Below are positions 1-64,000 of a DNA stretch of 64,000 nt, piece by piece. Position 1 is the first letter of the stretch. Every line of letters begins with the position of its first letter. The notes below the pieces were generated by a model. It had not been told where the DNA came from. It saw nothing but the letters and a program-made list of their open reading frames with translations, and did no database searches. The stretch is taken from positions 10,063 through 74,062 of the forward strand of contig CAYQUS010000005.1 of the NCBI GenBank assembly GCA_964421015.1. The letters run 5' to 3'. This DNA comes from an uncultured Planctomycetia bacterium. Its GTDB lineage: Bacteria > Omnitrophota > Gorgyraeia > Tantalellales > Tantalellaceae. The position numbers and the translations under genes were made by a program.

Positions 1-416
1 CGGAGATGAGAAAACACGGGGTAAAGATAAAGTTAAACCCCATAATGTCGGTGCTTAAGAACAAGAGGGTGATTGTCGTGGAAGACTCTATAGTTAGAGG
101 CACCACCACGAGCTGCAGGATAAAAGAGATACGGGACGCGGGCGCGAGCGAGATACACATGAGAATAAGCTGTCCTCCCATAAAGTTCCCTTGTTTTTAC
201 GGAATAGATTTTCCGTCAAGAAAAGAGCTTATAGCCAACGAGTACGGGACCGTAGATGAGGTCGCCTCGGCGATAGGAGTGGACAGCCTTAAGTACCTTA
301 GTATGGACGGTATGTTCGAGGCGATAGGCGGCAACAAGTTCTGCGCGGCCTGTTTTAACGGGATCTATCCCACTAAAACAAAGAAGGCCGCGGTCAAGGC
401 GGCGTTCGAAAAATAG
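1..416 (+). CDS. purF: Amidophosphoribosyltransferase, C-terminal part (5'-truncated by window edge)
   Basis: The translation contains the PRPP-binding loop VVEDSIVRGTT and a PurF-type C-terminus ending in the Cys-rich tail CAACFNGIYP. The reading frame is open to the window start. Confidence 0.8.
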   Translation, partial: EMRKHGVKIKLNPIMSVLKNKRVIVVEDSIVRGTTTSCRIKEIRDAGASEIHMRISCPPIKFPCFYGIDFPSRKELIANEYGTVDEVASAIGVDSLKYLSMDGMFEAIGGNKFCAACFNGIYPTKTKKAAVKAAFEK

Positions 417-437
417 CTAATAAACGGCAGGTGTAAA

Positions 438-2054
438 ATGGCGAAGTACATATATGTTACGGGCGGCGTGGTCTCTAGTCTCGGAAAAGGCATAGCGTCG
501 GCCTCGATAGGAAAGATCCTTGAATGGGCCGGGTACAAGGTAGCTATAGTTAAATGCGATCCTTACATAAACGTTGATCCCGGGACCATGAACCCGTACC
601 AGCACGGGGAAGTATACGTTACCGACGACGGCGCCGAAACCGATCTTGATCTGGGGCATTATTACCGCTATACGCGCTCCCCGCTTTCCAGAATAAACAA
701 TATCACCACCGGGAAAGTATACCAGAACGTTATAAATATGGAGAGAAAAGGGGACTTCCTGGGGGACACAGTACAGGTCATACCGCATATAACCAACGAG
801 ATAAAGTCGCTTATCCGCCGCGCGGAAAAGGAATATAAGGTAGACATAGTGCTTGTGGAAATAGGCGGTACGGCGGGTGATATAGAGAGCCTTCCTTTCC
901 TTGAGGCCATAAGGCAGATGAAAAATGAACTTCCGGCGGGGGATTCCGTTAACATACACCTGACGCTCCTGCCGTACATAAAGTCCGCGGGAGAGATGAA
1001 GACCAAGCCCACTCAGCATTCGGTCGGTAAACTTAGGGAGATAGGTATACAGCCCGAGATACTGATGGTGCGGACGGAAAGGCCGCTGGAGGATTCCTCG
1101 AGGGCTAAGATAGCCCTTTTCTGTAACGTACGGAAAGAATGCGTCATCGAGGCCCGCGACGTTGATAACGTGTATGAGATACCGCTTAAGTTCAGGGAGA
1201 GCGGCCTGGATAAGATAATAATGGACCTTTTAAGGATAAAGAAAAAACGCGACTACCGCGACCGCAACTGGGAAAAGGTGATCCTCGCCGCTAAAAAAAC
1301 CGAGAAAAAAGTCAAAATAGGTATAGTGGGAAAATATATAACATTGCAGGACGCCTACAAGTCAATAGACGAGGCGCTCAAGCATGCCGCTATAACCGCG
1401 GGATTAAAGCTGGAGCTGGTTAAGATAGAATCGGACGATCTTGAGAAGAAAAGCCCGGAGGCGCTGGAAAGTATCTTTGAAGGGGTTTCAGGTATTCTTG
1501 TCCCGGGAGGGTTCGGTTCCCGCGGGATAGCGGGTAAAATGGCCGCGGCCAGATATGCCAGGGAAAAAGCTTTGCCTTATTTCGGGATATGTCTGGGGAT
1601 GCAGGTGGCTGTTATGGAATTCGCCCGCAACGTATGCGGGCTCAGCGGAGCTGATTCTACTGAGTTCAGGCCGGGCACACGCTATCCTGTTATATCGCTT
1701 CTTTCTGAGCAAAAGAACACAAGGATGATGGGCGGGACAATGAGATTGGGCGAGTACCGCTGCGATCTTTCAAGCGGCAGCAAGGCCAGGGCATCTTACG
1801 GGAAGGCTTCTGTAATGGAGAGGCACCGTCACCGGTACGAGTTTAACGGGGACTACAAGAAACTTTTCGAGAAAAAGGGAATGCTCTTAAGCGGTATACA
1901 TCCCAAAGGAAAGCTGGTCGAGATAGTAGAGATAAAAGACCACCCGTGGTTCGTGGCTGTCCAGTTCCATCCGGAATTCAAGTCGAGGCCCGATGAGCCG
2001 CATCCCCTTTTCAGGGATTTTGTGGCGGCTGCCGGCAGAATTTCGTTGACATGA
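438..2054 (+). CDS. pyrG: CTP synthase
   Basis: N-terminus MAKYIYVTGGVVSSLGKGI is the CTP synthase signature. A C-terminal glutamine amidotransferase domain is present (GICLGMQ, HRHRYE). 538 aa. Confidence 0.95.
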   Translation: MAKYIYVTGGVVSSLGKGIASASIGKILEWAGYKVAIVKCDPYINVDPGTMNPYQHGEVYVTDDGAETDLDLGHYYRYTRSPLSRINNITTGKVYQNVINMERKGDFLGDTVQVIPHITNEIKSLIRRAEKEYKVDIVLVEIGGTAGDIESLPFLEAIRQMKNELPAGDSVNIHLTLLPYIKSAGEMKTKPTQHSVGKLREIGIQPEILMVRTERPLEDSSRAKIALFCNVRKECVIEARDVDNVYEIPLKFRESGLDKIIMDLLRIKKKRDYRDRNWEKVILAAKKTEKKVKIGIVGKYITLQDAYKSIDEALKHAAITAGLKLELVKIESDDLEKKSPEALESIFEGVSGILVPGGFGSRGIAGKMAAARYAREKALPYFGICLGMQVAVMEFARNVCGLSGADSTEFRPGTRYPVISLLSEQKNTRMMGGTMRLGEYRCDLSSGSKARASYGKASVMERHRHRYEFNGDYKKLFEKKGMLLSGIHPKGKLVEIVEIKDHPWFVAVQFHPEFKSRPDEPHPLFRDFVAAAGRISLT

Positions 2055-2109
2055 ACCCGTAATGATGTTATAATCAGCTCAACAAAGATGTTGACACAGC
2101 GGCTACGTG

Positions 2110-2140
2110 GCCCCGGTTTTAAGTCGGGGCTTTTTTATTT
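2110..2140 (+). terminator. Rho-independent terminator after pyrG
   Basis: Stem GCCCCGG/CGGGGC (2110-2130) followed by a TTTTTT tract. Confidence 0.6.
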
Positions 2141-2156
2141 TCCGCGTAAGGCGATG

Positions 2157-2201
2157 AAGCCCTTTCAAGTACCGTATCGGTCTTGGTAAGGGCTTTTTTT
2201 T
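2157..2201 (+). terminator. Second, imperfect hairpin with a long T-tract
   Basis: AAGCCC...GGGCTT stem with an inner imperfect stem, then TTTTTTTT (2194-2201). Confidence 0.4.
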
Positions 2202-2253
2202 ATGGTCTTGTGCATAATTTAAAGGCAGAAGCTGCACAAACCAGGGTTATGAG

Positions 2254-2505
2254 ATGCCGGAGGCAAGGCTTTTGTCCTCCCGGGGAGCGGTTATGGAAGA
2301 TATAGACAGGATGTTCCTTATGATAGGCCGCGGAAAGGTGTATAATAAGGTGATAAATGACACTGAAAAGATGCTTATCGAAGGTGCCCTCGCCAGGGCT
2401 TTCGGTAACCAGTCTATCGCGGCCAAGATACTGGGCATAAACAGGAACACCATGAGGGCAAAGGTAAGAAAACTCGGGATAGATCCCAGAAAATTCAGGA
2501 TATAA
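2254..2505 (+). CDS. Small Fis-family HTH DNA-binding protein
   Basis: C-terminus GNQSIAAKILGINRNTMRAKVRKLGI matches the Fis/NtrC HTH_8 helix-turn-helix (compare Fis [25 protein letters not shown]). The start may instead be the internal ATG at 2293 (MEDIDR), which has a GGGAG RBS. Confidence 0.6.
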   Translation: MPEARLLSSRGAVMEDIDRMFLMIGRGKVYNKVINDTEKMLIEGALARAFGNQSIAAKILGINRNTMRAKVRKLGIDPRKFRI

Positions 2506-2518
2506 AGCGGGGAAAAAT

Positions 2519-5500
2519 ATGAGAAGTCCGAATCTTCCGGTCAAGCAGGGGTTATACGATCCGGCTTTCGAACATGACAGCTGCGGAGTAGGTTTTGTAT
2601 GCGACATCAAAGGCAGAAAATCGCATGATGTTGTTGCTAAAGGGCTTGAAGTCCTCGAAAGGATGAGCCATAGGGGAGCCGTAGGCGCGGACCCAAGAAC
2701 CGGGGACGGAGCGGGTGTGCTGATCCAGATACCGCACGCTTTTTTCGCGGACGAGTTCAGGAAAAAAGGCCTTACGCTGCCGGGCGAAGGAGAGTACGGA
2801 GCGGGAGTGGTTTTCCTGCCTCAGAACAGCAAGTGCAGGGAAAATTGCGAAAAAATAGTGAAAGAGGCCGCGGAAGAAGAGGGGCAGGTTTTTATAGGAT
2901 GGCGGGACGTTCCGGTTGATGAGACCATAATAGGGAAAGTAGCCAAGATAACGCAGCCTGTTATAAGACAGGTTTTTATAGGCAAAGGTTTGTCGTGCCC
3001 TGACGATAAGGCTTTTGAGAGGAAACTTTACGTAATACGGAAGGTGGCTGAAAACCGGATAGAGGCTTCAGATATCCCGGAGAAAGACTTTTTTTACATG
3101 ACCGGGCTTTCCTCCAAAAAAATAATTTACAAAGGGCTTTTAATGCCGGAACAGGTGGGGCCTTACTTCCCGGACCTGCGGAACAGCCTTATTTCCAGCG
3201 CTCTTGCTCTTGTCCACTCGAGGTACAGCACGAATACTTTCCCGACCTGGGACCTTGCACAGCCTTTCCGGTATCTGGCGCATAACGGGGAGATAAATAC
3301 GCTGAGAGGTAATATTAACTGGTTCCGTTCCGGAGAGAGGCTCCTGGCATCCAAGCTTTTCGGCAACGATATATCAAAGGTAAAACCTGTGATAGTCGAG
3401 GGGGGTAGCGATTCTGCCGCTATAGACAATGTTTTCGAGCTGCTTACGCTGAGCGGAAGGCCTCTTCAACACGCGATGATGATGCTTATTCCCGGTTCCT
3501 GGGAGCATGATGCTTCCCTGGATGAGAAGGTGAAGGATTTTTACGCCTACCACGCCTGCTTTATGGAACCATGGGACGGTCCCGCAGCCATAGCCTTTAC
3601 CGACGGAAAAGATATAGGTGCGGTCCTGGACAGGAACGGCCTTAGGCCCGCAAGGTACATAATAACCAAAAAAGATCTTGTGGTCATGTCCTCAGAGGTG
3701 GGGGTGCTGGATATCTCTCCTGGAGAAATAGCTGTTTCGGGAAGGCTGGAACCTGGGAAAATGTTCTTTATCGATACTTCCGCCGGCAGGGTCGTGGGCG
3801 ATGAGGAGATAAAAAAGACGCTTGCCTCTTCCAGTCCATACGGTAAATGGCTGGGGGAGAACATCGTTGACGTCGAAGAACTTCCCTCTTCGGCGGCAGG
3901 GGACAGAAAACCCGCCGACCTTACCAGGATGCTCAAGTGTTTCGGGTATTCCAGGGAGGATCTCGGGGTGATACTTAAGCCCATGGCAGAAGAGGGAAAA
4001 GAGCCCGTGGGCTCGATGGGTAACGATATCCCACACGCTTTTCTCTCGAAAAGGCCGCAGCTTCTTTTCGATCATTTTAAGCAGCTCTTTGCCCAGGTTA
4101 CCAATCCCGCCATAGATCCAATAAGGGAAGATGTGGTAATGAGCATGGAAACTTATATAGGAACAGGCGGGAATATACTTGAGGAGTTACCCGGGCATTG
4201 CAGAAAGCTCAGGTTAACCGATCCCGTACTTTCCGACGAGGAAACTTCGCGGATAAAACATGTCAATTCGGATGTTTTCAGGGCAAAAACGGTATATGTC
4301 TTTTTTGATCCCGAGAGAGAGAACGATTTCGCCAAAGCCATAGACAGGATATGCTACGAGGCCTCTTTCGCGGTTGAGGAGGGTTATAGCTTTCTTATAC
4401 TGAGCGACCGTGGGCTGAACTCCGAGAAAGCGGCTTTACCTTCTCTTCTCGCCCTTAGCGCCGTGCATCAGCATCTTGTAAGGAGTTCGGTGAGAACCCA
4501 GATAAGCATAATAGTGGAAAGCGGAGAGCCTCGCGAAGTGAATCATTTCGCGCTGCTTTTGGCTTATGGCGCGGACGCCGTTAATCCGTATCTTGCTTAT
4601 GAGGCTATAAGGGATATGGCAAGAAGAGGTGAAGTGTCCTGCGGCGTGGACAAGGCCGAAAAAAATTACCGCAAGGCTCTGGAAGCCGGGATACTGAAGA
4701 TACTTTCCAAAATGGGGATATCAACGCTGCGCAGTTACAAGGGAGCGCAGATATTCGAGGCGCTTGGACTGGACAGCGACGTTGTGGAAAAATTCTTCAC
4801 CAACACGGCCTCGAGGATCGGGGGCGTGGGGCTTCTCGGTATCAGGAAGGACGCTGTTGAAAGACACACGGCGGCATATCTGGTCCCGGAAGGCGCAGGT
4901 AGGGACATACTTCCGTCGGGAGGGGTATATCAGTGGAAAAGGGACGGCGAGTTCCATCTGTGGAACCCCGAAAGCATAGCGGCGTTGCAGGACTCTGTCA
5001 GAAAAGGGGATTACTCCGGGTACAGGAAATTCGCGGCGCTTATAGACGATCAGTCGGGTAACCCGGCTACCATAAGGAGTCTTTTCAAATTCATCAAAAG
5101 GGAGCCCGTTCCTATAGAACAGGTCGAACCCGTTGAGAGCCTTCTTAAAAGGTTCGCTACGGGGGCGATGAGTTTCGGTTCCATAAGCAGGAACGCTCAT
5201 GAGACCATAGCGATAGCCATGAACCGTATCGGGGGGAGGTCAAACACGGGCGAGGGAGGGGAGGACCCGGCGAGGTTCATACCTCTTCCGAATGGAGATT
5301 CGCGCAAGAGCGCCATAAAACAGGTAGCTTCCGGAAGGTTCGGCGTTACGGCGAATTATCTTGTTAATGCCGACGAGATACAGATAAAAATATCTCAGGG
5401 CGCTAAACCGGGCGAAGGAGGCCAGCTTCCCGGGCACAAGGTAAGCGCAATTATAGCCAGGACCAGGTACACCACTCAGGGGGTTACGCTGATCTCGCCT

Positions 5501-7051
5501 CCGCCGCATCATGACATATATTCGATAGAGGACCTGGCGCAGCTTATATTTGATCTTAAAAGCGTGAATCCTATGGCAAGAGTGAGTGTCAAGCTTGTTT
5601 CCGAGGTGGGAGTAGGGACTGTAGCGGCCGGAGTGGCCAAGGGCCACGCCGACATGATACTGATATCCGGAGGGGACGGCGGAACAGGAGCTTCTCCCAG
5701 GACGTCGATACGGCATGCCGGACTTCCCTGGGAATTAGGGCTTTCGGAAACCCATCAGACTCTGGTGCTTAACAATTTAAGGAACAGGGTGCGGTTACAG
5801 ACCGACGGTCAGATGCGTACAGGAAGAGACGTGGCTCTTGCCGCCATACTGGGCGCGGAGGAGTTCGGGTTCTGCACGGCCGTTCTTATAACCCTGGGAT
5901 GCGTGATGCTAAGGCACTGTCACCTCAATAACTGTTCGGTAGGAGTGGCTACCCAGGATGAGCTTCTAGAGAAAAGGTTTTCCGGCAGGCCGGAATATGT
6001 TGTCAATTACATGAACTTTATAGCGATGCATCTAAGAGAGATCATGGCGGATCTGGGTGTGACAAAACTGGACGACCTTGTGGGGAGGACGGATCTTGTG
6101 GAGGTAAACAAGGACATACTCCCTGAAAAAGCAAAAAACACCGATCTTTCTCAGATACTTTACCGCCCACGGACGCCGGAAAGTCTGCTTGGAATAAACG
6201 TGGACGGCGGGAGCGGCGTAAACAGGAACATGCTTGACGAGACCATAATACGATTGTCCGCCGAAGCCATAAATAGCGGAACTCCGGTAGAGATGGACCT
6301 TGATATACACAATCACGACAGGGCCGTGGGAGCCAGGCTCAGCGGGAAAGTCTGCAGGGAACATGGGGAGCAGGGTCTGGGTGAAGATACCATAAGGTGC
6401 CGGTTTAAAGGGTTCGCCGGGCAGAGCTTTGGGGCGTTTCTCGCCAGAGGCGTCACTTTTGAGCTTTCCGGCATGGCCAACGATTATGTGGGTAAAAGCA
6501 TTTCGGGAGGAAAAATAATCGTGTATCCCGGAAGGGGGGCTTCATACAAGGCCGAAGAAAATGTCATAATAGGTAACACCTGTTTTTACGGAGCGATATC
6601 GGGGGAGGCTTACATAAGAGGCCGCGCCGGTGAAAGGTTCTGTGTCAGGAATTCCGGTCTTTACGCCGTTGTAGAGGGGCTGGGGGATCATGGTTGCGAG
6701 TATATGACCGGGGGCAGGGTCGTTGTACTGGGTAAGACAGGCAGGAATTTTGCCGCCGGCATGTCAGGGGGTATAGCCTATGTCTACGACAAGAAAAAGG
6801 AACTTAAGGGCAAATGCAATATGGAAATGGTGGAGCTTGAGGCTCTTAACCAGGATGACAGGACAATGGTATACGGTCTTTTGCGGAGCCATCATGTGAA
6901 TACGTCAAGCTCGGTTGCCGGATACATACTTGAGAACTTTTCCTCGGAGATAGAAGCTTTTATAAAAGTAATGCCTGTGGAGTATAAGCGGGTGATGGCG
7001 GCAAGGGAGATGGAAGAGAAGATGGGGCTAGGGGAGGCTTCCGATGGGTGA
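2519..7051 (+). CDS. gltB: Glutamate synthase large subunit
   Basis: 1510 aa. The N-terminal Ntn-amidotransferase Cys motif CGVGFV is present, followed by FMN/Fe-S central and C-terminal GXGXG domains typical of GltB. Confidence 0.95.
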   Translation: MRSPNLPVKQGLYDPAFEHDSCGVGFVCDIKGRKSHDVVAKGLEVLERMSHRGAVGADPRTGDGAGVLIQIPHAFFADEFRKKGLTLPGEGEYGAGVVFLPQNSKCRENCEKIVKEAAEEEGQVFIGWRDVPVDETIIGKVAKITQPVIRQVFIGKGLSCPDDKAFERKLYVIRKVAENRIEASDIPEKDFFYMTGLSSKKIIYKGLLMPEQVGPYFPDLRNSLISSALALVHSRYSTNTFPTWDLAQPFRYLAHNGEINTLRGNINWFRSGERLLASKLFGNDISKVKPVIVEGGSDSAAIDNVFELLTLSGRPLQHAMMMLIPGSWEHDASLDEKVKDFYAYHACFMEPWDGPAAIAFTDGKDIGAVLDRNGLRPARYIITKKDLVVMSSEVGVLDISPGEIAVSGRLEPGKMFFIDTSAGRVVGDEEIKKTLASSSPYGKWLGENIVDVEELPSSAAGDRKPADLTRMLKCFGYSREDLGVILKPMAEEGKEPVGSMGNDIPHAFLSKRPQLLFDHFKQLFAQVTNPAIDPIREDVVMSMETYIGTGGNILEELPGHCRKLRLTDPVLSDEETSRIKHVNSDVFRAKTVYVFFDPERENDFAKAIDRICYEASFAVEEGYSFLILSDRGLNSEKAALPSLLALSAVHQHLVRSSVRTQISIIVESGEPREVNHFALLLAYGADAVNPYLAYEAIRDMARRGEVSCGVDKAEKNYRKALEAGILKILSKMGISTLRSYKGAQIFEALGLDSDVVEKFFTNTASRIGGVGLLGIRKDAVERHTAAYLVPEGAGRDILPSGGVYQWKRDGEFHLWNPESIAALQDSVRKGDYSGYRKFAALIDDQSGNPATIRSLFKFIKREPVPIEQVEPVESLLKRFATGAMSFGSISRNAHETIAIAMNRIGGRSNTGEGGEDPARFIPLPNGDSRKSAIKQVASGRFGVTANYLVNADEIQIKISQGAKPGEGGQLPGHKVSAIIARTRYTTQGVTLISPPPHHDIYSIEDLAQLIFDLKSVNPMARVSVKLVSEVGVGTVAAGVAKGHADMILISGGDGGTGASPRTSIRHAGLPWELGLSETHQTLVLNNLRNRVRLQTDGQMRTGRDVALAAILGAEEFGFCTAVLITLGCVMLRHCHLNNCSVGVATQDELLEKRFSGRPEYVVNYMNFIAMHLREIMADLGVTKLDDLVGRTDLVEVNKDILPEKAKNTDLSQILYRPRTPESLLGINVDGGSGVNRNMLDETIIRLSAEAINSGTPVEMDLDIHNHDRAVGARLSGKVCREHGEQGLGEDTIRCRFKGFAGQSFGAFLARGVTFELSGMANDYVGKSISGGKIIVYPGRGASYKAEENVIIGNTCFYGAISGEAYIRGRAGERFCVRNSGLYAVVEGLGDHGCEYMTGGRVVVLGKTGRNFAAGMSGGIAYVYDKKKELKGKCNMEMVELEALNQDDRTMVYGLLRSHHVNTSSSVAGYILENFSSEIEAFIKVMPVEYKRVMAAREMEEKMGLGEASDG

Positions 7052-8489
7052 TGTAAGAGGATTTCTTAAAGTGCGGAGAAAAGAGGCTTCATACCGGCCC
7101 GTATGCGAGAGGGTGGAGGATTTTGAGGAAGTGGCGGTGCCGCTTACTTCGGAAGAGGCTTCACATCAGGCTTCAAGATGCATGGACTGCGGGACGCCGT
7201 TCTGTCATTGGGGGTGTCCGCTCGGGAACCAGATACCCGAGTGGAACGATCTGGCCTTCAAGGGGGAATGGGAAAAGGCCTTCCGCCTGTTATCGTCCAC
7301 TAACAATTTCCCGGAAATAACGGGACGCGTCTGCCCGGCGACATGCGAATACTCATGCGTGCTCGGCATAAACGACGAGCCTGTAACGATACGGCAGAAT
7401 GAACTTTCGATTATAGAGAAGGCCTTCGACGCGGGGATGGTAAAGCCTAGGGTAAGGGAAAGAAGGACCGGGAAAAAAATTTTTGTTGTTGGGTCGGGAC
7501 CTGCCGGCCTGGCCTGCGCCGATCAGCTTAACAAGGCTGGGCATGATGTGACTCTTTACGAGAAGGACGATAAATCCGGGGGGCTTTTACGTTACGGCAT
7601 CCCCCAGTTTAAGCTTGATAAAAGAGTTCTGGACAGGCGATTAGAGCTTATGAGAAAAGAAGGTATTGAGTTCGTTACAGGTATGCTCGTGGGCAGGGAT
7701 ATTCCGTCCGGCGAGCTTTTGTCAAAGGCCGACGCGCTGTGTCTGGCTCTGGGGTCGGGCTGCCCAAGGGACATCCCCATCGAGGGAAGGGATCTTAACG
7801 GGATACACTTCGCGATGGAGTATCTGACACAAGGCAATAGGATAGCCGCGGGGGAAAAGATACCCGCGGATAAGCTCATATCGGCCGAAGGTAAAAAAGT
7901 CGTTGTTATAGGGGGAGGCGACACCGGGTCGGATTGCGTCGGGACGGCCAATAGGCAAAAAGCGGCATGTGTTGTGCAGATAGAGCTTCTTCCCAAACCT
8001 CCCGATCAGCGGACGGAGGAATATCCGTGGCCGAGGTATCCGGTGGTCCTTAAGACCTCTTCCAGCCACGAGGAAGGAGCGTCGAGGGAATGGGCCGTAC
8101 TTACAAAAAGGTTCCTGGGAAGAGCGGGAAAAGTTACCGGTCTTGAGTGCGCGAGGGTGGAGTTCGTGAAGTCGCCTGTTACGGGGCGCTTAGAGATGAA
8201 AGAGATGGAGAATAGTCGGTTCCCCGTAGAGGCCGATCTTGTTATAATAGCCGCGGGTTTCGTTCATCCGGAACAGGGCGGCATAGTTTCCGAGCTCGGT
8301 CTGGAACTCGATGAAAGGAAGAACATAAAGACCGGGCAGGAGATGATGACCAGCGTGAAGAAGGTTTTTTCCGCGGGGGACAGTAGAAGAGGCCAGTCCC
8401 TTGTTGTCTGGGCCATATCTGAGGGGAGAAAATGCGCCCATAACATAGACAAGTATCTTATGGGGCGAAGTTTTCTGCCGTTCATGTGA
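7044..8489 (+). CDS. gltD: Glutamate synthase small (NADPH) subunit
   Basis: Fe-S Cys cluster CMDCGTPFCH...GCP and two dinucleotide-binding motifs (VVGSGPAGLA; VIGGGDTG). Overlaps the gltB stop by 8 nt, consistent with translational coupling. Confidence 0.9.
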   Translation: MGDVRGFLKVRRKEASYRPVCERVEDFEEVAVPLTSEEASHQASRCMDCGTPFCHWGCPLGNQIPEWNDLAFKGEWEKAFRLLSSTNNFPEITGRVCPATCEYSCVLGINDEPVTIRQNELSIIEKAFDAGMVKPRVRERRTGKKIFVVGSGPAGLACADQLNKAGHDVTLYEKDDKSGGLLRYGIPQFKLDKRVLDRRLELMRKEGIEFVTGMLVGRDIPSGELLSKADALCLALGSGCPRDIPIEGRDLNGIHFAMEYLTQGNRIAAGEKIPADKLISAEGKKVVVIGGGDTGSDCVGTANRQKAACVVQIELLPKPPDQRTEEYPWPRYPVVLKTSSSHEEGASREWAVLTKRFLGRAGKVTGLECARVEFVKSPVTGRLEMKEMENSRFPVEADLVIIAAGFVHPEQGGIVSELGLELDERKNIKTGQEMMTSVKKVFSAGDSRRGQSLVVWAISEGRKCAHNIDKYLMGRSFLPFM

Positions 8490-8573
8490 GGATAATATTT
8501 GTGACATGCCGGCGTGGCGAAAAAGGTTTGATAAAGGTCTATAACAGCGAGGCACAGGTTCACGGGAGGGAGC

Positions 8574-11150
8574 ATGATAAGTACCGGATTCAAAAATCTA
8601 GATGATGTCATAACCGGACTTAGGACGGGAGATAACGTTGTATGGCAGGTTGACGACATAAAGGAATACAGGGAATATGTCGATAATTTCGTACGGGAGT
8701 CCCTGTCATCCGGAAAGAAAGTCATATATATGAGGTTCGCCGGGCACGACGACCTTGTCAAACCATCGGAAGGGGTTTCCATATACAAGCTTGACTCGCA
8801 TGAGGGGTTTGAAAGTTTCTCTACAGAGGTTAACGCGATAATAACCAGGGAAGGCGTAGGGGTACATTATGTTTTTGACAGTCTTTCCGATCTTCTCCCG
8901 GCGTGGGCTACCGACCTTATGATAGGCAATTTTTTTATGGTTACCTGCCCGTATCTCTATGAACTTGACACCGTTGCTTATTTCGCCCTTATACGCAACT
9001 ACCATTCTTATAAGACAATAGCCCGCATACGCGAGACCACCCAGCTTCTTATAGACGTTTATGACTGTAACGGTGAGTTCTACGTGCACCCTCTTAAGGT
9101 CTGGAACAGATATTCTCCGACAATGTTCCTTCCGCATCTCAAACAGGCGGACAAGTTCACTCCTATAACTGACAGCGTTGAAGCCACAAGAGCCCTATGC
9201 TATATGAAAAACCCCGTTATAGAGGCCGGGAAACGCAACCTGGATTACTGGGACAGGCTTTTTATGAAGGGGGAGGAGCTGTTGGACTCTAGCGCTCCGG
9301 CAGAAGAGATAAAAAAAATGATCTCCCTTTATTCGAACGTAATGATATCCAAGGATGCCAAGATACTTTCTCTGGTGGAAGACAACTTTTCACTGGAGGA
9401 CCTTCTTGAGATAAAAGCCAGGATGATAGGAACGGGTATAATCGGAGGGAAAGCCGTAGGTATGCTGCTGGCTCGAAAACTGCTTTCTAAAAACCCGGAA
9501 CTCAAATGGGAGAAATGGTCGGAGCCGCACGATTCGTTTTACATAGGGTCTGATGTTTTTTACAGCTATATCGTGCAGAACGGATGGTGGAAACTGAGGC
9601 TTGAGCAGAAAACGGAAAAAGGATATTTCGAGGCAGCGCGCGTGCTCGGGGAAAAGATGCTGCACGGCAAATTCCCCGAGGAGATAAGGGACCAGTTCCA
9701 GAGGATAATGGAATATTTCGGGCAGTCGCCGATAATAGTGAGGTCTTCCAGCCTTCTTGAGGACGGGTTCGGTAACGCTTTTGCGGGCAAGTATGACAGT
9801 TTCTTTCTGTCTAATCAGGGAACCCCCGAAGAGAGGTTCATAAAGTTCGCAGAGGCCGTACGAAAGATATACGCCAGCACGATGAGCGAGGACGCTCTTG
9901 TCTACAGGAAGCAGCGGGGCCTTGATAAGCTCGACGAGCAGATGGCACTTCTTGTGCAGAGAGTCTCGGGGGCGTATCACGAGGACAGATTTTTCCCTGA
10001 TATGGCCGGGGTGGGGATATCATATAACACTTACGTATGGAGCAAAGATATGTCTCCCGAGGCCGGGATGCTGAGAATAGTCATGGGTCTTGGGACAAGG
10101 GCGGTAAATCGGGTCGAGGGTGATTATCCCAGGATAACAGCACTTGATAAACCTTTACTGAGGCCGCATGCCGGCCGCAATGACCTTGTCAAGTATTCGC
10201 AAAGAGAGGTTGACGTCATTGATATAGCCAGGAACTCTTTTGAGACCGTTCCGCTTGACGATGTTTCCTCGGCACCGGATGTTCAGCACTTGATGGACAC
10301 CATAGCCGAACGAGATCACGAGGGAATGAGGATGATGGCGGAAAGGGGCATGAACAGGGAAGCTCCGTGGATAATAACTTTTGATAGTTTTTTTTCGCGC
10401 GGCGATTTCATAGAAAAAATGAAGCTGATGATGAAAACGCTGGAAAAAGGATACAATTATCCCGTGGATATTGAGTTCACGGTTAACCTTACGGAAGGAG
10501 GGTACGCGGTAAATCTTCTGCAGTGCCGGCCTCTTCAGACGAGGGGGTTGGGCAAAAAGGTCGAAATACCTTCCGATATCAAAAAAGATAAGGTTATGTT
10601 CTCTTCCGGAGGGTACTTTTTCGGCGGGAATATTTCTCAGGATATACACTCCATAATATACGTGGATCCGGCCGGGTACATAGCTCTTTCGGAAAGCGGG
10701 AAGTACGATATCGCCCGGGCGGTGGGAAAACTTAACCGGAAAATATCCGGCAGGAATTCTTCTCCCACGCTTCTTTTCGGGCCGGGAAGATGGGGGACAT
10801 CCACCCCGTCGCTCGGGGTTCCCGTGAGCTTTTCCGAGATAAACAATATAGCGGTGCTCGCCGAGATATCTTTTTCCGGGGGCAACCTTATGCCGGAACT
10901 TTCTTTCGGAACTCATTTTTTCCAGGATCTTGTGGAAACGGAAATATTCTACGCGGCGATATTCCCCGAAAGAAAGGACACATACTACGACTCTTCGTGG
11001 ATGTCAGGTCTTAAGAATATGTTCGCGTCGGAACTCGAAGAATACGCCAAGTACAGCAATGTTATAGGGGTCTATGACGTAAAAGGCAAGGGGCTTAAAA
11101 TGCTCTCTGACGTCATGACCCAGAAAATGGTCTGTTATTACACTATTTAA
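8574..11150 (+). CDS. PPDK_N-domain protein (PEP synthase/pyruvate phosphate dikinase-type ATP-binding domain) with a degenerate RecA/KaiC-like N-terminal domain
   Basis: GGKAVGM, IIVRSSSLLEDGFGNAFAGKYDSF and DIEFTVNL...LLQCRPLQ match the PPDK_N/ATP-grasp signatures (GGKxxN; RSSAxxED; DIEFaidGklyiLQaRP). The N-terminus GFKNLDDVITGLRTGDNVVWQVDD resembles a KaiC/RadA fold without a Walker A motif. Confidence 0.6.
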   Translation: MISTGFKNLDDVITGLRTGDNVVWQVDDIKEYREYVDNFVRESLSSGKKVIYMRFAGHDDLVKPSEGVSIYKLDSHEGFESFSTEVNAIITREGVGVHYVFDSLSDLLPAWATDLMIGNFFMVTCPYLYELDTVAYFALIRNYHSYKTIARIRETTQLLIDVYDCNGEFYVHPLKVWNRYSPTMFLPHLKQADKFTPITDSVEATRALCYMKNPVIEAGKRNLDYWDRLFMKGEELLDSSAPAEEIKKMISLYSNVMISKDAKILSLVEDNFSLEDLLEIKARMIGTGIIGGKAVGMLLARKLLSKNPELKWEKWSEPHDSFYIGSDVFYSYIVQNGWWKLRLEQKTEKGYFEAARVLGEKMLHGKFPEEIRDQFQRIMEYFGQSPIIVRSSSLLEDGFGNAFAGKYDSFFLSNQGTPEERFIKFAEAVRKIYASTMSEDALVYRKQRGLDKLDEQMALLVQRVSGAYHEDRFFPDMAGVGISYNTYVWSKDMSPEAGMLRIVMGLGTRAVNRVEGDYPRITALDKPLLRPHAGRNDLVKYSQREVDVIDIARNSFETVPLDDVSSAPDVQHLMDTIAERDHEGMRMMAERGMNREAPWIITFDSFFSRGDFIEKMKLMMKTLEKGYNYPVDIEFTVNLTEGGYAVNLLQCRPLQTRGLGKKVEIPSDIKKDKVMFSSGGYFFGGNISQDIHSIIYVDPAGYIALSESGKYDIARAVGKLNRKISGRNSSPTLLFGPGRWGTSTPSLGVPVSFSEINNIAVLAEISFSGGNLMPELSFGTHFFQDLVETEIFYAAIFPERKDTYYDSSWMSGLKNMFASELEEYAKYSNVIGVYDVKGKGLKMLSDVMTQKMVCYYTI

Positions 11151-11258
11151 TCAGATCGATGGCGCGAAAAACGTATAAGAATTCTCTTGCCTTATGCCAA
11201 CAATTTGATACTATATCCCTGTAATTTACCCATTTATTTTGTCCAAAGGGAGGGCAAG

Positions 11259-11684
11259 ATGAGAAAAGTAACATTGTTATTAGCTGTACTGTGTCCTGTT
11301 TTATTGCTTCTTTCCGGCTGCGCGTCAACAGGCTCTAAAGAAATGGGGAGCCTGAAGAACAGGATGAACGCCTTGGAGGAAAGACAGGATGCTCTGGAGT
11401 CAAGGTCAAGAGCGGTCTCGACGGATGTGTCTTATGTGTCGGCCGTTGAGAGGCCCGCGCCGTATACCAGCGGATCTTCAAGCAGCCAGACGTCATCGGT
11501 GATGACAAAGACCGATGTACAAAGGGCGCTGAAAAACGCCGGTTACTACGACGGGTCTATAGACGGTAAAATAGGGCCCAAGACACGTAAGGCCATAACG
11601 GATTTCCAGGCGGCAAAAGGCCTGAAAGTCGACGGAGTTGTGGGTCCCGCTACCAAAGCGGCGTTATCGAAGTATTTGCAGTAA
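11259..11684 (+). CDS. Lipoprotein with C-terminal peptidoglycan-binding domain
   Basis: Signal peptide plus lipobox LLLSGC, and a C-terminal PG_binding_1-like repeat (GYYDGSIDGKIGPKTRKAITDFQAAKGLKVDGVVGPAT). Starts at ATG 11259, preceded by a GGGAGGG RBS; the track ORF begins further upstream at 11187. Confidence 0.7.
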   Translation: MRKVTLLLAVLCPVLLLLSGCASTGSKEMGSLKNRMNALEERQDALESRSRAVSTDVSYVSAVERPAPYTSGSSSSQTSSVMTKTDVQRALKNAGYYDGSIDGKIGPKTRKAITDFQAAKGLKVDGVVGPATKAALSKYLQ

Positions 11685-11744
11685 GCGTTTTAAAGGCAGT
11701 TTTTCCTTGACTGCCCCAAGGTAAAAGAAGATAATCTTGAGTGA

Positions 11745-11797
11745 ACAAAGGCGTTCATCCTCAAATGTGTTTTATGGGGAAGAACGCCTTTTTTTAT
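11745..11797 (+). terminator. Rho-independent terminator
   Basis: Stem AAAGGCGTTC...GAACGCCTTT followed by a T-rich tract. Confidence 0.6.
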
Positions 11798-11859
11798 CAC
11801 AAGATGCCTTATCTTGAGGCTTTTTATGATGTTTTTATGACCTAAAGGGAGAAAGGGAA

Positions 11860-12702
11860 ATGCACAAAATAGTTTTCAAAAAACAGCTTAATCCCGAGAT
11901 ATGTCTTGTTGAATTCGAGGCCGGGGATCTTGCGGCCGCGGCTAAAGCCGGACAGTTCGTCATACTGCGCGTGGATGAGAAGGGAGAAAGGTTCCCTCTT
12001 ACAATATACGATTTTAACGTTACCAAGGGCACGGTTACGGTTGTTTGCCAGGCGGTGGGTGTAAGCACAAAGAAGCTTTGCGCTCTTAACCAGGGAGAAA
12101 GCATTCTTGATGTCGCCGGGCCTCTTGGCCACGCTACGGCCACGGAAAATATAGGCAAGGTTATCTGTATAGGCGGAGGTGTGGGTACCGCTGAGGCTTT
12201 TCCTATAGCGCGCGCGATGAAAGAGGCGGGCAACGACGTGACGGTCATAATAGGGGCCCGCAATTCGGGTCTTGTCATATGCGAAAAAGAAATAAGGGAG
12301 TTCTGCGATAAGGTGCATGTTACAACAGACGACGGTTCGTACGGAAGGAAGGGTTTTGTCACGGATGTCCTGAGCGAGCTCATAAAAGCCTCTAGGTATG
12401 ATCTGGTTTTCGCCATAGGCCCTGTTCCCATGATGAAAAGGGTCGCGGATGTTACAAGAGGCGAGAACATAAAGACAATGGTGTCGCTTAATTCCATAAT
12501 GATAGACGGTACAGGCATGTGCGGGGGATGCCGCCTCAAATATGACGGCAAACCAAGTTTTGCCTGTGTGGACGGGCCTGAATTTGACGCGCATCTGGTG
12601 GATTTCGACGACCTTATGAAACGGGGATCGAGATATAAAGACAAAGAAAAAAGGGCCAACGAGCATTACGGCGAAAAATGCAGGATAGGTCTGGGAAAAT
12701 AA
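11860..12702 (+). CDS. NfnA/SudB-like ferredoxin-NADP+ reductase subunit (PyrK-like FAD/[2Fe-2S] protein)
   Basis: 280 aa. Has a PyrK/FNR-like fold and a C-terminal Cys cluster CGGCRLKYDGKPSFAC. It sits directly 5' of a GltD-like subunit, which is the NfnAB/SudAB arrangement. Confidence 0.7.
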   Translation: MHKIVFKKQLNPEICLVEFEAGDLAAAAKAGQFVILRVDEKGERFPLTIYDFNVTKGTVTVVCQAVGVSTKKLCALNQGESILDVAGPLGHATATENIGKVICIGGGVGTAEAFPIARAMKEAGNDVTVIIGARNSGLVICEKEIREFCDKVHVTTDDGSYGRKGFVTDVLSELIKASRYDLVFAIGPVPMMKRVADVTRGENIKTMVSLNSIMIDGTGMCGGCRLKYDGKPSFACVDGPEFDAHLVDFDDLMKRGSRYKDKEKRANEHYGEKCRIGLGK

Positions 12703-12718
12703 ATTTTTCGGAGAAAAA

Positions 12719-14119
12719 ATGGCTGACAAGGTAAAAATGCGAGAGAGAGCGGCGAAGGAACGGGTCAAGGATTTTGCCGAGGTCCCTTACGGGTATAACG
12801 AAGAGGAAGCGGTCGCGGAGGCCTCGAGGTGCCTCGGATGCAAGACGGCTCCCTGTGTTTCAGGATGCCCCGCCGAAGTGAACATCCCGGCTTTTATAAA
12901 GATGATAAAGGAAAGAAAGTTCGACGAGGCTGTAGCCGTGATCAAAAAGACCAACACGCTTCCGGCGGTATGCGGCAGGGTGTGTCCCCAGGAAGACCAA
13001 TGCGAGAAAAATTGCGTGCTGGCAAAAGCGGGAAGGCCCATCGATATAGGGTCTCTGGAAAGGTTCGCAGCCGATCATGAACGGGCGAAAAAAAAGGGTT
13101 CAAGCGCGAGTTCAGGTCCAGTAAGTAACAGCAAGGGACAGAAGGTAGCCGTTATAGGGTCCGGGCCCGCCGGTCTTACGGCGGCGGCCGATCTTGCCAG
13201 GATGGGTTACAGTGTTACGGTATTCGAGGGGCTCCATAAACCCGGAGGGGTACTTACTTACGGCATTCCGGAATTCAGGCTGCCCAAAGAAATAGTGATG
13301 CTGGAGGTAGAGGGCATAAAGTCTCTGGGCGTTGAAGTGAAATACAATTACGTCATAGGCAAGATAAAGACCATAGAGGGGCTCAGGAAGGAAGGGTTTA
13401 AGGCTTTCTTTATATGCACCGGAGCCGGGCTTCCCTCGTTCATGGGAATAGAAGGCGAGAACCTTCCGGGAGTATACTCGGCCAACGAATTTCTGACCAG
13501 GGTAAATCTTATGAAGGCCTACAGTTTCCCGGAATATGATACACCTGTCAATATAGGGGCTAAAGTGGCCGTGATAGGCGCCGGTAACGTGGCTATGGAC
13601 TCTGCCAGATGCGCTCTCCGCCTGGGAGCGGAAAAAGTCTACATAGTCTACCGCAGGACCGAAGAGGAAATGCCGGCAAGGCTTGACGAGATACACCACG
13701 CGATGGAAGAAGGTGTGGAATTCCACCTTTTAACAACGCCTGTAAAAATATTGGGCGACGAAAAAGGCGAAATAAAGGGAATGGAATGTATAAAGAACTC
13801 TCTCGGCGAACCGGATTCAAGCGGCAGAAGAAGGCCGGTGCCGATAAAAGGGTCTGAGTTCGAGATGGCTGTTGATACTGTGATCGTGGCAATCGGCAAC
13901 GGGCCGAACCCGCTTCTTCTGAATACCGTTAACGGACTTGAACTCACAAAGTGGGGCAATATAAAGGCCGATGACGACGGAAGAACATCGGTTCGTGATA
14001 TTTTTGCCGGAGGAGATATAGTGACGGGAGCGGCTACGGTCATAGCCGCCATGGGCGCCGGGAAAAAGGCAGCCCGGACCATTGATAGTTATCTCTCGGG
14101 GAAAACCGGAGAGAAGTGA
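12719..14119 (+). CDS. NfnB/SudA-like (GltD-family, 'homotetrameric NADPH glutamate synthase GltA'-type) oxidoreductase
   Basis: Two Fe-S Cys motifs (CLGCKTAPCVSGCP; CGRVCPQEDQCEKNC) and two Rossmann motifs (VIGSGPAGL; VIGAGNVAMD). 466 aa. Confidence 0.75.
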   Translation: MADKVKMRERAAKERVKDFAEVPYGYNEEEAVAEASRCLGCKTAPCVSGCPAEVNIPAFIKMIKERKFDEAVAVIKKTNTLPAVCGRVCPQEDQCEKNCVLAKAGRPIDIGSLERFAADHERAKKKGSSASSGPVSNSKGQKVAVIGSGPAGLTAAADLARMGYSVTVFEGLHKPGGVLTYGIPEFRLPKEIVMLEVEGIKSLGVEVKYNYVIGKIKTIEGLRKEGFKAFFICTGAGLPSFMGIEGENLPGVYSANEFLTRVNLMKAYSFPEYDTPVNIGAKVAVIGAGNVAMDSARCALRLGAEKVYIVYRRTEEEMPARLDEIHHAMEEGVEFHLLTTPVKILGDEKGEIKGMECIKNSLGEPDSSGRRRPVPIKGSEFEMAVDTVIVAIGNGPNPLLLNTVNGLELTKWGNIKADDDGRTSVRDIFAGGDIVTGAATVIAAMGAGKKAARTIDSYLSGKTGEK

Positions 14120-14148
14120 AAAGTCTAAAATAAAATCGGAGGTGTTAA

Positions 14149-15486
<1,338 letters not shown>

Positions 15487-15506
15487 GCCTGCCTATATGA
15501 TCAAAA

Positions 15507-15544
15507 AGGGGACATGCGCTTAAAAGCGTATGTCCCCTTTTTTA
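15507..15544 (+). terminator. Rho-independent terminator after gdhA
   Basis: AGGGGACATGCGC/GCGTATGTCCCC stem with one G-U pair, then TTTTTT. Confidence 0.7.
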
Positions 15545-15593
15545 CGCGGTAAAACTCTTTATGCTTACATCTTTTTACAAATATTGTGCAATA

Positions 15594-15672
15594 GGCTCGG
15601 GAGAGCTCTTTGCGCCTCCCGAAGGTCTAAAATTTCCAATGGGGCCTCTTGATTAAAGAGCTCTCCCGAGCC
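15594..15672. repeat. Perfect 18-bp inverted repeat with a 43-nt loop
   Basis: Arms GGCTCGGGAGAGCTCTTT (15594-15611) and AAAGAGCTCTCCCGAGCC (15655-15672). Confidence 0.8.
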
Positions 15673-15748
15673 TTATCACTCCAAGAACGAATGTTTAAAC
15701 GTCCCTGGTAAAAGCACAACCCGAAGCCTAGGGTTGCTACAATGCGAA

Positions 15749-15777
15749 TTGACACCCGAGGAGCGATGTGGTCTAAT
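15749..15777 (+). promoter_or_regulatory. Sigma70-like promoter for the thi operon
   Basis: TTGACA (15749-15754), a 17-nt spacer, then TCTAAT (15772-15777), placed just upstream of the riboswitch. Confidence 0.55.
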
Positions 15778-15787
15778 GTAGGCTATA

Positions 15788-15880
15788 TATCCGGGGAGGG
15801 CGTGTGGCGCTCTGAGAGTTCCGATCGAGAAGCGGATTACCCGAGTAACCTGATCTGGATAATGCCAGCGTAGGGAGAGT
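15788..15880 (+). promoter_or_regulatory. TPP (THI-box) riboswitch
   Basis: Conserved CTGAGA, and ACCCGAGTAACCTGATCTGGATAATGCCAGCGTAGGGA matching the THI-element core (ACC...GAACCTGATCTGGATAATGCCAGCGTAGGGA). Lies 5' of thiE. Confidence 0.85.
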
Positions 15881-15892
15881 GAAGATATAAAA

Positions 15893-15925
15893 CCTCATGC
15901 GCTGCATGGGGTTTTTTGTTTTCGG
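15893..15925 (+). terminator. Riboswitch attenuator terminator
   Basis: CCTCATGC...GCATGGGG stem then TTTTTTGTTTT, positioned between the aptamer and thiE. Confidence 0.65.
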
Positions 15926-16025
15926 AAGAGACCTTGTAATCAGAGAGGCGATAGGGATAGTGTTCGGGCTAAGTCTGGGTAGGGCTTCCGGTGTTATGGG
16001 TTTCAACGCATGAGGGTTTAGCAAG

Positions 16026-16880
16026 ATGAAAAATAAAAAACTGAATGACCGTAATCTGTACCTCGTTACGGGACAGGAATGTTCGCTTGGCCGAGCCACC
16101 ATTGAAGTTGTTAAGGCTGCCATACTGGGCGGTGTTGATATCGTTCAAATGAGAGAGAAAACGTTTTCAGCCGCCGAACTCAAAGAGCTGGGTGTTAAAC
16201 TCTCAAAGATATGTTCCGGAGCCGGGGTTAAATTTATAGTGAACGATGATCCGTATCTTGCGAAAGAGGTCGGCGCCGACGGAGTGCACCTCGGGCAGGA
16301 AGACCTTAAGAAATTCCCCATAGATACGGTTCGCCGTATTTTAGGGCCGGACGGGATAATAGGTGTTTCGACACATTCACTGCAAGAGGCCGAGATCGGT
16401 ATGACAAGTGACGCGGATTATATCGCGTTCGGGCCGGTCTTCCCGACAAAGACCAAAGACTATTTTGTAGGCATTTCTGACGTTCCCGGTGTGCTTGGTC
16501 TTGGGAATAAGCCTGTAGTAATGATAGGCGGCATAAACGGGGATAATATCGATCAACTCCTTTCTCTGGGAGCCGGAAATATAGCCATGATAAGGCATAT
16601 AACGGAGGCTTCAGATATAGAAAAGGAAGTAAGAAGGATGAAAGAAAAGATATTTTCTTCAGGTTCAAGCGGTACGGGAGTCAATATCAGGATAAACGGT
16701 GTTGTTCAGGCGATCGGAAAGGAAATGAGCATTTTTGAATTGGTAGAGTCAAGGGGGCTAAGGCCTGAACGGGTAGTTATAGAGCATAACGATAAAATAG
16801 TCCTGAAAGATATGTGGTCTGAAGTTTCCCTGCGCGGCGGGGACAATGTTGAAATAGTGAGTTTTGTTGGCGGAGGATGA
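16026..16880 (+). CDS. thiE: Thiamine-phosphate synthase fused to a ThiS-like sulfur-carrier domain
   Basis: The N-terminal roughly 210 aa is ThiE-like (LYLVTGQE; VDIVQMREK). The C-terminal roughly 65 aa ends in ...VSFVGGG, a ThiS/MoaD-type Gly-Gly terminus. Confidence 0.7.
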
Positions 16881-17664
16881 TATGGAAGATTTTCTTGAGA
16901 TAGCCGGGAGAAAGCTCTCCAGCAGATTTTTTCTGGGGACGGGAAAGTTCCCCAGAAAGTCAATGATAAGAGAAGTTCTTGATGTGTCGGGAGCCGATGT
17001 GGTGACGGTAGCATTAAGGAGGGTAGATACCGGTTCAGAGGATGAGAATGTTCTGGACCACATACCTGAAAGATGCGTGATAATGGCCAATACTTCCGGC
17101 GCCAGGAACGCAGAGGAGGCTGTAAGGATAGCCCGGCTTGCCAGGGCCGCGGGTTGCGGTAACTGGATAAAGATAGAGGTGATCCCGGACAATAAGTACC
17201 TTCTTCCCGACAATATGGAGACGCTTAAGGCTACCGAAATACTTGTGAAGGAGGGTTTCACGGTACTTCCTTATATGAATCCGGATCTTGTTTTAGGGCT
17301 TAAAATGGCCAAAGCCGGCGCCGCGGCTGTAATGCCGCTTGGGTCGCTGATAGGCAGTAACCGGGGCCTTAAGACCGAGGAAATAGTAAGCGTTATGATA
17401 AGGGAGATAGAAGTCCCGGTCATAGTGGACGCGGGGATAGGCAGGCCTTCCGACGCGGCAAGGTGTATGGAAATGGGGGCCGCGGCAGTTCTTGTCAACA
17501 CGGCGCTTGTTACTTCTCGGGATCCGGTAGCTATGGCGGAAGCATTCAGTCTTGCCGTCAGGGCGGGAAGACAGTCGTTTCTTTCCGGTCAGGGCGGAGA
17601 GTTTTTAGGGGCAAGGGCATCGTCTCCGTTCGAAGGTTTTTTGAGGGCAATAAACAATGAGTAA
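16864..17664 (+). CDS. thiG: Thiazole synthase
   Basis: Has the ThiG TIM-barrel motifs ([26 protein letters not shown]). Start is ambiguous; an internal Met at MEDFLEIAG is possible. Confidence 0.85.
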
Positions 17665-18772
17665 AATCGGGACTTTTTTGGACATAATTAATTCTTTTGA
17701 GGAAGGCTTTCCCGGGATGCCTTCCGCTCAAAATCGGGATCTTGAGGCAAGGAAGGCGATATGGTCTGACATCGTTACTCCCGAGGGGTTTTCCGCTCTT
17801 CTTTCAGACCTGTCCGATAGCGTCATAGAAGAGGCTGCCGAGCGGTCGCATGAGCTTACCGTTCGTAATTTCGGCAGAGTGGCGCATCTTTATACTCCGA
17901 TGTATCTTTCCAACTATTGCGACAATGAGTGCGCGTACTGCGGTTTCAAGAGAGATAACGCCATAAAGCGAAGAACACTTACTCTTGAAGAAGTGCGGCG
18001 CGAGGCGGAGTTCATATCTTCCAAAGGGCTAAGGAACCTGCTGATACTTACCGGAGGTTCAAGAAAGGAGGCTCCGGTAAGTTATATACGCTCATGCGTC
18101 AAGGTGCTTAAGGAATTTTTCAGTTCCATAGCGATCGAGGTCTACGAACTTACCCTGGACGAGTATAAAGAGCTTATAGATGAAGGTGTTGACGGGCTTG
18201 TGATATATCAGGAGGTGTACGACAGGGAAGTGTACCGCAAAGTACACCTAGCGGGATCCAAAACAGATTATGATTTCAGGCTGGCCGCTCCCGAACGGGC
18301 TCTATCGGCGGGCATGAGAACGGTCAATATAGGTTCTCTACTCGGGCTTGGTGAATGGAGAAAGGAAGTTTACCTTACCGCGCTGCACGCGGCGTATCTC
18401 GAAAAAAAATTCCCGGCCGCCGAGATCAGTGTTTCCGTACCGAGGATCCGTCCGCAGGTCTCTTCTTTTATCCCGAACTCTTTAGTTACCGACAGGGATC
18501 TTGTTCAGATAGTTACGTCGCTGCGGATATTCCTGCCCAGGGTGGGAATAACTCTTTCCACGCGGGAAAGAGCGTCTTTGAGGGACATGCTCATTCTGGC
18601 GGGCGTAACAAGGATGTCGGCCGGGTCGACGACCGTCGTGGGAGGGCATACTCTCCCGGGAGAGCCGTGCCGGGCGGAACAGTTCGAGATACTTGACGAA
18701 AGAGGTGTCGAGGAGATAAAAAAAATGCTGCGGGCAAAAGGATACCAGCCCGTTCTCAAGGATTGGGCATGA
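17657..18772 (+). CDS. thiH: 2-iminoacetate synthase (radical SAM)
   Basis: Radical-SAM [10 protein letters not shown] motif. The 371-aa length fits ThiH; HydG would be about 470 aa with an extra C-terminal Fe-S domain. Confidence 0.75.
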
Positions 18773-19437
18773 CGGAAGAAAACAGGCTCAAAGATAAAGA
18801 CTCTCTGGATAGGCAGCTCGAACGCAAGTTCGGAACTGAGTATATGAAAAAGGTCCGGGGAGTGCTGGTTGGGATAGCGGGCGCCGGCGGGCTGGGGTCT
18901 AACTGCGCGGCGAACCTTGTCAGGAGCGGGTTCAGGAGGTTCGTTGTCGCGGATTTCGACACGGTCGAACATTCGAATCTTGACAGACAGTTCTATTTTT
19001 ACGACCAGGTGGGCAGGAAAAAAGCAGATGCCTTAAAGGAAAACCTAAAGAGAATAGATCCCGATGTCGAAATAGTTATTTTCGGGGAAAAGGTTACCGT
19101 GGAAAACGCGGGAAAGGTCTTTTCGGAATGTGATGTTATTGTGGAGGCTTTTGACAAGGCCGAAGAGAAGAGGATGCTGGCCGAGATTTTCATGAAAAGC
19201 GGGAAATTCATGGTTTCGGCTTCCGGTATTTCCGGAATAGGGCACTCCGACGGGATAAGGACAAGAAAGATAAATGATAACTTCGTCATAGTGGGGGATC
19301 TTATGTCGGACATAAGCGAAAGCCCGGCGGTATCCCCCAGGGTGAACGCGGCCGCCGCCAAACAAGCCGACGTTGTGCTGGAACATGTGGTCGGGAGAAG
19401 CTTGCGGAAAGATCCCTCTACGGGTGGTGGCCGATGA
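18763..19437 (+). CDS. thiF: ThiF/MoeB-family E1-like adenylyltransferase
   Basis: GIAGAGGLGS nucleotide-binding loop and ADFDTVEHSNLDRQ. Confidence 0.85.
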   Translation: MGMTEENRLKDKDSLDRQLERKFGTEYMKKVRGVLVGIAGAGGLGSNCAANLVRSGFRRFVVADFDTVEHSNLDRQFYFYDQVGRKKADALKENLKRIDPDVEIVIFGEKVTVENAGKVFSECDVIVEAFDKAEEKRMLAEIFMKSGKFMVSASGISGIGHSDGIRTRKINDNFVIVGDLMSDISESPAVSPRVNAAAAKQADVVLEHVVGRSLRKDPSTGGGR

Positions 19438-20429
19438 AAGCCGTATGTTCCTTTTCCGGCGGGCTCGACAGCATGCTTGCCGCTGAACTTATGCTTGAAC
19501 AGGGGATAAAGGTGGAAGGTCTTTATTTCCGGACCGGTTTCGGCGGCTGCGGCGATTCGGAGGATGCGACGCCGGTAAGGGAGCGTGCGGAAAAACTCGG
19601 CATAGGTTTCAGGGTGGTCGATGTCGGGGAAGATCTCCTAAAGATCGTAAAAGACCCGCAGCACGGTTACGGAAAACACATGAACCCCTGTATAGACTGC
19701 CACGCGCTTTTCTTCAGGAAATGCGGCGAATATATGAAAAAGCTCGGATGTTCTTTTATCGTTACCGGTGAAGTTCTCGGCGAGCGGCCGATGTCGCAGC
19801 GCAGGTTCGCGATGAGGCAGGTGGATAAGGCGAGCGGTCTCGGCGGACTTATACTGCGGCCTCTTTCGGCGAAACTTATGGATGTGACCATCCCGGAGAA
19901 AAAGGGATGGGTGGACCGGGAAAAACTTCTCGATATAAACGGCCGGTCGCGCAAGAGGCAGAGAGAGCTCGCTAAGAAGTTCGGTATAAAAACCTATCCG
20001 AATGCCGCGGGAGGGTGTCTCCTCACGCAGAAGGATTTTTCGCGCAGGATGAAAGACCTCTTGGAGAATAAAAAGGACATATCCGCGAAAGATGTCCTGT
20101 CCCTTCGGTCGGGCCGGCATTTCCGTCTTCCCGGAGGAACTAAACTTGTTCTCGGCCGGGACCAAAAAGAGAACCTTAAACTTTACGGGTCGCTCGCGCC
20201 GAAAGAGATATTTCTGATAACGGTGGATGTTCCTGGTCCTGTGGGCGTGCTTTCGGGACAGATAAACGAAGATGATCGTGATCTTGCCGCGGGGATAATA
20301 GCGGCTTACAGCGATTCGGAGTGGGGCGACATAGTGGAAATGGAAATACAGAAAGGCCCTTCGGGGAAACGCCGGAGCATTAAGGCGGAAACCCCCCGCA
20401 AAAAAGAGGCGGAGAGGTTTCTGGTGTAG
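19434..20429 (+). CDS. ThiI-like PP-loop ATPase (AANH domain only, no THUMP/rhodanese) with a C-terminal extension of about 100 aa
   Basis: N-terminal PP-loop SFSGGLDS; IVTGEVLGERPMSQ and LRPL resemble ThiI ITGESLGQVASQTL and RPLI. The last roughly 100 aa are not recognised. Confidence 0.55.
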   Translation: MKAVCSFSGGLDSMLAAELMLEQGIKVEGLYFRTGFGGCGDSEDATPVRERAEKLGIGFRVVDVGEDLLKIVKDPQHGYGKHMNPCIDCHALFFRKCGEYMKKLGCSFIVTGEVLGERPMSQRRFAMRQVDKASGLGGLILRPLSAKLMDVTIPEKKGWVDREKLLDINGRSRKRQRELAKKFGIKTYPNAAGGCLLTQKDFSRRMKDLLENKKDISAKDVLSLRSGRHFRLPGGTKLVLGRDQKENLKLYGSLAPKEIFLITVDVPGPVGVLSGQINEDDRDLAAGIIAAYSDSEWGDIVEMEIQKGPSGKRRSIKAETPRKKEAERFLV

Positions 20430-20482
20430 GTAAATGGAGAGGCGCTCAGGGAGAAGACTAGTGGAGTAATAAGGAGAACAGA

Positions 20483-20640
20483 CATTGTCATTCTGAGGGG
20501 GCGAAGGTAGCGCGAATAAACATTGTCATTCTGAGGGGCCGAAGGCTCCGAAGAATCTAAAAATATTTTAATGTGATCCTTCGTCGGCCTGCGGCCTCCT
20601 CAGGATGACAATTTTGGTTGGCCTCTTCAGGATGACAATG
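20483..20640. repeat. MITE-like repeat element (family 'TTGTCATTCTGAGG')
   Basis: Two forward cores CATTGTCATTCTGAGG (20484, 20521) and two inverted cores CCTCAGGATGACAA (20597, 20626), with a central CGAAGAATC...GTGATCCTTCG. Near-identical to the copy at 59719-59845. Confidence 0.8.
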
Positions 20641-20647
20641 ACGTGTT

Positions 20648-20687
20648 GCGAACGGGGACGTGTACCTTTGGTACGCGTCCCCGTTCC
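20648..20687 (+). other. Perfect 11-bp hairpin
   Basis: GAACGGGGACG...CGTCCCCGTTC. Confidence 0.6.
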
Positions 20688-20724
20688 GAGAGTAAAAAGT
20701 AGGGCAACAACTCAATAACGAAGC

Positions 20725-21765
20725 ATGAACATAAAAACGATCTTCAAAAAGATTGACAATGATACGCCCCTCAGCCAGGAAGAGGTCGAGTTTCTGCTCT
20801 CTGCCTCCGGCGACGATATGTCCGCGCTTTACGAAAAGGCCGACAGTGTGCGCCGTGAGTACATGGGCGACGAGATATTTCTCCGGGGCATAATAGAGTT
20901 CTCTAATTTCTGTACAAAGAAGTGCCTTTACTGCGGCATAAATTCGCGTAACGATAAAGTCGCGCGATACCGCATGTCTGACGAAGAGATACTTGAAGTC
21001 TGCCGCGGAATGGTATCACGCGGACAGACCACAGCTGTCCTCCAGTCGGGAGAAGACCCTTTTTACACTAAAGAAAAAATGGCAGGTCTTATAAAGGCGA
21101 TAAAGAAGGAAACTTCGCTTGCGGTAACGCTTTCGGTAGGGGAAAGGGACAGAGATACTTACGCTTTATGGAAAGACGCGGGCATGGACAGGTATCTTCT
21201 CCGTTTTGAGACCTCGGACGAAGAGCTTTTTAGGTCGTGCCACCCTGACAGCGATCTTAAGACCCGGGTAAAGTGTCTCCGTGACCTAAAGTCTCTCGGC
21301 GTTCAGACGGGGTCAGGTTTTCTTATAGGTCTCCCCGGCGAGACCATACAGCAGCTTGCGCGCGACATACTTTTCTGTACATCGCTTTCCCTCGACATGA
21401 TAGGAGTGGGGCCCTTTATACCTCACGGGGATACCGGGTTCGGCCTCGAGAACAATCCATTTCCGAAAGATGTCTTTTTTAAGACAGTATCTATCCTGCG
21501 TCTTCTCAATAAGACCGCTCATATACCCTCAACGACGGCTTTCGACGCCATAGATCCCGACGGCAGGAACCTTCTTCTCGAAAGAGGGTGCAATGTCTTC
21601 ATGCCTAACGCCACTCCCGGTAAATACCGCAAACATTATCTCCTTTATCCGGGCAAACCCTGCGTCGATGAATCTTCCGAAGACTGCGCTTCGTGCGTTA
21701 TCGCGCGTATAACCTCTCTAGGCAGAAAACTGGGTAAAGGCCCGGGACACTCGTTACGTAAATAG
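20725..21765 (+). CDS. hydE: [FeFe]-hydrogenase maturase HydE-like radical SAM protein (BioB-like family)
   Basis: YMGDEIFLRGIIEFSNFCTKKCLYCGINSRNDKVARYRMSDEEI...AVLQSGEDP closely parallels HydE (YVGDEVHIRAIIEFSNVCRKNCLYCGLRRDN...RYRM...IVLQSGEDP). Confidence 0.7.
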   Translation: MNIKTIFKKIDNDTPLSQEEVEFLLSASGDDMSALYEKADSVRREYMGDEIFLRGIIEFSNFCTKKCLYCGINSRNDKVARYRMSDEEILEVCRGMVSRGQTTAVLQSGEDPFYTKEKMAGLIKAIKKETSLAVTLSVGERDRDTYALWKDAGMDRYLLRFETSDEELFRSCHPDSDLKTRVKCLRDLKSLGVQTGSGFLIGLPGETIQQLARDILFCTSLSLDMIGVGPFIPHGDTGFGLENNPFPKDVFFKTVSILRLLNKTAHIPSTTAFDAIDPDGRNLLLERGCNVFMPNATPGKYRKHYLLYPGKPCVDESSEDCASCVIARITSLGRKLGKGPGHSLRK

Positions 21766-21773
21766 CCGTTTTC

Positions 21774-21925
21774 GTTATTGCGTTGTTGAGTTATTGCGTT
21801 GTTGCGTGGTTGTCATCCTGAAGCCCAACCAACATTGTTATCCTGAGGCCCAACCAACATTGTCATCCTGAAGGCCAACCAACATTGTCATCCTGAGGCC
21901 CGAAGGGCCGAAGGATCACATAAAA
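21774..21925. repeat. Direct and tandem repeat block (16-bp duplication plus four 25-bp units of the MITE core, reverse-orientation MITE end)
   Basis: GTTATTGCGTTGTTG occurs twice. Units of TTGTYATCCTGARGSCCAACCAACA start at 21810, 21835, 21860 and 21885, followed by CGAAGGGCCGAAGGATCACAT. Confidence 0.8.
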
Positions 21926-21935
21926 ACAAAAATGA

Positions 21936-21984
21936 CGGGACAGGTGGTGCCCGACATTTACGCCTCAGCTGTCGACCTGTCCCG
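21936..21984 (+). other. 10-bp hairpin
   Basis: CGGGACAGGT...ACCTGTCCCG. Confidence 0.5.
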
Positions 21985-22065
21985 AAAAGTACAAGATGGT
22001 TAGAAATGAAAAAGACGGTTGTCTTTTTGTTGTTTTAACAGAATGAAAATATTATAATACCTGCG

Positions 22066-25000
22066 ATGATATTACATAAAGCTAGGTATAACGTTGTTTT
22101 AAGGGGAATAGCGGCTGTTCTTGCTTTTGCCGTGGCATTTCCTTCTTATTCCGCCGACATCGCTCCGGGGTTACCAGCGGCGTCGGAATACTCTTCAGAT
22201 ACTCTCGGTATACTCCCTGCGCCCATGCGCGGTATAGATAACGAAGCGCGCAATATGGCGTACCGTGAGCTATTCGAAAAGAACCTCGCGCCCGTTTACG
22301 GCGGAAAAGGCGCGTGGGATATCCTCCTTGAACGACTCTCCTCGAAAATAGGTTTTAATACGGCGACTTCTGTAAGGTTTTCCATAGAAGATGTATGGGC
22401 GCGTTTCATAGACGCCAATAGCGCTCTTGCGGAGGAAGGCAACGCTTTTATAGACAGATGTATTGCTTCCCCGGACGGCGTGCACGGTGTGTTGGATAAA
22501 TATGATGTAAAAAAGCTCGAAGAGATGGCTTCGAACTTTGTTTTCCCGCCCGAGCTCGAACTCTACATAAAGAAACACACAAAAGACCTGACCGGATGGG
22601 TCATTGCCAGGTCCAGCGGTATAACGGAAGACTCTTACATAAGGAACCTTGCGGGTATCTTCAAGTCCCCTAAAGAAAAAGACGAGCGGCTTGTGGCGCA
22701 CGGCATAAAAACGATATTTGCTGACGCCGTAAGGAAAATATGGATAGAGCAGAATTACGAGGACGGGTATATAAAGATAGACGGCATACCCGACAGGCTT
22801 ACCCGTTCTGACGGGTTCGGCGTTGTTGTGCAGCCTTTTCTGGATTTTGACGCTTCCGGTACGGGCATGACGGATATGTACGGATGTTCGACCATACAGG
22901 CGGTCGTGGGCGATGCCGATAAGGCCGTGCTTCCTGTGTACGCCACGACATGCCAGTTCCTTTTTAAGAAGGACGCCGCTGCCGGGAGCGATATGGAGTT
23001 TAATCCGTCATTCGAGCGTCTGCCGTACGAATTCCGTCTTAAAGGCGAACTTTATTCCGCGACTGACCCGCAAGGCGCCGAAAAGGCTTTGGCCGGTTAC
23101 CCTAAGATAGACGGCACCTTTTCCCCGATAAGCGAAGACGCGGCGAGAGAACTTTATCGTGTTATGAGCGCGCTTGAAGAGGAGATAGGCTGTCCTCTCG
23201 ACGTGGAATGGGGTTTTCTTGACGGCAAACTTTACATAGTGCAGATGAGGCCCATAATAGGCGATTTTAAAAAGCCTCTTGTTGAGCCATGCGAAAAATT
23301 GAAGAACTCAGAGCCCATAGCGCGTACACCGGTGGCCAGGGGGGAGACCTCTCCGGAAGGGTTTACCTCGAAAGTGGTCCTTATTGCCGATATAGTGGGA
23401 CGTGACGACGTTAAAAAGTTCGAGGATACTCTGGACGGGGGATATATACGCGTGCAGTACGATGTTGCGACTAAGCTCCTCCCTAAGAATGATAACGGTG
23501 TGTTCGAGGAAATAGCTACGAAGGCAAAGGTTCTTGTGGACCCGTATCAGGGGTCCCCCGAAGCGCATAACATAGTACAGCAGTACGGCCGTATAGCTTC
23601 CGGGGAATTTGTCTACGCGAACGGGCCTAAATTGAGGAACGGCCTCAATGACAACCTTACTTTTGTGCCGCATCCCGACATAAGAGGCATATGGGTGTCG
23701 AAAGAGGATGTTACATATTTCTGCGACGGTTTAAGGGCGCAGTTCTTCATAGCTTCAGAAGGTGAAAGAGAGGACGAGCCGAAACTCGACGAAAGACAAA
23801 AAACTATTATGGATTTTAATTCCAGAGTAAGAGGAATGTGGTTTGAGAATTTATACTCTAAATTCTGGCCCGAAGACCATAGTTTGTTTAAAAGCCGTAT
23901 ACTTACAGAGATCGTTTTTAAAGGGGCTACCAGTGGACAAAAATCAATAGCACAACATTTCTGGTACAGCGCATCAGACGATTATATTGAAAAAGCCCGG
24001 TCGGTTATTTTGAAGGGAAGAGCTTCGGAAGAAGACTTAAACACGATAGGCCCTTTTGTGGAGCTTTTAGAAGAAATTTTATCTTATCCGCTTTATCCGA
24101 GAGAATGGGAATCAGAGTGGATGGAGGAATATCAGCGCGTGCTGAAGCTTACGGATATGTCCGGGGCAGTAGAGGAGAGAAAGGCAGAAGACGCCGTTAA
24201 GGTGGTACCCAAAAAATACAGGGCGGTTTTTGCAGATTATAAATATCCGCGGATATTTCTAGCTTCTCGTCTTGAAGAAGATCTCCCGGAAGCTGAAATA
24301 TTACGCGTTCCGACATTAGATCCGGGTCAGATTAAATATGAACTTTCGAAAGTGGATTATGATGTAGCTTTCTTCTACACTCATGAAACGGGCTGGAAGA
24401 AGGGAGAACTGGTGGACATCATAACCAGGATAAAAGAGAAAAACCCTGCTGCCGATATTTTTCTGGACTCGGTCATAGGAGGGCCTGATCTATCGGCTTT
24501 GCAGGAAAAATACGACAGAATATACAGAGATGTAACTCATCAAGATAAGGTTCTCGAAAAAGCCATACAAGAAGGATTTTTAAAGTGGCAGGACGCTGTG
24601 CGGGCCGAGGGGGCGGAAGATAGTGAAAAACAAGAAAATCTCTCGCCCAGTCGGCTAAATTACAGGGCCTTTTTTGTTGATGAGTGGACAAAGTCGCGTG
24701 AAATGATAACGGATGAGGTTCAGGATGATTTTCCGGATTGTGAAGTGATAAGACCCAGCGGAAGCGGCCAGACAGACATAATAAACGCTCTTGAGAAAGT
24801 CGATTACGACATAGACTTTTTTTACACTCACCTTACGGCAGGTTGGCCCCGCGCGGACTTTTTAGAGATATTGGCAAGAATAAGGAAAAAGAACCCGGAA
24901 GCCCTGATATTCATAGACAGTACTATGGAGGACTTTTTGTTTTTCGAGGCCTTTGAGGCCGAATTTGGAAAAGTGCACCGCGCAATGAGCGTTTCCGATG

Positions 25001-28000
25001 AGCTCATTAAAAGAGCTATGGTAGAAGGGATACTTAAAAAACGTTCGGGTGCAAGTTCTTCTAACACGGTATCCGAAGAAATGTCGGAGACAGCATCAAC
25101 TTCAGCCTCTAGTAAAAATTTTTCCGAAAAACTTAAAATATTGGTGTTCGATGACAGCAGGTTATATCTTTTGCCTTTCGTTGAATATCTGGGAAGGGCT
25201 CTTCCACAAGACGAATTTGAGATAGTATCCGCGATGAGTAATGATGAGGTCGTCTCTCTTCTTGAAAGCGGCGGATTCGATATGGTCATAGCCGACCTCC
25301 AATTTCATGGAGCGATAGACGATGGGATAATAGAACTGCTCGGAAATGTTCCTCATGTAGTGGCTTTCTCGGGAGATGAGGAAGATGAGATGCGAAGAGT
25401 AGTGAAGAGAGATTTCCCGCAGGAGCTTGCTGAAAGGACCATCATCGTTGAAAAAGGAAATGTGAAGCTGAGCGCCGAAAAAATAACTGTCCTCGCGAGA
25501 GACATAAGAGAACAGCTATTAAGAGCCGAGGAAGAAGCGGGTATAGATGGCGATGGTACTGATACGACAGGTACCTCCGAATCAAAACTCAGAATTTTCA
25601 TGGTAGAAGACGAAGAAAATACGGCCAAGAGGATAGAAGGCGATATTTTAGACAGTCTGTCAAAAGACGAATATGAGTTCAGCCGTGTTTCTCTCTCCGA
25701 GCTTATGCACGGGAAGCTTCTTGAGAGAGGTGACGTAGTTATTCTTGATATTTCGGGGATATCACAGACGGCGGGTGGTATTATCAGGGATATGCTCGAT
25801 ATGGGAGCGGCGATCATCTGTCACACCGCTTACAGCGATAAGGAAGTTGAAGACAGGATAGGCAAAGAATTATTCTCTCTTGTGGAGTATTCGGATAAGG
25901 TCGGCGGGAGCTCGAATATAGTACCGCTTTTAAGATCGGTAATGGAAGAGCAAATGATACAGTCTGGAATAGAGCCAGAATCCGCAAGTAAAGTGAGAGT
26001 TCTGTGGGTAGACGGAAACTCGGATGATATCGCAAGGGCCCAAAAAACCAATAATGAAATGTTCCATACCGAAGGGGATATAGAATTTGTATATGTTTCT
26101 TCCATGGAAGAAGCCCTGCGGGAGATGACGTCCGGGAAGTTCGACGCGGCGGTATTTGACGCTGAGCTCGAAGAAGAACCGGCATTTACGCGCGACTTTT
26201 ACCGTCAGATCTTTCGCATACCAAGGCTATGCGCCTTAACTTCAGGCACTGTGAAAGAAGCGGCTCGGGATCTTTCAGAGATAAATCAGGACAGTTTTGA
26301 AAGAGTGGAGATATTCCCGAGGATATACTCCAGGGACGATAACCGTGAAATAACGGCCCAGAGATACGTAAAGGTGATAGCCGACAGGTTAAGGCCCTAT
26401 TTTGACATGAGGCTTAGCGAGTTAAGACTCAGAAAAGATCCGTCTTGGGGGCGATCTGAATGGGGGGAAAGCTTGGGAAAACCCAATGTGACATTTGACG
26501 ACGAAGAGCCTGTTCTTGAGAAGGTAAAAGTGCTTTATGTGGACAAGGGTTTAGATGAGAAGAACCCGGGCTATCTTAATTTATCGCGCGAGCTTGATAG
26601 GTTTTTTTCTGGACAGCTTGATATAGAGGTCTTTTACGCCAAGGATCCATCGAGCGCCGATATCATTCTGCAAAAAGAACTGCCTGACGTGGTAATTTGT
26701 GATATGAACCTTAAAGACGCTCTCGAATCAGCCGAGGAAATATTTTATTTAGCCAGACATTACTCGAAAGAGAAAATGAAAAAAGTTTTTCTTATGGGAG
26801 TAAGCGGACTTGTGGATATAGATATTGAGAGGATATCCGACCGCGTAGGCGCGCCCATAGAGCTTCTCGACAAAATGCGCGCGGATCTAAATAAAAATCC
26901 AACACGGACATTGCTGGACATACGAGAGAGGAATATAAAAGAATTCCAGGCAAGAAAAAAAGCCATGGATGACATTGAGATAAAGAAACTTATTAACGAT
27001 CCCCAAAAGATAAAAATTCTTTTCGTCCAGGATTCCAAAGGGGTGACGGATTACGCGAAGGATGTATTCACCAAAGAACTCGGGCTTGTTTTAAAAAACG
27101 AACGTCTACTGTCGGGAGAAGAATATATTATCGTTTTTAGCGATTCTGAATGGGAAGCCCTTGGTTTTTTTGACGAAGGGGCTTTTGACCTCATTATATC
27201 CGATTGGCTCATATCTTCTGACGGTCCTATGGACCTTTTTAGGACGGCTGCCGCACGGGGCATGAAAAAGATAGGTGTATATTCGGCCAACTGGAATTTT
27301 GTGGAACTTGCCCGGACAAGGTTTGGGGATGTTATGGAGGTTGTGGATTGCTGCGGGGGCCTTTCCGATACAGCGGTGCCGCTAATAAGGTCTCTTCGGG
27401 AAGAACAGCTTAGGCGCATGGATGAGGAAAAGGCGGCTTTAAAAGTGGAAGAGCCAGGTTCTGACGAAGAAGATAAGACCAAAGGCCGGCCCGAATATCC
27501 CAGGCCGATGAAGGCGCTTGTTGTTTATGAGGACGTTGCGCGTGAGGATGAACGTTATTATGAGAGGAAAAAGACTTTTCTTTCTGAAATAAGCGAATAT
27601 TTTTTGCTTGAAGAAATAGCCCCGGGACGATATGCGGGAGAGGATATAGAAATAGAATATTTCAAGGCTGAGTCTTATGACGAGATATGGGACAGGATAA
27701 CGGAAGGCGACATCGATATAGTGGTGAACGAGACTATACCCGAACTTGATAGGAATAAAGGGTATTTCAATCACGTTTATGCTTCCGTTCGGGATGCCAA
27801 CAACATGCTGCCCAGGATGTTTGATGAAGTTCTCTCAGGCAACGCGGAAGTCAGCGGTTTTGTCGAGAGCGTGGTCGAGCGGAGGGACAAAGAGCTTTCT
27901 CTTTATAGACAAGATCTTGCCAGATGGGAATCGGCGCATCTTCTGAGAGAGCCCGAAAGGCCGGAAAAATTAACGGTTTTATGCCTGCAGGATGAACCGG

Positions 28001-30441
28001 AGATAATAACCGGAGAATGGTGGCATGATATGATAAGATCCGAGCTCGATCCAAACGAATATATTGTTCTTGGGGCTAAAAATGTAGCCGAGGCCCGGGA
28101 AAGATTTGGACATATGAAAGTTGATATATGTTTTTCCGATATAATGGGGACATTCGCCGCGGAACACGCTAAAGAGCTTTATGTATTATTTCGCGGTGAG
28201 GATTATGGCATAACATTGAGTTCGATTGTGTCTATAAAACACATTCCTCGGGCGATTGGCCCTGGAATCAATATTAAAACTAGCCTTATAGACGCCGGGT
28301 TTGATCCAGAAGGCGTTCATGTAACTGTCGGTATATCTCCTGGAAGTATTAAAAACAGGGTGCTCGCCGCCCGCGAAAAACAGCTTAAGGAATATGAAGA
28401 GCTTAAGAAAAAGTGGGATGAGAAGGTCGCCCGTGAGGCTTCCGCCTCCGCCGGTAAAAGCGGAGAGGACGAGCCGCTAAAAACTGAAATATCCGAAGAA
28501 AAACTTCCGAAACTCCGCATTATTATAGGCGAAGATGATGAGGACCTCAGGTCTGAGCTGTTGGGTGTTTTGATGGTACGATTCGGGCTCTCCCGTATAG
28601 ATGATTTCCACTATGAGGGGGAGGATATCTTTGTCACAACTGTCGCGTCACAAGGGGATTTTTTAGATCGCTTGTCGTCTCAGGATGCGGATTACGCTGT
28701 TATAGACTGGGACCTTGTCGGGGGCAAAGGGCCGTTCGATATGCTTGATGCGCTTTCCGGGAAAAATATAATGGCTGTCGATCTCAGGTCAGGGCTTCCT
28801 CTTTCTTTTGACAGTAAATTTCATGATGCCAGAGAAAAATATCCGGATCTTGCTATAGAAGAATTTCCTTTTGAGCCCGAAGATATTATTACGCGTATTC
28901 GCCAGTTAAGAGAAGATCAGATAGCGGGTTATGCTGAGACTTTCGATAGCGCCGAAGAGGCGGTATCGCCGCTGACACGTCCCGAAAAACCCGAAAAGTT
29001 CAGGGTTTTGATGGTAGACGATAACGGTGGGGTTACGAGTGCCATAGAGGATATGTTTAAAAAACGTCTGTCTGAAGAGTTTGAATTTTATTCGGCATAC
29101 AGGGTTCTTTCGTCGATAGATCTACTTAAGAACATAGATTTTGATCTTGTTATATACGATATGTTGCTTCCCGGGTCGGCTGTTCCCGGAATAGACGAAG
29201 TTTTCAGGGATAAGCTGCTAAAAGTGCCGCACCTTATAGTTGAATCGGGAGGGGGCTTTCCTAAAGAGGCGGAAGGGCCGTGGGCCGAACTCTATCCCAG
29301 GGCAGAGACATTATGGAAGGGGGATATTATCGGCAAGCTTCCCGGGATCGTTATGAGTTACCGTGAAGAACAGCTCAGGCAATACGAAGAGGCCGTTAAA
29401 GAATGGGAAGTATCCAATGTAAATGTGGCTCCGCGCGCGGAAAAACCCGCCGGGGAAAAAATATTCATTGTCGATGATTTTGGTGACGACGCGGCAAACC
29501 TCGCGTCGTTCATAGCAAAAGAAAAGGAAAATTTTAAGGTTGATAGGTACAACATGATGTATACCCTGCGCCGGGCGCTTGAAAAAGGCAAAGTGCCGGA
29601 TATCCTTGTTGTGAATTCGGCCGGCGTGAAAAAAGAAGGCGAATTAGAGAAAGAGTCCATGGACGTTATAATACGCGCGGTCATGGAAAAGAACCCGTCG
29701 GTCAGGGTGATAGTTATAAGCGACGAAGCTGCTGTTTTACCGGAAGACGGCAGGGAGGACCTGAATATAGAGGCTGTTATCGAACGGCCGTTCCATTTCG
29801 CGCTTGTGGCAGATGCTATAAACGGCAGGCTTGATCAAAAGAGAAAGTTTTCCCGCGAATTATTCGGCCTGGAAGAGACTGAAAGAATTTTTGACGATAT
29901 GGAACAGGCCGAGCTTTATGGAGAGACGGCAAATATAAACGTGTGGAAAGGTTATGCCGCTCCGGCCCAGGAGAACATGCTTACGCGTATACGTAAACAC
30001 ACCGAAAAAGGGCCGTATAAAGTGAGTTTTGGTTCCGAAATAAATGACCTTGTGAAACGCGCGGCAGAGGCTTCCGGTAAAGATAATACGGTTACAATAT
30101 TGCCTTACGGAAAACTCAGCGAAGCGCAAAGAGAAGAGCTTAACTCATCAAACGCCCGAGTTATATTTATGGATATACCCGGCGACGTTACCTCCTCAGA
30201 AGATGGTTACACGAATCTTGCCGCCATCATCGGAGCGGGGGCGGCGTATTTAAACATGAATACCACTGCTTTAACAGGTTTTTATTCTATACTTACCGAA
30301 GAGACCCTCCAAACTGATATTACAGTAGAAAGCCTCATGAAAGACCCCGCTAGGTTTATTTTTAACCTCGCCCCCAGGCACAGTTACGGTGAACTCAAAC
30401 TTATCAACGAAAGAATCGAAAAGATCCTAATGATGGCGTAA
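22066..30441 (+). CDS. Giant (2791 aa) protein: N-terminal signal/anchor, PPDK_N-like ATP-binding domain, then a tandem array of about 12 degenerate CheY-like receiver (REC) modules
   Basis: The N-terminus is a hydrophobic signal or anchor sequence. YGGKGAWDIL, ARSSGITEDS and LDVEWGFLDGKLYIVQMRPI match PPDK_N motifs. Repeated module starts (KILVFDD, LRIFMVEDEE, VRVLWVDGNSDD, VKVLYVDKG, IKILFVQDS, FRVLMVDDNGG, KIFIVDDFGDD) are each followed about 50 aa later by a hydrophobic-D strand (DMVIADLQF, DLVIYDMLLPG). There is an internal duplication DYDVAFFYTHETGW / DYDIDFFYTHLTAGW. Confidence 0.6.
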   Translation: MILHKARYNVVLRGIAAVLAFAVAFPSYSADIAPGLPAASEYSSDTLGILPAPMRGIDNEARNMAYRELFEKNLAPVYGGKGAWDILLERLSSKIGFNTATSVRFSIEDVWARFIDANSALAEEGNAFIDRCIASPDGVHGVLDKYDVKKLEEMASNFVFPPELELYIKKHTKDLTGWVIARSSGITEDSYIRNLAGIFKSPKEKDERLVAHGIKTIFADAVRKIWIEQNYEDGYIKIDGIPDRLTRSDGFGVVVQPFLDFDASGTGMTDMYGCSTIQAVVGDADKAVLPVYATTCQFLFKKDAAAGSDMEFNPSFERLPYEFRLKGELYSATDPQGAEKALAGYPKIDGTFSPISEDAARELYRVMSALEEEIGCPLDVEWGFLDGKLYIVQMRPIIGDFKKPLVEPCEKLKNSEPIARTPVARGETSPEGFTSKVVLIADIVGRDDVKKFEDTLDGGYIRVQYDVATKLLPKNDNGVFEEIATKAKVLVDPYQGSPEAHNIVQQYGRIASGEFVYANGPKLRNGLNDNLTFVPHPDIRGIWVSKEDVTYFCDGLRAQFFIASEGEREDEPKLDERQKTIMDFNSRVRGMWFENLYSKFWPEDHSLFKSRILTEIVFKGATSGQKSIAQHFWYSASDDYIEKARSVILKGRASEEDLNTIGPFVELLEEILSYPLYPREWESEWMEEYQRVLKLTDMSGAVEERKAEDAVKVVPKKYRAVFADYKYPRIFLASRLEEDLPEAEILRVPTLDPGQIKYELSKVDYDVAFFYTHETGWKKGELVDIITRIKEKNPAADIFLDSVIGGPDLSALQEKYDRIYRDVTHQDKVLEKAIQEGFLKWQDAVRAEGAEDSEKQENLSPSRLNYRAFFVDEWTKSREMITDEVQDDFPDCEVIRPSGSGQTDIINALEKVDYDIDFFYTHLTAGWPRADFLEILARIRKKNPEALIFIDSTMEDFLFFEAFEAEFGKVHRAMSVSDELIKRAMVEGILKKRSGASSSNTVSEEMSETASTSASSKNFSEKLKILVFDDSRLYLLPFVEYLGRALPQDEFEIVSAMSNDEVVSLLESGGFDMVIADLQFHGAIDDGIIELLGNVPHVVAFSGDEEDEMRRVVKRDFPQELAERTIIVEKGNVKLSAEKITVLARDIREQLLRAEEEAGIDGDGTDTTGTSESKLRIFMVEDEENTAKRIEGDILDSLSKDEYEFSRVSLSELMHGKLLERGDVVILDISGISQTAGGIIRDMLDMGAAIICHTAYSDKEVEDRIGKELFSLVEYSDKVGGSSNIVPLLRSVMEEQMIQSGIEPESASKVRVLWVDGNSDDIARAQKTNNEMFHTEGDIEFVYVSSMEEALREMTSGKFDAAVFDAELEEEPAFTRDFYRQIFRIPRLCALTSGTVKEAARDLSEINQDSFERVEIFPRIYSRDDNREITAQRYVKVIADRLRPYFDMRLSELRLRKDPSWGRSEWGESLGKPNVTFDDEEPVLEKVKVLYVDKGLDEKNPGYLNLSRELDRFFSGQLDIEVFYAKDPSSADIILQKELPDVVICDMNLKDALESAEEIFYLARHYSKEKMKKVFLMGVSGLVDIDIERISDRVGAPIELLDKMRADLNKNPTRTLLDIRERNIKEFQARKKAMDDIEIKKLINDPQKIKILFVQDSKGVTDYAKDVFTKELGLVLKNERLLSGEEYIIVFSDSEWEALGFFDEGAFDLIISDWLISSDGPMDLFRTAAARGMKKIGVYSANWNFVELARTRFGDVMEVVDCCGGLSDTAVPLIRSLREEQLRRMDEEKAALKVEEPGSDEEDKTKGRPEYPRPMKALVVYEDVAREDERYYERKKTFLSEISEYFLLEEIAPGRYAGEDIEIEYFKAESYDEIWDRITEGDIDIVVNETIPELDRNKGYFNHVYASVRDANNMLPRMFDEVLSGNAEVSGFVESVVERRDKELSLYRQDLARWESAHLLREPERPEKLTVLCLQDEPEIITGEWWHDMIRSELDPNEYIVLGAKNVAEARERFGHMKVDICFSDIMGTFAAEHAKELYVLFRGEDYGITLSSIVSIKHIPRAIGPGINIKTSLIDAGFDPEGVHVTVGISPGSIKNRVLAAREKQLKEYEELKKKWDEKVAREASASAGKSGEDEPLKTEISEEKLPKLRIIIGEDDEDLRSELLGVLMVRFGLSRIDDFHYEGEDIFVTTVASQGDFLDRLSSQDADYAVIDWDLVGGKGPFDMLDALSGKNIMAVDLRSGLPLSFDSKFHDAREKYPDLAIEEFPFEPEDIITRIRQLREDQIAGYAETFDSAEEAVSPLTRPEKPEKFRVLMVDDNGGVTSAIEDMFKKRLSEEFEFYSAYRVLSSIDLLKNIDFDLVIYDMLLPGSAVPGIDEVFRDKLLKVPHLIVESGGGFPKEAEGPWAELYPRAETLWKGDIIGKLPGIVMSYREEQLRQYEEAVKEWEVSNVNVAPRAEKPAGEKIFIVDDFGDDAANLASFIAKEKENFKVDRYNMMYTLRRALEKGKVPDILVVNSAGVKKEGELEKESMDVIIRAVMEKNPSVRVIVISDEAAVLPEDGREDLNIEAVIERPFHFALVADAINGRLDQKRKFSRELFGLEETERIFDDMEQAELYGETANINVWKGYAAPAQENMLTRIRKHTEKGPYKVSFGSEINDLVKRAAEASGKDNTVTILPYGKLSEAQREELNSSNARVIFMDIPGDVTSSEDGYTNLAAIIGAGAAYLNMNTTALTGFYSILTEETLQTDITVESLMKDPARFIFNLAPRHSYGELKLINERIEKILMMA

Positions 30442-30590
30442 CATTGAAATAGGGTTTCTGTGATCCTACCAGGGCCCCTCCGCCCGGTGTAGATCCTCCC
30501 TGTACGGATCACAGAAAACACCTTCTATCTTTGTGCCGGGAACAAAGTCCGCTATCAAAGTGTCCCCAAAACGCTTCGTCATTCAGTCGA

Positions 30591-30703
30591 GTTGGTGACA
30601 GGCACCAGCGCCTTTAACAGGCGAATTATGAAGCGCGCAGAATACCACTTCCCAGCGGGTAACGGCTATTATAGATTCTTCGCTTCGCTCAGAATGACAA
30701 TGT
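30591..30703. repeat. Fragments of both dispersed repeat families
   Basis: TTGGTGACAGGCACC (30591-30612) is a palindrome-family half. GATTCTTCGCTTCGCTCAGAATGACAATG (30675-30703) is the MITE core in reverse orientation. Confidence 0.6.
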
Positions 30704-30880
30704 TCCTACTTCCTACTTCCTGCCTTTGCTATGTCTCTCGACTGTTGCCTCCGGCCCCGCCCATGCACAAACATTTGCCCGATTTGGCCTTTATGTTATA
30801 ATATCCCAACGGGGTAGATAATACACTCCGCGGTGATCAACGTTAAAAATGCCCCTCTGGGCAATGGAAGGCCGGTCGAT

Positions 30881-32071
30881 ATGGTGGAAAAACATATATA
30901 CATGGATAATAACGCGACAACCCCTCTTCACCCCGAGGTGCGAAAGGCCATGGCGGATGCCATGGATGTTTACGGCAACCCTTCAAGCCTTCACTGGTTC
31001 GGCAGAAAAGCCAAGGGTATGATAGAGACGGCCCGAAGGAAGGTAGCCGGTCTTATAGGGGCTTCCCCCGAGGAGATAATATTCGTAGGCAGCGGGTCAG
31101 AGGCCAACAACACAGTTCTTTCTATTTTTTCCTGCCATCCGAGGTCCTGTGACGGATGCCGGCAGGGAAGAGATGAGATAATAACGACCTCTATCGAGCA
31201 CCCGTGCATTATTGAGACCTCAAAATGCCTTGAGATGAAGGGTACTTCCGTGAAATACCTCATGGTAGACCGTTACGGAAAAGTGGATACGACGGACCTT
31301 AAGGCGTCCCTTGGCAAAAAAACCGGTCTTGTGTCTGTTATGATGGCCAATAACGAGATAGGCACCCTGCAGGACATAAAGCTTTTGGCCGCCATGGCCC
31401 ATGACGCCGGAGTGCTTTTTCACACTGACGCTGTGCAGGCCGTGGGCAAAGTGCCGGTAGACGTGAAGGACCTTGATGTGGATTTTCTCACTATATCCGG
31501 GCATAAGATATACGGACCCAAAGGAATAGGAGCGCTTTACATAAAAAAAGGAGTGCCGTTCTGTCCCATGATAAGAGGCGGGCACCAGGAGATGGGCAGA
31601 AGAGCCGGTACCGAGAACACTATCGGTATAGTGGGGCTGGGAAAGGCTGCCGAGATGCGCGTGAAGGAAATGGCGGAAGAGGAAAAAAGGCTGCTCGAAA
31701 TGAAGACTAGAATAAAAAAAGGGCTTATCGAGAATATCCCGGATATTGTTTTCAACGGGCATCCTGTTGATTGCCTGCCGGGAACATTGAACGTTTCGTT
31801 CGAGGGGGCCGAGGGAGAATCGGTTCTTCTCGGGCTTGATCTTGAGGGGATAGCGGTTTCGACAGGATCCGCCTGCGCCTCGGGAGCCCTGGATCCTTCG
31901 CATGTTCTGCTCGCTACCGGGCTTGATGTTGCCCTGGCGCACGATTCCATAAGGATAAGCCTGGGACGGGAAAACACTGCAGGTGAGGCGGACAGGCTTG
32001 TAGAGGCGATGGCGGGCGTTGTATCAAGGATACGGAGCATATCTACCGCCTATGGGAACAGAAAAGGATAG
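30881..32071 (+). CDS. nifS: Cysteine desulfurase (NifS/IscS type)
   Basis: Class V aminotransferase motifs, PLP-Lys region SGHKIYGPKGIGALY and active-site Cys loop STGSACAS. The track ORF starts at 30833; the Met at 30881 (MVEKHIYMDNNATT) or 30902 is more likely. Confidence 0.85.
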   Translation: MVEKHIYMDNNATTPLHPEVRKAMADAMDVYGNPSSLHWFGRKAKGMIETARRKVAGLIGASPEEIIFVGSGSEANNTVLSIFSCHPRSCDGCRQGRDEIITTSIEHPCIIETSKCLEMKGTSVKYLMVDRYGKVDTTDLKASLGKKTGLVSVMMANNEIGTLQDIKLLAAMAHDAGVLFHTDAVQAVGKVPVDVKDLDVDFLTISGHKIYGPKGIGALYIKKGVPFCPMIRGGHQEMGRRAGTENTIGIVGLGKAAEMRVKEMAEEEKRLLEMKTRIKKGLIENIPDIVFNGHPVDCLPGTLNVSFEGAEGESVLLGLDLEGIAVSTGSACASGALDPSHVLLATGLDVALAHDSIRISLGRENTAGEADRLVEAMAGVVSRIRSISTAYGNRKG

Positions 32072-32104
32072 ACGGCGGCATACAAATATGAAAAGGCGGA
32101 CTGT

Positions 32105-32707
32105 ATGGATTGGGCCTACACAGACAAAGTAAAAGACCATTTTGTAAACCCCAGGAACATACTTAAGGATGAGGAAGAGTATAAGTATGACGGCAGGGGC
32201 ATGGTTGGGAACATAAAGTGCGGAGATCAGATGCTTATGCTGATCAAGGTGGATCCTGACAAGGGAACCATAAAAGACTGCAAATGGAAAACTTACGGCT
32301 GCGCCAGCGCCATAGCCTCGACCTCGGTCCTGTCGGAAATGGTAATAGGCATGAAACTGGATGACGCGTACAGGATATCCCCGAAGGAGATAATGGAAAA
32401 ACTCGGGGAGCTTCCCGAACACAAGATACATTGTTCCGTTCTCGGGGACAAAGCTTTAAGGGAGGCCATAAACGACTACTATCGGAGGTCCGGGAAAGAA
32501 AATCTTATTGAAAAAGAAGAGGTAAGGATAGTCTGCCAGTGCATGAATGTAACCGACAGAGAAATAGAGGACGCCGTTCTTGAAGGCGTGAAAACATATC
32601 TGGAGCTGCAGGAGCGAACTAAGTTAGGCACGGTGTGCGGACAGTGTAAGGAAGAAGCCACAAGGCTTCTCGCCGAGTACAGGGAAAAACACTTTACAGC
32701 CGGTTGA
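32105..32707 (+). CDS. nifU: NifU-like Fe-S scaffold (IscU domain plus BFD-like [2Fe-2S] domain)
   Basis: IscU-type Cys residues (CGD...C...HCS) and a C-terminal CQC...C...CGQC BFD-like domain. Confidence 0.8.
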   Translation: MDWAYTDKVKDHFVNPRNILKDEEEYKYDGRGMVGNIKCGDQMLMLIKVDPDKGTIKDCKWKTYGCASAIASTSVLSEMVIGMKLDDAYRISPKEIMEKLGELPEHKIHCSVLGDKALREAINDYYRRSGKENLIEKEEVRIVCQCMNVTDREIEDAVLEGVKTYLELQERTKLGTVCGQCKEEATRLLAEYREKHFTAG

Positions 32708-32764
32708 TGCCGGAAAGATCTCTTACAAAGACGATAACCGCGTTATCCTTTTTTCAGATAAAGC

Positions 32765-32793
32765 TTGACAAATGAGATAAAAATGGTATCATT
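32765..32793 (+). promoter_or_regulatory. Promoter with an operator-like palindrome upstream of the rubredoxin operon
   Basis: TTGACA (32765-32770), a 17-nt spacer, then ATCATT. AATGAGAT...GGTATCATT closely matches the Rrf2-gene promoter at 43195. Confidence 0.5.
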
Positions 32794-33027
32794 ATGTCAT
32801 CTGTCGAAAAGTTCTAAAAGAAAAACCACAAAGGAGGCGGCATGAAAGTCACTGTAAGATACATGCTTCGTCCAGTGGCCCATTGTAAAGAGGGCTGCTG
32901 TACAAGGTCCCGGGTAAGACGGTAAACTGCCTCTGGTGTCCGCCAGGGCCGGTGTAGAAATAACGGCGCCGGTCCCGGCGGCATCAAGAAAAATAAAATT
33001 TTTAAAAAACAGCTCAGGAGGGGAATA

Positions 33028-33165
33028 ATGGATAAATATGTATGTCTGGTTTGCGGTTATGTTTACGATCCGGCGGAAAATGATGGGGTGTCCTTTCAGG
33101 ACCTGCCCGAAGATTGGGTATGCCCGGAATGCGGAGTGGGAAAAGACCAGTTCGAGAAGGCGTGA
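33028..33165 (+). CDS. rub: Rubredoxin (45 aa; not in the ORF track)
   Basis: Translation [45 protein letters not shown] has the CxxCG...CPxCG rubredoxin knuckles. A GGAGGGG RBS lies upstream. Confidence 0.85.
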
Positions 33166-33237
33166 GAAGAGATAGAAAATAGAAGGTAGAAAGGAGAAAG
33201 GTTTAGGTTGAGGTTAAGGTTGAGGGGGAGGTAAAGT

Positions 33238-33744
33238 ATGATAAGCGACAAGATGGTAAAGGGGATTACAAGGCAAATAAACCGCGAAATATATTCCGGT
33301 TATTTTTATCTGGCCATGGCGTCTTTTGCCCAGGACGCGGGGCTTTCGGGCGTGGCTAACTGGTTCAACGTACAGCTTCAGGAAGAGATGAGCCACGCTA
33401 AAAAGTTTTACGACTATCTCCAGCAGCGGAATGTCAGGGTAAAACTTGATGCTATAGAGGCTCCGCCGCAGGAATTTTCTTCGGTGACGGATCTTTTTAA
33501 GCAGACTTTGGAACATGAGAAAAAAGTAACGGCCATGATAACGGATCTTGTGAATATGGCCATAGAGGAGAAGGACAGGGCCACGGAAATAATGCTTCAG
33601 TGGTTCGTTACCGAGCAGGTAGAGGAAGAAGCTAACGCTTCGGATATACTGCAGAAGCTGAAGGTCTTCGGGGAAAAAGGTGACGCCCTTCTTATGATAG
33701 ACAGGGACCTGTCGCAGAGGGTATTCACCCCTCCCGCGGCGTGA
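33238..33744 (+). CDS. ftn: Bacterial non-heme ferritin
   Basis: Ferroxidase-centre residues (E...EExH...) in a ferritin-like four-helix pattern. 168 aa. Confidence 0.8.
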   Translation: MISDKMVKGITRQINREIYSGYFYLAMASFAQDAGLSGVANWFNVQLQEEMSHAKKFYDYLQQRNVRVKLDAIEAPPQEFSSVTDLFKQTLEHEKKVTAMITDLVNMAIEEKDRATEIMLQWFVTEQVEEEANASDILQKLKVFGEKGDALLMIDRDLSQRVFTPPAA

Positions 33745-33762
33745 GATACGGAGAATAAAAAC

Positions 33763-34929
33763 ATGAAACCCGTAAGGATAAAAGAAGACATATACTGGGT
33801 GGGTGGCATAGACTGGGACCTCAGGAACTTTCACGGGTATTCCACTGGAAGAGGGTCGACTTACAATTCATACCTTATTCTCGACGAGAAGAAGGTACTG
33901 GTCGATACCGTAAAAGTGCATCTTTTCCCGGAGATGGTAGAGAGGGTCTCGGGGGTAGCGGATATATCGGGACTGGACTATATCGTTTCGAGCCATACCG
34001 AGATGGACCATTCTGGAAGTCTTCCTGAGCTCATGAAAATGTGCCCTGACGCCGTAATAATAACGTCTCCCAACGGGGAAAAGGCGCTTAGGAAACATTA
34101 TACGCACAACTGGAAAACAAAAGTTGTTAACACTGGTGACGAGCTGAAAATAGGCAGAAGAACGTTAAAATTCGTTCTTATGCCCATGGTACACTGGCCG
34201 GATTCCATGGCTACCTATGTGCCGGAAGAGAAACTTCTTCTTCCCAACGACGCTTTCGGGCAGCATATAGCTTCGGTTGAAAGGTTCGATTCGGAAGTGG
34301 GGCTTGATATCCTTACTGGGGAGGCCGCTAAATATTACGCTAATATTGTTCTCCCGTACGGGGCGCAGGTAACGAAGGTCCTGGAGACTGTCTCAAAGCT
34401 GGATGTGGACATGATAGCTCCGAGTCACGGAATAATTTGGGAGAAACACATATCCCGCATAAAAGAACTTTACGCTGCCTGGGCCTCCAATATTACAAAG
34501 GAAAAGGCGGTAGTGGTGTATGACACGATGTGGCATTCCACCGAGGCAATGGCGAAGGCGATATCCGAAGGGTTCGCTCGTGAGGCGATAAAGGCCGTTC
34601 CCATGAACCTGGAAACGAACCATATTTCCGACATCATGACCGAAATATTGGACTCGAAATACATCTGCGCGGGTTCTCCGACACTGAATAACGGTCTCTT
34701 GCCTTCGGCGGCGGCTTTTCTTACGTACATGAAGGGCCTCGCTCCTAAAGGAAGAAAGGCGCTAGCGTTCGGGTCTTACGGATGGGGAGGCCAGAGCGTA
34801 GATCAGATAGATGAGATATTTAAAAACTGCGGGTTCGAGACTTTCGATAAAATAAGGACGCAATGGGTACCCTCTAAAAGCGAGCTTGAAGATATAACTT
34901 CCCGGGTAGCCGGCTGGGTACGCAAGTAA
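33763..34929 (+). CDS. fprA: Flavodiiron protein (rubredoxin:oxygen/NO oxidoreductase, FprA/ROO)
   Basis: N-terminal metallo-beta-lactamase-like diiron domain (HTEMDHSGS) followed by a C-terminal flavodoxin domain. Confidence 0.85.
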   Translation: MKPVRIKEDIYWVGGIDWDLRNFHGYSTGRGSTYNSYLILDEKKVLVDTVKVHLFPEMVERVSGVADISGLDYIVSSHTEMDHSGSLPELMKMCPDAVIITSPNGEKALRKHYTHNWKTKVVNTGDELKIGRRTLKFVLMPMVHWPDSMATYVPEEKLLLPNDAFGQHIASVERFDSEVGLDILTGEAAKYYANIVLPYGAQVTKVLETVSKLDVDMIAPSHGIIWEKHISRIKELYAAWASNITKEKAVVVYDTMWHSTEAMAKAISEGFAREAIKAVPMNLETNHISDIMTEILDSKYICAGSPTLNNGLLPSAAAFLTYMKGLAPKGRKALAFGSYGWGGQSVDQIDEIFKNCGFETFDKIRTQWVPSKSELEDITSRVAGWVRK

Positions 34930-34941
34930 AGGAGGAAGGAA

Positions 34942-35319
34942 ATGACAAGATTAAGACAGATCTACAGATGTAACGTATGCGGCAACGTGGTGGAAATTTT
35001 GCATGAGGGCGCTCCCGATCTTCATTGCTGCGGCGAGGCGATGTCCAGGCTCGATGAAAAATCTCAGGATACCGGGCTGGAGAAACATGTGCCTGTTGTG
35101 GAGGAAAATACCGCGGGTGTTCTTGTGAAGGTGGGAAGCGTCGAGCATCCGATGGAGGAAAAGCACTATATCAAATTCATCGAGGTGCTTACCGCTGACA
35201 AAGTGCTTCGAGCGGAACTGAAACCCGGGATGAAACCACAGGCTGTATTTCCCGTAAAAAAGAGCGAAATTGTCCTTGTAAGGGAGTTTTGCAACATACA
35301 CATGCTTTGGAAGGCCTGA
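34942..35319 (+). CDS. dfx: Desulfoferrodoxin (superoxide reductase, 2Fe-SOR)
   Basis: CNVCGN...CCG desulforedoxin domain plus KHVPV...EEKHYI...C..H SOR centre. Near-collinear with Desulfovibrio Dfx. Confidence 0.9.
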   Translation: MTRLRQIYRCNVCGNVVEILHEGAPDLHCCGEAMSRLDEKSQDTGLEKHVPVVEENTAGVLVKVGSVEHPMEEKHYIKFIEVLTADKVLRAELKPGMKPQAVFPVKKSEIVLVREFCNIHMLWKA

Positions 35320-35360
35320 GACAGGATATTTTAATTAAAAACCGACGAAAGGAGAAAGAG

Positions 35361-35936
35361 ATGGCTAGCGTAAAAGGTACAAAAACCGAAAAGAACCTTC
35401 TGGCGGCTTTTGCCGGAGAGTCGCAGGCGCGCAACAGGTATACCTATTTCGCGGGTGTGGCTAAAAAAGCCGGGTACGAACAAATAGCGGCTGTTTTTCT
35501 TGAGACCGCGGACAATGAAAAGGAACATGCCAAGATGTTCTTCAAGCACCTGGAAGGAGGAGAGGTCGAGATAACCGCTAGCTATCCTGCCGGGAAGATA
35601 GGCGATACCGCGGCGAATCTGGAGGCTGCGGCTGACGGAGAGAAGATGGAGTGGACGTCGTTGTACAAGGATTTCGAGACTACCGCCAGAGCCGAGGGTT
35701 TTGACAATATAGCCGAAACTTTCAAAGAAATAGCCGAGGTGGAGGAAGAGCACGAGAAACGGTACAGGGCTCTTTTAAAAAACGTAAAAACCGGCAAGGT
35801 ATTTTCCAGGGAATCCGCCGTTAAATGGCACTGCCGTAACTGCGGGTATGTGCACGAGGGCAAAGAAGCTCCCAAAGTTTGTCCGGCGTGCAAGCATCCC
35901 CAGGCCCATTACGAGATCCTGGCGGAAAATTATTAA
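35361..35936 (+). CDS. rbr: Rubrerythrin
   Basis: Diiron ExxH motifs and a C-terminal rubredoxin-like CRNCG...CPACK domain. Starts at ATG 35361 after a GGAGAAAGAG RBS; the track ORF begins further upstream at 35289. Confidence 0.9.
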   Translation: MASVKGTKTEKNLLAAFAGESQARNRYTYFAGVAKKAGYEQIAAVFLETADNEKEHAKMFFKHLEGGEVEITASYPAGKIGDTAANLEAAADGEKMEWTSLYKDFETTARAEGFDNIAETFKEIAEVEEEHEKRYRALLKNVKTGKVFSRESAVKWHCRNCGYVHEGKEAPKVCPACKHPQAHYEILAENY

Positions 35937-35978
35937 TCTCAGCTGCCTGAGGCGCTTTCCAGGAGAAAGGCGGGAAAT

Positions 35979-36461
35979 ATGGCTAAAAGGTTTTCGGCTT
36001 GCGAGATAATAGAAATAGGGATACAGATAGAGGAGAACGGCAGGGACTTTTACAAAAGTCTCGCGGCTGTGGCGCGGGGAACAAAGGCTGAAAAGGTCCT
36101 GCTGGGCCTGGCCTCGGCCGAAGAAGATCACATAAAGGTGTTCAGGGAGGTCTTTACAGGTTCATGCGCGTATGATCCCGAGGGAGCTTACCCGGAAGAG
36201 TACTTTTCCTACATGAACAGTCTCGCTTCAGAATATGTTTTTACGAGGAAGGGAGCGGGGGAGAAGGCTGCTTCGGGGTTAACGACCTACGAGCAGGGGC
36301 TGGATCTGGGTATATCTTTCGAGAAAGACTCCATCCTTTTCTACGAGGAAATGAAAAAGTTCGTGGCTGCCTCGGAAAGACGAAAAATAGACATCCTTAT
36401 AGAGAACGAGAAAAAACATCTCAGCCAGCTTGTACAGATGAAGGAGGACGCTAAAAAATGA
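35979..36461 (+). CDS. Ferritin-like/rubrerythrin-family diiron protein (no rubredoxin domain)
   Basis: Ferritin-like helix pattern with EED/H motifs (EEDHIKVF...EKKHL). Confidence 0.55.
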   Translation: MAKRFSACEIIEIGIQIEENGRDFYKSLAAVARGTKAEKVLLGLASAEEDHIKVFREVFTGSCAYDPEGAYPEEYFSYMNSLASEYVFTRKGAGEKAASGLTTYEQGLDLGISFEKDSILFYEEMKKFVAASERRKIDILIENEKKHLSQLVQMKEDAKK

Positions 36462-36691
36462 AGAATGTGATAATCTATTCTACACCTACATGCCCATACT
36501 GCATAAAGGCCAAGAAATTCCTCGAGGAAAAGGGAATTGAGTATGACGAAAAGGACGTTTCCTCGGATACGGAAGCGGCCGACGAAGCGGTAGAAAAATC
36601 CGGGCAGATGGGCGTGCCTGTCCTGGATATAGAAGGGGAGATAATAGTAGGGTTCGACAGGGCCGCGATATCAGAGGCTCTGGGAATATAG
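36458..36691 (+). CDS. grx: Glutaredoxin
   Basis: CPYC active site and thioredoxin-fold length (77 aa). Confidence 0.85.
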   Translation: MKNVIIYSTPTCPYCIKAKKFLEEKGIEYDEKDVSSDTEAADEAVEKSGQMGVPVLDIEGEIIVGFDRAAISEALGI

Positions 36692-36706
36692 GGAGCCGCG
36701 CATCAG

Positions 36707-37627
36707 GTGGATACACTGTATGATCTCATAATAGCCGGGGCCGGGCCTGCCGGAATAACAGCCAGCGTGTATGCCGCGCGAAAAAGGATGTCGCTCAGTG
36801 TGCTTACCGGTGACATAGGGGGGCAGACGGTATGGAGCGGTGATATAGAGAACTATACCGGCTATCAGTTCATAAGCGGGGTGGATCTCGCCGGTAAATT
36901 AGAGGAACATATAAAGCAGTATTCCATAGAGGTCAGGGAGGGTGAAACCGTAACCGAGGTGCGTAAAGAGGGCAGCAAAATACATACTTTTACTTCAAAG
37001 GGGGAGTATGTATCCAAAACCCTTATAATCGCTTCCGGTAAAAGGTCCAGGGAGCTCGGTGTCCCGGGGGAAAAGGAATTCAGATCAAGGGGACTTGCGT
37101 ATTGCGCCACATGCGACGGTCCCCTTTTTGCCGGCAAGGACGTAGCCGTGATAGGAGGGGGTAACTCCGCTCTGGAAGCGGCAATGCAGCTTATCAGGAT
37201 AGCAAAAAAAGTTTACATCGTTAATCTCGCGGAAACCCTTACCGGAGACGCCATACTTATAGAAAAGATCGAGCGATCGGGTCTTGTAACGCTGATCAAT
37301 GGCGCCAGCGTAACGGCTGTCAAAGGCGGAAGATTCGTGGAGTCCATAGATATCGCCGGGCGCGGCAGAACGGAAACACTTTCGGTACAAGGTGTTTTTG
37401 TGGAGATAGGCCTTATCCCTAATACCGATTTTAAAAGCGATATTGAGCTTAACTCCAAGGGGGAGATAAAGGTAGACAGCGGTAACCGGACAAACATACC
37501 AGGGATATTCGCCGCCGGGGATGTTACGGATGTTCCCGAAAAGCAGATCATAATAGCCGCCGGAGAGGGCGCGAAAGCGGCTCTGAGCGCGTTCAACCAC
37601 ATAGCAAGGTCGAAGGAATGGCAGTAA
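36707..37627 (+). CDS. trxB: Thioredoxin reductase
   Basis: GAGPAG FAD motif, CATC redox-active disulfide, GGGNSA NADPH motif. Confidence 0.9.
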   Translation: MDTLYDLIIAGAGPAGITASVYAARKRMSLSVLTGDIGGQTVWSGDIENYTGYQFISGVDLAGKLEEHIKQYSIEVREGETVTEVRKEGSKIHTFTSKGEYVSKTLIIASGKRSRELGVPGEKEFRSRGLAYCATCDGPLFAGKDVAVIGGGNSALEAAMQLIRIAKKVYIVNLAETLTGDAILIEKIERSGLVTLINGASVTAVKGGRFVESIDIAGRGRTETLSVQGVFVEIGLIPNTDFKSDIELNSKGEIKVDSGNRTNIPGIFAAGDVTDVPEKQIIIAAGEGAKAALSAFNHIARSKEWQ

Positions 37628-38295
37628 AAAAAGAGGAGAAAAGCCCCGCGGGATCCGAATACAGTGTTTCCGCCCTCGTGAAAGAGCACTCAAAAAGGAA
37701 GACCGCCATAAGGCGGAGACTGGATGATTTCCGTAAAGTGTGGGGCCTCCCAGACAGGAAAATATTCGCGGAACTGTGTTTTTGCATATGTACCCCGCAG
37801 TCAAAAGCGGTTTACTGCGATGAGGCTGTAAGAGGCCTGGAAAGAAGCGGTGTTCTTTTTACTGGAGAAGAGAATGATATCCGCCGGGGCCTGGTAAGAG
37901 TGAGGTTTCCCAATAATAAATCCAGGTTCATAAGGGAAGCGAGAGATACGTTTACTTCTCGCGGGCGTATAGAGATAAAAAAACACATAGATGTTGCCGA
38001 CATAACAGGTACGAGAGAACGGCTTGTGAATAAAGTAAAGGGTATAGGCTATAAGGAAGCCAGCCACTTTCTGAGGAATATAGGGCACGGGTCCGATATA
38101 GCTATACTTGACGTTCACATTATAAAGAACATGATAAGGTACGGCCTTATCGAAGATAAACCATCGTGCATATCGAGGGGATGTTATATGGATATGGAAG
38201 AAAAACTCCGAGCTTTTTCCAAAAAAACCGCCATCCCCATGGATGAGATGGACATTCTTTTCTGGTCCATGGAAACGGGGGTAATATTCAAATAA
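37618..38295 (+). CDS. ogg: 8-oxoguanine DNA glycosylase/AP lyase, Ogg2-type (HhH-GPD)
   Basis: FAELCFCICTPQS resembles Ogg2 FEELVFCILTANSS, and GIGYKEASHFLRNIGH...ILDVHI resembles the HhH-GPD motif. Confidence 0.65.
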   Translation: MAVKKEEKSPAGSEYSVSALVKEHSKRKTAIRRRLDDFRKVWGLPDRKIFAELCFCICTPQSKAVYCDEAVRGLERSGVLFTGEENDIRRGLVRVRFPNNKSRFIREARDTFTSRGRIEIKKHIDVADITGTRERLVNKVKGIGYKEASHFLRNIGHGSDIAILDVHIIKNMIRYGLIEDKPSCISRGCYMDMEEKLRAFSKKTAIPMDEMDILFWSMETGVIFK

Positions 38296-38313
38296 CTACC
38301 CGGAGGGGGCAAG

Positions 38314-39369
38314 GTGACGGACGTTCTTATCGGGATATTCAGGGCGGCGTATGACCTTTTCGGCAGTATGGCGCCGTATCTTCTTTTTGGGTATTTCTTC
38401 GCCGGGATCTTGCACGTTTTTATACGACCGGGGGCCATTTCGGCGCATCTGGGAACAAACAGCTCGGCTTCGGTGATAAAGGCCGCGTTATTCGGGGTTC
38501 CTCTGCCTCTTTGCTCCTGCGCCGTTATTCCCGCCGCTCTTTCTCTGAGAAAGGAGGGGGCCTCTAAGGGCGCGGTACTGTCATTCCTTATATCCACCCC
38601 TACCACAGGGATAGATTCCATACTTGCCACATATTCCCTTTTGGGCTTATTTTTTACTGTTTACAGAGTAGCAGCTTCTTTTATAACAGGGGTCTTATCC
38701 GGTTTTCTGGCCAACATAATGCTGCCCGACGTAAAGGACGCGCCTTCTGCCGATGTATGTTCCCGGTGTCACAGCGATAGAGAAATGCCTTCGGAGGGGG
38801 TCTACGGACGTATCCGGAGAGTTTTTACTTACGCTTATGGGGATCTTCTAAAGGATAGCGGCCCGTCCTTAATTGTAGGTATATTGCTGGCGGGCGTTAT
38901 AACTTTTCTGATCCCGCCGGAGATCGTGGAGACGCACCTGGGTTACGGCATAGCGCCGATGCTGATAATGCTCGCGGTAGGACTGCCTATGTATGTGTGC
39001 GCCACGGCTTCTATACCCATAGCCGCGGCTCTCATGATGAAGGGACTTTCTCCCGGAGCGGCCTTTGTTTTTCTTGTCGCCGGTCCGGCGACAAATATGC
39101 TTACGATGTCGGTGGTCGCTAAAAGCCTGGGTAAAAGAGCTCTTTTTATATACCTTTTTTCTATAACGGTCTCAAGTATAGGTATGGGAACGATACTTAA
39201 CTATTTCTGGAAAGGACTGGACCTGAACTACGGGATCTCCCATATCCATCAGCAGAAAGAAATGATACCGGAATGGGCGGTACTTATTTCCAGCGTAACG
39301 CTCGGGATCCTTATCTTCAGCGACGTTTTATTGCTTTTTAGGCGGAAATACTTATCCTCAAAGAACTGA
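38314..39369 (+). CDS. Predicted permease (COG0701/DUF318-type, CxC motifs)
   Basis: Multi-TM hydrophobic profile with a CSCAVIP motif typical of this permease family. Confidence 0.6.
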   Translation: MTDVLIGIFRAAYDLFGSMAPYLLFGYFFAGILHVFIRPGAISAHLGTNSSASVIKAALFGVPLPLCSCAVIPAALSLRKEGASKGAVLSFLISTPTTGIDSILATYSLLGLFFTVYRVAASFITGVLSGFLANIMLPDVKDAPSADVCSRCHSDREMPSEGVYGRIRRVFTYAYGDLLKDSGPSLIVGILLAGVITFLIPPEIVETHLGYGIAPMLIMLAVGLPMYVCATASIPIAAALMMKGLSPGAAFVFLVAGPATNMLTMSVVAKSLGKRALFIYLFSITVSSIGMGTILNYFWKGLDLNYGISHIHQQKEMIPEWAVLISSVTLGILIFSDVLLLFRRKYLSSKN

Positions 39370-39380
39370 AAGGAGTCAGC

Positions 39381-40109
39381 ATGCAGGATATAACCCTGGG
39401 AGTGGCGTTCATCGCCGGCATTCTCTCTTTTCTCTCTCCGTGTGTTCTGCCACTTGTGCCGGGGTACATATCTTTTGTTTCGGGAGTTTCATTCGAGGAG
39501 CTCAAAGACCGTTCAGGCGGAAGCAAAGTCATGTGGCGTTCTGTCATGATGTCGGTATTCTTCGTCACGGGGTTTTCGATAGTTTTTATACTTATGGGGG
39601 CGACGGCCACGTCTTTGGGGCAGGCGCTGGCGAGGTATATCCACGTTTTTACGCGCGTGGCCGGGGTAGTGGTCGTGGCGCTCGGCCTTCATCTTTCTGG
39701 AATACTGAGGATTAGCTTCCTCGAATATCAGAAAAAGATAGATGTGTCTCCCTCTAAGAAAGGGGCTTTTGGCGCTCTTTTGGTAGGATTTGCTTTCGCC
39801 TTCGGTTGGACACCGTGTATAGGACCCCTTCTCGGCGGAATACTTGCCGTAGCGGCTACGGAAAGCACCGTGACAAGGGGAATAACCCTTCTTTCGGCGT
39901 ATTCGCTGGGGCTTGCGATACCGTTCGTCGCCACGGCTTTTGCAATAAGTTCCTTTATGAAGTTCATGCAGAAATACAGAAGTTTCATCAAGTGGGGGGA
40001 AGTGACAGCAGGGGTTTTTCTTATAGCGGTGGGGGTGCTGATATTTTTCGACAAATTAGGTGTCTTGGCCTACGCCTTGCAGGATCTTTTGCAGTTGGAC
40101 AAGGTTTAG
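39381..40109 (+). CDS. ccdA: Cytochrome c-type biogenesis/thiol-disulfide transporter CcdA (DsbD core)
   Basis: LSPCVLPLVPGY and TPCIGP motifs. Confidence 0.85.
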   Translation: MQDITLGVAFIAGILSFLSPCVLPLVPGYISFVSGVSFEELKDRSGGSKVMWRSVMMSVFFVTGFSIVFILMGATATSLGQALARYIHVFTRVAGVVVVALGLHLSGILRISFLEYQKKIDVSPSKKGAFGALLVGFAFAFGWTPCIGPLLGGILAVAATESTVTRGITLLSAYSLGLAIPFVATAFAISSFMKFMQKYRSFIKWGEVTAGVFLIAVGVLIFFDKLGVLAYALQDLLQLDKV

Positions 40110-40132
40110 GTTTTAAAACAAGGAGGTCATAC

Positions 40133-40660
40133 GTGCGCTCATTATTGCAAAGGTCTGTGCTGGGTTCGGTGTTACTGGCGGTATCTTTGTTCGCTCTGGC
40201 ATCGTGCGGAAACACAACCTCGGCCAAAGGGTCTCTCGGCCCGGCGGCGGATTTTACTTTGAAGGACGAAACAGGCGAGGACTACAATTTTTCGGAAAAC
40301 ACCGAAGGCAAGGTGGTCATCCTGAACTTCTGGGCCAAAAGATGTCCGGCTTGCAAGGTCGAGATCCCGAATCTGGTCGAGATATACGGCGAATACGCCG
40401 ATTCCGGTCTTGAGGTGATAGGAGTGGATGTGGACGCAAGCGGAGTGGCCGCGATGAAGGCCGCCAGCTCCCAGTACGGGATAGATTATCCGCTACTCAG
40501 CGGAACTTCAAGAGAGATAGGGCGGATCGTATCGAGCTATGGTTCTTTCAGGTTCATACCGACCACCTACATAATAGACAGGGAAGGCAATATTACGGAA
40601 AAACTCAGCGGTCCAAAAGGAAAAGCTTACCTGGAGGGCGCGGTAAAGAAGCTGTTATGA
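40133..40660 (+). CDS. TlpA/ResA-like thioredoxin-fold thiol-disulfide oxidoreductase lipoprotein
   Basis: GTG start 8 nt after an AGGAGG RBS. Lipobox LASCG, then WAKRCPAC (CxxC). The track ORF at 39806 overlaps ccdA and has no in-frame Met. Confidence 0.7.
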   Translation: MRSLLQRSVLGSVLLAVSLFALASCGNTTSAKGSLGPAADFTLKDETGEDYNFSENTEGKVVILNFWAKRCPACKVEIPNLVEIYGEYADSGLEVIGVDVDASGVAAMKAASSQYGIDYPLLSGTSREIGRIVSSYGSFRFIPTTYIIDREGNITEKLSGPKGKAYLEGAVKKLL

Positions 40661-41562
40661 CACGCATCGCCACGCTGTTCAAGCTTACACGGATCAATTT
40701 CGTTCCCGCGAGCGTTCTGGCTTTTTTTATGGGTTCGGCGCTGGCTTTCAGAGAGGGGTATGCCGTGTCCCCTTCAAGGTTCTTCGCGGCCATGATTGGC
40801 GTAGCCGCGGGGCATCTGGCGGCGAATACGTTGAACAACTATTGCGATCATGCATCGGGAGCGGATTCCCTTGAAACCCAAACGACGCCTTTTTTCGGTG
40901 GTACTAAGGTCATCTGTTCCGAGGAGGCGTCGCCGGCTGCGGCTCTTTTAACGGCGGCTATTCTGGTCTTTATGGCTTTTATTTCGGTCTGGGCCGTTTT
41001 CGTCATGACCGCCGACGCGGTCTTTATAATTCTTGCCGTCACGGCGGCTTTTTTAGGCGCAGAGTATACGGCCCGGCCGCTTCGATTCTCCTACAGAGGA
41101 ATGGGAGAGGCTGTTATATTTTTTCTTTTCGGCCCCATGCTGGTGTCTGGAAGTTTTTACCTTTTTTCGGGTTTTTTCTCTATCGGGAGTTTCCTGCTGT
41201 CTCTTGTTCCCGGGGGGCTTATTTTCAGCGTTATTGTGCTGAACGAAATACCCGACGCGGATACCGACAAAAAGGCCGGAAAGAACAATCTTGTTGTTAT
41301 CGCCGGAAAAGAGCTCGCTGTTTTCTTTTATGTCTCCGGCGCCGTGGTGTCGGCGCTTTCTCTGGCGGTATCTGTTCTTAAAGGTATTCTTCCGCCTTTT
41401 GCCATGGCCATTCTTTTGCCGTACGCCGCTATTTTCGCGGTATTCGCAAAAATGTCGGAGCGTATTCCGGGGGCTGAGGGAATGTCTCGTTTCTCTGGAA
41501 TAACCGTGGCCACACACGCTCTTGTGACATTGCTCGTGACCGCGGTTTTAATTGTATCCTAG
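40657..41562 (+). CDS. UbiA-family prenyltransferase (MenA-like)
   Basis: Polytopic membrane protein with NNYCDHASGAD (NDxxDxxxD) and a second D-rich motif (EIPDADTD). Confidence 0.7.
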   Translation: MTRIATLFKLTRINFVPASVLAFFMGSALAFREGYAVSPSRFFAAMIGVAAGHLAANTLNNYCDHASGADSLETQTTPFFGGTKVICSEEASPAAALLTAAILVFMAFISVWAVFVMTADAVFIILAVTAAFLGAEYTARPLRFSYRGMGEAVIFFLFGPMLVSGSFYLFSGFFSIGSFLLSLVPGGLIFSVIVLNEIPDADTDKKAGKNNLVVIAGKELAVFFYVSGAVVSALSLAVSVLKGILPPFAMAILLPYAAIFAVFAKMSERIPGAEGMSRFSGITVATHALVTLLVTAVLIVS

Positions 41563-41583
41563 CTGTCTTTTCCCGGAGGGATA

Positions 41584-42750
41584 ATGGCGAAAAAGAAAAT
41601 CATCATAGCCGGGTGCGGCTTTGCCGGTTCCAACGCACTGAAACGTTTTGGAAAACTCAGAAAACTGTGGTCCAGGGATTTTGAAGTTTTAGTTTTTGAC
41701 CCCAAGGAAAACCTGGAATTTCTGCCGATGCTTCCGGATGTCCTGAGCGGTAAGGTATCTCCCGGAGCGATAAGCTATCCCATAAAAGAGCTTTGCCGAA
41801 AATACGGATGCGTTTTTGTGAGGTCCGCTGTTACATCAATAGATCCGGTTTCGAGAAAGGTGTGCTCGGGCGAAGGCGTTTTTGAGTACGAGTATCTTCT
41901 TTTGTCGCCGGGGTCACAGACGAATTTTTACGGCAACGAAAAGATGGAAAAGGCCTGTTTCAAAATGGACTCTGTGTCCGACGCCTTGTCGGTCAGAAAA
42001 GAAATACTTTCAAGATCTTCTTCAGGCAGGGAGGTCAGGGTCCTGGTGATAGGAGGAGGATACACAGGGATAGAAACCGCCTCCGCTTGTGTTTCTCTTT
42101 TAAAGAAGACGGGAACAAGGCATAAAGTGATGATATCCGAAATGTCGCGTGATATTCTTCCGTCTCTTCCGGAATGGATAAGAGTATTCGCGCGGGGGGA
42201 ACTTGAAAAAATGTCTGTCGAAGTATTTCCGGAGGAGTCCCTTAAGGATATCATTTCAGGGAAGGCCATAATGGCTTCCGGCAGAGAGATCGATGATGTT
42301 ATGCCAGTATGGACGGCCGGGGTAAGAACGCCAATGTTCCTGGAAAGTTTCAGTTCTCCGAAGTTCCGTACGAGGTTGAACGTAGACAGTAAGATGTGCC
42401 TTGAGACCTTTTCAGAAGGTAAGATCTTCGCCTCCGGCGACGCCGCGGCTTTTTACCCGTATCCGGGAGGCGAACCCGCGCGGATGTCGGTCGTCTCGGC
42501 GATAAATCAGGGAAAGGCCGCGGCTGAAGGCATATTAAGACTTGCCGCTTCGAGGCCCGCTCCGGCCTACAGGCATTACGATCCCGGATATGTTGTTCCG
42601 TTTTATAACGGAAAAGCCCCGGGTATGTCGATGGGCATGAAAATTCCGCCTGTTATCGGTTATTTTCTGCACTACTTTATGTGTGTTTACAGAGCGCCTT
42701 TTCGTGGGAAAATAAGGATAATTAGGGACATTATTTCAAAGAGGAGGTAA
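41584..42750 (+). CDS. NDH-2-like FAD-dependent pyridine nucleotide-disulfide oxidoreductase
   Basis: IIIAGCGFAG and VLVIGGGYTGIE Rossmann motifs. Confidence 0.6.
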   Translation: MAKKKIIIAGCGFAGSNALKRFGKLRKLWSRDFEVLVFDPKENLEFLPMLPDVLSGKVSPGAISYPIKELCRKYGCVFVRSAVTSIDPVSRKVCSGEGVFEYEYLLLSPGSQTNFYGNEKMEKACFKMDSVSDALSVRKEILSRSSSGREVRVLVIGGGYTGIETASACVSLLKKTGTRHKVMISEMSRDILPSLPEWIRVFARGELEKMSVEVFPEESLKDIISGKAIMASGREIDDVMPVWTAGVRTPMFLESFSSPKFRTRLNVDSKMCLETFSEGKIFASGDAAAFYPYPGGEPARMSVVSAINQGKAAAEGILRLAASRPAPAYRHYDPGYVVPFYNGKAPGMSMGMKIPPVIGYFLHYFMCVYRAPFRGKIRIIRDIISKRR

Positions 42751-42752
42751 TT

Positions 42753-43163
42753 ATGAACAGTGAAAGATCGATCGATACGGCTTTAATGATCATTCGTTTG
42801 ACTTTAGGGGGGATAATGGCCGCCCACGGGGCGCAGAAGGTATTAGGAGTTTTCGGAGGAAGCGGTATAGAACCCTTCGCCGGCATGATAAAGGCGATGG
42901 GATTTACCCCGCCGCTTGTTTGGGCATGGGCGGCGGCTTTAAGCGAACTTGCCGGAGGCATACTGTTGGCTCTTGGAATAATACCGCGTTTCAGCGCCGC
43001 GATGATAGGGATTGTCATGGCTGTTGCCATAATTAAGGTGCACGGAGCCAACGGTTTTTTTATGATGAAAGGGGGCTACGAGTATCAGCTTCTCATTTTG
43101 GCGTCGTGCGTGGCTCTTGTTATTTCCGGAGCAGGTAAATATTCATTATTCAACAAGTTTTAA
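42753..43163 (+). CDS. DoxX-family membrane protein
   Basis: 136 aa, four predicted TM helices and a DoxX-like pattern. Confidence 0.7.
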   Translation: MNSERSIDTALMIIRLTLGGIMAAHGAQKVLGVFGGSGIEPFAGMIKAMGFTPPLVWAWAAALSELAGGILLALGIIPRFSAAMIGIVMAVAIIKVHGANGFFMMKGGYEYQLLILASCVALVISGAGKYSLFNKF

Positions 43164-43194
43164 GTTTTAATCGGAAAAGAGAGATATTTTTCTC

Positions 43195-43223
43195 TTGACA
43201 AATGATACTCGGGTGGTATCATT
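43195..43223 (+). promoter_or_regulatory. Promoter with a perfect palindromic operator upstream of the Rrf2 regulator
   Basis: TTGACA (43195-43200), a 17-nt spacer, then ATCATT. Palindrome AATGATAC-N6-GTATCATT overlaps the spacer and -10 element. Confidence 0.6.
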
Positions 43224-43239
43224 AATAAAAGGAAAAAAC

Positions 43240-43653
43240 ATGAAAACAATAACAAGGGACACCGACTACGCGATAAGGGCTCTAGCCTGCGTGGCTTCTT
43301 CTTCCGGAGGAATGGTAACGGTAAAGGAACTTTCAAAAAAACTGAATATACCCGGACCTTTTCTGAGGAAGATATTTCAGGCGCTGAATAAAGAGGGGAT
43401 CATGAAGTCCTTTAAGGGGAAGTCCGGCGGTTTTTCTCTGGCGGCTGACCCCGACGGCATAACGGTGTTGAGGCTCGTTGAGATCTTCCAGGGACCGTTC
43501 TGTCTCAGCGAGCATCTTTTTAAAGGAAAGATCTGTCCTTTGGTAAAAGTATGTTTTCTTAAGAAAAAACTGGACGATATAGAGAGGACTGTCAGTAAAG
43601 AGCTTAGTTCCATAACTATCGGGGAACTTGTGAGAAAAGGAAGGGTATCGTGA
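43240..43653 (+). CDS. Rrf2-family transcriptional regulator (NsrR/IscR-like)
   Basis: N-terminal wHTH MKTITRDTDYAIRALACVA...GGMVTVKELS. Starts at ATG 43240; the track ORF begins further upstream at 43195. Confidence 0.8.
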   Translation: MKTITRDTDYAIRALACVASSSGGMVTVKELSKKLNIPGPFLRKIFQALNKEGIMKSFKGKSGGFSLAADPDGITVLRLVEIFQGPFCLSEHLFKGKICPLVKVCFLKKKLDDIERTVSKELSSITIGELVRKGRVS

Positions 43654-44510
43654 CTAAACGTTCGATAATCACAATAGACGATAAAAAATGCGACGGATGC
43701 GCGTTATGCGTGCCTAACTGTCCGGAAGGCGCTATACAGATAATAGACGGTAAGGCCAGGCTTGTAAGCGACCTGTTTTGCGACGGTCTGGGGGCGTGCA
43801 TAGGGCACTGCCCTAAGGGAGCGATAAAGATAGAGGAGAGGGAAGCTGAGCCTTACGACGAGAAAAGGGTAATGGAAAATGTGTCTAAGCACGGCTCTAA
43901 TGTGATCAAGGCTCATCTTAAACACCTGAAAGATCACGGTGAAGAAGAGTATCTTAAAGAAGCTGTGGATTTCCTGAAAAAGAACAGGATACCTGTACCG
44001 GACTATGAAGGCTGCGGATGTAAGTCGGAAATGCCGGGTTTTAGTTCCTGTCCGGGGGCCAGGGTCATGGATACAAGGCCGGGTTCCGGTGATGCCTTGG
44101 CATCAGGGGATGAAACAGGCCAGAGAAAGTCGGAGCTTACACAGTGGCCCGTTGAACTTCACCTTGTGCCTCCCGGAGCATCTTTTTTTAAGGGGAGAGA
44201 TGTTCTTATTTCCGCTGACTGCGTGGCTTATGCCCTGGCAGATTTTCATAAAGACTACCTTAAGGGCAGGGCTTTGGCGATAGCGTGTCCCAAACTTGAT
44301 TCGGGACAGGAAGTGTATCTGGAAAAAATAAAGGATCTTATAGATAAGGCCGGGATAAAAACCCTGACGGTCATGACCATGGAGGTCCCATGCTGCATGG
44401 GACTTGTCTCTCTTGTCAGGAAAGCGGCAGAATCGGCGGAGAGAAAGGTCCCGATAGAACACATAACCGTCGGGATAAACGGGTCCGTGCTAAGCAGGAA
44501 AAAAGTTTAG
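43650..44510 (+). CDS. Ferredoxin-like protein with 2x[4Fe-4S] motifs and a Cys-rich C-terminal domain
   Basis: CDGCALCVPNCP and CDGLGACIGHCP motifs. C-terminal CPKLD...VPCCMG. Confidence 0.6.
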   Translation: MTKRSIITIDDKKCDGCALCVPNCPEGAIQIIDGKARLVSDLFCDGLGACIGHCPKGAIKIEEREAEPYDEKRVMENVSKHGSNVIKAHLKHLKDHGEEEYLKEAVDFLKKNRIPVPDYEGCGCKSEMPGFSSCPGARVMDTRPGSGDALASGDETGQRKSELTQWPVELHLVPPGASFFKGRDVLISADCVAYALADFHKDYLKGRALAIACPKLDSGQEVYLEKIKDLIDKAGIKTLTVMTMEVPCCMGLVSLVRKAAESAERKVPIEHITVGINGSVLSRKKV

Positions 44511-44547
44511 TTTATAGGAACAGGCGGTAAAATCCAAGGAGGGAAAC

Positions 44548-46212
44548 ATGTTTTGCAGGCAGTGTGAGCAGACGGCTATGGGCAAGGGGTGCGACAAACA
44601 AGCTGGGGTATGCGGTAAGACCGATGAGACGGCGGTGCTACAGGACCTCTTAATACACAGCCTTAAAGGGATAGCGATCTATGGTAACATGGCAAGACCC
44701 CTGGGCGTTAAGGACCCGGAAATAGACCGTTTCATGATGGAAGGTCTTTTTAGCACGATAACGAATGTCGATTTCGATCCGGAAAGGCTTAAGGGACTTT
44801 TATCTGCGTCTTACAAAATGAAAGCGAGGATAAAGGATTCTTTCGAGAAAGCTTACAAAGAGAAAAATAAAAAAGACTTTTCAGGAACTCTTCACTCTTC
44901 GGCGTCATGGGAACCCGCCTCTTCAACGGAAGGATTGATAGAGCAAGGCAGGAAAAATGGTATTTTGTCCCCCGAGGGGATATCCGAAGACGTGAGGAGC
45001 CTCAGGGAGATAATTCTGTATGGTCTTAAAGGCATAGCGGCTTACGCGGACCATGCCGCCGTCCTCGGGAGAACCGAGGAAGAAGTAAGCGCTTTCTTTT
45101 ATGAGGCGCTTGCGGCGATAACAGACGATAAATTATCAGCTGACGCTCTTACCGGTCTTGTGTTAAAAGCCGGCAGTGTGAACCTTAAATGCATGGAGAT
45201 GCTGGACGCGGCGAATACCGGAAGATTCGGGCATCCGGTTCCCACTAAGGTCTTTCTTGGGGCCAAAAAGGGACCGGCTATACTCATAACCGGTCATGAC
45301 TTGGCCGATATGGAGGATCTTCTAGAGCAGACTAAAGACAAGGGAATAAACGTGTACACGCATGGGGAAATGCTGCCAGCCCACGGTTATCCGGGTCTTA
45401 AGAAGTATCCCAATTTCGCGGGGCATTTCGGAGGAGCCTGGCAGGATCAGCAGAAAGAGTTCCCGTCTTTTCCCGGAGCCATGCTTTTTACCACGAACTG
45501 TATACAGAAACCCCTGGATTCTTACAAAGACAGAGTTTTTACAACAGGGCTTGTGGCCTGGCCCGGAGTGGTCCATATCTCGGGAAAGCCCGGCAAGAAA
45601 GATTTTACGCCTGTTATTAAAAAAGCTCTCGAAGCGGGAGGATATAAAGAAAATGTCCCCGGTAAGGAAATAACCGTGGGATTCGCTCACAACACGGTAT
45701 TGAGCGTAGCCGACAAAGTGGTGGATCTTGTAAAAAGAGGTAAAATAAAAAGGTTTTTTCTCATCGGAGGGTGCGATGGGGCAAAATCCGGAAGGAACTA
45801 TTACACAGAGTTCGCCGAGAAAGTCCCTAAGGACTGTGTGATCATAACTCTGGCCTGCGGGAAGTTCAGGTTCAACAGGCTTGAGTTCGGGGATATAGAA
45901 GGAGTGCCTCGTCTTCTTGACTGCGGACAATGCAACGACGCTTTCTCGGCCATAAAGATAGCCTCGGCGCTTGCGGGAGTGTTCAATTGTTCCGTTAACG
46001 ACTTACCGCTTTCCATGATACTTTCATGGTACGAACAGAAAGCTGTGTGTATTTTGCTTACGCTTTTTTCACTCGGAATAAAAGGCATAAAACTTGGGCC
46101 GAGTTTGCCCGCATTCGTATCGCCTAATGTGCTTAAGATCCTTGTGGAAAAATTCAACATAAGCCCTATATCCACAGTGGACCAGGATCTTAAATCTGCT
46201 CTTGGGAACTAA
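44548..46212 (+). CDS. hcp: Hybrid-cluster protein / hydroxylamine reductase
   Basis: N-terminal MFCRQCEQTAMGKGC...GVCGK cubane cluster motif and Hcp-like length (554 aa). Confidence 0.9.
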   Translation: MFCRQCEQTAMGKGCDKQAGVCGKTDETAVLQDLLIHSLKGIAIYGNMARPLGVKDPEIDRFMMEGLFSTITNVDFDPERLKGLLSASYKMKARIKDSFEKAYKEKNKKDFSGTLHSSASWEPASSTEGLIEQGRKNGILSPEGISEDVRSLREIILYGLKGIAAYADHAAVLGRTEEEVSAFFYEALAAITDDKLSADALTGLVLKAGSVNLKCMEMLDAANTGRFGHPVPTKVFLGAKKGPAILITGHDLADMEDLLEQTKDKGINVYTHGEMLPAHGYPGLKKYPNFAGHFGGAWQDQQKEFPSFPGAMLFTTNCIQKPLDSYKDRVFTTGLVAWPGVVHISGKPGKKDFTPVIKKALEAGGYKENVPGKEITVGFAHNTVLSVADKVVDLVKRGKIKRFFLIGGCDGAKSGRNYYTEFAEKVPKDCVIITLACGKFRFNRLEFGDIEGVPRLLDCGQCNDAFSAIKIASALAGVFNCSVNDLPLSMILSWYEQKAVCILLTLFSLGIKGIKLGPSLPAFVSPNVLKILVEKFNISPISTVDQDLKSALGN

Positions 46213-46220
46213 CTTTTTTA

Positions 46221-46261
46221 CACATTGGTGCCAGGCACCACTGGTGCCTGGCACCAATGTG
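46221..46261. repeat. Perfect 20-bp-arm palindrome (GGTGCCAGGCACC family); likely also a terminator for hcp
   Basis: CACATTGGTGCCAGGCACCA c TGGTGCCTGGCACCAATGTG. Confidence 0.8.
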
Positions 46262-46294
46262 TAATGCTGTTAGGAGTATAAAATCACTTATTTC

Positions 46295-46324
46295 TTGACA
46301 TAAACCTGCCCTTTGCGTTACAAT
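46295..46324 (+). promoter_or_regulatory. Sigma70-like promoter for giant ORF 2
   Basis: TTGACA, an 18-nt spacer, then TACAAT. Confidence 0.45.
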
Positions 46325-46474
46325 TTCATCTATAAATAGCTCTATAAAAAGCCAGTCTTTTAGTGAGAATAAAGTGTACTAATGCACTTTTGAGGACAAC
46401 TGCTCCCGGCAAATGTCTGAGATTAGCGAGATTTTAGTATAGAAACCCGACCTTCAAAAAAAAGAGGTGTCCAG

Positions 46475-49400
46475 ATGGGATCTAGCAGAAAAATTCTCCG
46501 CAAGATATTCTCATTTCTACTGCTAATAACTTTTTCGTTACAAAATGTTTCTTCCGGCCAGGATATTTTTACAGATACTCTGGCCACCAGCCCGGTTTCT
46601 TCGGAAAAACCAGTTACAGAGGAATCTTTTCTTTTCAGTCAGGCGATACGCGGCGACATAAGAATGATGTCCGTTATTTACTCTGTTGCTCAGGCCTTTT
46701 TTGAGTCGGGGGAGAGTAAAGAAGGTCTTCTGAAAACTCTTTCCGGAAAATTTTTCTGGAACGATTCTTTCTTAAGAGGTCTAAACATAGATCTTGAGAA
46801 CATATCTATGGAGGATTACAGAAATGACGGTTTTTTGAGCATACCTTTTGTGTCTGAGGACGGTAGGCTCAGCGGAATAGTTGGCGTATGTCCGGTGACG
46901 TCCCGGGTGGTTTCCGCCAGGGATGATAAGAGCTGGGAGAGACTCGGCGAATACACTTTTTTTATTGAAAGCAGACCCAGGGGAACGGATATAACGTCAA
47001 GAGATATGCGCGGCCCGGCGGCTTTTTCTGAAACCAATCCCATACTGGAGGGGCTAATAGTTTCGGGAAAGGTGGTAGAGCTTTCCATGGACACAGAAAA
47101 CGGGGATTTTAAAGCCCACAGAGTAAAGTGGGTGGAGGACTATGTCCCGGGCGCCACTCCGGAAGACGTGTATAAAGGCTCTGAGATATCTGTCTCCCAG
47201 GTGCTGTCACGGTCCGAGAGGAAAGTTTTGCGCAGGTGGATGAGAGAGCATTCGGTGCGCGGGTCTCCGGTCAAGTTCAGGATAATACTGGGAGATCCCG
47301 CGATAGGGTGGTTCAGCGATATGGACCATTCTTACATAGCACATGCCGGGTTCAGGGATAATGCGGTCTACATGGGTTCTCTTCTCTTAAGGTATCTGCT
47401 CCGGGAGGAGTCATCCGGGGTAAGGTCGGAGATACTCGATAATGACGAGTTCAGGCACCTTAGCGGTCTGGATCACGGGACAGCCGAAGAGATAGAAAGA
47501 AGGCTTTCTCTTGTGAGCGAGGCCATGGAAAGGGAGAATTTGCAAAGAACAGGAGCGGCTATAGCTGAAGACGATGTAGATTTTATGGTCGCGGAGATGA
47601 AGTCGCTTCTTTCCTCGGGTGACACTTACGGGATACTGAACTTTCTGTCGGCGGTGAATGACGTAGCTCTCACAAGAGGTAAATATCCGGTTGAGAGCAC
47701 ATACCCCATAAAACACGCCGTAGCTCTTCTTTCTAAGAAAGAACAGGATCTGCTTATGGATATACTCACCGGAACGGTTTCGAGGTCCGAGGAATATCGC
47801 TACAAGATAGTGGTTGACGAGCTCATTTCTATGCTGGATGAGGACCAGGTGCTTCAGGAATGGATAAAGGTTTACGCCCCCAATCTTGAGGGCCGCTCCC
47901 TGTGGCAGATATCTCCGGAAATATGGCATGAGGCGGGTGGGCTTGCCAGGGTAATGCAGTACCACGGCGCCGGTATAAAGCATCTCATAGGACAGTCAGG
48001 AGTGAGGTTCCGGCATATAGAGCCCCATTATCAGAACAGGATAGATGCCCAGGGTAATCCCGGGAAGTTGGACTACACTGACGCAGCCCATATAACCCAT
48101 CCGATACAGGGAGAGCTTGAGGAAGTGGCAAGATATTCCGTGGAACTTAACGGCAAGGACGTCAATGTTATAGTAAGCCGAGGCGTTAACGACCTGGGGA
48201 TAGAAATATATCTCATACGTGACGAGGGAGGAGTTTACACACACTCGCTCTACAACTACAGGAATCCATGGGAAACAAGGACGGATCTGCCAACATGGGA
48301 GGAGTTTTCGGTTTTTTATTCAAAGGCTTCTCTTGAGCTGGTGAGAATAATAGAGGAAAGGGAAAAGACCGCGCTCGAGAACCTGCACAAAAAATGGAAA
48401 GCTCCTCTTCTTCATCTAAATGATTCCCAGACCGCCCTTGTAGCGGCTTTCCGTAAAATATACTATGACGAGGATCCGGTTCTTGGCAAGGCGATAGTGG
48501 CTTTTACCACACACACCTATGGTAATAGAAGGGATTATCCGCTTAACGAGGGTTATGGTGACAGGGTACTCAATTTTATGGGCATACCTGAAAAATACCG
48601 GGAGTTTTTCCGGCATATCAAGCCCGGGACGGGCTATGTTTACGACATGGCCTCGGCAGGGCTGCGAATGTCGGATTGGCAGGGAGCCGTATCTAGAGCG
48701 CATCGCGATGACGTGGAAGTTTACGATGAATGGATAAATCATCCGGAAGGTGAGGCTCTTGCGGAATATTACAGGGAAGTCGGAGGACGGTTCAACCTTG
48801 TGGGGGTTTCCAACGGAGACCTGAGATCCAAGACCATGGTATACTTTACCGAAAAGCTCAGGAAACTCTACGGCTCGGACGTGGATGTGGAAGACCTATC
48901 CCCGGAGCAGGTAGCGGAGGCCAAGAAACTGGCTAAAGCTGAACTCAGGGTTTCGGAAAATAAGAATTTCTACTCAAGCCGCGGTTCCGATGACAGGTCA
49001 GGACCTATGCTTGATCCTGATCAGATGGTGGTTTCATATTCAGGCAGGCTTGTGCCTGAAAAAGCCGGCAGATCCAGGGCTTTCACCGACAATAATATCG
49101 AGGAGATGGTAAAGAGCGGTATACAGGTGGTCATATACGGTAACGTTCAATCAAACAACCCAGCCAGCGACAAGCTCAGGGACGATCTAATAGCTTTGAC
49201 GGAAAGGCTAAAAGAAAAGAATTATGAAGGCAGGCTTGTTTTTGTTCCGAGATTCAGCCTGAACGACCAGAGAGCTCTTCTGGCTGCCAGCGACGTACAG
49301 GTGCAGGATTCGCATCCGGCCACAGAAGCCGCGGGTTTTACCGAGGCGGATATTTCGGCCTGCGGTGGCATAGAGGTGGGGACGAGAAGGACTGACAACG

Positions 49401-51844
49401 AGATAGGAGAGGGGCTTTTTGAGGCTCAGGGAATACCTATGGATTTGGCCGTTCCGGGGCATGGGAATGTCATGATACCCGAAAGGCTTGACGAGGCTTC
49501 TTACCTGGCGGTTCTTTTTGATCTTAACGATGCTTATGTCAGGGGGGATCTGAAATATTACCAGGCCACTTCCGTGAGGCTTAGCCGGGTTCTGGAGGCC
49601 AGGCTCACATCGGCGGCGTATCTCAGGCAGTTCAACGATGCCATAGCGCAGAAGGAGAGGGAGAATATCGTGAAAGAACCTTTAAAAACGGACCAGGGAC
49701 GGGAAAGAGCTATGACAACCTCCGGGAAGAACAGCCTTATGGCCCAGATATACCGTTCGGACCCCTCGGCTTACGCGGCCTACAGGGTCAGCGATTACCT
49801 GGAAAGTTCGGATGTGGAGAATGCCCAAAGGGTGTTCTTTACCTGCGAGGCTTTTCAGGACAGACAGGAAAACCTTTCATCCGTGGCGGACACATTTAAC
49901 CGCATAATAGACATGGTAAAAAGCGGGAACATAGGTCATGAAACGGCTAAGGAGTTCTTTTTCAAAATAAAATCCGACGCCATGGAATTTTCGCGGTCTT
50001 ACGCGGTAGCGGAGGCTGTGCAGATAATGTCCATACAGTCGCTTTCGATATTGAGCTGGCAGAAAAGAGGGCTGCGTGAAGCGGGGAGTTTCAGGATAAC
50101 GGCCGATCCACATAAGATGGTGAAAGCCGGAGACAAGGAGAGGGGCCCGAGTTTTCTGAGTATACCGAGAGAGTCCGGCATAAACGAAGCTTTTGCCGAG
50201 GGACACGCGGGTTTTTACTGGCGCGGTATAGAGAAACTTAAAAAGCTCGGGAGCAACGTGATAGCCGCTCTCGGAAAGGTCGACATGACGGGATCCAAGG
50301 CAAAGTCCACGGTCATGTACGCTATGGATCACGGTTTTGTACCAGTTCCGGGAGGGATACTTTCCGATACATGGAAAGGGAAGATAAGCACGCTGCACGA
50401 GACAGCTTTTATAAACGATTTAATCCCGGGGTCTTCCCAGGTCACGTCAACCGGGGCCGGGCATTTTCAGGGGGAAAAACTCGACGTTAAGTATGTTACG
50501 GAAGGTTCCGGGATACAGGTGAATGTCAGGTACGACAGTCGCGGGGAAATAGAAGAGGTGCTTGTTCACAAGGTGTCAAAAGGCGATTGGACGCTGGCTC
50601 TGCCGGGTTATGTAGATTATGTTATAAATCTGGGTGGGCTCAGGTTCAATGATTTTTCTGTGAGCCTTTCCTACGATGAGGCTGTACTTTTTAACAGCAA
50701 GATACTTCACGGAAAAGGCGATGCCGGCATGGAGGACGGGGCTTTTCTCAAGGAGATCGAGGCTGTTTCGCGAAGCATAGAGGTAGACAAAGCGCCTTAT
50801 GCCGCTTTTATGACGGAAACAGCTCCTGCTCTTCTTGAGACCGTTAAGGGTATACCGAGCTCAAGATGGATAGGGGCATTAAGTGATTTTGCCGGGAAAA
50901 ATACAGGGGATCTTACGGAGATGTATCTTTCTTTTTCCTCTTTTGATGAAGTGAGGAAGAAAGTGAGGGAACTGGCCGAGAATTTCAGGGCTAACAGGGA
51001 AAACTCTGAGGCTTTGACGGTTTCTCGGGCGGCGGAAAACGCCGGGGGTATGGACGTTTACGGCGAACCCTTGACTCTCCAGCCCGGGGAGAAACTTTTT
51101 GGAGAGCCCACGCCGGATTCTTTCTCGGGGATAGAAGGGGTAACGGATTACATAGAATCCAGCGAAAAGATCATGGGCGACATTCTTTCGGAGGAAAACT
51201 CCCAGGACAGGCTTTTAAGGGTTCCCGTGGAATGGATAGAATCTGTCGGAATTGATAACGCCAGGGGCGTTATCGAGGCGTTCCAGTCATCGCCGCGTGG
51301 TTTTGTGGAATTTTATTCGTCGGACCGGCCCGAGGGAGTGAAGGACCCTTACGGCGTAGTTACAAAAGACATCCCGGAAGCTCTTACAGCCTCTAAAAGA
51401 ACTAGAGCCAATACCGTGACGCTTTTTCCGGTATTTAAAGGCGAGGTTCTGCCGGCGCGCAGTAACAAGAGATGGGGCGGAGAAGATTATCGAAAAAGCA
51501 TCATATCTCCTTTCGGTTTCAACTATGATGAGGCCGGTGTTATAAGGAGCATCATACTTGGGCTAAGGCTTTCCGCCATAGCCGAAGACCCTGCAAAAGA
51601 TGAAAACAGCGATTTTGTCCTTGAAACCTATTCGCAGTACAGGGAACTTTGTTTGAACCAGGGAGAGGATGAAAGGTCTTTTGACCTGACGGCTCATGAT
51701 ATAGTGAATATGGCCAAAGGCGATGAAAGGGTACAGATATTGTCTCTGAATAAGCTGATAAAACTTCTCCCGATAATGCCTTTCAATACTGAAGAGCTCA
51801 GGATAATGTATAATCGGTTCAAGGAGGCCTTAATAAGAGCATAA
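46475..51844 (+). CDS. Giant (1789 aa) secreted protein with an embedded GT-B glycosyltransferase-like domain (glycogen/starch synthase-like)
   Basis: N-terminal signal peptide. EAGGLARV resembles the GT5 KTGGLGDV motif; RLVPEKAG and EAAGFTEADISACGG resemble the GT-B C-terminal motifs. The rest is unrecognised. Confidence 0.5.
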   Translation: MGSSRKILRKIFSFLLLITFSLQNVSSGQDIFTDTLATSPVSSEKPVTEESFLFSQAIRGDIRMMSVIYSVAQAFFESGESKEGLLKTLSGKFFWNDSFLRGLNIDLENISMEDYRNDGFLSIPFVSEDGRLSGIVGVCPVTSRVVSARDDKSWERLGEYTFFIESRPRGTDITSRDMRGPAAFSETNPILEGLIVSGKVVELSMDTENGDFKAHRVKWVEDYVPGATPEDVYKGSEISVSQVLSRSERKVLRRWMREHSVRGSPVKFRIILGDPAIGWFSDMDHSYIAHAGFRDNAVYMGSLLLRYLLREESSGVRSEILDNDEFRHLSGLDHGTAEEIERRLSLVSEAMERENLQRTGAAIAEDDVDFMVAEMKSLLSSGDTYGILNFLSAVNDVALTRGKYPVESTYPIKHAVALLSKKEQDLLMDILTGTVSRSEEYRYKIVVDELISMLDEDQVLQEWIKVYAPNLEGRSLWQISPEIWHEAGGLARVMQYHGAGIKHLIGQSGVRFRHIEPHYQNRIDAQGNPGKLDYTDAAHITHPIQGELEEVARYSVELNGKDVNVIVSRGVNDLGIEIYLIRDEGGVYTHSLYNYRNPWETRTDLPTWEEFSVFYSKASLELVRIIEEREKTALENLHKKWKAPLLHLNDSQTALVAAFRKIYYDEDPVLGKAIVAFTTHTYGNRRDYPLNEGYGDRVLNFMGIPEKYREFFRHIKPGTGYVYDMASAGLRMSDWQGAVSRAHRDDVEVYDEWINHPEGEALAEYYREVGGRFNLVGVSNGDLRSKTMVYFTEKLRKLYGSDVDVEDLSPEQVAEAKKLAKAELRVSENKNFYSSRGSDDRSGPMLDPDQMVVSYSGRLVPEKAGRSRAFTDNNIEEMVKSGIQVVIYGNVQSNNPASDKLRDDLIALTERLKEKNYEGRLVFVPRFSLNDQRALLAASDVQVQDSHPATEAAGFTEADISACGGIEVGTRRTDNEIGEGLFEAQGIPMDLAVPGHGNVMIPERLDEASYLAVLFDLNDAYVRGDLKYYQATSVRLSRVLEARLTSAAYLRQFNDAIAQKERENIVKEPLKTDQGRERAMTTSGKNSLMAQIYRSDPSAYAAYRVSDYLESSDVENAQRVFFTCEAFQDRQENLSSVADTFNRIIDMVKSGNIGHETAKEFFFKIKSDAMEFSRSYAVAEAVQIMSIQSLSILSWQKRGLREAGSFRITADPHKMVKAGDKERGPSFLSIPRESGINEAFAEGHAGFYWRGIEKLKKLGSNVIAALGKVDMTGSKAKSTVMYAMDHGFVPVPGGILSDTWKGKISTLHETAFINDLIPGSSQVTSTGAGHFQGEKLDVKYVTEGSGIQVNVRYDSRGEIEEVLVHKVSKGDWTLALPGYVDYVINLGGLRFNDFSVSLSYDEAVLFNSKILHGKGDAGMEDGAFLKEIEAVSRSIEVDKAPYAAFMTETAPALLETVKGIPSSRWIGALSDFAGKNTGDLTEMYLSFSSFDEVRKKVRELAENFRANRENSEALTVSRAAENAGGMDVYGEPLTLQPGEKLFGEPTPDSFSGIEGVTDYIESSEKIMGDILSEENSQDRLLRVPVEWIESVGIDNARGVIEAFQSSPRGFVEFYSSDRPEGVKDPYGVVTKDIPEALTASKRTRANTVTLFPVFKGEVLPARSNKRWGGEDYRKSIISPFGFNYDEAGVIRSIILGLRLSAIAEDPAKDENSDFVLETYSQYRELCLNQGEDERSFDLTAHDIVNMAKGDERVQILSLNKLIKLLPIMPFNTEELRIMYNRFKEALIRA

Positions 51845-51865
51845 TCGGACGTTTTTTTTAGAAAA

Positions 51866-51905
51866 AGGGATGCATGCCTTTCGGCTAGCGTCCCTTTTTT
51901 TTTAC
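51866..51905 (+). terminator. Rho-independent terminator
   Basis: GGGATGC...GCGTCCC stem plus T9 tract. Confidence 0.55.
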
Positions 51906-52116
51906 CATAAATTGATTTTTGTTAGTGTTTCAAAAAGTTTGAAAAATAGAATTGCTCCTTATCGTGTCTCAAGGCAAACTCTATTTAGGCGCTATGGCGC
52001 AGGTGAAATAAGAAAATGAACAGTGGCCTTGCAGCCTTATAGGTCCCTCCGTTAAAACGGAGGGAGTATTTTTTGTGTGGACAATTAATTTTATGTTTTA
52101 AAAACTGTGCAAGAAT

Positions 52117-55100
52117 GTGTTTCTGAGAGGCAAAATGGGTATCGGCGGATTTTATCACATAACTGTGAAAATGAAACGGACCATAAGAAGATCCGTGGCC
52201 GTTTTTATCTCTGCCGCCGTGTTTTTTGGAAATTACTGTGAGTTCCGGTGTGAAAATGTTTTTGCCCAGGATGACGAGACGTCTTACGCCTCTTCTTTGG
52301 ACAAGGGGCAATACTGTGTTCTTGACGTTGACACATTTACGCTTCCTCCGCATCTGGGGGATGTAAGGTTCTCCCACAAAGGCCATTCCGCCAGGATGGT
52401 CATACACATACAGGACGCGCATTGCAATTATTTCGCGCAGACCAAAATAGCCGATATCATCGACTATCTCAACAAAGAGTACGGAGTTACTACGATCAAT
52501 GTCGAGGGCGGAGCCGGGGCGTATGATCTTTCGGCGTTTACCGCCATATCAGGCTCTGAGATACGGCGTGAGGTGGCGGAATATTTCGTAAAACGCGGGG
52601 AAGTTAACGGCGCGGAGCTTTACGCCATAAATAACCCCAGGGACGTCTCTCTCTGGGGCATCGAAGACAAGGAACTTTATCTAAGGAACCTCAAGGTTTA
52701 CAGGGATTCCCTTTTGTATAAGCCGGAGGTGGATCTTTATCTGAAAGAACTCAGGCATGCGATAAATAACCTTAAGAGGCATATATACACTCCCGAGCTT
52801 CTCAAGATCGATATGGCCTATAACTCCTATAAGGCCGGGAACATGGATTTTAAGGCGTATCTTGATTTCCTGATATCCACTGCCAAAGGGAGTGGGATCT
52901 CGGTAAAAAAATATCCCAACCTGTACCTCATAGGGCAGGCCATGGAAAAAGAGGCCAGCGTTGATTTTAAGAGAGCCAACGCCGAAAGGGGAGTCCTGGT
53001 CGACAAGATGAAACAGATACTTTCCCGGAACGAAATGGGAGAGCTTTTGTCTAAGACCGTAGACTTTAAGACAAAGAGAATATCGGTAAAGGACTTCTAT
53101 AATTATCTTCTCGGAAAAGCCAGGGAATGCGGAATAAAAACGTCTGATTATCCCGCGCTTTCGGGATATATCGTGTATGTATCCCTTTTCGAGGCCGTAG
53201 ACTCTTTTCTTGTTATGGGAGAGCTCGATAAGCTCGAATCTGAGCTCAAGGAGCCCTTGTACCGCGACCAGAGGGAAAAGGAGCTTAACGTTCTTTCCCG
53301 CAATCTGGCATTGTTGGGGAATATTTTCGAACTTTTGCTCACAAAAACAGATTTTGCGTATTACAAGGAAAATAGCGCGTCCTTCGGCGCTGCGAGGTTC
53401 CTTTCTTTTATAGAAAAGGAGGCGCCGGCTTTCGGGATAACTGCAAAGGTTTCCCGGGAAGCGGTCAACCTTGACAGATACCTGTCCGACATAATCAGGT
53501 TCTATGAACTGTCCTTCGAGAGAGACAAGGCCTTTGTGAAAAATATGCGTTTTGCCTCGTCGCCCAGCGGCAACGAGGCTGCCGTCATAATGACAGGAGG
53601 GTTCCACACAGAGAACCTGTCGGAACTTTTCCGCAGTGAAGGATATTCGTACCTGTCCATTATGCCGAAATTCACATCCGAGGAAAATTACGATAACCCG
53701 TACTTCGCTATTCTTGCCGGGCAGACCGCCGATGTTCAGCAGATGCTGCGCTCCGCCCTGGCACAAACTGCTTTGCTGCAGGTCGTAAGCCTGCTTAACA
53801 GTGATCCGGAGATGTCGGACGCGTTTTACGCCAAAGGCGAGTCGGATATTTTCAGGACCGCGGTCGGGGTAATAGCCTATTTAAGGGAATCGGGATATTC
53901 GCTTTCCGATATCGAGATAAAAGGAATAACTCTCAACTCTTCCGATCTTGGATTGGATGTGAGGTTTTCCGAACGGGGGAAAGAAGATGTTAATCTGACG
54001 GTCCCTTGGGGCAATGCCGGAAGGATAAGCCTTGAAGACAGGCGTGTACAGCTTGAAGCTCTGCGAACGGCCTCTTACAGCGGGGCTTCATCGGGGGCCA
54101 TGACAGAAAAATATTTTGTTCATAAATGTATGAAGAACCTGGAAGAAGGGAAAACGCTTTTAGTTGTTACGGGTGAAACTTCGGGATTGAGCGATCTTAA
54201 CAGCCGGTGGGGACATGTGGGCGTGGATACGGTAAGGGATGCTTTCGGCGAAAAGATGTATGAAATCCTTACGTCCAGAAGAAACGAACTTGCCGGTATG
54301 GGTGTGGAATTTTCGGGTCACAATAACCCCTATGGGGGGAGGTGGCACTTTGCCTTTACGGTAGATGAAGATCAATACAGCAGCGCAAAATTTAAAGAAG
54401 AGATAGAGAATATCTATTTAGCGGCGAAAAACGCTCTAATTGAGGACGCCAGGATCTCTAAGGACATAAGCTCCGAGCTCGATTCCCTGAACGTGGTCTT
54501 CGGTGTGTCTGAACCTATTAGCGCGTCGGGGGTTATGGATCGCATGAGTTCTCTGAAAGAAGGCGACGAGGAGAGGCACCAGTCTCTTCTGGATTCTTAC
54601 GCCAGATATAAGGGGACGGCTCCGGAGGAACTATCTGCCGAGGCTTTTGACGAAATGGGAGAGGTATATAAATACGCGGTCAAAATGCTTTTCGGCGACA
54701 GCCTCAGAGGAATAATATACGCCGAAAATGTTTATTATTCCGATAAAGCTCCCCAACTTCTTTCCAGGCTTCTGCGCGAAGAACTTGAAGGAGGGATAGC
54801 CGCTAACAATGTTTTCTCGAAGGGGGCAGTGCCCTCCGGGGTGGAGAGGGTGTTTTTCTCTTCTGATCCTGCCGGACAGGGGACAATAAAAGACTGGTAT
54901 AGAAGTGAGTGGACGCGCGGCTGGGGTAAATACGATGTCTTCAGGTTCAGGATACCGAATTTTACGCAGATAGAAAGAACCTTAGAGGACCTGGGTGATG
55001 GGAGCCTCACCGAGAGCGAGGCGTCGAGGATAATAGCCGAAAGATTGTCCTTAAATTTTCCAGATATGAGGAGTTTCGGGCAGCTTACCGATTATATTAC

Positions 55101-56529
55101 GGGTCTTGCGGTCCTTTCCCATGATGGTATTCCCCAGGGCAGGGACCTTATTAATACCCTCATGAGAAAATATTCCGAACCCGACGACGGTTTTATGTTC
55201 AGGATAAACCTTGATTTTGATAATCTCTCGCAGGCGCCAGTCGCGTACGGTGATATTGTCAATTCCTCCGGAGTTAATCTCATAGAGGAGGCTTTTAGCA
55301 GAGTTCTAGGAACCGCTGTCACGGTAAGGTCAGGGTCCGGCGATGAGATGGTTGTAGTGGGGTATTCCCCGTTATCGGAAAAGGATACAAAAGACATGAT
55401 CTCTGGGGTTGTTAAAGAACTTAACGAAAAACTGCTTCCTGGACTTACGTCTATTTCTTCCGAAGGTGAAGAGAAGACAATAAGATGGACACTGATGGAT
55501 GGGACGGAATGGTCTCCTTCTATAAGCGCCGGAGTCTCGTTCTTTGATCTGGGGAATAAGGATGATATCGAAAAACAGCTTTCGCTTCTTGACGCTAAAT
55601 CCGAGCAGGCGATTACCGAAGTAAAGAATTCCGGGAAAAGGAATGTTGTTTTTTATGACGAGAATTTGCCGGGCGAGGACCTGTACGAAGAGAACATGGA
55701 ACGTGCCATACCTGCGGATCTTGTGGATGTAGCTCTTAAGACAGTTTCGGCGGCCTACGCGGAAAGAGCCCTGAAAGATCCTTTTGTTACCCCGGATCTT
55801 GCCGCTATTTCTGTGAGAGCCCCGCCGGAAAGCCTTGATATGCCCGAGAGCGTTACCGGAAGTATTTCCCAGCTTATGGGCAATGTCAGGAATCATAACT
55901 ACCCGAATGTCCATATTATAGGTCTGACAAAAGAGGAGTTCGAGATAGAGAGAACATATATGCAGAATCTGAGCAATGAAACAAAACGCTACTGCACAAG
56001 ACAGGTAGGAAATTCCAACTATTACCAGGTTTTCTATAACATGGAAAGCAGCGATGTGCCGGGAGACGTAAAGGAAGCGGTACTGTCTTTGCCTGAAAAC
56101 GTGAGGGGTTCCGAGGAAGCTCGTTTTGTAGCTTCAGGTAATGAAGGCCTGAGGGCCAAGGTGGAAAGTGTTCTTAAAGACGCTGAGGTTACGGGAATGG
56201 GTCAATATGTGGGTATGGTCGAGGGTAACTTTTCACCCGCTGACGGCTACGAGAACCAGAGGTATTCTCACGTAAGCCTTGCTTTTTACGGTATAGGGCT
56301 TATGGAATGGGACAGATCGGAAGGGGCTACAAAGAAAGCTATAGCCGAAAGCCTCAAAACCCTTCTCGGCGCGATAGTAGATAATTTTGATGAGGTTAAA
56401 AATCTGGATCCGGAAGATGTGATACGGCAGGTGCTGAGCGGAAACTTCATAATGAATATAAAGAAAGTGGACTTCGAGAACATAAAAGCTTTCATGGAAT
56501 CAGAAAGGGCGATCCTAAGGTCGCTGTAA
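52117..56529 (+). CDS. Giant (1470 aa) secreted protein of unknown function
   Basis: Signal peptide after the internal Met (MKRTIRRSVAVFISAAVFFG). No confident domain; HIQDAHCN and VIMTGGFHTENL are faintly reminiscent of TraB/Tiki GxxH...GxGHL motifs. Confidence 0.5.
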   Translation: MFLRGKMGIGGFYHITVKMKRTIRRSVAVFISAAVFFGNYCEFRCENVFAQDDETSYASSLDKGQYCVLDVDTFTLPPHLGDVRFSHKGHSARMVIHIQDAHCNYFAQTKIADIIDYLNKEYGVTTINVEGGAGAYDLSAFTAISGSEIRREVAEYFVKRGEVNGAELYAINNPRDVSLWGIEDKELYLRNLKVYRDSLLYKPEVDLYLKELRHAINNLKRHIYTPELLKIDMAYNSYKAGNMDFKAYLDFLISTAKGSGISVKKYPNLYLIGQAMEKEASVDFKRANAERGVLVDKMKQILSRNEMGELLSKTVDFKTKRISVKDFYNYLLGKARECGIKTSDYPALSGYIVYVSLFEAVDSFLVMGELDKLESELKEPLYRDQREKELNVLSRNLALLGNIFELLLTKTDFAYYKENSASFGAARFLSFIEKEAPAFGITAKVSREAVNLDRYLSDIIRFYELSFERDKAFVKNMRFASSPSGNEAAVIMTGGFHTENLSELFRSEGYSYLSIMPKFTSEENYDNPYFAILAGQTADVQQMLRSALAQTALLQVVSLLNSDPEMSDAFYAKGESDIFRTAVGVIAYLRESGYSLSDIEIKGITLNSSDLGLDVRFSERGKEDVNLTVPWGNAGRISLEDRRVQLEALRTASYSGASSGAMTEKYFVHKCMKNLEEGKTLLVVTGETSGLSDLNSRWGHVGVDTVRDAFGEKMYEILTSRRNELAGMGVEFSGHNNPYGGRWHFAFTVDEDQYSSAKFKEEIENIYLAAKNALIEDARISKDISSELDSLNVVFGVSEPISASGVMDRMSSLKEGDEERHQSLLDSYARYKGTAPEELSAEAFDEMGEVYKYAVKMLFGDSLRGIIYAENVYYSDKAPQLLSRLLREELEGGIAANNVFSKGAVPSGVERVFFSSDPAGQGTIKDWYRSEWTRGWGKYDVFRFRIPNFTQIERTLEDLGDGSLTESEASRIIAERLSLNFPDMRSFGQLTDYITGLAVLSHDGIPQGRDLINTLMRKYSEPDDGFMFRINLDFDNLSQAPVAYGDIVNSSGVNLIEEAFSRVLGTAVTVRSGSGDEMVVVGYSPLSEKDTKDMISGVVKELNEKLLPGLTSISSEGEEKTIRWTLMDGTEWSPSISAGVSFFDLGNKDDIEKQLSLLDAKSEQAITEVKNSGKRNVVFYDENLPGEDLYEENMERAIPADLVDVALKTVSAAYAERALKDPFVTPDLAAISVRAPPESLDMPESVTGSISQLMGNVRNHNYPNVHIIGLTKEEFEIERTYMQNLSNETKRYCTRQVGNSNYYQVFYNMESSDVPGDVKEAVLSLPENVRGSEEARFVASGNEGLRAKVESVLKDAEVTGMGQYVGMVEGNFSPADGYENQRYSHVSLAFYGIGLMEWDRSEGATKKAIAESLKTLLGAIVDNFDEVKNLDPEDVIRQVLSGNFIMNIKKVDFENIKAFMESERAILRSL

Positions 56530-56549
56530 AGACTCATACAAATTGTGTG

Positions 56550-56880
56550 TTTTCCTTCAGGGAATCCGCTCAAGTGCTTGAACACGCCCTGGGAGAAAGT
56601 GTGTTCTGCGCGCTTTCGCTACTTCGCCTGTTAATTTTATAGGGTAAGGAGAGCTTGTAATCGAAGCAAATGTCGGGCGTTAAATTTTATCCTTTTCGGC
56701 GGCGAATCCGCTCAAGTGCTTGAACACGCCCTGGGAGAAAGTGTGTTCTGCGCGCTTTCGCTACTTCGCCTGTTAATTTTATAGGGTAAGGAGAGCTTGT
56801 AATCGAAGCAAATGTCGGGCGTTAAATTTTATCCTTTTCGGCGGCGAATCCGCTCAAGTGCTCGAACACACTTTCTCCCC
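56550..56880. repeat. 142-bp tandem direct repeat, about 2.3 copies
   Basis: Unit starts at 56562, 56704 and 56846 (GAATCCGCTCAAGTGCTTGAACACGCCCTGGGAGAAAGTGTGTTC...). Copy 3 is truncated, with its internal hairpin collapsed. Confidence 0.85.
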
Positions 56881-56989
56881 GGCTAATTTTTTCAATATGT
56901 GTCATCCGCGAGGCCGACCGTGAGGATTTATCTCCGCTTCCCACATCCGCCACGTACATGTATAATGAGATGGTATAAAGGAGATAATT

Positions 56990-57925
56990 ATGAAGTACAG
57001 AAGACTCGGTAAAACCGGAATTGACGTTTCCGAAATATGCCTCGGGACGTGGGTTTTTGGCGGAGACCTGTGGGGAGAGGTGGACGACAAGGTGTCGGAA
57101 AGTGTCGTTAGCCTGGCGATAGACAAAGGTATCAATTTTATAGATACGGCCCCGATCTACGGAGCGGGAAGGTCGGAATCCGTCATAGGAAGGGCTATAA
57201 AAGGGAAGAGGGATAAGGTTGTAATAGCCACAAAATGCGGGCTTAAAGCTAAGGGTCACGGTATAGAGGTAGATCTTAGCGCGGGTTTTATAAGAGAGGA
57301 CATAGAGAACTCTCTTAAGAGGTTGGATACGGATACGATAGACCTGTACCAGTGCCACTGGCCCGACAATAAAACGCCTTTCGACGAGACCTTCAATGAA
57401 TTAAACAAGCTTGTTAGAGAAGGTAAGGTGAAACATATCGGGATATCCAATTTTGATCCGCGTCAGACCATAGCCGCAAGTGAAAGGGCCGATATTATCT
57501 CAAATCAGGTGCAGTACTCTCTTCTCGATAGAAGGGTAGAAGCGCAACTTTTCCCGGTACTTGGGGAAAAAAAGATATCGGTATTGCCTTATGGTGTTCT
57601 CGGCGGAGGGATACTTACGGGGAAATACCGCACTCCGCCTGAAATTAAGCCCGGTGAAGTTAAAGATTTTTTCTACAAGTTCTACAAAGAACCGGAGTGG
57701 TCCAGAACCATGAAGCTTGTCTCTGTCATGGACAGAATAGCAGAAAAACACGACGCTTCGGATTCTCATGTGGCCATAAACTGGATGCTTTCGCATGAAG
57801 AAGTGGCAAGCTGTATAGTGGGCTGCCGCACTCCCCAGCAGCTTGACGAGAACCTCAAAGCCCTCGAGTGGGAACTTTCCAAACCAGATGCCGAGAAACT
57901 TGATCTTGTCAGCAAAACAATATAG
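56990..57925 (+). CDS. Aldo/keto reductase
   Basis: AKR N-terminus MKYRRLGKTGIDVSEICLGTW and IDTAPIYG motif. Confidence 0.9.
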   Translation: MKYRRLGKTGIDVSEICLGTWVFGGDLWGEVDDKVSESVVSLAIDKGINFIDTAPIYGAGRSESVIGRAIKGKRDKVVIATKCGLKAKGHGIEVDLSAGFIREDIENSLKRLDTDTIDLYQCHWPDNKTPFDETFNELNKLVREGKVKHIGISNFDPRQTIAASERADIISNQVQYSLLDRRVEAQLFPVLGEKKISVLPYGVLGGGILTGKYRTPPEIKPGEVKDFFYKFYKEPEWSRTMKLVSVMDRIAEKHDASDSHVAINWMLSHEEVASCIVGCRTPQQLDENLKALEWELSKPDAEKLDLVSKTI

Positions 57926-57946
57926 ATCCTAAAGTTTTGAGGAATA

Positions 57947-58102
57947 GGGCACTGTTCTTACTTGCCCTCCAGGGACGGCCAATTTTCCCAGCGAGAAAAT
58001 TGGCCTCGGTGGAAGCCCTCGCTCTCCCGTGGGCTTTTGTGCCCACGGGAACCTTGCCCGCTCGGTCTTCCAACGCCCTTCCGGGCAAATAAGAACAGTG
58101 CC
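57947..58102. repeat. 156-bp nested-hairpin element (20-bp outer inverted repeat enclosing two internal hairpins)
   Basis: Outer arms GGGCACTGTTCTTACTTGCCC / GGGCAAATAAGAACAGTGCC. Inner stems GGCCAATTTT/AAAATTGGCC and CCCGTGGGC/GCCCACGGG. Confidence 0.75.
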
Positions 58103-58226
58103 TCATAGCATGGGGCGCAAGAGGATCCTTAGTGACTGGCGCGGAGTTGCTATTTTCTGATGAGAAGTGCCTGTCAACAATGTGTCTAAACAAGTAGCAA
58201 GGCAGAAGTGGGGAGTAGAATAGAAC

Positions 58227-58270
58227 GTCATTCTGAGCGAAGCGAAGAATCAAGATCCTTCGGTCGCTAG
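58227..58270. repeat. MITE-family fragment
   Basis: GTCATTCTGAGCGAAGCGAAGAATCAAGATCCTTCGGTCGCT. Confidence 0.6.
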
Positions 58271-58315
58271 ACTCTCTCAGGAAAAAGTGGTGAGTGAGTT
58301 ACATGACACCAATCT

Positions 58316-59578
58316 CTAATCAATCCTTCCTGATCGGATTATCTTGGAGTAGCATCTGGCGGACGGGCGGATGGTGCGCTGCTGGGTGCTGAAGTCTACT
58401 TCTACAAGGCCAAATTTTTTGCTGTAACCCGAGTCCCATTCAAAATTGTCGAGGAGCGACCAGTGTAGGTATCCTTTTACGTGGAAGCCTTCGTTCAAGG
58501 CTTTTAGGACGGCGGTGAGATGTTCTTTTATGTAATTTTTTCTTCTGTCGTCGTTTAACGTGCCGATACCATTCTCGGTTATCATCATCGGAAGCCGGTA
58601 TTTGGCGAAAGCTTTTATGACCTCATACAGCCCTTCCGGATAAACTTCCCAGCCCATATCTGTTATCTCTCTTTTCCCGGCGCGCGGGGGGGGAGAGACC
58701 ACTTCTCCGAAAGGATGCGCGAAAAGGTCTTTTTCTCCCCGGATGAACTGCCTGAAATAATAGTTCAGCCCTATGAAGTCGAGCGTACGCGCTGCGGGGA
58801 GCCTTTCTTTGCGAAATGGATCAAACTCTATTCTGCCGTTTACTAGGGAAGATATGAAGTTGTAGTTATGGAACCTGCTTCTAAAGGCGCAAGCCAGGCG
58901 GTCAGAAATTGAAAAAGGCGATTCAGGATGAAAAGCTGTAACAGCTTTTGCTATGCCTATTTGTGTATTTTTGCATGACGTATTTTTTATCATTTCATAT
59001 GAAAGGGCATGGGCTTTGAGCATGTTTCTTAGGACGGTGACGGCCTCATTGAAATTCTTATGACATGGCGGCCACTGACCCCAGAAATACGCGAGTATGG
59101 CGAGTATGTTAGGTTCGTTTATAGTGATCCAGTATTTAACACGGCTTCCAAGTTCCCGAGCGGCTTTTTCGGCGAAACGCGCGAAAATGCAGGGAGAATC
59201 AGGGTTAAGCCATCCGCCTTTTTTTGAAAGCCATAAAGGCAGTGTAAAGTGGTGGAGCGTAAGTATAGGTTCTATATTTTTTTCGAGCAGTGAATCAAGG
59301 ACAGCTCTGTAATGCTCCCATTCCTTATCCTGCCATGTATTCTCGGAAGTCTCTATCCGGCTCCACTCAAGGCCAAGACGATGGGCGTTATGCCCGAGTT
59401 CCGCGGCTATACGGAAATCGTCGTTAAAACGGGTGTAGTGTTCGCAGGCCCGGCCGCATTCTTCGTGCGCGGAAGCTTTTTCCCAATCGGCCCAGTCACA
59501 GGTCGAATTAGCGCCTTCAACCTGATAAGCGCTCGTCGACGCGCCCCACAAAAAGTTTTCCGGGAATTTGTTTTGCAT
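58316..59578 (-). CDS. bgl: GH1 beta-glucosidase
   Basis: N-terminus FLWGASTSAYQVEGA and catalytic TENG/NEP motifs (ITENGIG; YWITINEPN). Confidence 0.9.
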   Translation of the reverse strand: MQNKFPENFLWGASTSAYQVEGANSTCDWADWEKASAHEECGRACEHYTRFNDDFRIAAELGHNAHRLGLEWSRIETSENTWQDKEWEHYRAVLDSLLEKNIEPILTLHHFTLPLWLSKKGGWLNPDSPCIFARFAEKAARELGSRVKYWITINEPNILAILAYFWGQWPPCHKNFNEAVTVLRNMLKAHALSYEMIKNTSCKNTQIGIAKAVTAFHPESPFSISDRLACAFRSRFHNYNFISSLVNGRIEFDPFRKERLPAARTLDFIGLNYYFRQFIRGEKDLFAHPFGEVVSPPPRAGKREITDMGWEVYPEGLYEVIKAFAKYRLPMMITENGIGTLNDDRRKNYIKEHLTAVLKALNEGFHVKGYLHWSLLDNFEWDSGYSKKFGLVEVDFSTQQRTIRPSARCYSKIIRSGRID

Positions 59579-59640
59579 GAGGTAAGTATATCACGGGAAG
59601 GGTAAAAGGAGGAAGAGGGAAGCAGTGAGGGGATGGGCAG

Positions 59641-59678
59641 TTGGTGACAGGCACCACTGGTGCCTGTCACCAATGTGT
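59641..59678. repeat. Palindrome-family element (variant)
   Basis: TTGGTGACAGGCACCA c TGGTGCCTGTCACCAA. Confidence 0.75.
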
Positions 59679-59718
59679 ACAAAAGTCAGGTCAGGAATGA
59701 AAGGACTTCAAACACCCC

Positions 59719-59845
59719 GTCATTTTGAGCCACTCCACCTGTCATTCTGAGGAGGCCGACGGCCGACGAAGAATTTATATTTTATGTGATCCTTCGGCCC
59801 TTCGGGCCTCAGGATGACAAGTTAAGAAAGGCCTCAGGATGACAA
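59719..59845. repeat. MITE-like element, full copy
   Basis: GTCATTTTGAG/GTCATTCTGAGG ... CGAAGAAT...GTGATCCTTCGG ... CCTCAGGATGACAA twice. Collinear with the copy at 20521-20640. Confidence 0.8.
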
Positions 59846-60053
59846 ATACGAATCTTGTGCCGGGTGGGAACCTACATACCAAAGTGTCTCCGGATTATGC
59901 GGTAAAGTGCCCTGTAGTTTTTCGTATATTTATGCTGGATTTAGTTGACTGTGGACATTTTGGTGCGTAATACGGGGACACTTTGCGCTATGGCGGCGCA
60001 CCCGGCGCAAAGCGAAGTCGGTGGGGCATCATTTGCTAAAAAATAAAAAAATG

Positions 60054-60082
60054 TTGACAAAAAATAAAAATAACGCTAAGAT
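60054..60082 (+). promoter_or_regulatory. Sigma70-like promoter
   Basis: TTGACA, a 17-nt spacer, then TAAGAT. AGGAGG RBS at about 60119. Confidence 0.45.
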
Positions 60083-60131
60083 TTAACGCGTGAAACGCGC
60101 CTGGGGTAAGTTTAAATAAGGAGGACGAGAA

Positions 60132-61709
60132 ATGAGAAAGTTTGGTTTTAGGGGTTTTGCCGCGGTTTTGGCTCTGACATTTATCTCGCATATCGCGGAA
60201 AGCGGCGCTGAGTGGACCGAGATAACAGGACATCTCGGGGCATCGGAGGATATCACCTGTATCGGAGGCATACCGGGAACTGATACTATTTACGCCGGAT
60301 CCACCGCCGGGGTGTACGTAAGTAATGATCTTGGGAAAACATGGAAGAGAGAAGATGTATCTTCTTTCGGTCCGAAAGTGACAGGAATAGCCTTTTGGAC
60401 AGGGAAGATCTTTGTATCTTCAGACGAAGGCCTCTATATAAAGGAAGGCACGGAAGACCTGTGGCGTCATTCAGAGGGGGAAAGGAACCTTAAAGGGGTG
60501 TGCGCTTATGGAGACACGGGAGAAATAGTAACATGGACAAGGGACAGGATATTTACGGTAAACGGCGATTCCTGGAGGGATATAACTCCGGGCGCGGTCC
60601 AAGGCGAGATAGTAAAAGTAACGGCAGGTTCGTCTCTCCTTTATATAGCAAGCGGCGGCGAGGTAATTTTTGGTAAACCAGGCACTGACGGCTGGGATAG
60701 AGTAACTCTTGTCGGGGACAAAGGAGAAGAAGTCCCTGAAGACATGGAAAATATTACCGAGGATGAAAATGAAGACGAAGAGGCTGTTCTCCTGGAAAGC
60801 ATAAGGGATATGACACCTCTTTATTCTGACGGAGTCTGTGCGTCCACAGGAAAAGGGATATATTTAATGGAGGGAGCTTCTTTAGGACCAAAGAAGGTGG
60901 ATACCACCGGACTTCCTTCTAAGAGCGTTGTAACGGCCCTGGCCGTGAATGAAGGCATACTCGCCGCTACCGATAAAAAAGTGTTTTTTCGAGGTTCTGA
61001 AGCACTTTCCTGGAAAAGCGTCCTTGAAGTTTCGGACGGGGGGAAGATAAGAGAGATAAAAACATACAAAAGCAATAACGGGCCCGAGATAATATTGGCG
61101 GCTTTCTCAAAGCGGGTATTTCTATTCGCATACAAGCAGGGTTCATTTTCTGATATAAGAGGTCCGGGTGAATTGTCAGTCTTTGGCGAGAGGTTTTCAG
61201 GTGGCCCAGACATAAAGGAAGTGCATAAGATGGCTATTGATTACGCGGAGGTAAGCCCCGGCAAGATCGAAAGCTGGAGAAAAGCCGCCAAGTGGAGAGC
61301 TATCCTCCCAAGATTATCATTAGGTTACGACGAAGATCACAGCGATAACATAGAGATATACACAAGCGCGACGCAGAAGTATCTTGTGACAGGGCCCAGG
61401 GAAAAAAGGGACGGGTGGGATGTTTCGCTTACGTGGGACTTGCCGGACCTTATATGGACCTCGGCTCAGACCAGCATTGACGTAAGGAGTAAACTTATGG
61501 TGCAGCTGAGGGACGATATACTCGAGGATGTGACACGATTATATTTCGAGAGAAAAAGGCTCATAGAGGAAATTTACCTGAGGAGGGAAAAAGATAAAGA
61601 GGTCAGGGATCCGGCGAAGGAGAGCCGGGTGGAAGAGCTTACGGCGTATATCGACGCTTATACAGGAGGGAAATTCTCCGCGGCGATGGATAGCCGGAGC
61701 GAGATGTGA
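60132..61709 (+). CDS. Secreted BNR/Asp-box-repeat (beta-propeller-like) protein
   Basis: Signal peptide, and SNDLGKTWK matching the BNR consensus SxDxGxTW. Confidence 0.5.
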   Translation: MRKFGFRGFAAVLALTFISHIAESGAEWTEITGHLGASEDITCIGGIPGTDTIYAGSTAGVYVSNDLGKTWKREDVSSFGPKVTGIAFWTGKIFVSSDEGLYIKEGTEDLWRHSEGERNLKGVCAYGDTGEIVTWTRDRIFTVNGDSWRDITPGAVQGEIVKVTAGSSLLYIASGGEVIFGKPGTDGWDRVTLVGDKGEEVPEDMENITEDENEDEEAVLLESIRDMTPLYSDGVCASTGKGIYLMEGASLGPKKVDTTGLPSKSVVTALAVNEGILAATDKKVFFRGSEALSWKSVLEVSDGGKIREIKTYKSNNGPEIILAAFSKRVFLFAYKQGSFSDIRGPGELSVFGERFSGGPDIKEVHKMAIDYAEVSPGKIESWRKAAKWRAILPRLSLGYDEDHSDNIEIYTSATQKYLVTGPREKRDGWDVSLTWDLPDLIWTSAQTSIDVRSKLMVQLRDDILEDVTRLYFERKRLIEEIYLRREKDKEVRDPAKESRVEELTAYIDAYTGGKFSAAMDSRSEM

Positions 61710-61715
61710 TACAAT

Positions 61716-62255
61716 TTGATCATGGAAAACAGGTCTGAAAAGATAAAGTTCTGGCTTTTACGTATTGTCCCGGGGGCTGTGCTTGTTGCCGCGTCGGTGA
61801 TACTCTTTTATTCGGCGGACGGGAAAGATGAGTCCGAGCGAACGGGATACGTAGAGCCGGTTAAAGAAGAGGCTAGCGGCAGATTCGGTGATGAGGAATG
61901 GAAGAAATTCTCGGAATACGGCGATAAGATTATTGACCAGGTATTAATCGCCTATAACAACGGTAATTACGATGATTTTGTGAAGCATTTTTCGACTAAA
62001 AGACGGGCGATAACCCCGAGGAGTTTCGCGGCGCTTTGGGAAGGGGATTATAAAGGGAAATTCGGCGAGTTCGTCTCAAAAGAATTTTTTAAGGAAAAGT
62101 CCAATCCTGTCAGGAACTTCCCGCTCCTTACTTACAGGGCTGTTTTTGAGAAAAACGGTGACATCGGTATAAGATGCGTTTTTACCATGGACGATGACGG
62201 GGTATACCGCATATTCTACCTTCGTTTCGATCCCTACCAGGATCTCTTCTACTAA
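61716..62255 (+). CDS. Hypothetical membrane-anchored protein
   Basis: N-terminal TM segment, no recognised domain. Translationally close-coupled to the upstream gene. Confidence 0.4.
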   Translation: MIMENRSEKIKFWLLRIVPGAVLVAASVILFYSADGKDESERTGYVEPVKEEASGRFGDEEWKKFSEYGDKIIDQVLIAYNNGNYDDFVKHFSTKRRAITPRSFAALWEGDYKGKFGEFVSKEFFKEKSNPVRNFPLLTYRAVFEKNGDIGIRCVFTMDDDGVYRIFYLRFDPYQDLFY

Positions 62256-62272
62256 CGAGAGCAAAGACACTT

Positions 62273-62331
62273 TGGTGCCAGGCACTATAAACTGGAAAGC
62301 CAACGCTCTGTGCCAGGCACCTCGACCTCAA
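62273..62331. repeat. Palindrome-family half-sites as a direct repeat
   Basis: GGTGCCAGGCAC at 62273 and GTGCCAGGCACC at 62320. Confidence 0.6.
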
Positions 62332-62424
62332 CCTGAACCTTGATCTGGTCCCCTCACTGCCTCAAATTTTCTTGACAAAAAAAGTAATGCTGTTACAATT
62401 AGGGACGGAAAAACGGAGGTCAAA

Positions 62425-63168
62425 ATGGAACTCAACGGAAAAGTTTCTTTAATAACCGGCGCGGGCCGGGGGATCGGTAAAGAGATAGCTATGCTTTTCG
62501 CCCAGAGGGGATCGAACCTGGCTATATGCGACGTAGACGAGGCTCTTGTGGCCGCTACGGGAAAGGAAATAGAGTCAAAAACAGGCAGAAGGGTGATTAC
62601 GGGCAAAGTTAACGTTACGGCGCTCCCTGAAGTGGAGGATTTTGTCAAGAAAACCCTTGACAATTTTGACTCGGTAGATATACTTGTCAACAATGCCGGC
62701 ATCACCAGGGACAATCTGATCATGAGAATGTCCGAAGCGGAGTGGGATTCGGTAATAAGCGTTAACCTGAAAGGCGCTTTTAACTGTATAAAGGCTGTAA
62801 CCAGGCCTATGATGAAAAAGCGCTCCGGTAAGATAGTCAACATGGCCTCGATAATAGGGGTAATGGGAAATGCCGGGCAGGCCAACTACGCGGCGAGTAA
62901 GGGCGGGCTTATAGCCCTTACCAAGACGGTCGCTAAAGAGCTGGGGTCAAGGAACATAACAGTTAACGCCATAGCCCCGGGGTTCATAAAGACCGATATG
63001 ACCGATAAGCTCGCCGATAAGTCGAAAGAAGCGCTTTTGGGGCTTATACCCCTCGGAAGAATGGGTGAAACGGCCGATGTGGCCAAACTCGCCCTTTTCC
63101 TGGCAAGTGAGGAGTCTTCCTATATAACGGGACAGGTGATAAAGGTGGACGGCGGAATGGTGATGTAG
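62425..63168 (+). CDS. fabG: 3-oxoacyl-ACP reductase
   Basis: TGAGRGIG motif, NNAG, and YxxxK (YAASKGG) of the SDR active site. Confidence 0.9.
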   Translation: MELNGKVSLITGAGRGIGKEIAMLFAQRGSNLAICDVDEALVAATGKEIESKTGRRVITGKVNVTALPEVEDFVKKTLDNFDSVDILVNNAGITRDNLIMRMSEAEWDSVISVNLKGAFNCIKAVTRPMMKKRSGKIVNMASIIGVMGNAGQANYAASKGGLIALTKTVAKELGSRNITVNAIAPGFIKTDMTDKLADKSKEALLGLIPLGRMGETADVAKLALFLASEESSYITGQVIKVDGGMVM

Positions 63169-63228
63169 CCGTGCCCAGCTGAAACAAAGAAACGTTCGTA
63201 ATTAAGGTAACTCATAAAAGGAGGAAAA

Positions 63229-63471
63229 ATGTCAGGGATAGCGGAGAAAGTAAAATCGATCGTAGCGGAACAGCTCGGAGTCAAGATCGAGGAAGTTAAG
63301 GAAGACGCTAAGTTCATAGACGACCTCGGAGCGGATTCTTTGGATACGGTTGAACTTGTCATGGCTCTTGAAGAGGAGTTCGGGGCCGAGATACCTGACG
63401 AGGACGCGGAAAAACTCACCACTGTCGGTGAAGCCATATCTTATATTGAAGAGAAAAGTTCAGGAAAGTAA
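63229..63471 (+). CDS. acpP: Acyl carrier protein
   Basis: LGADSLD phosphopantetheine-attachment motif, 80 aa. Confidence 0.95.
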
Positions 63472-63494
63472 CGTCCACAATCCTCTCACAATAA

Positions 63495-64000
63495 GATGTC
63501 CAATAAAAGAGTAGTCCTTACGGGAGTAGGTGTAGTTACTCCCGTAGGGAACAATATCAAGGATTTCTGGGATTCCCTAATAAACGGTAAAACGGGGGTT
63601 TCCCGTCTTACGGCTTTTGATCCTGAGCCATTCAATTCCCATGTCGCGGCAGAGGTAAAGAACTTCGACGCGACAGCCTACATAAACCCCAAACAGGAAA
63701 GACGTCTTGACCCGTTCGTGAAATTCGCTATAGCCGCTGCCAAAATGGCCTTAGCGGACGCGGGGCTTGATTCTTCGGGTTTCGTACCGGAGAGAGCTGG
63801 GGTGTACATAGGTTCCGGTATAGGCGGGCTGCACACCGTCGAAACTGAGCATGAAAAGTTTCTTAAATCGGAAGATGAGACCAAGGGCGCTTCAAGGATG
63901 TCGCCTTTCCTTATACCGATGCTCATAGTCAATATGGCCTCGGGAATAGTTTCAATAGAGCTGGGTTTTAAGGGGCCTAATTCTTCCTCGGTCACCGCAT
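63495..64000 (+). CDS. fabF: 3-oxoacyl-ACP synthase II, N-terminal part (3'-truncated by window edge)
   Basis: N-terminus MSNKRVVLTGVGVVTPVGN and the KAS fold pattern. Not in the ORF track because there is no stop codon before the window end. Confidence 0.85.

What the first reader, a model, noticed from the sequence alone, without database searches (positions are those of the whole stretch)
8574..11150. Paralogous 858-aa PPDK_N protein with a Walker-less KaiC/RecA-like N-domain, inserted between gltBD and the Nfn-gdhA nitrogen module
The protein has GGKAVGM, IIVRSSSLLEDGFGNAFAGKYDSF and DIEFTV...LLQCRPLQ, the PEP synthase/PPDK ATP-binding domain signatures. No PEP-utilizer His domain is recognisable. 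The N-terminal roughly 200 aa (GFKNLDDVITGLRTGDNVVWQVDD) looks like a KaiC/RadA-type domain that has lost its P-loop. It shares the PPDK_N head with the giant REC-array protein downstream, which suggests a functional pair: the same kinase-like domain in a short and a giant context. Its position next to the glutamate synthase, Nfn and GDH genes may indicate regulation of carbon/nitrogen status.
Basis: partly seen in the sequence, partly recalled or inferred. Interest (0 to 1): 0.55.

Follow-up and report, generated by a model that had tools for sequence, protein, structure and literature searches.

The report
Uncharacterised ATP-grasp protein in nitrogen-assimilation cluster
This gene encodes a member of a very large, highly conserved but unstudied protein family (a dead KaiC-like domain, a working ATP-binding domain of the PEP-synthase type, and an unknown domain with one invariant histidine) that sits next to the glutamate/glutamine-making genes in several bacterial phyla, so it is a good candidate for an unrecognised player in nitrogen assimilation.

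Summary
The ORF 8574-11150 (+, 858 aa) is real and intact. Only PPDK_N (aa 289-671, E 8e-50) is recognised. There is no phosphohistidine swivel domain and no PEP/pyruvate domain. The C-terminal ~190 aa folds confidently, matches nothing known, and carries the family's only invariant histidine (His781). The protein is not a close paralog of the giant REC protein downstream: they share only the Pfam domain, and the giant gene was absent from the fetched flanks of all 80 related loci.

The striking result is genomic. In 62 of 72 related loci (mainly Omnitrophota) a glutamate/glutamine gene lies directly adjacent, usually gltB-gltD-X followed by carA or pyrG. In a second, diverged clade (Kiritimatiellota, Verrucomicrobia, Lentisphaerae) 33 of 69 loci have gdhA, gltBD or glnA directly adjacent, in all orientations, and some have NrpR or a LysR regulator as neighbour. 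Clostridial and Desulfobacterota members lack this context.

Best reading: an ATP-driven, dikinase-type phosphotransfer protein tied to the glutamate/glutamine node, probably regulatory like VadK. No publication on this family was found.

The parts
8574..11150 (+). Gene X: 858-aa three-domain protein of the uncharacterised 'PEP/pyruvate-binding domain-containing protein' family
   Evidence: ORF and translation. There are more than 8000 homologs, and the listed short-form (~860-aa) hits align over 100% of the query at 62-85% identity.
8564..8572 (+). Shine-Dalgarno-like GGGAGGGAG just upstream of the ATG
   Evidence: Read directly from the sequence.
8574..9173 (+). N-terminal KaiC/FlaH-like RecA-fold domain (aa 1-200), a pseudo-ATPase with no Walker A motif; Asp102 sits where I infer the Walker B aspartate would be
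   Evidence: AF2 pLDDT is mostly 70-92. Foldseek matches KaiC at E 3e-8 and FlaH with TMt 0.63. Conservation of G5, G19, N21 and D102 and the absence of GK[ST].
9174..9437 (+). Helical linker (aa 201-288)
   Evidence: Helices at 201-282 in the AF2 model. No Pfam hit.
9438..10586 (+). PPDK_N ATP-grasp nucleotide-binding domain (aa 289-671) with K293, R390, S409, E634, Q650 and R652 conserved
   Evidence: Pfam E 8.3e-50. Profile hits to the ATP-grasp parts of PEPS, Rph and HpeI. These residues are conserved in at least 97% of 53 diverse members. Residue roles come from Rph-Lm Lys22, Arg117 and Thr136.
10587..11147 (+). C-terminal alpha/beta domain (aa 672-858) with no detectable relatives; motifs GPGRWG[TS][ST][TS]PxLGVPV and P[ED]LSxG[TS]HFFQDLVE
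   Evidence: AF2 of the domain alone gives pLDDT 85.2 and pTM 0.86. Foldseek against the PDB gives a best E of 0.14. No Pfam or PDB sequence match. Motif conservation.
10914..10916 (+). Codon of His781, the only histidine conserved across the whole family and the candidate phospho-carrier
   Evidence: Present in 52 of 53 diverse members. It lies at the N-terminus of helix 781-788, behind a low-confidence glycine-rich loop.
2254..2505 (+). Small Fis-type HTH protein (83 aa) directly upstream of gltB
   Evidence: ORF with the motif ...GNQSIAAKILGINRNTMRAKVRKLG.... The equivalent ORF in related loci hits HTH_8 and sits at position -3 in 18 loci.
2519..7051 (+). gltB, glutamate synthase large subunit
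   Evidence: Pfam GATase_2, Glu_syn_central, Glu_synthase and GXGXG.
7044..8489 (+). gltD, glutamate synthase small subunit, the conserved upstream neighbour of X
   Evidence: Pfam. TIGR01317 scores 653 bits against a cutoff of 448. Directly upstream on the same strand in 47 loci.
11187..11684 (+). PG_binding_1 protein, not a conserved neighbour
   Evidence: Pfam. Found in only 2 of 80 loci.
11860..14119 (+). NfnA-like (11860-12702) and NfnB/'GltA'-like (12719-14119) oxidoreductase pair
   Evidence: NF004862 and TIGR01316 both score above their cutoffs. The pair recurs beside X and gdhA in other clades.
14149..15486 (+). gdhA, NADP-specific glutamate dehydrogenase
   Evidence: NF006929 scores 785 bits against a cutoff of 536. 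It is the commonest direct neighbour of X in the second clade.
438..2054 (+). pyrG, CTP synthase (glutamine amidotransferase); it lies directly downstream of X in many related loci
   Evidence: Pfam. At position +1 in 19 loci.

Best explanation
Gene X is an intact member of a very large, uncharacterised three-domain family.

Shown:
- An N-terminal KaiC/FlaH-like RecA-fold domain that lacks the P-loop.
- A complete PpsA/Rph-type ATP-grasp domain that keeps every residue known to position the ATP polyphosphate.
- A ~190-aa alpha/beta C-terminal domain with no detectable relatives. It carries the only family-wide invariant histidine (His781), placed at the N-terminus of a helix behind a glycine-rich loop.
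- Conserved embedding in the ammonium-assimilation gene cluster (Fis-type HTH, gltB, gltD, X, then carA/carB/pyrG/purF; elsewhere gdhA, glnA, NfnAB-like genes, NrpR or a LysR regulator) in Omnitrophota, Elusimicrobia, Auribacterota, Spirochaetota, Kiritimatiellota, Verrucomicrobia and Lentisphaerae.

Inferred: X works as an ATP-driven dikinase-type phosphotransfer protein. ATP binds in the ATP-grasp domain. A phosphoryl or pyrophosphoryl group is passed to His781 on the mobile loop of the C-domain, which here replaces the canonical swivel domain. The phosphorylated protein then acts on the glutamate/glutamine node. The most likely mode is a post-translational regulator that binds or phosphorylates GOGAT, GDH, GS or their regulator, in the way the truncated PPDK VadK regulates the methylcitrate-cycle enzymes it binds. 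The dead KaiC-like domain would provide oligomerisation or a docking or effector-binding surface.
For: Architecture.

The ATP site appears intact. K293, R390, S391-393, E396, D397, K406, S409, E634, Q650 and R652 are conserved in at least 97% of 53 members that are 32-81% identical to X. They correspond to Rph-Lm Lys22, Arg117 and Thr136, which are needed for the first phosphotransfer.

His781 is present in 52 of 53 members and is the only histidine among the 58 near-invariant positions.

In the ~1470-aa long forms the unit 'ATP-grasp + C-domain' occurs once without the N-domain, and both motifs are kept. This marks it as the catalytic unit.

Neighbourhood, set 1 (genome loci, mainly Omnitrophota): 62 of 72 loci have a Glu/Gln gene at +-1. 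gltD is directly upstream on the same strand in 47, with a median gap of 12 nt.

Neighbourhood, set 2 (metagenome loci, about 40% identical to X): 33 of 69 loci have such a gene at +-1. gdhA is adjacent in co-directional, divergent and convergent orientations. By contrast only 9 of 212 genes lying 4 or more positions away are Glu/Gln genes. Recurrent regulator neighbours are NrpR (7 loci) and LysR (11 loci). In the Kiritimatiellales isolates S94 and B12219, nrpR and X lie on the same strand about 45 nt apart, divergent from gdhA.

Other arrangements: GATase_2-X-glnA-Glu_synthase (L071) and X-purF-carA-carB (L075).

Precedent: VadK is a truncated PPDK that autophosphorylates on a histidine and binds pathway enzymes (PMC13400623).

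The window shows no terminator-like site between gltB, gltD and X.
Against: No canonical phosphohistidine domain is present. The C-domain shows no fold or sequence similarity to swivel domains, so phosphotransfer to His781 is an inference from conservation and local secondary structure only.

I could not measure the distance between His781 and the ATP site in the model. The full-length model is only moderate (pLDDT 70.9), and the motif loops are low-confidence.

Members in Clostridia (5 of 6 contexts) and the Desulfobacterota/Geobacter long forms have no nitrogen-gene neighbours.

Within Omnitrophota the gene order could partly reflect shared descent.

Nothing distinguishes a regulatory role from a small-molecule enzymatic role.
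Confidence: 0.5

Rival explanations
1. X is a metabolic small-molecule dikinase of the glutamate/glutamine node. It would use ATP to phosphorylate a metabolite such as L-glutamine (on the amide N, as the Campylobacter L-glutamine kinase Cj1418 does), glutamate, 2-oxoglutarate or 5-oxoproline. The C-domain would be the substrate-binding or phospho-carrier domain.
For: Characterised PPDK_N enzymes other than VadK (PEPS, PPDK, Rph, HpeHI, prodiginine ligases) phosphorylate or activate small molecules. [quoted passage not shown] X is as conserved as the neighbouring enzyme: 62-65% identity for X against about 65% for GltB in the same loci. A HAD hydrolase recurs nearby in 7 loci.
Against: No known central pathway needs such a reaction. 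X is adjacent to transcription regulators (NrpR, LysR) and to different enzymes (GDH, GOGAT or GS) in different lineages, which fits a regulator at least as well. No substrate-binding domain resembling that of any characterised dikinase was found.
Confidence: 0.25
2. The nitrogen-cluster position is inherited gene order without a functional link. X would have a general, unrelated role (for example energy or carbon sensing) in anaerobes.
For: Clostridial members and the Desulfobacterota long forms are monocistronic in unrelated contexts. One long form lies between an alpha-amylase-family gene and pgi.
Against: The association recurs with different partners and in all orientations, in clades only about 40% identical to one another. 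In set 2 Glu/Gln genes fill 35 of 126 directly adjacent positions, against 9 of 212 positions 4 or more genes away.
Confidence: 0.12
3. One reading: X and the giant REC-array protein (22066-30441) are paralogs that form a functional pair, with the same kinase head in a short and a giant context.
For: Both carry a PPDK_N domain and lie 11 kb apart on the same strand.
Against: BLASTP aligns only 63 aa, E 0.007. Family-specific HMMs do not hit the giant ORF at E<=10. No relative of the giant lies in the fetched flanks of any of the 80 related loci, although in the closest locus the flank ends before its expected position. PPDK_N is a common domain of Omnitrophota giant proteins in general.
Confidence: 0.03
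4. X is a canonical PEP synthase, PPDK or rifampin phosphotransferase.
For: [quoted passage not shown]
Against: There is no PEP-utilizers domain and no PEP-utilizers_C domain. All NCBIfam equivalog scores are far below their cutoffs, for example 67.9 against 883 and 34 against 999. PDB similarity is limited to the ATP-grasp part.
Confidence: 0.02

Closest known systems
Rifampin phosphotransferase (Rph-Lm, PDB 5hv3/5fbs) and PEP synthase / PPDK
   Same: They share a homologous ATP-grasp (PPDK_N) domain with conserved polyphosphate-binding Lys, Arg and Ser/Thr residues. Like Rph, X has no PEP/pyruvate TIM-barrel domain.
   Different: X has no swivel phosphohistidine domain (no GGxTSH motif), no RIF-binding domain and no PEP/pyruvate domain. 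It has an extra KaiC-like N-domain and a C-domain with no detectable relatives. NCBIfam scores are far below the family cutoffs.
VadK (Rv1127c) of Mycobacterium tuberculosis, a truncated PPDK acting as a regulatory histidine kinase (PMC13400623)
   Same: It is a PPDK-derived protein without the PEP/pyruvate domain that regulates the enzymes of a pathway by binding them. It autophosphorylates on a histidine. This is the best functional analogy for X.
   Different: VadK keeps the canonical phosphohistidine domain (His422) and has no KaiC-like domain. Its target pathway is the methylcitrate cycle, not nitrogen assimilation. Homology beyond the ATP-grasp domain was not shown here.
L-glutamine kinase Cj1418 of Campylobacter jejuni (EC 2.7.3.13)
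   Same: It was formerly annotated as PEP synthase/PPDK and acts on glutamine, the metabolite shared by most neighbours of X.
   Different: It belongs to a capsule (MeOPN) biosynthesis cluster. No specific similarity to X was tested, and the neighbours of X are central-metabolism genes.
KaiC / FlaH (ArlH) RecA-superfamily ATPases
   Same: The fold of aa 1-200 matches (Foldseek E 3e-8 to KaiC; TMt 0.63 to FlaH). The N-terminal TGxxxLDxxxxG-type motif and Asp102, at the position I infer to be Walker B, are retained.
   Different: There is no Walker A GxxxxGK[ST]; the strand NVVWQ is followed by D/S-D/S-I-E/D. No sequence-level match was found in Pfam or in the PDB sequence searches. The domain is therefore a pseudo-ATPase.
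HpeHI hydroxyphenylethanone kinase (HpeI, PDB 9goj) and other two-component dikinases
   Same: HpeI is an ATP-grasp protein that lacks its own histidine domain and works with a partner. This shows that the phospho-carrier can be a different module.
   Different: No HpeH-like partner gene lies near X. The substrates are aromatic and the context is catabolic.

Membership tests
PEP synthase / PPDK (PEP-utilising enzymes) | N-terminal ATP-grasp nucleotide-binding domain (PF01326) | tested here: met
   PPDK_N at aa 289-671, E 8.3e-50. It is not N-terminal here.
PEP synthase / PPDK (PEP-utilising enzymes) | Swivel phosphohistidine domain (PF00391, GGxTSH motif) | tested here: not met
   No Pfam hit at E<=1 for the whole protein or at E<=10 for the C-domain. 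No such motif in the sequence. No fold match for the C-domain.
PEP synthase / PPDK (PEP-utilising enzymes) | C-terminal PEP/pyruvate-binding TIM barrel (PF02896) | tested here: not met
   No hit. The protein ends after the 190-aa C-domain.
PEP synthase / PPDK (PEP-utilising enzymes) | Score above the NCBIfam equivalog cutoffs | tested here: not met
   The best score is 67.9 bits against a cutoff of 883.
Rifampin phosphotransferase | NF041857 equivalog score, RIF-binding domain and C-terminal His swivel domain | tested here: not met
   34 bits against a cutoff of 999. PDB sequence matches to Rph cover only its ATP-grasp part.
KaiC/RecA-like ATPases | RecA-type alpha/beta fold | tested here: met
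   Foldseek matches KaiC chains at E 3e-8 to 1e-6 over about 220-230 columns with rmsd about 4.2, and FlaH 4yds with TMt 0.63.
KaiC/RecA-like ATPases | Walker A P-loop GxxxxGK[ST] | tested here: not met
   Strand 21-26 (NVVWQV) is followed by DDIKEY. There is no GK[ST] in any of 52 members.
KaiC/RecA-like ATPases | Walker B aspartate at the end of a hydrophobic strand | tested here: met
   In YVFD102SLS, the Asp is present in 52 of 52 members that have the domain. Its positional equivalence to Walker B is inferred from the fold and not from a residue-level superposition.
KaiC/RecA-like ATPases | Sequence-level family membership (Pfam KaiC/ATPase models) | tested here: not met
   No Pfam hit at E<=1. 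The PDB sequence searches returned no KaiC chain (phmmer at E<=1, profile of A3 at E<=10).
VadK-type truncated PPDK regulatory kinases | ATP-grasp domain plus canonical phosphohistidine domain, with no PEP/pyruvate domain | tested here: not met
   The ATP-grasp domain is present and the PEP/pyruvate domain is absent, but the canonical histidine domain is also absent.
VadK-type truncated PPDK regulatory kinases | Mg-ATP-dependent autophosphorylation on a histidine and binding to pathway enzymes | not testable with these tools
   This needs biochemistry. Only the invariant His781 and the intact ATP-site residues are shown here.
L-glutamine kinase (Cj1418) | Sequence membership and a MeOPN capsule gene context | not tested
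   No Cj1418 sequence or named model was available here. The context of X is central nitrogen metabolism, not capsule biosynthesis.
Uncharacterised ~860-aa family annotated 'PEP/pyruvate-binding domain-containing protein' | Full-length collinear similarity across all three modules | tested here: met
   The listed short-form (~860-aa) hits cover 100% of the query at 62-85% identity. Diverse members at 32-56% identity align end to end.

The most novel reading that the evidence does not exclude
X is the founding example of a previously unrecognised nitrogen-status signalling device. It would be a phospho-histidine dikinase with a degenerate KaiC-like module that post-translationally controls glutamate synthase, glutamate dehydrogenase, glutamine synthetase or NrpR. 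It would act in PVC-group bacteria, Elusimicrobia, Spirochaetota and possibly gut Clostridia, and would be a functional counterpart of GlnD/GlnE or PknG-GarA (that comparison rests on my own knowledge). Its histidine-carrying domain would be a new fold.
Probability: 0.3. Interest if true: 0.8.

Novelty: new variant of a known kind. Interest (0 to 1): 0.6.

Why it matters
The control of ammonium assimilation is textbook knowledge for enterics, Bacillus, actinobacteria, cyanobacteria and methanogens. It is essentially unknown for Omnitrophota, Kiritimatiellota, Elusimicrobia and many other anaerobes.

It is as conserved as GOGAT itself. It is wedged into the GOGAT/GDH/GS gene clusters of several phyla, and sometimes lies directly downstream of the 2-oxoglutarate-sensing repressor NrpR (that sensing role is from my own knowledge). 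It also occurs in abundant human-gut Lachnospiraceae such as Blautia and Roseburia.

The work gives the family a testable hypothesis (ATP-grasp to His781 phosphotransfer acting on the Glu/Gln node). It also identifies cultured hosts (Kiritimatiellales S94, Pontiellaceae B12219) in which the hypothesis could be tested. Finally, it corrects a widespread mis-annotation as 'phosphoenolpyruvate synthase / pyruvate, phosphate dikinase'.

Tried and rejected
1. Close paralogy with the giant ORF. Rejected by BLASTP and by family HMMs.
2. C-domain as a divergent PEP-utilizers swivel domain. Foldseek against the PDB gave nothing significant (best E 0.14). A profile against PDB sequences and Pfam at E<=10 also gave nothing. 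A by-eye resemblance of G[TS]H-helix-strand to GGxTSH-helix-strand remains only an idea.
3. N-domain and C-domain as a duplicated KaiC CI/CII-like pair. hhalign probability was 0.1%.
4. Building a swivel-domain profile from proteins in the fetched loci. No GGxTSH protein was present.
6. Defence-system membership. No PADLOC hit for X.
7. Carbohydrate link. One Geobacter long form lies between an alpha-amylase-family gene and pgi, but two other long forms have unrelated neighbours.
8. Literature. Searches on PPDK_N, the family name, KaiC-like plus ATP-grasp, and NrpR found no paper on this family. The two primary Cj1418 papers are not held.
9. Other architectures. The N-, ATP-grasp and C-domain HMMs found no other architecture among the ORFs of loci L001-L169.
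Full report
**1. Observation**

The ORF at 8574-11150 (+) exists, starts with ATG and encodes 858 aa. A GGGAGGGAG Shine-Dalgarno-like element ends one base before the ATG, and the gene starts 84 nt after the gltD stop.

Pfam recognises only PPDK_N, at aa 289-671 (E 8.3e-50). Nothing is recognised in aa 1-288 or 672-858. NCBIfam models for PEP synthase, rifampin phosphotransferase, and the PigC and RedH prodiginine ligases match only a ~100-aa core and score 10- to 40-fold below their cutoffs. PDB sequence searches find only the ATP-grasp parts of Rph, PEP synthase, HpeI and PPDK.

- pyrG, gltB and gltD upstream;
- a PG_binding_1 protein downstream;
- then an NfnA-like/NfnB-like pair, both scoring above the NCBIfam cutoffs for NF004862 and TIGR01316;
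- then NADP-gdhA.

The closest genome locus is an Omnitrophota MAG (L001). It is 81% identical and collinear from purF to the thi genes.

**2. Anatomy**

An AlphaFold2 model built from 38 homologs has mean pLDDT 70.9 and pTM 0.65. It shows four parts.

*Residues 1-200.* This is an alternating beta-alpha domain of good confidence. Foldseek against the PDB returns dozens of KaiC chains (best 7s65_B at E 3e-8, about 222 columns, rmsd 4.2 Å, 14-16% identity). It also returns the archaeal KaiC-like protein FlaH (4yds, TMt 0.63). It is not detectable at the sequence level. In 52 diverse members the first strand (NVVWQ) is followed by D/S-D/S-I-E/D-D/E-Y. No member has GxxxxGK[ST]. Asp102, in YVFDxLS, is invariant and lies where I infer the Walker B aspartate would be. 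The domain is therefore a pseudo-ATPase.

*Residues 201-288.* A helical linker.

*Residues 289-671.* This is the ATP-grasp domain. Across 53 members that are 32-81% identical to X, the residues K293, R390, S391-393, E396, D397, K406, S409, E634, Q650 and R652 are conserved in at least 97%. From the Rph alignment, R390 and S409 correspond to Rph-Lm Arg117 and Thr136. K293 lies in the GGK motif that holds Lys22. Rph-Lm needs all three residues to position the ATP polyphosphate for the first phosphotransfer (PMC4844700). The nucleotide site therefore looks functional.

*Residues 672-858.* Modelled alone, this part folds confidently (pLDDT 85.2, pTM 0.86). It has no significant structural match in the PDB (best E 0.14, probability 0.16). 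It has no Pfam or PDB sequence match even at E<=10 and is unrelated to the N-domain. It carries two strongly conserved motifs: GPGRWG[TS][ST][TS]PxLGVPV after strand 732-736, and P[ED]LSxG[TS]HFFQDLVE. In the second motif His781 opens helix 781-788. His781 is the only histidine among the 58 near-invariant positions of the family.

**3. The family**

The N-domain alone finds 867 clusters at the 50%-identity level, and those listed are either the same ~860-aa architecture or shorter sequences, probably fragments.

Members come from:
- Omnitrophota, Elusimicrobia, Auribacterota and Spirochaetota;
- Kiritimatiellota, Verrucomicrobia and Lentisphaerae, including the isolates S94 and Pontiellaceae B12219;
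- gut Clostridia (Blautia, Roseburia, Faecousia);
- Geobacter and its relatives.

In Geobacter sp. OR-1 and several unnamed metagenome sequences a ~1470-aa form exists. It consists of [ATP-grasp + C-domain] followed by [N-domain + ATP-grasp + C-domain], and both units keep all motifs. ATP-grasp plus C-domain is therefore the core unit, and the KaiC-like domain is an accessory.

[quoted passage not shown] I found no paper on the family.

**4. Genomic context, the main result**

*Set 1: 80 genome loci, mostly Omnitrophota.* Of these, 72 have X and at least one neighbour, and 62 of the 72 have a glutamate/glutamine gene directly adjacent. gltD lies directly upstream on the same strand in 47 loci, with a median gap of 12 nt, and gltB precedes it. 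Downstream come pyrG (19 loci) or carA (16), then carB and a purF-like gene. Upstream of gltB lie a small Fis-type HTH gene (18 loci), glnA or GSIII, and P-II. The window has the same small HTH ORF at 2254-2505.

Other arrangements occur:
- GATase_2-X-glnA-Glu_synthase (L071);
- X-purF-carA-carB in a Eubacteriales MAG (L075);
- nfnA-nfnB-gdhA-X (L054);
- X-gdhA in Spirochaetota (L055, L074).

*Set 2: 80 metagenome loci of a clade about 40% identical to X.* Of 69 loci with a neighbour, 33 have a Glu/Gln gene at +-1. gdhA accounts for 24 of these: 14 on the same strand as X (11 upstream, 3 downstream), 4 divergent and 6 convergent. The rest are gltBD, glnA, GSIII and an NfnB-like gene. Only 9 of 212 genes lying 4 or more positions away are Glu/Gln genes. 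Recurrent non-enzyme neighbours are a LysR regulator (11 loci) and NrpR (7 loci).

In the genomes of the Kiritimatiellales isolates the order is gltB gltD, then nfnB nfnA gdhA on the opposite strand, then nrpR and X about 45 nt apart on the forward strand.

The association therefore recurs with different partners and orientations in diverged clades. That argues for a functional link and not only for inherited synteny.

*Counter-examples.* Five of six clostridial contexts and three long-form contexts show no such neighbours.

*Operon structure in the window.* A perfect sigma-70 consensus promoter and a terminator follow pyrG. No terminator-like site separates gltB, gltD and X. Terminator-like sites follow the PG-binding ORF and gdhA. 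These are consensus matches only.

**5. The giant protein**

The 2791-aa ORF has a partial PPDK_N domain (E 2.7e-9) and a Response_reg domain. BLASTP with X aligns only 63 aa (E 0.007). HMMs built from the N-domain, ATP-grasp and C-domain of this family do not hit it even at E<=10. No relative of it lies in the fetched flanks of any of the 80 related loci, although the flank of the closest locus ends just before its expected position. PPDK_N is listed among the frequent intracellular domains of Omnitrophota giant proteins (bioRxiv 10.1101/2023.11.21.568195). The two proteins share a superfamily domain, and nothing more is supported.

**6. How it most likely works**

*Shown:* an intact ATP site of the dikinase type; no canonical carrier domain; a single invariant histidine in an unmatched domain; a dead KaiC-like domain; and conserved embedding among Glu/Gln genes and their regulators.

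*Inferred:* in the characterised PPDK_N enzymes I reviewed (PEPS, PPDK, Rph, VadK) the ATP-grasp domain passes the beta-phosphoryl group to a histidine. That histidine lies at a helix N-terminus behind a glycine-rich loop (PMC4844700). His781 has the same local setting. I therefore propose His781 as the carrier, with the C-domain replacing the swivel domain.

The phosphorylated protein would then act on the Glu/Gln node. I favour a regulatory role for three reasons:
- the partner enzyme varies between lineages (GOGAT, GDH or GS);
- regulators (NrpR, LysR, Fis-type HTH) are frequent neighbours;
- VadK of M. tuberculosis is a precedent. It is a truncated PPDK that autophosphorylates on His422 and binds methylcitrate-cycle enzymes to tune flux (PMC13400623).

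The main rival is a small-molecule dikinase. Its precedent is Cj1418, an L-glutamine kinase long mis-annotated as PEPS/PPDK (PMC10971088, PMC6429109). I cannot separate these two readings computationally.

**7. Verdict**

The protein is not a member of any characterised PPDK_N family. It belongs to a large uncharacterised family with a new domain architecture, which I rate as a new variant of a known kind. Interest is moderate to high because the family is widespread, highly conserved, mis-annotated, and consistently tied to central nitrogen assimilation in phyla whose nitrogen regulation is unknown.

Noticed in passing
window 22066-30441 (+): Giant 2791-aa ORF. Only two Pfam families are recognised: a partial PPDK_N (aa 148-397) and Response_reg (best stretch aa 2314-2370). 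A weak PADLOC hit to PDC-M60B (E 1e-6) falls on the REC part. Most of the protein is unannotated.
   Followed up: partly
window 46475-51844 (+) and 52117-56529 (+): Two more very long ORFs. The first (1789 aa) has only a Glyco_transf_5 (starch-synthase-like) region at aa 479-747. The second (1470 aa) has no Pfam domain at all.
   Followed up: no
window 2254-2505 (+): An 83-aa ORF with a Fis-type HTH (…GNQSIAAKILGINRNTMRAKVRKLG…) lies directly upstream of gltB. The equivalent HTH_8 ORF sits at the same place in 18 related Omnitrophota loci. It is a candidate dedicated regulator of the gltBD-X operon.
   Followed up: partly
window 2046-2131 (+): A perfect sigma-70 consensus promoter (TTGACA-17-TATAAT with a TG extension) overlaps the pyrG stop codon. 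A strong terminator-like hairpin follows immediately at 2109-2131. This order, promoter before terminator, is odd.
   Followed up: no
window 10779-10802 (aa 736-743 of X): The C-domain loop G736-P-G-R-W-G741-T-S fits GxxxxG[T][ST], a Walker-A-like pattern with Lys replaced by Thr, directly after a beta-strand. Several of the non-significant Foldseek hits of this domain are P-loop NTPases (Vps4, NSF, RAD51C, ABC transporter NBDs), all at probability below 0.2. This is unexplained.
   Followed up: partly
L081 10001-14419 (Geobacter sp. OR-1); also P0006-P0017: Long forms of about 1460-1500 aa consist of [ATP-grasp + C-domain] fused to a complete [N-domain + ATP-grasp + C-domain] unit. In Geobacter sp. 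OR-1 the gene lies between a 1149-aa alpha-amylase-family gene and pgi.
   Followed up: partly
L170 6948-10595 and L171 6950-10595 (Kiritimatiellales isolates S94 and B12219): nrpR (NRD1_2 plus a winged-helix domain) and X lie on the same strand about 45 nt apart, divergent from gdhA. gltB-gltD lie upstream, and in S94 nfnA-nfnB follow gdhA. This looks like a possible NrpR-X regulatory operon in cultured organisms.
   Followed up: partly
window 11187-11684 (+): A 165-aa PG_binding_1 protein is wedged between X and the NfnAB-like genes. It is shared with only 2 of 80 related loci (L001, L047), so it is a lineage-specific addition to the cluster.
   Followed up: no
L132 (metagenome locus): The ORF map of this contig shows the order gdhA, X, gdhA, X, which may be a local duplication of the two-gene module.
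   Followed up: no

Follow-up and report, generated by a model that had tools for sequence, protein, structure and literature searches.

CGTC/TGTC-tagged REP doublets around an apparently native hydE, one of them parted by a giant-gene insert, in an uncultured Omnitrophota bacterium

The window analysed here, a stretch of 64,000 nucleotides, carries a thi operon on its plus strand (16026..20429) headed by a TPP riboswitch (15782..15893, plus strand; 65.7 bits for Rfam RF00059, whose gathering score is 54.3), which is the only Rfam family passing its gathering threshold in the window. NCBIfam and Pfam models identify the genes of the operon, all on the plus strand, as a thiE-thiS fusion (16026-16880), thiG (16864-17664), thiH (17657-18772), thiF (18763-19437) and a gene for a ThiI-like PP-loop plus NFACT-R_2 protein, hereafter thiI' (19434-20429). 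Behind it lies hydE (20725..21765, plus strand), encoding a 346-aa radical-SAM orthologue of the [FeFe]-hydrogenase maturase and recognized by TIGR03956 and by PDB matches, while nifS (30881-32071, in an ORF that opens at 30833) and nifU (32105-32707), both on the plus strand and assigned with Pfam, are found further downstream.

An earlier note on this DNA had read the 20725 ORF as HydE-like, and the protein is indeed HydE rather than BioB or PylB, since it scores 336.4 bits on TIGR03956 (cutoff 254.6) against 149.8 on the PylB model and 85.2 on the BioB model. The PDB matches agree (Thermotoga maritima HydE 314 bits, PylB 110, BioB about 50), the alignment with T. maritima HydE (PDB 3CIX, 3IIZ and others) covering residues 32-341 and including both the CX3CX2C radical-SAM motif and the C-terminal cysteine triad. 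The genomic context is different, however, as hydE is accompanied here by the thi operon and nifS-nifU instead of hyd genes. The protein is also 60% identical to the HydE of a hydA-hydG-hydF-hydE cluster. A scan of the searchable genome collection with HydE returned eight loci (best match 76%), and an exact-protein look-up found no record for HydE or for two NifS start variants but matched NifU. The statement that hydA, hydF and hydG are missing from the 64 kb was borne out by tblastn with the HydA, HydF and HydG of a Margulisbacteria hyd cluster, in which HydA and HydF gave no match and HydG matched only thiH, at 34%. On the other hand, the caution advised over ThiH/HydG assignments is unneeded. 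ThiH scores 452.9 bits on TIGR02351 (cutoff 380) and 191.7 on the HydG model (cutoff 312.15), has 371 aa against the 470 positions of that model, and is encoded in a thi operon behind a TPP riboswitch; it is unambiguously ThiH.

A repeat with the core GTCATYCTGAG…GAAGRATC is present on both sides of hydE (20483-20640 and 21810-21925), as previously reported, and at three more intergenic sites, so that the window holds five repeat loci in 64 kb, all of them intergenic. The further copies listed before (59719-59845, 58227-58270 and 30675-30703) are all there. With at most one mismatch, GTCATYCTGAG has 18 matches in the window against 1.15 expected, a number reached by none of 100 shuffles. What had been described as an element of about 125 bp does have inverted ends, but is actually a convergent pair of two hairpin units with extra head-only units. 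In this doublet, a heterodimer with its heads outward and the main arrangement of the units in this genome, a T-type unit is followed by a conserved AT-rich spacer of 13-17 nt and a C-type unit, often with additional head-only units at the ends, and the whole can fold as one long hairpin. The spacer form T(A/T)ATATTTT(A/T)ATGT is common to three doublets, the fourth being decayed. TGTC heads are located at 20524, 21886 and 59740, with three more (20610, 30699 and 59819) on the minus strand, and CGTC heads at 58226 and 59718. Doublets are intergenic regardless of how the flanking genes are oriented, and their own orientation is independent of gene direction: doublet A is on the plus strand and doublet B on the minus strand, although both lie between plus-strand genes.

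Doublet A, upstream of hydE, begins with a truncated extra head unit (ATTGTCATTCTGAGGGGGCGAAGG..., 20483..20518, plus strand; recognized by its sequence and as a member of direct repeat family D6), followed by the left T-type unit (20524..20557, plus strand), a pattern match of the form TGTC-ATTCT-GA-[GGGGCC GAA GGCTCC]-GA-AGAAT-C that is predicted to fold into a 5-bp stem, separated by a 2x2 GA/GA loop from an inner stem that ends in a triloop. The AT-rich spacer (TAAAAATATTTTAATGT, 20558..20574) forms the apex of the long hairpin in whole-doublet folds. It is followed by the right C-type unit (20575..20610, minus strand), identified by pattern match and fold and reading TGTC-ATCCT-GA-...-GA-AGGAT-C on the minus strand, and by an extra head-only unit (20611..20640, minus strand), made of a CCAACCAAAA spacer and TTGTCATCCTGAAG on the minus strand, which forms inverted repeats I7 and I13 with units at 21850-21898. 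The predicted folding energy of the whole doublet is -28.8 kcal/mol as DNA (z -9.1) and -59.8 kcal/mol as RNA (z -5.4). A perfect 17-bp hairpin without a U-tract (20650..20688, plus strand; RNA fold -39 kcal/mol, z -6.2) separates it from hydE.

Downstream of hydE, three 25-bp head-only tandem units (TTGTCATCCTGARGCCCAACCAACA, 21810..21884, plus strand) are defined by alignment, by the sequence of a near-identical strain, L264, and by Tandem Repeats Finder (21810-21901, unit 25 bp, 3.7 copies, 89% matches). They run into the left half of doublet B (21885..21925, plus strand), i.e. a C-type unit and the left part of the spacer (…GGATCACATAAAA), a 41-nt stretch that is 100% identical to an inverted copy at 59780-59820. 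The right half (30668..30711, minus strand) completes the spacer and adds the T-type unit, at 30674-30698 with its head on the minus strand, as well as the tail AATGTTCCTACTT; over 42 nt (30670-30711) it matches, at 100% identity, the right arm of the doublet that is intact in L001. The repeat noted after hydE is therefore real but is half a doublet, its other half being the supposed fragment (30669-30711). A decayed doublet between convergent genes (58226..58286, plus strand) retains an intact short T-type unit (CGTCATTCTGAGCGAAGCGAAGAATC) and a degenerate inverted partner. Doublet E, between divergent genes (59718..59845, plus strand), has the same layout as doublet A, with head-only unit, T-type unit, AT-rich spacer, C-type unit and head-only unit.

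The basic unit, 25-35 nt long, has an unpaired (T/C)GTC head, after which the 5-bp stem ATYCT/AGRAT leads through a tandem G.A/A.G internal loop to an inner stem that is variable, GC-rich and about 2-7 bp long; a GNA triloop closes this inner stem, and the tail is C(TC), in which C is mostly followed by TC. The Y/R positions form a Watson-Crick pair in 305 of 312 distinct units and thus represent a compensatory base pair. In the same set the head is TGTC in 89% and CGTC in 8%, GNA is the commonest loop type (147 units), and pairing in the inner stem amounts to 74%, with another 14% G.A, compared with 39% for shuffles; among 205 loosely defined units, 188 have the GA/GA internal loop. The folds predicted for the units agree with this structure. 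The stability of short units is weak by the nearest-neighbour model, and their folding therefore rests mainly on covariation. To our knowledge, neither GNA triloops nor sheared G.A pairs have parameters of their own in that model. The unit occurs in more than 240 unrelated metagenome contigs with a GC content of 31-75%, two strict unit patterns having yielded at least 120 matches each, one in IMG/VR contigs and the other in metagenome contigs. Many of these family members are single units rather than pairs, and tandem arrays exist in some genomes (L254, L263). The breadth of this distribution and the number of core matches in the window confirm a dispersed, structured family instead of a locus-specific terminator. 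An intrinsic (Rho-independent) terminator was rejected as no U-tract follows the hairpins on the transcribed strand, and no plus-strand terminator-like site was called in 20300-22100, where the repeat hairpins have no T-runs. A hammerhead-like reading of CUGA…GAA was likewise dropped by eye, its core being unfit and Rfam giving nothing; at the gathering score and at E up to 10, Rfam 15 returned for the repeat regions only weak matches to generic hairpins (miRNA models).

Sequence and predicted structure place the window repeats among REP-type elements of the CGTC/TGTC-tagged class, a superfamily (Di Nocera, De Gregorio and Rocco 2013, BMC Genomics 14:522; PMC3733652) that includes Neisseria dRS3 and Rickettsia RPE-4 and RPE-6. 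In this class the CGTC tag is often TGTC, stems start with A-T and then T-A, most elements are dimers with conserved spacers, heterodimers are common and there is no dedicated transposase, while listed member peptides such as VIPAKAGI and VIAGLDPAIH read GTCAT…ATC (PMC3733652). The window repeats share the unpaired CGTC/TGTC head, the A-T/T-A stem start (GTCAT…ATC), the shortness of the 3' tail, occurrence in several phyla and the lack of a linked transposase; within the 64 kb they also resemble the class in their intergenic location and in inverted heterodimers, three of which have a spacer form in common. However, CGTC-1 to CGTC-4 have continuous stems of 8-9 bp and loops of 4-5 nt (PMC3733652), whereas here a 5-bp stem, a tandem G.A/A.G loop and a variable inner stem lead to a 3-nt GNA loop. 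Because its stem is interrupted by G.A pairs and its loop has 3 nt, the variant falls outside these four described families. It also differs from the superfamily in its tail (C and mostly TC, against a published consensus of CCA), in the multiplication of head-only units at its ends and in its host, Omnitrophota being absent from the five phyla listed. Searches of the open-access literature did not find the variant's sequence spelled out, 11-mers returning unrelated primers and 14-16-mers being absent or leading to unrelated papers. Like E. coli REP/BIME and Pseudomonas REPIN-RAYT, these are short imperfect palindromes with an unpaired tag that form tandem arrays in some genomes and vary between strains; the inverted pairs of two alternating unit types recall Y and Z of the E. 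coli BIME. REPIN-RAYT systems, by contrast, have a GTAG tag, not TGTC/CGTC, and a single-copy RAYT (Y1 transposase) gene flanked by the REPs; the window contains no such gene, and none has been reported for the CGTC class. REPINs also tend to be confined to one lineage, in contrast to the conservation of the present unit across very different genomes.

The two halves of doublet B are separated by an 8,742-nt strain-specific insert (21926..30667, plus strand; defined by alignment with L264), whose sole ORF (22066-30441, plus strand) encodes a 2791-aa PPDK_N/response-regulator protein. In L264, whose NifU is 100% identical to that of the window, hydE is followed by one intact doublet and then by nifS. 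Positions 1-1530 of L264 align to window 20370-21925 and positions 1530-5565 to window 30668-34682, blastn places the breakpoints at 21925 and 30668, and once the insert is left out, the alignment spans L264 from end to end at 98.1%. This split accounts for both the 'half element' (21810-21925) and the 'fragment' (30675-30703). The insert looks foreign: its giant ORF has a GC3 of 0.473, below the 0.52-0.61 of most neighbours, nothing else in the window has so large a tetranucleotide distance as the insert, and a homologue of the ORF adjoins an integrase and a resolvase as well as a toxin-antitoxin pair. For the giant protein itself a search gave no near-identical full-length entry, the best match covering 19% of it at 51% identity. 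At the insert ends there are no terminal inverted repeats, no direct repeats and no duplication of more than 1 nt. The strains L001-3 carry the same cassette with a second, different left junction, for which reason a single simple insertion is insufficient, and loss of the cassette from L264 by recombination between flanking repeats could be an alternative at the strain level. The number of 25-bp head-only units varies too, with three in the window and two in L001-3 and L264. According to work cited by Di Nocera and colleagues, IS elements insert into REPs in Pseudomonas, Neisseria and Sinorhizobium (PMC3733652). Here, similarly, foreign DNA has apparently entered precisely within a REP dimer, but the 8.7-kb insert has no transposase and amounts to one giant cargo gene.

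The earlier note had described hydE as looking like a cassette delimited by mobile or structured repeats. As an explanation, this would make it a gene brought in or mobilized by flanking MITE-like inverted repeats in the manner of a composite transposon. The arms nearest hydE (20598-20640 and 21858-21898) do form a 43-nt inverted pair of 93% identity, and the genes 3' of hydE vary between relatives. However, four Omnitrophota relatives at about 75% identity have hydE directly after the thiI-like gene. L004, L005-8 and L137 preserve the order gltA-gdhA-thiES-thiG-thiH-(thiF)-thiI'-hydE, of which L136 spans just thiI'-hydE, and none of these loci contains a unit of the repeat family. The thiI'-hydE gap measures 78 nt in L004, 22 nt in L005-8 and about 35 nt in L136, and in L137, where it reaches about 384 nt, it is filled with an unrelated repeat behind which hydE keeps its place. 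Furthermore, hydE, nifS and nifU are adjacent in L005-7, L137 and L264, the GC3 of hydE (0.556) is typical, neither a transposase nor a target-site duplication was found, and the flanking doublets are independent elements, one of them intact in L264. The cassette reading is effectively refuted by this evidence, and comparison of gene order indicates that hydE is native and ancestral here, with the thi operon before it and nifS-nifU as its ancestral neighbours downstream. The 'MITE-like' label for the repeats themselves proved loose. Classical MITEs are deletion derivatives of DDE-type IS moved in trans via their terminal inverted repeats, and the size of the doublets (95-125 bp), their inverted ends and their dispersed intergenic copies would fit, as would a general likeness to Neisseria Correia/NEMIS, Streptococcus RUP and cyanobacterial Nezha, which are non-coding intergenic elements of about 100 bp with inverted ends and long hairpins. 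But MITEs are flanked by target-site duplications and derive from a parent IS that shares their termini. Nothing of either kind was found in the window: doublets A and E have no flanking direct repeats longer than 3 nt, and none of the 43 scanned window ORFs of at least 110 aa encodes a transposase, integrase or Y1 (HUH) transposase. By eye, the ORFs between inverted unit pairs in L100 and L119 look like ordinary metabolic or phage-structural genes rather than transposases. In addition, the basic unit also occurs singly in many members elsewhere, the supposed inverted repeat is a conserved hairpin in its own right, with covariation inside it, and this REP class has no known link to a transposase (PMC3733652). 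A MITE origin is thus very improbable, and the units fit the REP class.

Could the doublets be mainly RNA elements, their hairpins protecting the 3' end of the thi mRNA or attenuating read-through, which would partly uncouple hydE from the TPP riboswitch? The strong predicted RNA fold of doublet A, followed by the second 17-bp hairpin, is in accord with this scenario, and so is the close spacing of thiI' and hydE in relatives without the repeat, where the two genes are probably co-transcribed; REPs have moreover been reported mostly between co-directional or convergent genes, acting in RNA (PMC3733652). It is difficult to reconcile with the absence of a U-tract or plus-strand terminator, with one doublet lying between divergent genes and hence not in a 3' UTR, with a doublet orientation that is not tied to gene direction, and with the fact that in any transcript the conserved G.A/GNA strand is presented by one of the two units only. 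We consider such a role somewhat unlikely. A different question is whether the thi-linked HydE has a thiazole, sulfur or Fe-S role co-regulated with thiamine synthesis and is not, or not only, a hydrogenase maturase. In favour of this are the retention of hydE between thiI' and nifS-nifU across the clade of about 75% identity, with gaps down to 22 nt, the TPP riboswitch heading the operon in the window and in L004 (it is also found in L138), the adjacency of HydE to nifU-nifS in an unrelated Syntrophorhabdaceae genome and the absence of hydA, hydF and hydG from the 64 kb. Nevertheless, the similarity to a HydE encoded in a hyd cluster and to the T. maritima enzyme, and the lack of a riboswitch at the gathering score in L005 and L137, point the other way, and group A3 [FeFe] hydrogenases have been reported in several Omnitrophota lineages (PMC8542988, PMC10066038), while maturase genes are often scattered, Pelobacter having three hydE copies with one in its own operon (PMC3543383). 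This role is decidedly unlikely. A more speculative and still unlikely proposal starts from the nearly base-perfect conservation of the TGTC-ATYCT-GA-[stem-GNA]-GA-AGRAT-C hairpin across genomes of 31-75% GC: this hairpin might be the recognition site of a putative, widely shared enzyme acting on single-stranded DNA, with, as a second and independent reading, the HydE embedded in thi/nifSU serving thiazole/sulfur chemistry. If the enzyme exists, the gain of head units, the entry of cargo at the apex and the two cargo junctions would be footprints of ongoing activity.

The explanation that we prefer, with a probability of roughly 0.78, combines CGTC/TGTC REP doublets, a native hydE and an 8.74-kb insertion at the spacer of doublet B. 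The unit has a defined structure with covariation and a wide distribution, relatives display the same gene order without this repeat, and near-identical strains differ at an empty site whose breakpoints are known to the nucleotide. In this explanation, doublet A would have landed in the spacer between the thiI-like gene and hydE, while doublet B lay in the hydE/nifS spacer, and an 8.74-kb segment with one giant accessory gene would have entered the latter at its apex, parting its halves. The G.A pairs and GNA loops of the purine-rich strand lead us to infer that the units act at the level of single-stranded DNA. The spacer at the hairpin apex would then be a hot spot for breakage or recombination that captured the insert, for which an origin by breakage and repair appears plausible, and the number of head units may change by slippage. 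Any effect on read-through from thi into hydE would be secondary.

For annotation, this means that hydE should not be treated as horizontally acquired cargo and that ThiH needs no re-examination. The locus provides a clean example from nature of apparent landing or breakage at a REP doublet: near-identical uncultured strains carry the empty site, the filled site, with breakpoints exact to the nucleotide, and a third allele. The findings extend the CGTC/TGTC-tagged REP class to Omnitrophota and reveal a G.A-pair/GNA-loop variant that is extremely widespread in environmental DNA and offers a possible handle on how transposase-less REPs spread. Finally, the placement of hydE between the thi operon and nifSU represents a testable lead on HydE biology.

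The repeat sequences that an earlier note placed on either side of hydE (20725-21765, plus strand, 346 aa), at 20483-20640 and 21810-21925, match their description, and the additional copies reported there (59719-59845, 58227-58270 and 30675-30703) are also confirmed. The family is not, however, a single 125-bp unit as had been proposed, but two short hairpin units paired in convergent orientation. Its GTCATYCTGAG core (at most one mismatch) occurs 18 times in 64 kb versus 1.15 expected, a count reached by no shuffle, and 5/5 repeat loci in the window are intergenic. The arms closest to hydE form a 43-nt inverted pair with 93% identity, and Tandem Repeats Finder reports 3.7 copies of a 25-bp unit at 21810-21901. 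A 16-nt tandem, GTTATTGCGTTGTTGA (21773-21812; 1.9 copies, 100% matches), starts right after the hydE stop codon and runs into this head-unit array. There is also a second palindromic family, TTGGTGCCAGGCACCA…TGGTGCCTGGCACCAA (46209-46273, 59641-59692, 30590-30608 and 58168-58185), with three copies lying 60-80 nt away from TGTC-REP loci.

The unit has the layout (T/C)GTC-ATYCT-GA-[GC-rich stem + 3-nt loop]-GA-AGRAT-C, in agreement with fold prediction, and in the window ATTCT (T-type units) is always paired with AGAAT and ATCCT (C-type units) with AGGAT. Stem pairing was tested outside the window on unrelated sequences, with at least 120 matches to a strict unit pattern in IMG/VR contigs and at least 120 to a second, 23-base pattern in metagenome contigs of 31-75% GC. 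Of 312 distinct units drawn from these loci, 305 have a Watson-Crick pair at the Y/R positions, 89% begin with a TGTC head and 8% with CGTC, and GNA triloops form the commonest loop class (147 units). Inner-stem positions are 74% paired, with a further 14% G.A, versus 39% in shuffles, and 188 of 205 units from a looser match have a GA/GA internal loop. With this composition, one strand has sheared-type G.A pairs and GNA loops and its complement C.T mismatches, an asymmetry that suggests a role for the single-stranded form. Three doublets in the window follow one plan, in which a T-type unit, sometimes preceded by a head-only unit, is joined by an AT-rich spacer of 13-17 nt to a C-type unit, which is followed by one to three head-only units: doublet A in the spacer between hydE and the ThiI-like gene thiI' (20483-20640), doublet E (59718-59845) and doublet B, reconstructed from split halves in the hydE/nifS spacer. 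Tandem arrays and head-only duplications are found in unrelated contigs too, and in the metagenome set a partner can be recognised within 90 nt of roughly half of the C-type units.

The suggestion that hydE is a cassette bounded by these repeats finds no support in relatives (L004, L005-L008, L136 and L137; ~75% identity). The order gltA-gdhA-thiES-thiG-thiH-(thiF)-thiI'-hydE is kept in L004, L005-L008 and L137, L136 extending over thiI'-hydE only, and hydE is separated from thiI' by 78 nt (L004), 22 nt (L005-8) or ~35 nt (L136). The window repeat is absent from all these loci and hydE GC3 is an ordinary 0.556, and the gene is native to the locus. At these positions L137 and L005-7 carry another, lineage-specific repeat, GGACGAGCGAGCGGGCATGGTCC…GAGCGAGTCCGTCGAGCGCA, on both sides of hydE in L137 (9816-9890 and 11345-11440) and only downstream in L005-7 (L005 9790-9900; L007 3440-3650), and L007 differs from L005 by a ~214-nt, MITE-resembling insertion. 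The thi operon includes a ThiE-ThiS fusion (16026-16880) and a PP-loop protein resembling ThiI/MnmA, with NFACT-R_2 as its C-terminal domain (19434-20429), both conserved in relatives. In a 64%-identity relative (L138), a TPP riboswitch precedes a thiI-like gene and nifS (169-5351, minus strand), with hydE (10001-11038) 5 kb away on the opposite strand, so thi, nifS and hydE share one neighbourhood even after rearrangement. A Syntrophorhabdaceae locus (L014/L015, 6841-11047) encodes a 59%-identical HydE after Rrf2, NifU, NifS and a hexapeptide-repeat protein, facing an MnmA-like gene, and is a second, independent HydE-NifSU adjacency.

The hydE-like radical-SAM gene is indeed a hydE. Its product scores 336.4 bits against TIGR03956 (cutoff 254.6), well above PylB (149.8) and BioB (85.2), and matches T. 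maritima HydE structures at 314 bits versus 110 for PylB; its best match (99% identity) is annotated Candidatus Omnitrophota, and it shares 60% identity with a Margulisbacteria HydE from a hydA-hydG-hydF-hydE cluster. The caution urged over ThiH/HydG assignment proved unnecessary, the window ThiH being unambiguous by profile score (452.9 bits, cutoff 380; HydG model 191.7, cutoff 312). No HydA or HydF homologue is encoded within the window; since group A3 [FeFe] hydrogenases have been reported in several Omnitrophota lineages (PMC8542988, PMC10066038), hyd genes elsewhere in the source genome are plausible.

Downstream of hydE, nifS-nifU follow immediately in L005-7 and L137 but lie in the window at 30881-32707, behind a 2791-aa PPDK_N/response-regulator ORF (22066-30441). 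A near-identical strain (L264), found via the window NifU, which is identical in both, has the order hydE, 368-nt spacer, nifS, nifU, and within this stretch a single doublet is present and unbroken, running from two head-only units and a C-type unit through the spacer ACATAAAATTATA to a T-type unit and the tail AATGTTCCTACTTCC. By blastn, L264 1-1530 corresponds to window 20370-21925 and 1530-5565 to 30668-34682, and the window minus 21926-30667 aligns with L264 end to end (98.1%). The window thus has an 8,742-nt insert exactly within the doublet B spacer, the apex of a long hairpin, and one doublet, split in two, accounts for both the 'half element' (21810-21925) and the 'fragment' (30669-30711). 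The breakpoints have a 1-nt ambiguity, and no inverted or direct repeats were found at the insert ends. The giant ORF is the sole gene in the insert; its GC3 is 0.473, most neighbours lying at 0.52-0.61, and tetranucleotide distance within the window peaks at the insert. A 2788-aa homologue (L265, 4333-17052) directly follows MerR, resolvase, RNase H and phage-integrase genes and directly precedes a PhdYeFM/ParE toxin-antitoxin pair, which suggests mobile islands as vehicles of the gene family. The cassette idea, wrong for hydE, is in a sense right for its giant neighbour. Another PPDK_N-domain protein (858 aa, 8574-11150), syntenic with L004, is encoded within the same 22 kb. Two further very large ORFs stand back to back at 46475-51844 (1789 aa, Glyco_transf_5 domain) and 52117-56529 (1470 aa, no Pfam match), in line with reports that giant ORFs abound in Omnitrophota (PMC10066038); a 142-nt tandem repeat (56540-56869; ~2.2 copies, 99% identity) separates the latter from an aldo/keto reductase gene.

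Other near-identical strains (L001-3; 99.4% identity to L264 over 1,579 nt) have the giant ORF and yet an intact doublet, their left insert junction lying 49 nt further right than that of the window, with different filler sequence; they and L264 have two head-only units at doublet B, the window three. The two junctions may have arisen from independent insertions at a hot spot or from a single insertion followed by repeat-mediated exchange. The L264 state could itself be a precise loss at strain level. Of the two arrangements, hydE-nifS adjacency is the older, as the outgroups show.

Rfam has no family for the repeat, and its motif was not found spelled out in the open-access literature. The closest known elements are the 'CGTC-tagged REPs' (Di Nocera et al. 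2013, PMC3733652), reported from five phyla without a dedicated transposase and including Neisseria dRS3 and Rickettsia RPE-4/6, whose tag is frequently TGTC, whose stem starts with A-T then T-A, whose units end in a short tail and which occur mainly as dimers with conserved spacers, heterodimers being common. The window units differ by their interrupted stem and 3-nt loop, which sets them outside the four CGTC families, and by structure the repeat is best placed as a variant or member of this class, a known kind of element, in a widespread G.A/GNA form. No target-site duplication was found at doublets A and E and no parent IS in the window, which speaks against the MITE label ('MITE-like' in the earlier note); REPIN-RAYT was ruled out for lack of a GTAG head and of a Y1 transposase in the window, and an intrinsic terminator for lack of a U-tract. 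We favour, with moderate confidence, doublets acting as REP elements at the DNA level, in which the hairpin apex would be prone to breakage or recombination, leading to cargo capture, and head-unit number would vary through slippage. An additional effect in RNA is less likely: the doublet A transcript, with a predicted fold of -59.8 kcal/mol and a 17-bp hairpin after it, could dampen read-through into hydE from the thi genes under riboswitch control.

Among the most interesting residues of this analysis are the series of alleles at a REP doublet, a REP unit that, with no mobilising enzyme known for it, is conserved across very different genomes, and a true HydE consistently placed between thi and nifSU.

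Follow-up and report, generated by a model that had tools for sequence, protein, structure and literature searches.

A protein family of the Omnitrophota joins a dikinase-type ATP-grasp head to an array of CheY-like receivers and may be a signalling relay

The 64,000-nucleotide stretch of DNA that was analysed (the window) contains a gene of 8.4 kb, the product of which belongs to a small family restricted to the Omnitrophota. Sequence conservation identifies the core of this family as an ATP-grasp domain, a candidate swivel domain with an invariant histidine and, in cis, 1-13 CheY-like receivers. The protein may be a signalling relay that is driven by a kinase unlike the usual histidine kinases. 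On the basis of the conserved residues and of analogy with known enzymes we tentatively favour, with somewhat less than even confidence, the reading that the head autophosphorylates His501 and feeds the receivers of its own polypeptide. To our knowledge, all receivers described so far are fed by HisKA/HATPase_c kinases, by HPt domains or by small phosphodonors. Along the 2791 residues a hydrophobic segment, the ATP-grasp domain, the candidate His domain, a linker, twelve REC-like modules and a C-terminal domain follow one another (Table 1).

Table 1. Features of the gene and its product (nucleotide positions in the window; residues of the 2791-aa protein)
Feature	Residues (aa)	Position	Strand	Remarks
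Whole gene		22066..30441	+	2791 aa + stop codon; homologues share layout
Hydrophobic segment	~10-33	22093..22164	+	Kyte-Doolittle scan; K/R precede
ATP-grasp nucleotide-binding domain, PPDK/PEPS/RPH type	~59-405	22240..23280	+	Invariant motifs
Candidate swivelling beta/beta/alpha phospho-histidine-type domain	~406-565	23281..23760	+	Directly after ATP-grasp, as in PEPS/PPDK
Variable linker	566-714	23761..24207	+	Family alignment; conserved FPL(Y/W)P..WE at end
REC-like module 1, His-type	715-843	24208..24594	+	His773 (24382-24384) at acceptor-Asp column; hhalign
REC-like module 2, His-type	865-993	24658..25044	+	His922 (24829-24831) at acceptor column; hhalign
REC module 3	1018-1159	25117..25542	+	Acceptor Asp1077; complete D-D-D-K
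REC module 4	1170-1299	25573..25962	+	Acceptor Asp1228; E-D-D-K
REC module 5	1303-1440	25972..26385	+	Acceptor Asp1365; acidic pair D-G; Arg at Lys109 position
REC module 6	1481-1633	26506..26964	+	Acceptor Asp1546; Lys present
REC module 7	1644-1791	26995..27438	+	Acceptor Asp1713; Q-D pair; without Lys
Degenerate REC-like module 8	1808-1954	27487..27927	+	Asn1888 at acceptor column; hhalign
REC module 9	1962-2117	27949..28416	+	Acceptor Asp2025; without Lys
REC module 10	2144-2295	28495..28950	+	Acceptor Asp2214; without Lys
REC module 11	2305-2447	28978..29406	+	Acceptor Asp2365; D-D-D-K; most canonical; Pfam Response_reg match
Terminal REC-like module 12	2457-2595	29434..29850	+	Asn2517 at acceptor column
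Family-specific C-terminal domain, ~190 aa	2600-2791	29863..30438	+	Ends ...KILMMA

The nucleotide-binding part of the head was recognised by sequence as well as by structure. Scanning the whole protein with Pfam gave a match to PPDK_N (PF01326) at aa 148-397 with 37.2 bits (cut-off 27), profile searches matched PEPS and RPH chains, and RPH, HpeI, PPDK and PEPS were the top structural matches in Foldseek. The nucleotide-binding motifs GGK (K81), RSSG..EDS (R182) and E-W-G...Q-x-R-P (E381 of EWG, Q393 and R395 of VQMRPI) are invariant in all 12 family sequences, and no other part of the family is conserved as well as the head (45-57% identity; mean column identity 64%). A first-pass annotation, made from the letters of the DNA, had proposed a PPDK_N-type ATP-grasp head from the motifs YGGKGAWDIL, ARSSGITEDS and LYIVQMRPI; these indeed lie at aa 78, 181 and 389, and the matches bear the proposal out. 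A further PPDK_N protein of 858 aa, encoded upstream at 8574-11150, had been pointed out as well. It is real (170 bits for PPDK_N) but only a remote superfamily relative, with a score of 6 bits for the HMM of the family head; as it also lacks a swivel match, it was rejected as a close paralogue or partner.

The region behind the ATP-grasp domain, overlooked before, is a candidate swivel domain of the phospho-histidine type. The putative catalytic residue, His501 (codon 23566-23568), lies in the motif P-x-x-G-S-R/P-x-A-H-N-I; this histidine is kept in 51 of 51 relatives, while a second histidine (536) is not invariant. The Foldseek alignments of the head span 543-632 columns to PEPS/PPDK versus 336-398 to RPH. 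No significant profile match of the swivel region to PF00391, to other Pfam families or to PDB chains was obtained; a model of the isolated region was poor (pLDDT 64) and had no Foldseek match below E 0.01. Its weak matches were PA-domain, MccF/LD-carboxypeptidase, RraA and chaperonin chains, which we take to have the swivelling beta/beta/alpha fold and which were not counted as evidence. With a candidate swivel domain and its invariant His501, the earlier "kinase-like head" becomes more specific, namely a putative dikinase-type autophosphorylating unit. The linker that follows is judged to be helical from its sequence, and is unrelated to REC in hhalign.

Twelve REC-like modules are found from aa 715 onwards, of which two are of the His-type, eight carry the acceptor Asp and two carry Asn instead. 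In the whole-protein Pfam scan Response_reg (PF00072) reached 56.4 bits (cut-off 30.2) on module 11, so that both Pfam families expected by the first-pass annotation exceed their cut-offs on the translation. Among ten modules scanned singly, PF00072 gave weak, sub-threshold matches in only two, and profiles derived from the family or from the protein itself were therefore needed. The modular organisation is much stronger than chance would give: the family module HMM detected nine modules within aa 1019-2588 (E 1e-16 to 1e-37). A profile built from those nine alone retrieved 165 solved receiver domains from the PDB (best E 5.6e-12), the best matches being receivers of the OmpR/PhoB type and those of Spo0F, Spo0A and CheY, and the module HMM in turn recognised CheY (34.7 bits) and Spo0F (51.2 bits). 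Modules 1 and 2, which are ~34% identical, aligned to the REC profile with an hhalign probability of 98.5% (E 3e-15), and module 8 with 92.9% (E 3.7e-7). Module 12 is orthologous to the last module in other family members. Whole-protein self-BLAST found no repeats; the internal similarity of the modules was obtained by BLAST of fragments. Judged by these profiles, the modules are true REC homologues. The first-pass annotation had thus correctly spoken of about 12 CheY-like modules, and its ten beta1-like strands and its beta3-like strands could be located where it had placed them; the start of the array, given there as about aa 740, has to be moved to aa 715.

The description as a "long pseudo-receiver array", however, overstated the degeneracy, since the acceptor Asp is kept in 8 of the 12 modules here and in 72 of 78 family-wide. 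The equivalents of D13, D/E12, Lys109 and the Ser/Thr at T87 are present in 65, 50, 44 and 16 of those 78 modules, respectively. In the protein studied here, acidic pair, acceptor Asp and Lys (D/E-D-D-K) come together only in modules 3, 4, 6 and 11, and the Thr/Ser position is occupied as expected only in module 6. The counts for the acceptor Asp, D13 and Lys109 suggest that most modules can be phosphorylated. The first modules have their own signature: a His stands at the acceptor column in 25 of 29 aligned modules (two others have Ser, two a gap), and the family thereby supplies a natural example of a receiver fold in which His occupies the acceptor site. This His-for-Asp substitution, seen here in modules 1 and 2, had gone unnoticed in the first-pass annotation. 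For 65 of the 78 family modules the best match lies in a different protein; this cross-species module identity argues for selected, non-redundant roles.

The C-terminal domain, which had likewise been overlooked, is conserved in 8 of 11 homologues. It has no relative in PDB or Pfam, a search with it found one further database protein, and it is unrelated to REC in hhalign. Its presence in two other long ORFs of the window (46475-51844 and 52117-56529), suspected by eye, was unsupported by HMM searches with filters off.

An exhaustive search of 1.84 billion proteins with the head returned only 52 cluster representatives at E<=1e-30. Among the NCBIfam models none came near its cut-off: the dikinase models scored 17.8-38.3 bits against cut-offs of 598-1300 (best 38.3 versus 883). 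The architecture is therefore not a described family, as had been supposed; the literature on it mentions only the co-occurrence of these domains in Omnitrophota long proteins. All 11 genomic relatives stem from MAGs, nine labelled Omnitrophota and two uncultured Planctomycetia, and one flanking gene is 62% identical to a gene in an Omnitrophota locus. Among the members scanned that reach about 900 aa and score 250 bits or more for the head, most have 1-13 REC-like modules, and the few members in which no module was detected are mostly short proteins. HATPase_c is present in the relatives P0009 and P0048, and weakly in P0011. In the window and in the other family loci there is neither a conserved neighbouring gene nor a nearby HK or HPt gene; the donor head and the receivers are therefore the only constant partners. 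In some genomes, genes of the family are surrounded by further long ORFs (L005, L006), and a GT5/glucan-phosphorylase-like long ORF occurs in our window.

From the observed domain identities, the conservation of the catalytic residues and the fusion pattern, we infer each step of phosphotransfer, its direction and its output as follows. The head would bind ATP and phosphorylate itself on His501 in the way of dikinases, the beta-phosphate going onto the histidine and AMP and Pi being released, as has been described for VadK of M. tuberculosis, a truncated relative of PPDK. The mobile His~P domain would then pass the phosphoryl group to Asp1077, 1228, 1365, 1546, 1713, 2025, 2214 and 2365 in the tethered receivers, with the His-type modules behind the head (His773, His922) as possible intermediate carriers. 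Receivers are established to phosphorylate themselves from donors of the phospho-imidazole type. No case is known to us in which the His~P of a swivel domain hands its phosphoryl group to the Asp of a receiver. The array could then work as a multi-site phosphorelay, or as an integrator of phosphate, that is complete in itself. Its occupancy would be read out by way of the C-terminal domain and the conserved pseudo-receiver at the end of the array, and the hydrophobic segment at the N-terminus would tether the protein to the membrane. Against transfer to the receivers speak the scarcity of the Ser/Thr equivalent and the presence of the Lys in only about half of the modules. Moreover, some relatives have HATPase_c domains, so that the actual donors may be kinase cores of the conventional type.

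Taken to its full extent, the chain from ATP-grasp over His501 and His773/His922 to the eight Asp receivers would be a previously unknown phosphorelay, with a start like that of the PTS and the dikinases, an end like that of two-component systems and an array of 1-13 modules as a multi-site phosphate integrator. We regard this complete chain as a long shot. If true, it would present the first phosphodonor for receiver domains outside HisKA/HATPase_c and the first receiver fold with His as acceptor. Up to thirteen Asp-bearing receivers have as their only constant partner a fused unit of dikinase-type ATP-grasp and candidate phospho-His domain, and the family thus offers a testable case in which a second, evolutionarily unrelated type of histidine autokinase could drive His-Asp signalling.

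Alternatively, the head might phosphorylate an external non-protein substrate (a glycan, a lipid-linked sugar or a small molecule) in the manner of glucan-water dikinase, RPH and HpeHI, and the receiver array would be the regulatory input that tunes it, being phosphorylated by separate histidine kinases or by acetyl phosphate. We consider this rather unlikely. Apart from VadK, the characterised enzymes with PPDK_N and His domains act on small or polymeric non-protein substrates, and enzymes with such substrates (RPH, HpeI, PPDK and PEPS) head the structural matches. The GT5/glucan-phosphorylase-like ORF of the window and the HATPase_c domains of some relatives would also fit, as would the Omnitrophota long proteins in which REC is combined with starch-synthase, glycosyltransferase and phosphoglucomutase domains (10.64898/2026.06.07.730766). 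Across the 2791 aa, however, Pfam and NCBIfam gave no match to a PEP/pyruvate TIM barrel, a rifampin-binding domain or any other known substrate-binding domain of dikinases, nor to a carbohydrate-binding module. In addition, at least ten input receivers on one enzyme would be unprecedented, and no cognate kinase gene is conserved nearby.

The N-terminus gives rise to another reading. Its hydrophobic segment, the only one in the 2791 aa according to the Kyte-Doolittle scan, looks like a signal peptide or a signal anchor, and the motif K-x-(R/K)-Y-x-V-(V/L) is common to the homologues. Several homologues have AXA-like sites after the segment, and the N-terminus of several members resembles a Sec signal peptide. 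The protein might then be an exported or surface scaffold that this segment directs across the membrane, with the receiver-like modules as structural or binding repeats, or, in a variant, a delivered effector in which the receivers soak up phosphoryl groups from host kinases; chemistry that depends on ATP would then not take place at all, or only after delivery into another cell. An exported protein would meet no ATP, which counts against autophosphorylation of the head and transfer in cis. The basic residues before the segment, the module copy number ranging from 1 to 13 and a conserved C-terminal domain of which the function is not known are in line with a scaffold. Of the Omnitrophota long proteins, 94% have a signal peptide or TM helices, and they are discussed as surface or secreted proteins (10.1101/2023.11.21.568195; 10.64898/2026.06.07.730766). 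We nevertheless hold the export of a scaffold to be distinctly improbable. The strict conservation of the ATP-binding motifs, of His501 and of the acceptor Asp residues is hard to explain without phosphoryl chemistry, and such chemistry needs ATP. Furthermore, the site at which this protein might be cleaved (SYSA|D) has Tyr at -3 and is a poor one by the -3 rule for signal peptides. The family in any case sharpens the puzzle posed by signal-peptide-like N-termini ahead of ATP-dependent domains in the Omnitrophota.

It is very unlikely that the array is a sink or decoy competing for the phosphoryl groups of ordinary histidine kinases, next to an unrelated or vestigial head. Such a role would suit the large number of receivers that have the Asp but only an incomplete set of Lys and Thr positions, as well as the fusion of HATPase_c in a few of the relatives. 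The head, however, is the best-conserved part of the protein and has its catalytic motifs intact, and is therefore not vestigial; the fusion of head and REC is moreover a constant feature of the family. The "phospho-sink, scaffold or hub" of the first-pass annotation is hence possible, but not the best-supported reading.

That several frameshifted genes were read through in an assembly or annotation chimera, for which the unusual length is the sole support, can practically be dismissed, since the ORF reported at 22066-30441 is indeed present and intact, with an ATG start and a frame open throughout, DNA tandem repeats and compositional breaks were not found along it, and 11 homologues of 1641-2895 aa from independent assemblies keep the order of head, linker, REC array and C-terminal domain. 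We also rejected a repeat created by the assembly and a recent amplification in tandem, DNA repeats being absent and the module identities being conserved between proteins. Promoter and terminator scans gave no signal above chance.

Autophosphorylation of His501 and transfer to the receivers in cis, the reading that we favour, can be set against several known systems. The closest by published architecture is VadK (Rv1127c) of M. tuberculosis, a truncated PPDK with ATP-grasp and His domain only, described as a "non-canonical histidine kinase" with ATP/Mg-dependent autophosphorylation and a regulatory role (PMC13400623). Like VadK, the 2791-aa protein combines an ATP-grasp with a phospho-His domain, here a candidate one, and has no pyruvate/PEP domain. 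VadK, however, is a protein of ~50 kDa (observed mass 50,498) that acts via interaction with methylcitrate-cycle enzymes and lacks receivers, whereas the family described here has 1-13 of them as well as an N-terminal hydrophobic segment and a C-terminal domain (PMC13400623 for VadK). The 2026 report on VadK is so far the only precedent for such an autokinase.

By sequence and by structure, the head is matched best by PEPS, PPDK and RPH, and the order of ATP-grasp and candidate His domain is that of PEPS and PPDK. In contrast to these three enzymes, the protein has no PEP/pyruvate TIM barrel or rifampin-binding domain, and its swivel domain is invisible to PF00391. The canonical phospho-His motif is G-G-x-T-S-H, from which the family motif G-S-R-x-A-H-N diverges. 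Hybrid histidine kinases and His-Asp phosphorelays likewise have a phosphodonor and receivers with acceptor Asp in one polypeptide. Unlike them, the 2791-aa protein lacks HisKA/DHp, HATPase_c and HPt (Pfam), and two of its modules have His at the Asp position. The multi-receiver proteins known to us have two to four REC domains, and twelve is far beyond that. The comparison with the PTS (Enzyme I, HPr, EIIA/EIIB) is one of analogy only: its donor is PEP, whereas here ATP would be used via the ATP-grasp domain and receiver Asp residues would be the end acceptors, and HPr or EII homologues, unlike in the PTS, are absent.

Finally, the protein shares its phylum, the N-terminal signal- or TM-like segment and the mosaic of enzymatic and signalling domains with the long and giant proteins of the Omnitrophota, in which PPDK_N, REC, HATPase_c, GNAT and starch-synthase domains recur (10.1101/2023.11.21.568195; 10.64898/2026.06.07.730766). 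Those papers give domain counts only, and the family of head, swivel domain and receiver array and its mechanism are undescribed there. With 2791 aa versus the 10,000-147,000 aa of the giants, the protein falls below the 10,000-aa giant class, and it represents one defined and tractable member (2.8 kaa) of an otherwise intractable repertoire of Omnitrophota long proteins.

The long protein (2791 aa) joins a head, made up of an ATP-grasp domain (aa ~59-405) and a swivel phospho-His-type domain (aa ~406-565), to an array of receiver (REC)-like modules. The head looks like a dikinase-type unit of an ATP-grasp domain and a putative phospho-His carrier, with the catalytic residues intact. Over aa55-565 it is 45-57% identical to 11 homologues (P0001-P0011), and the motifs GGK, RSSG..EDS and E-W-G...Q-x-R-P, through which PEPS and RPH also align to it, are invariant in that alignment. 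An AF2 model of the head (pLDDT 77, pTM 0.77) had rifampin phosphotransferase (E 4e-12), PEP synthase and PPDK as its top Foldseek matches. In this model His501 begins a helix that comes after a strand (VLVD) and a Gly-Ser loop, the same layout that surrounds PPDK's catalytic His. His501 is invariant in all 51 relatives covering the column, distant ones included; a second His (536) is not conserved. With the swivel region alone, HMM searches returned no PEP-utilisers domain and modelling gave a poor, uninformative structure. PEP/pyruvate, rifampin-binding, HisKA, HATPase_c and HPt domains were not detectable anywhere in the protein.

Searched whole against Pfam, the protein reached 37.2 bits for PPDK_N (cut-off 27) over aa148-397 and 56.4 bits for Response_reg (cut-off 30.2), for which aa2314-2370 was the best stretch. 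This confirms the first-pass annotation, which had described a PPDK_N head and a receiver-like array in one ORF and whose quoted motifs were all found at the places it named. BLAST of fragments against the whole protein revealed two kinds of internal repeat. An HMM seeded with module 11 was iterated over the protein plus the 11 homologues and settled at 78 modules, nine of them in the protein itself (aa1019-2588, E 1e-16 to 1e-37); this HMM scored E. coli CheY at 34.7 bits and B. subtilis Spo0F at 51.2 bits. A profile built from the nine modules alone matched 165 solved receiver domains (best E 5.6e-12), among them OmpR/PhoB-type receivers, YycF, Spo0A, Spo0F and CheY. The degenerate module 8 (aa1808-1954) and the second subtype (aa715-843 and 865-993) were aligned to the REC profile by hhalign (probability 92.9%, E 3.7e-7, and 98.5%, E 3e-15, respectively), bringing the total to twelve, in line with the earlier estimate of about 12. 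Most single modules fall below detection by Pfam PF00072, which explains the weak public annotation of the array. Family members carry between 1 and 13 REC-like modules, and 65 of the 78 modules have their best match in the protein of another species and not in the same chain; module 3, for instance, shares 54% identity with module 2 of P0001, and the terminal module is paired with the last modules of other family proteins. Judged from these sequence pairings, module identities within the family are old.

Active-site columns were read from an alignment of all 78 modules with CheY. The acceptor column (Asp57) holds Asp in 72 modules, Asp13 is kept in 65, Asp/Glu12 in 50 and Lys109 in 44, and the Thr87 column holds Ser/Thr in just 16. 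In the protein itself the acceptor Asp is present in eight modules (D1077, 1228, 1365, 1546, 1713, 2025, 2214, 2365) and replaced by Asn in two (N1888, N2517). Since the acceptor is kept in most modules, these look phosphorylatable, and the term "pseudo-receiver" of the earlier interpretation overstates their degeneracy. Its PPDK_N-type head and its count of about 12 modules stand. The two most N-terminal modules carry a conserved His at the acceptor column (His773 and His922, within D-F-V-L-I-H-L-G), as do 25 of the 29 modules of this subtype in the wider family (the others being two Ser and two gaps), and in an independent hhalign comparison this His falls on the Asp column.

The likeliest mechanism, which we propose tentatively, would be autophosphorylation of His501 by ATP followed by transfer of the phosphoryl group to receiver Asp residues of the same chain. 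The His-type modules might act as carriers, and the terminal pseudo-receiver together with the C-terminal domain could convey the output. Alternatively, the head could be a dikinase acting on a non-protein substrate and regulated by the receivers, which we regard as rather unlikely.

The topology is the main unexplained conflict. The sole hydrophobic segment (aa ~10-33) is preceded by Lys/Arg, and the homologues share an N-terminal K-x-(R/K)-Y-x-V-(V/L) motif; several of them also have AXA-like sites after the segment, giving it the appearance of a Sec signal peptide or signal anchor. This N-terminus argues for export, whereas the conservation of ATP and phosphoryl chemistry speaks for the cytoplasm; we give the alternative of an exported scaffold or effector a low probability. 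The last ~190 aa form a domain kept in eight of the 11 homologues, with no relatives in PDB or Pfam; a database search with it found one further protein only. With the exception of P0002 and P0006, which may be incomplete, the family proteins finish in a short, Ala-rich and hydrophobic tail (MMA, SFA, RMA, MAA, IAA, MAV, EAA, RAA, QAA), perhaps reminiscent of C-terminal degradation or sorting tags. Less probable than an exported scaffold or effector is that the receivers serve as a sink for conventional kinases.

An artefact is next to inconceivable: the gene is a single ORF of 2791 codons with an ATG start, without DNA tandem repeats or a compositional break (GC 0.445-0.48 vs ~0.50 in the surroundings), and 11 homologues (1641-2895 aa) from independent metagenome assemblies share its domain order, so the read-through is real and the frameshift chimera that the first-pass annotation had considered is ruled out.

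When 1.84 billion cluster representatives were searched exhaustively by HMMER with the head profile, 52 proteins matched at E<=1e-30, below which scores fall sharply to generic PPDK_N proteins (~50 bits). REC-like modules occur in most of the members that are about 900 aa or longer and score >=250 bits for the head; the few members without a detected module are mostly short. A search of 185,579 species-representative genomes yielded 11 loci; nine carry the label Candidatus Omnitrophota, and the other two come from MAGs named "uncultured Planctomycetia". No neighbouring gene is conserved across the loci compared: a radical-SAM gene and a class-V aminotransferase flank the present gene, and sigma-70, pilin-like, integrase or toxin-antitoxin genes and other long ORFs the others. 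A few relatives have extra HATPase_c or GNAT domains. Most members show a dikinase-type head fused to receivers, mostly with the acceptor Asp, and no other constant partner. The flanks of P0003 (2788 aa, 13 modules) at locus L013 are a hint that mobile DNA can harbour the gene.

Coordinates of features in the window and at two homologous loci
Feature	Location	Coordinates	Strand	Remarks
Long protein	window	22066..30441	+	
Ala-rich tail of long protein	window	30421-30438		
GTCATYCTGAR repeat	window	21810-21901, 20487-20636, 30688-30698, 40316-40326, 58227-58237, 59741-59843		
858-aa PPDK_N protein	window	8574-11150	+	
Fe-S protein and prismane/hybrid-cluster protein	window	43650-46212	+	directly upstream of 1789-aa ORF
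Long ORF, 1789 aa	window	46475-51844	+	signal-peptide-like N-terminus, starch-synthase (GT5) domain, weak glucan-phosphorylase similarity
Long ORF, 1470 aa	window	52117-56529	+	signal-peptide-like N-terminus
Homologues of Fe-S/prismane pair	L007	5638-9034		directly upstream of family member
Resolvase, RNase H/RVT_3 gene, phage-type integrase	L013	7086-9931		upstream of P0003
PhdYeFM/ParE toxin-antitoxin pair	L013	18524-19052		downstream of P0003

The short dispersed intergenic repeat with the core GTCATYCTGAR (13 copies in the window vs 0.1 expected) looks like a REP-like element; its copies include a 25-nt unit repeated 3.7 times directly upstream of the long gene and one copy downstream. The 858-aa protein has a strong PPDK_N match (170 bits) and, by eye, a KaiC/RecA-like N-terminus and no canonical His domain in its C-terminal part; it is related to the head only remotely (6 bits) and gave no swivel match. 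The C-terminus of the 1789-aa ORF and the end of a 1405-aa ORF adjoining the family member at locus L005 share 32% identity over 230 aa, and the 1470-aa ORF has no match whatever in Pfam or NCBIfam. The Fe-S/prismane pair may mark a recurrent insertion site for long-protein genes. All large ORFs annotated or examined in the window (1-64000) lie on the + strand and every 2-kb bin has a positive GC skew, which fits a single replichore with a strong gene-strand bias.

The protein is a new architectural variant made of known domains, and its family, which is rare, uncharacterised and phylum-restricted, brings an explicit, testable mechanistic hypothesis. PPDK_N ranks within the 20 most frequent domains in giant proteins of Omnitrophota, for which CheY-like receivers are also mentioned (West-Roberts et al., bioRxiv 10.1101/2023.11.21.568195). 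A 2026 preprint (10.64898/2026.06.07.730766) counted PF00072 in 105 long proteins, reported a signal peptide or TM helices in 94% of long proteins and also noted that metabolic domains conflict with predicted export. Neither preprint covers the present family or a mechanism, and beyond these two Omnitrophota preprints no literature on PPDK_N together with receivers was found. [quoted passage not shown]
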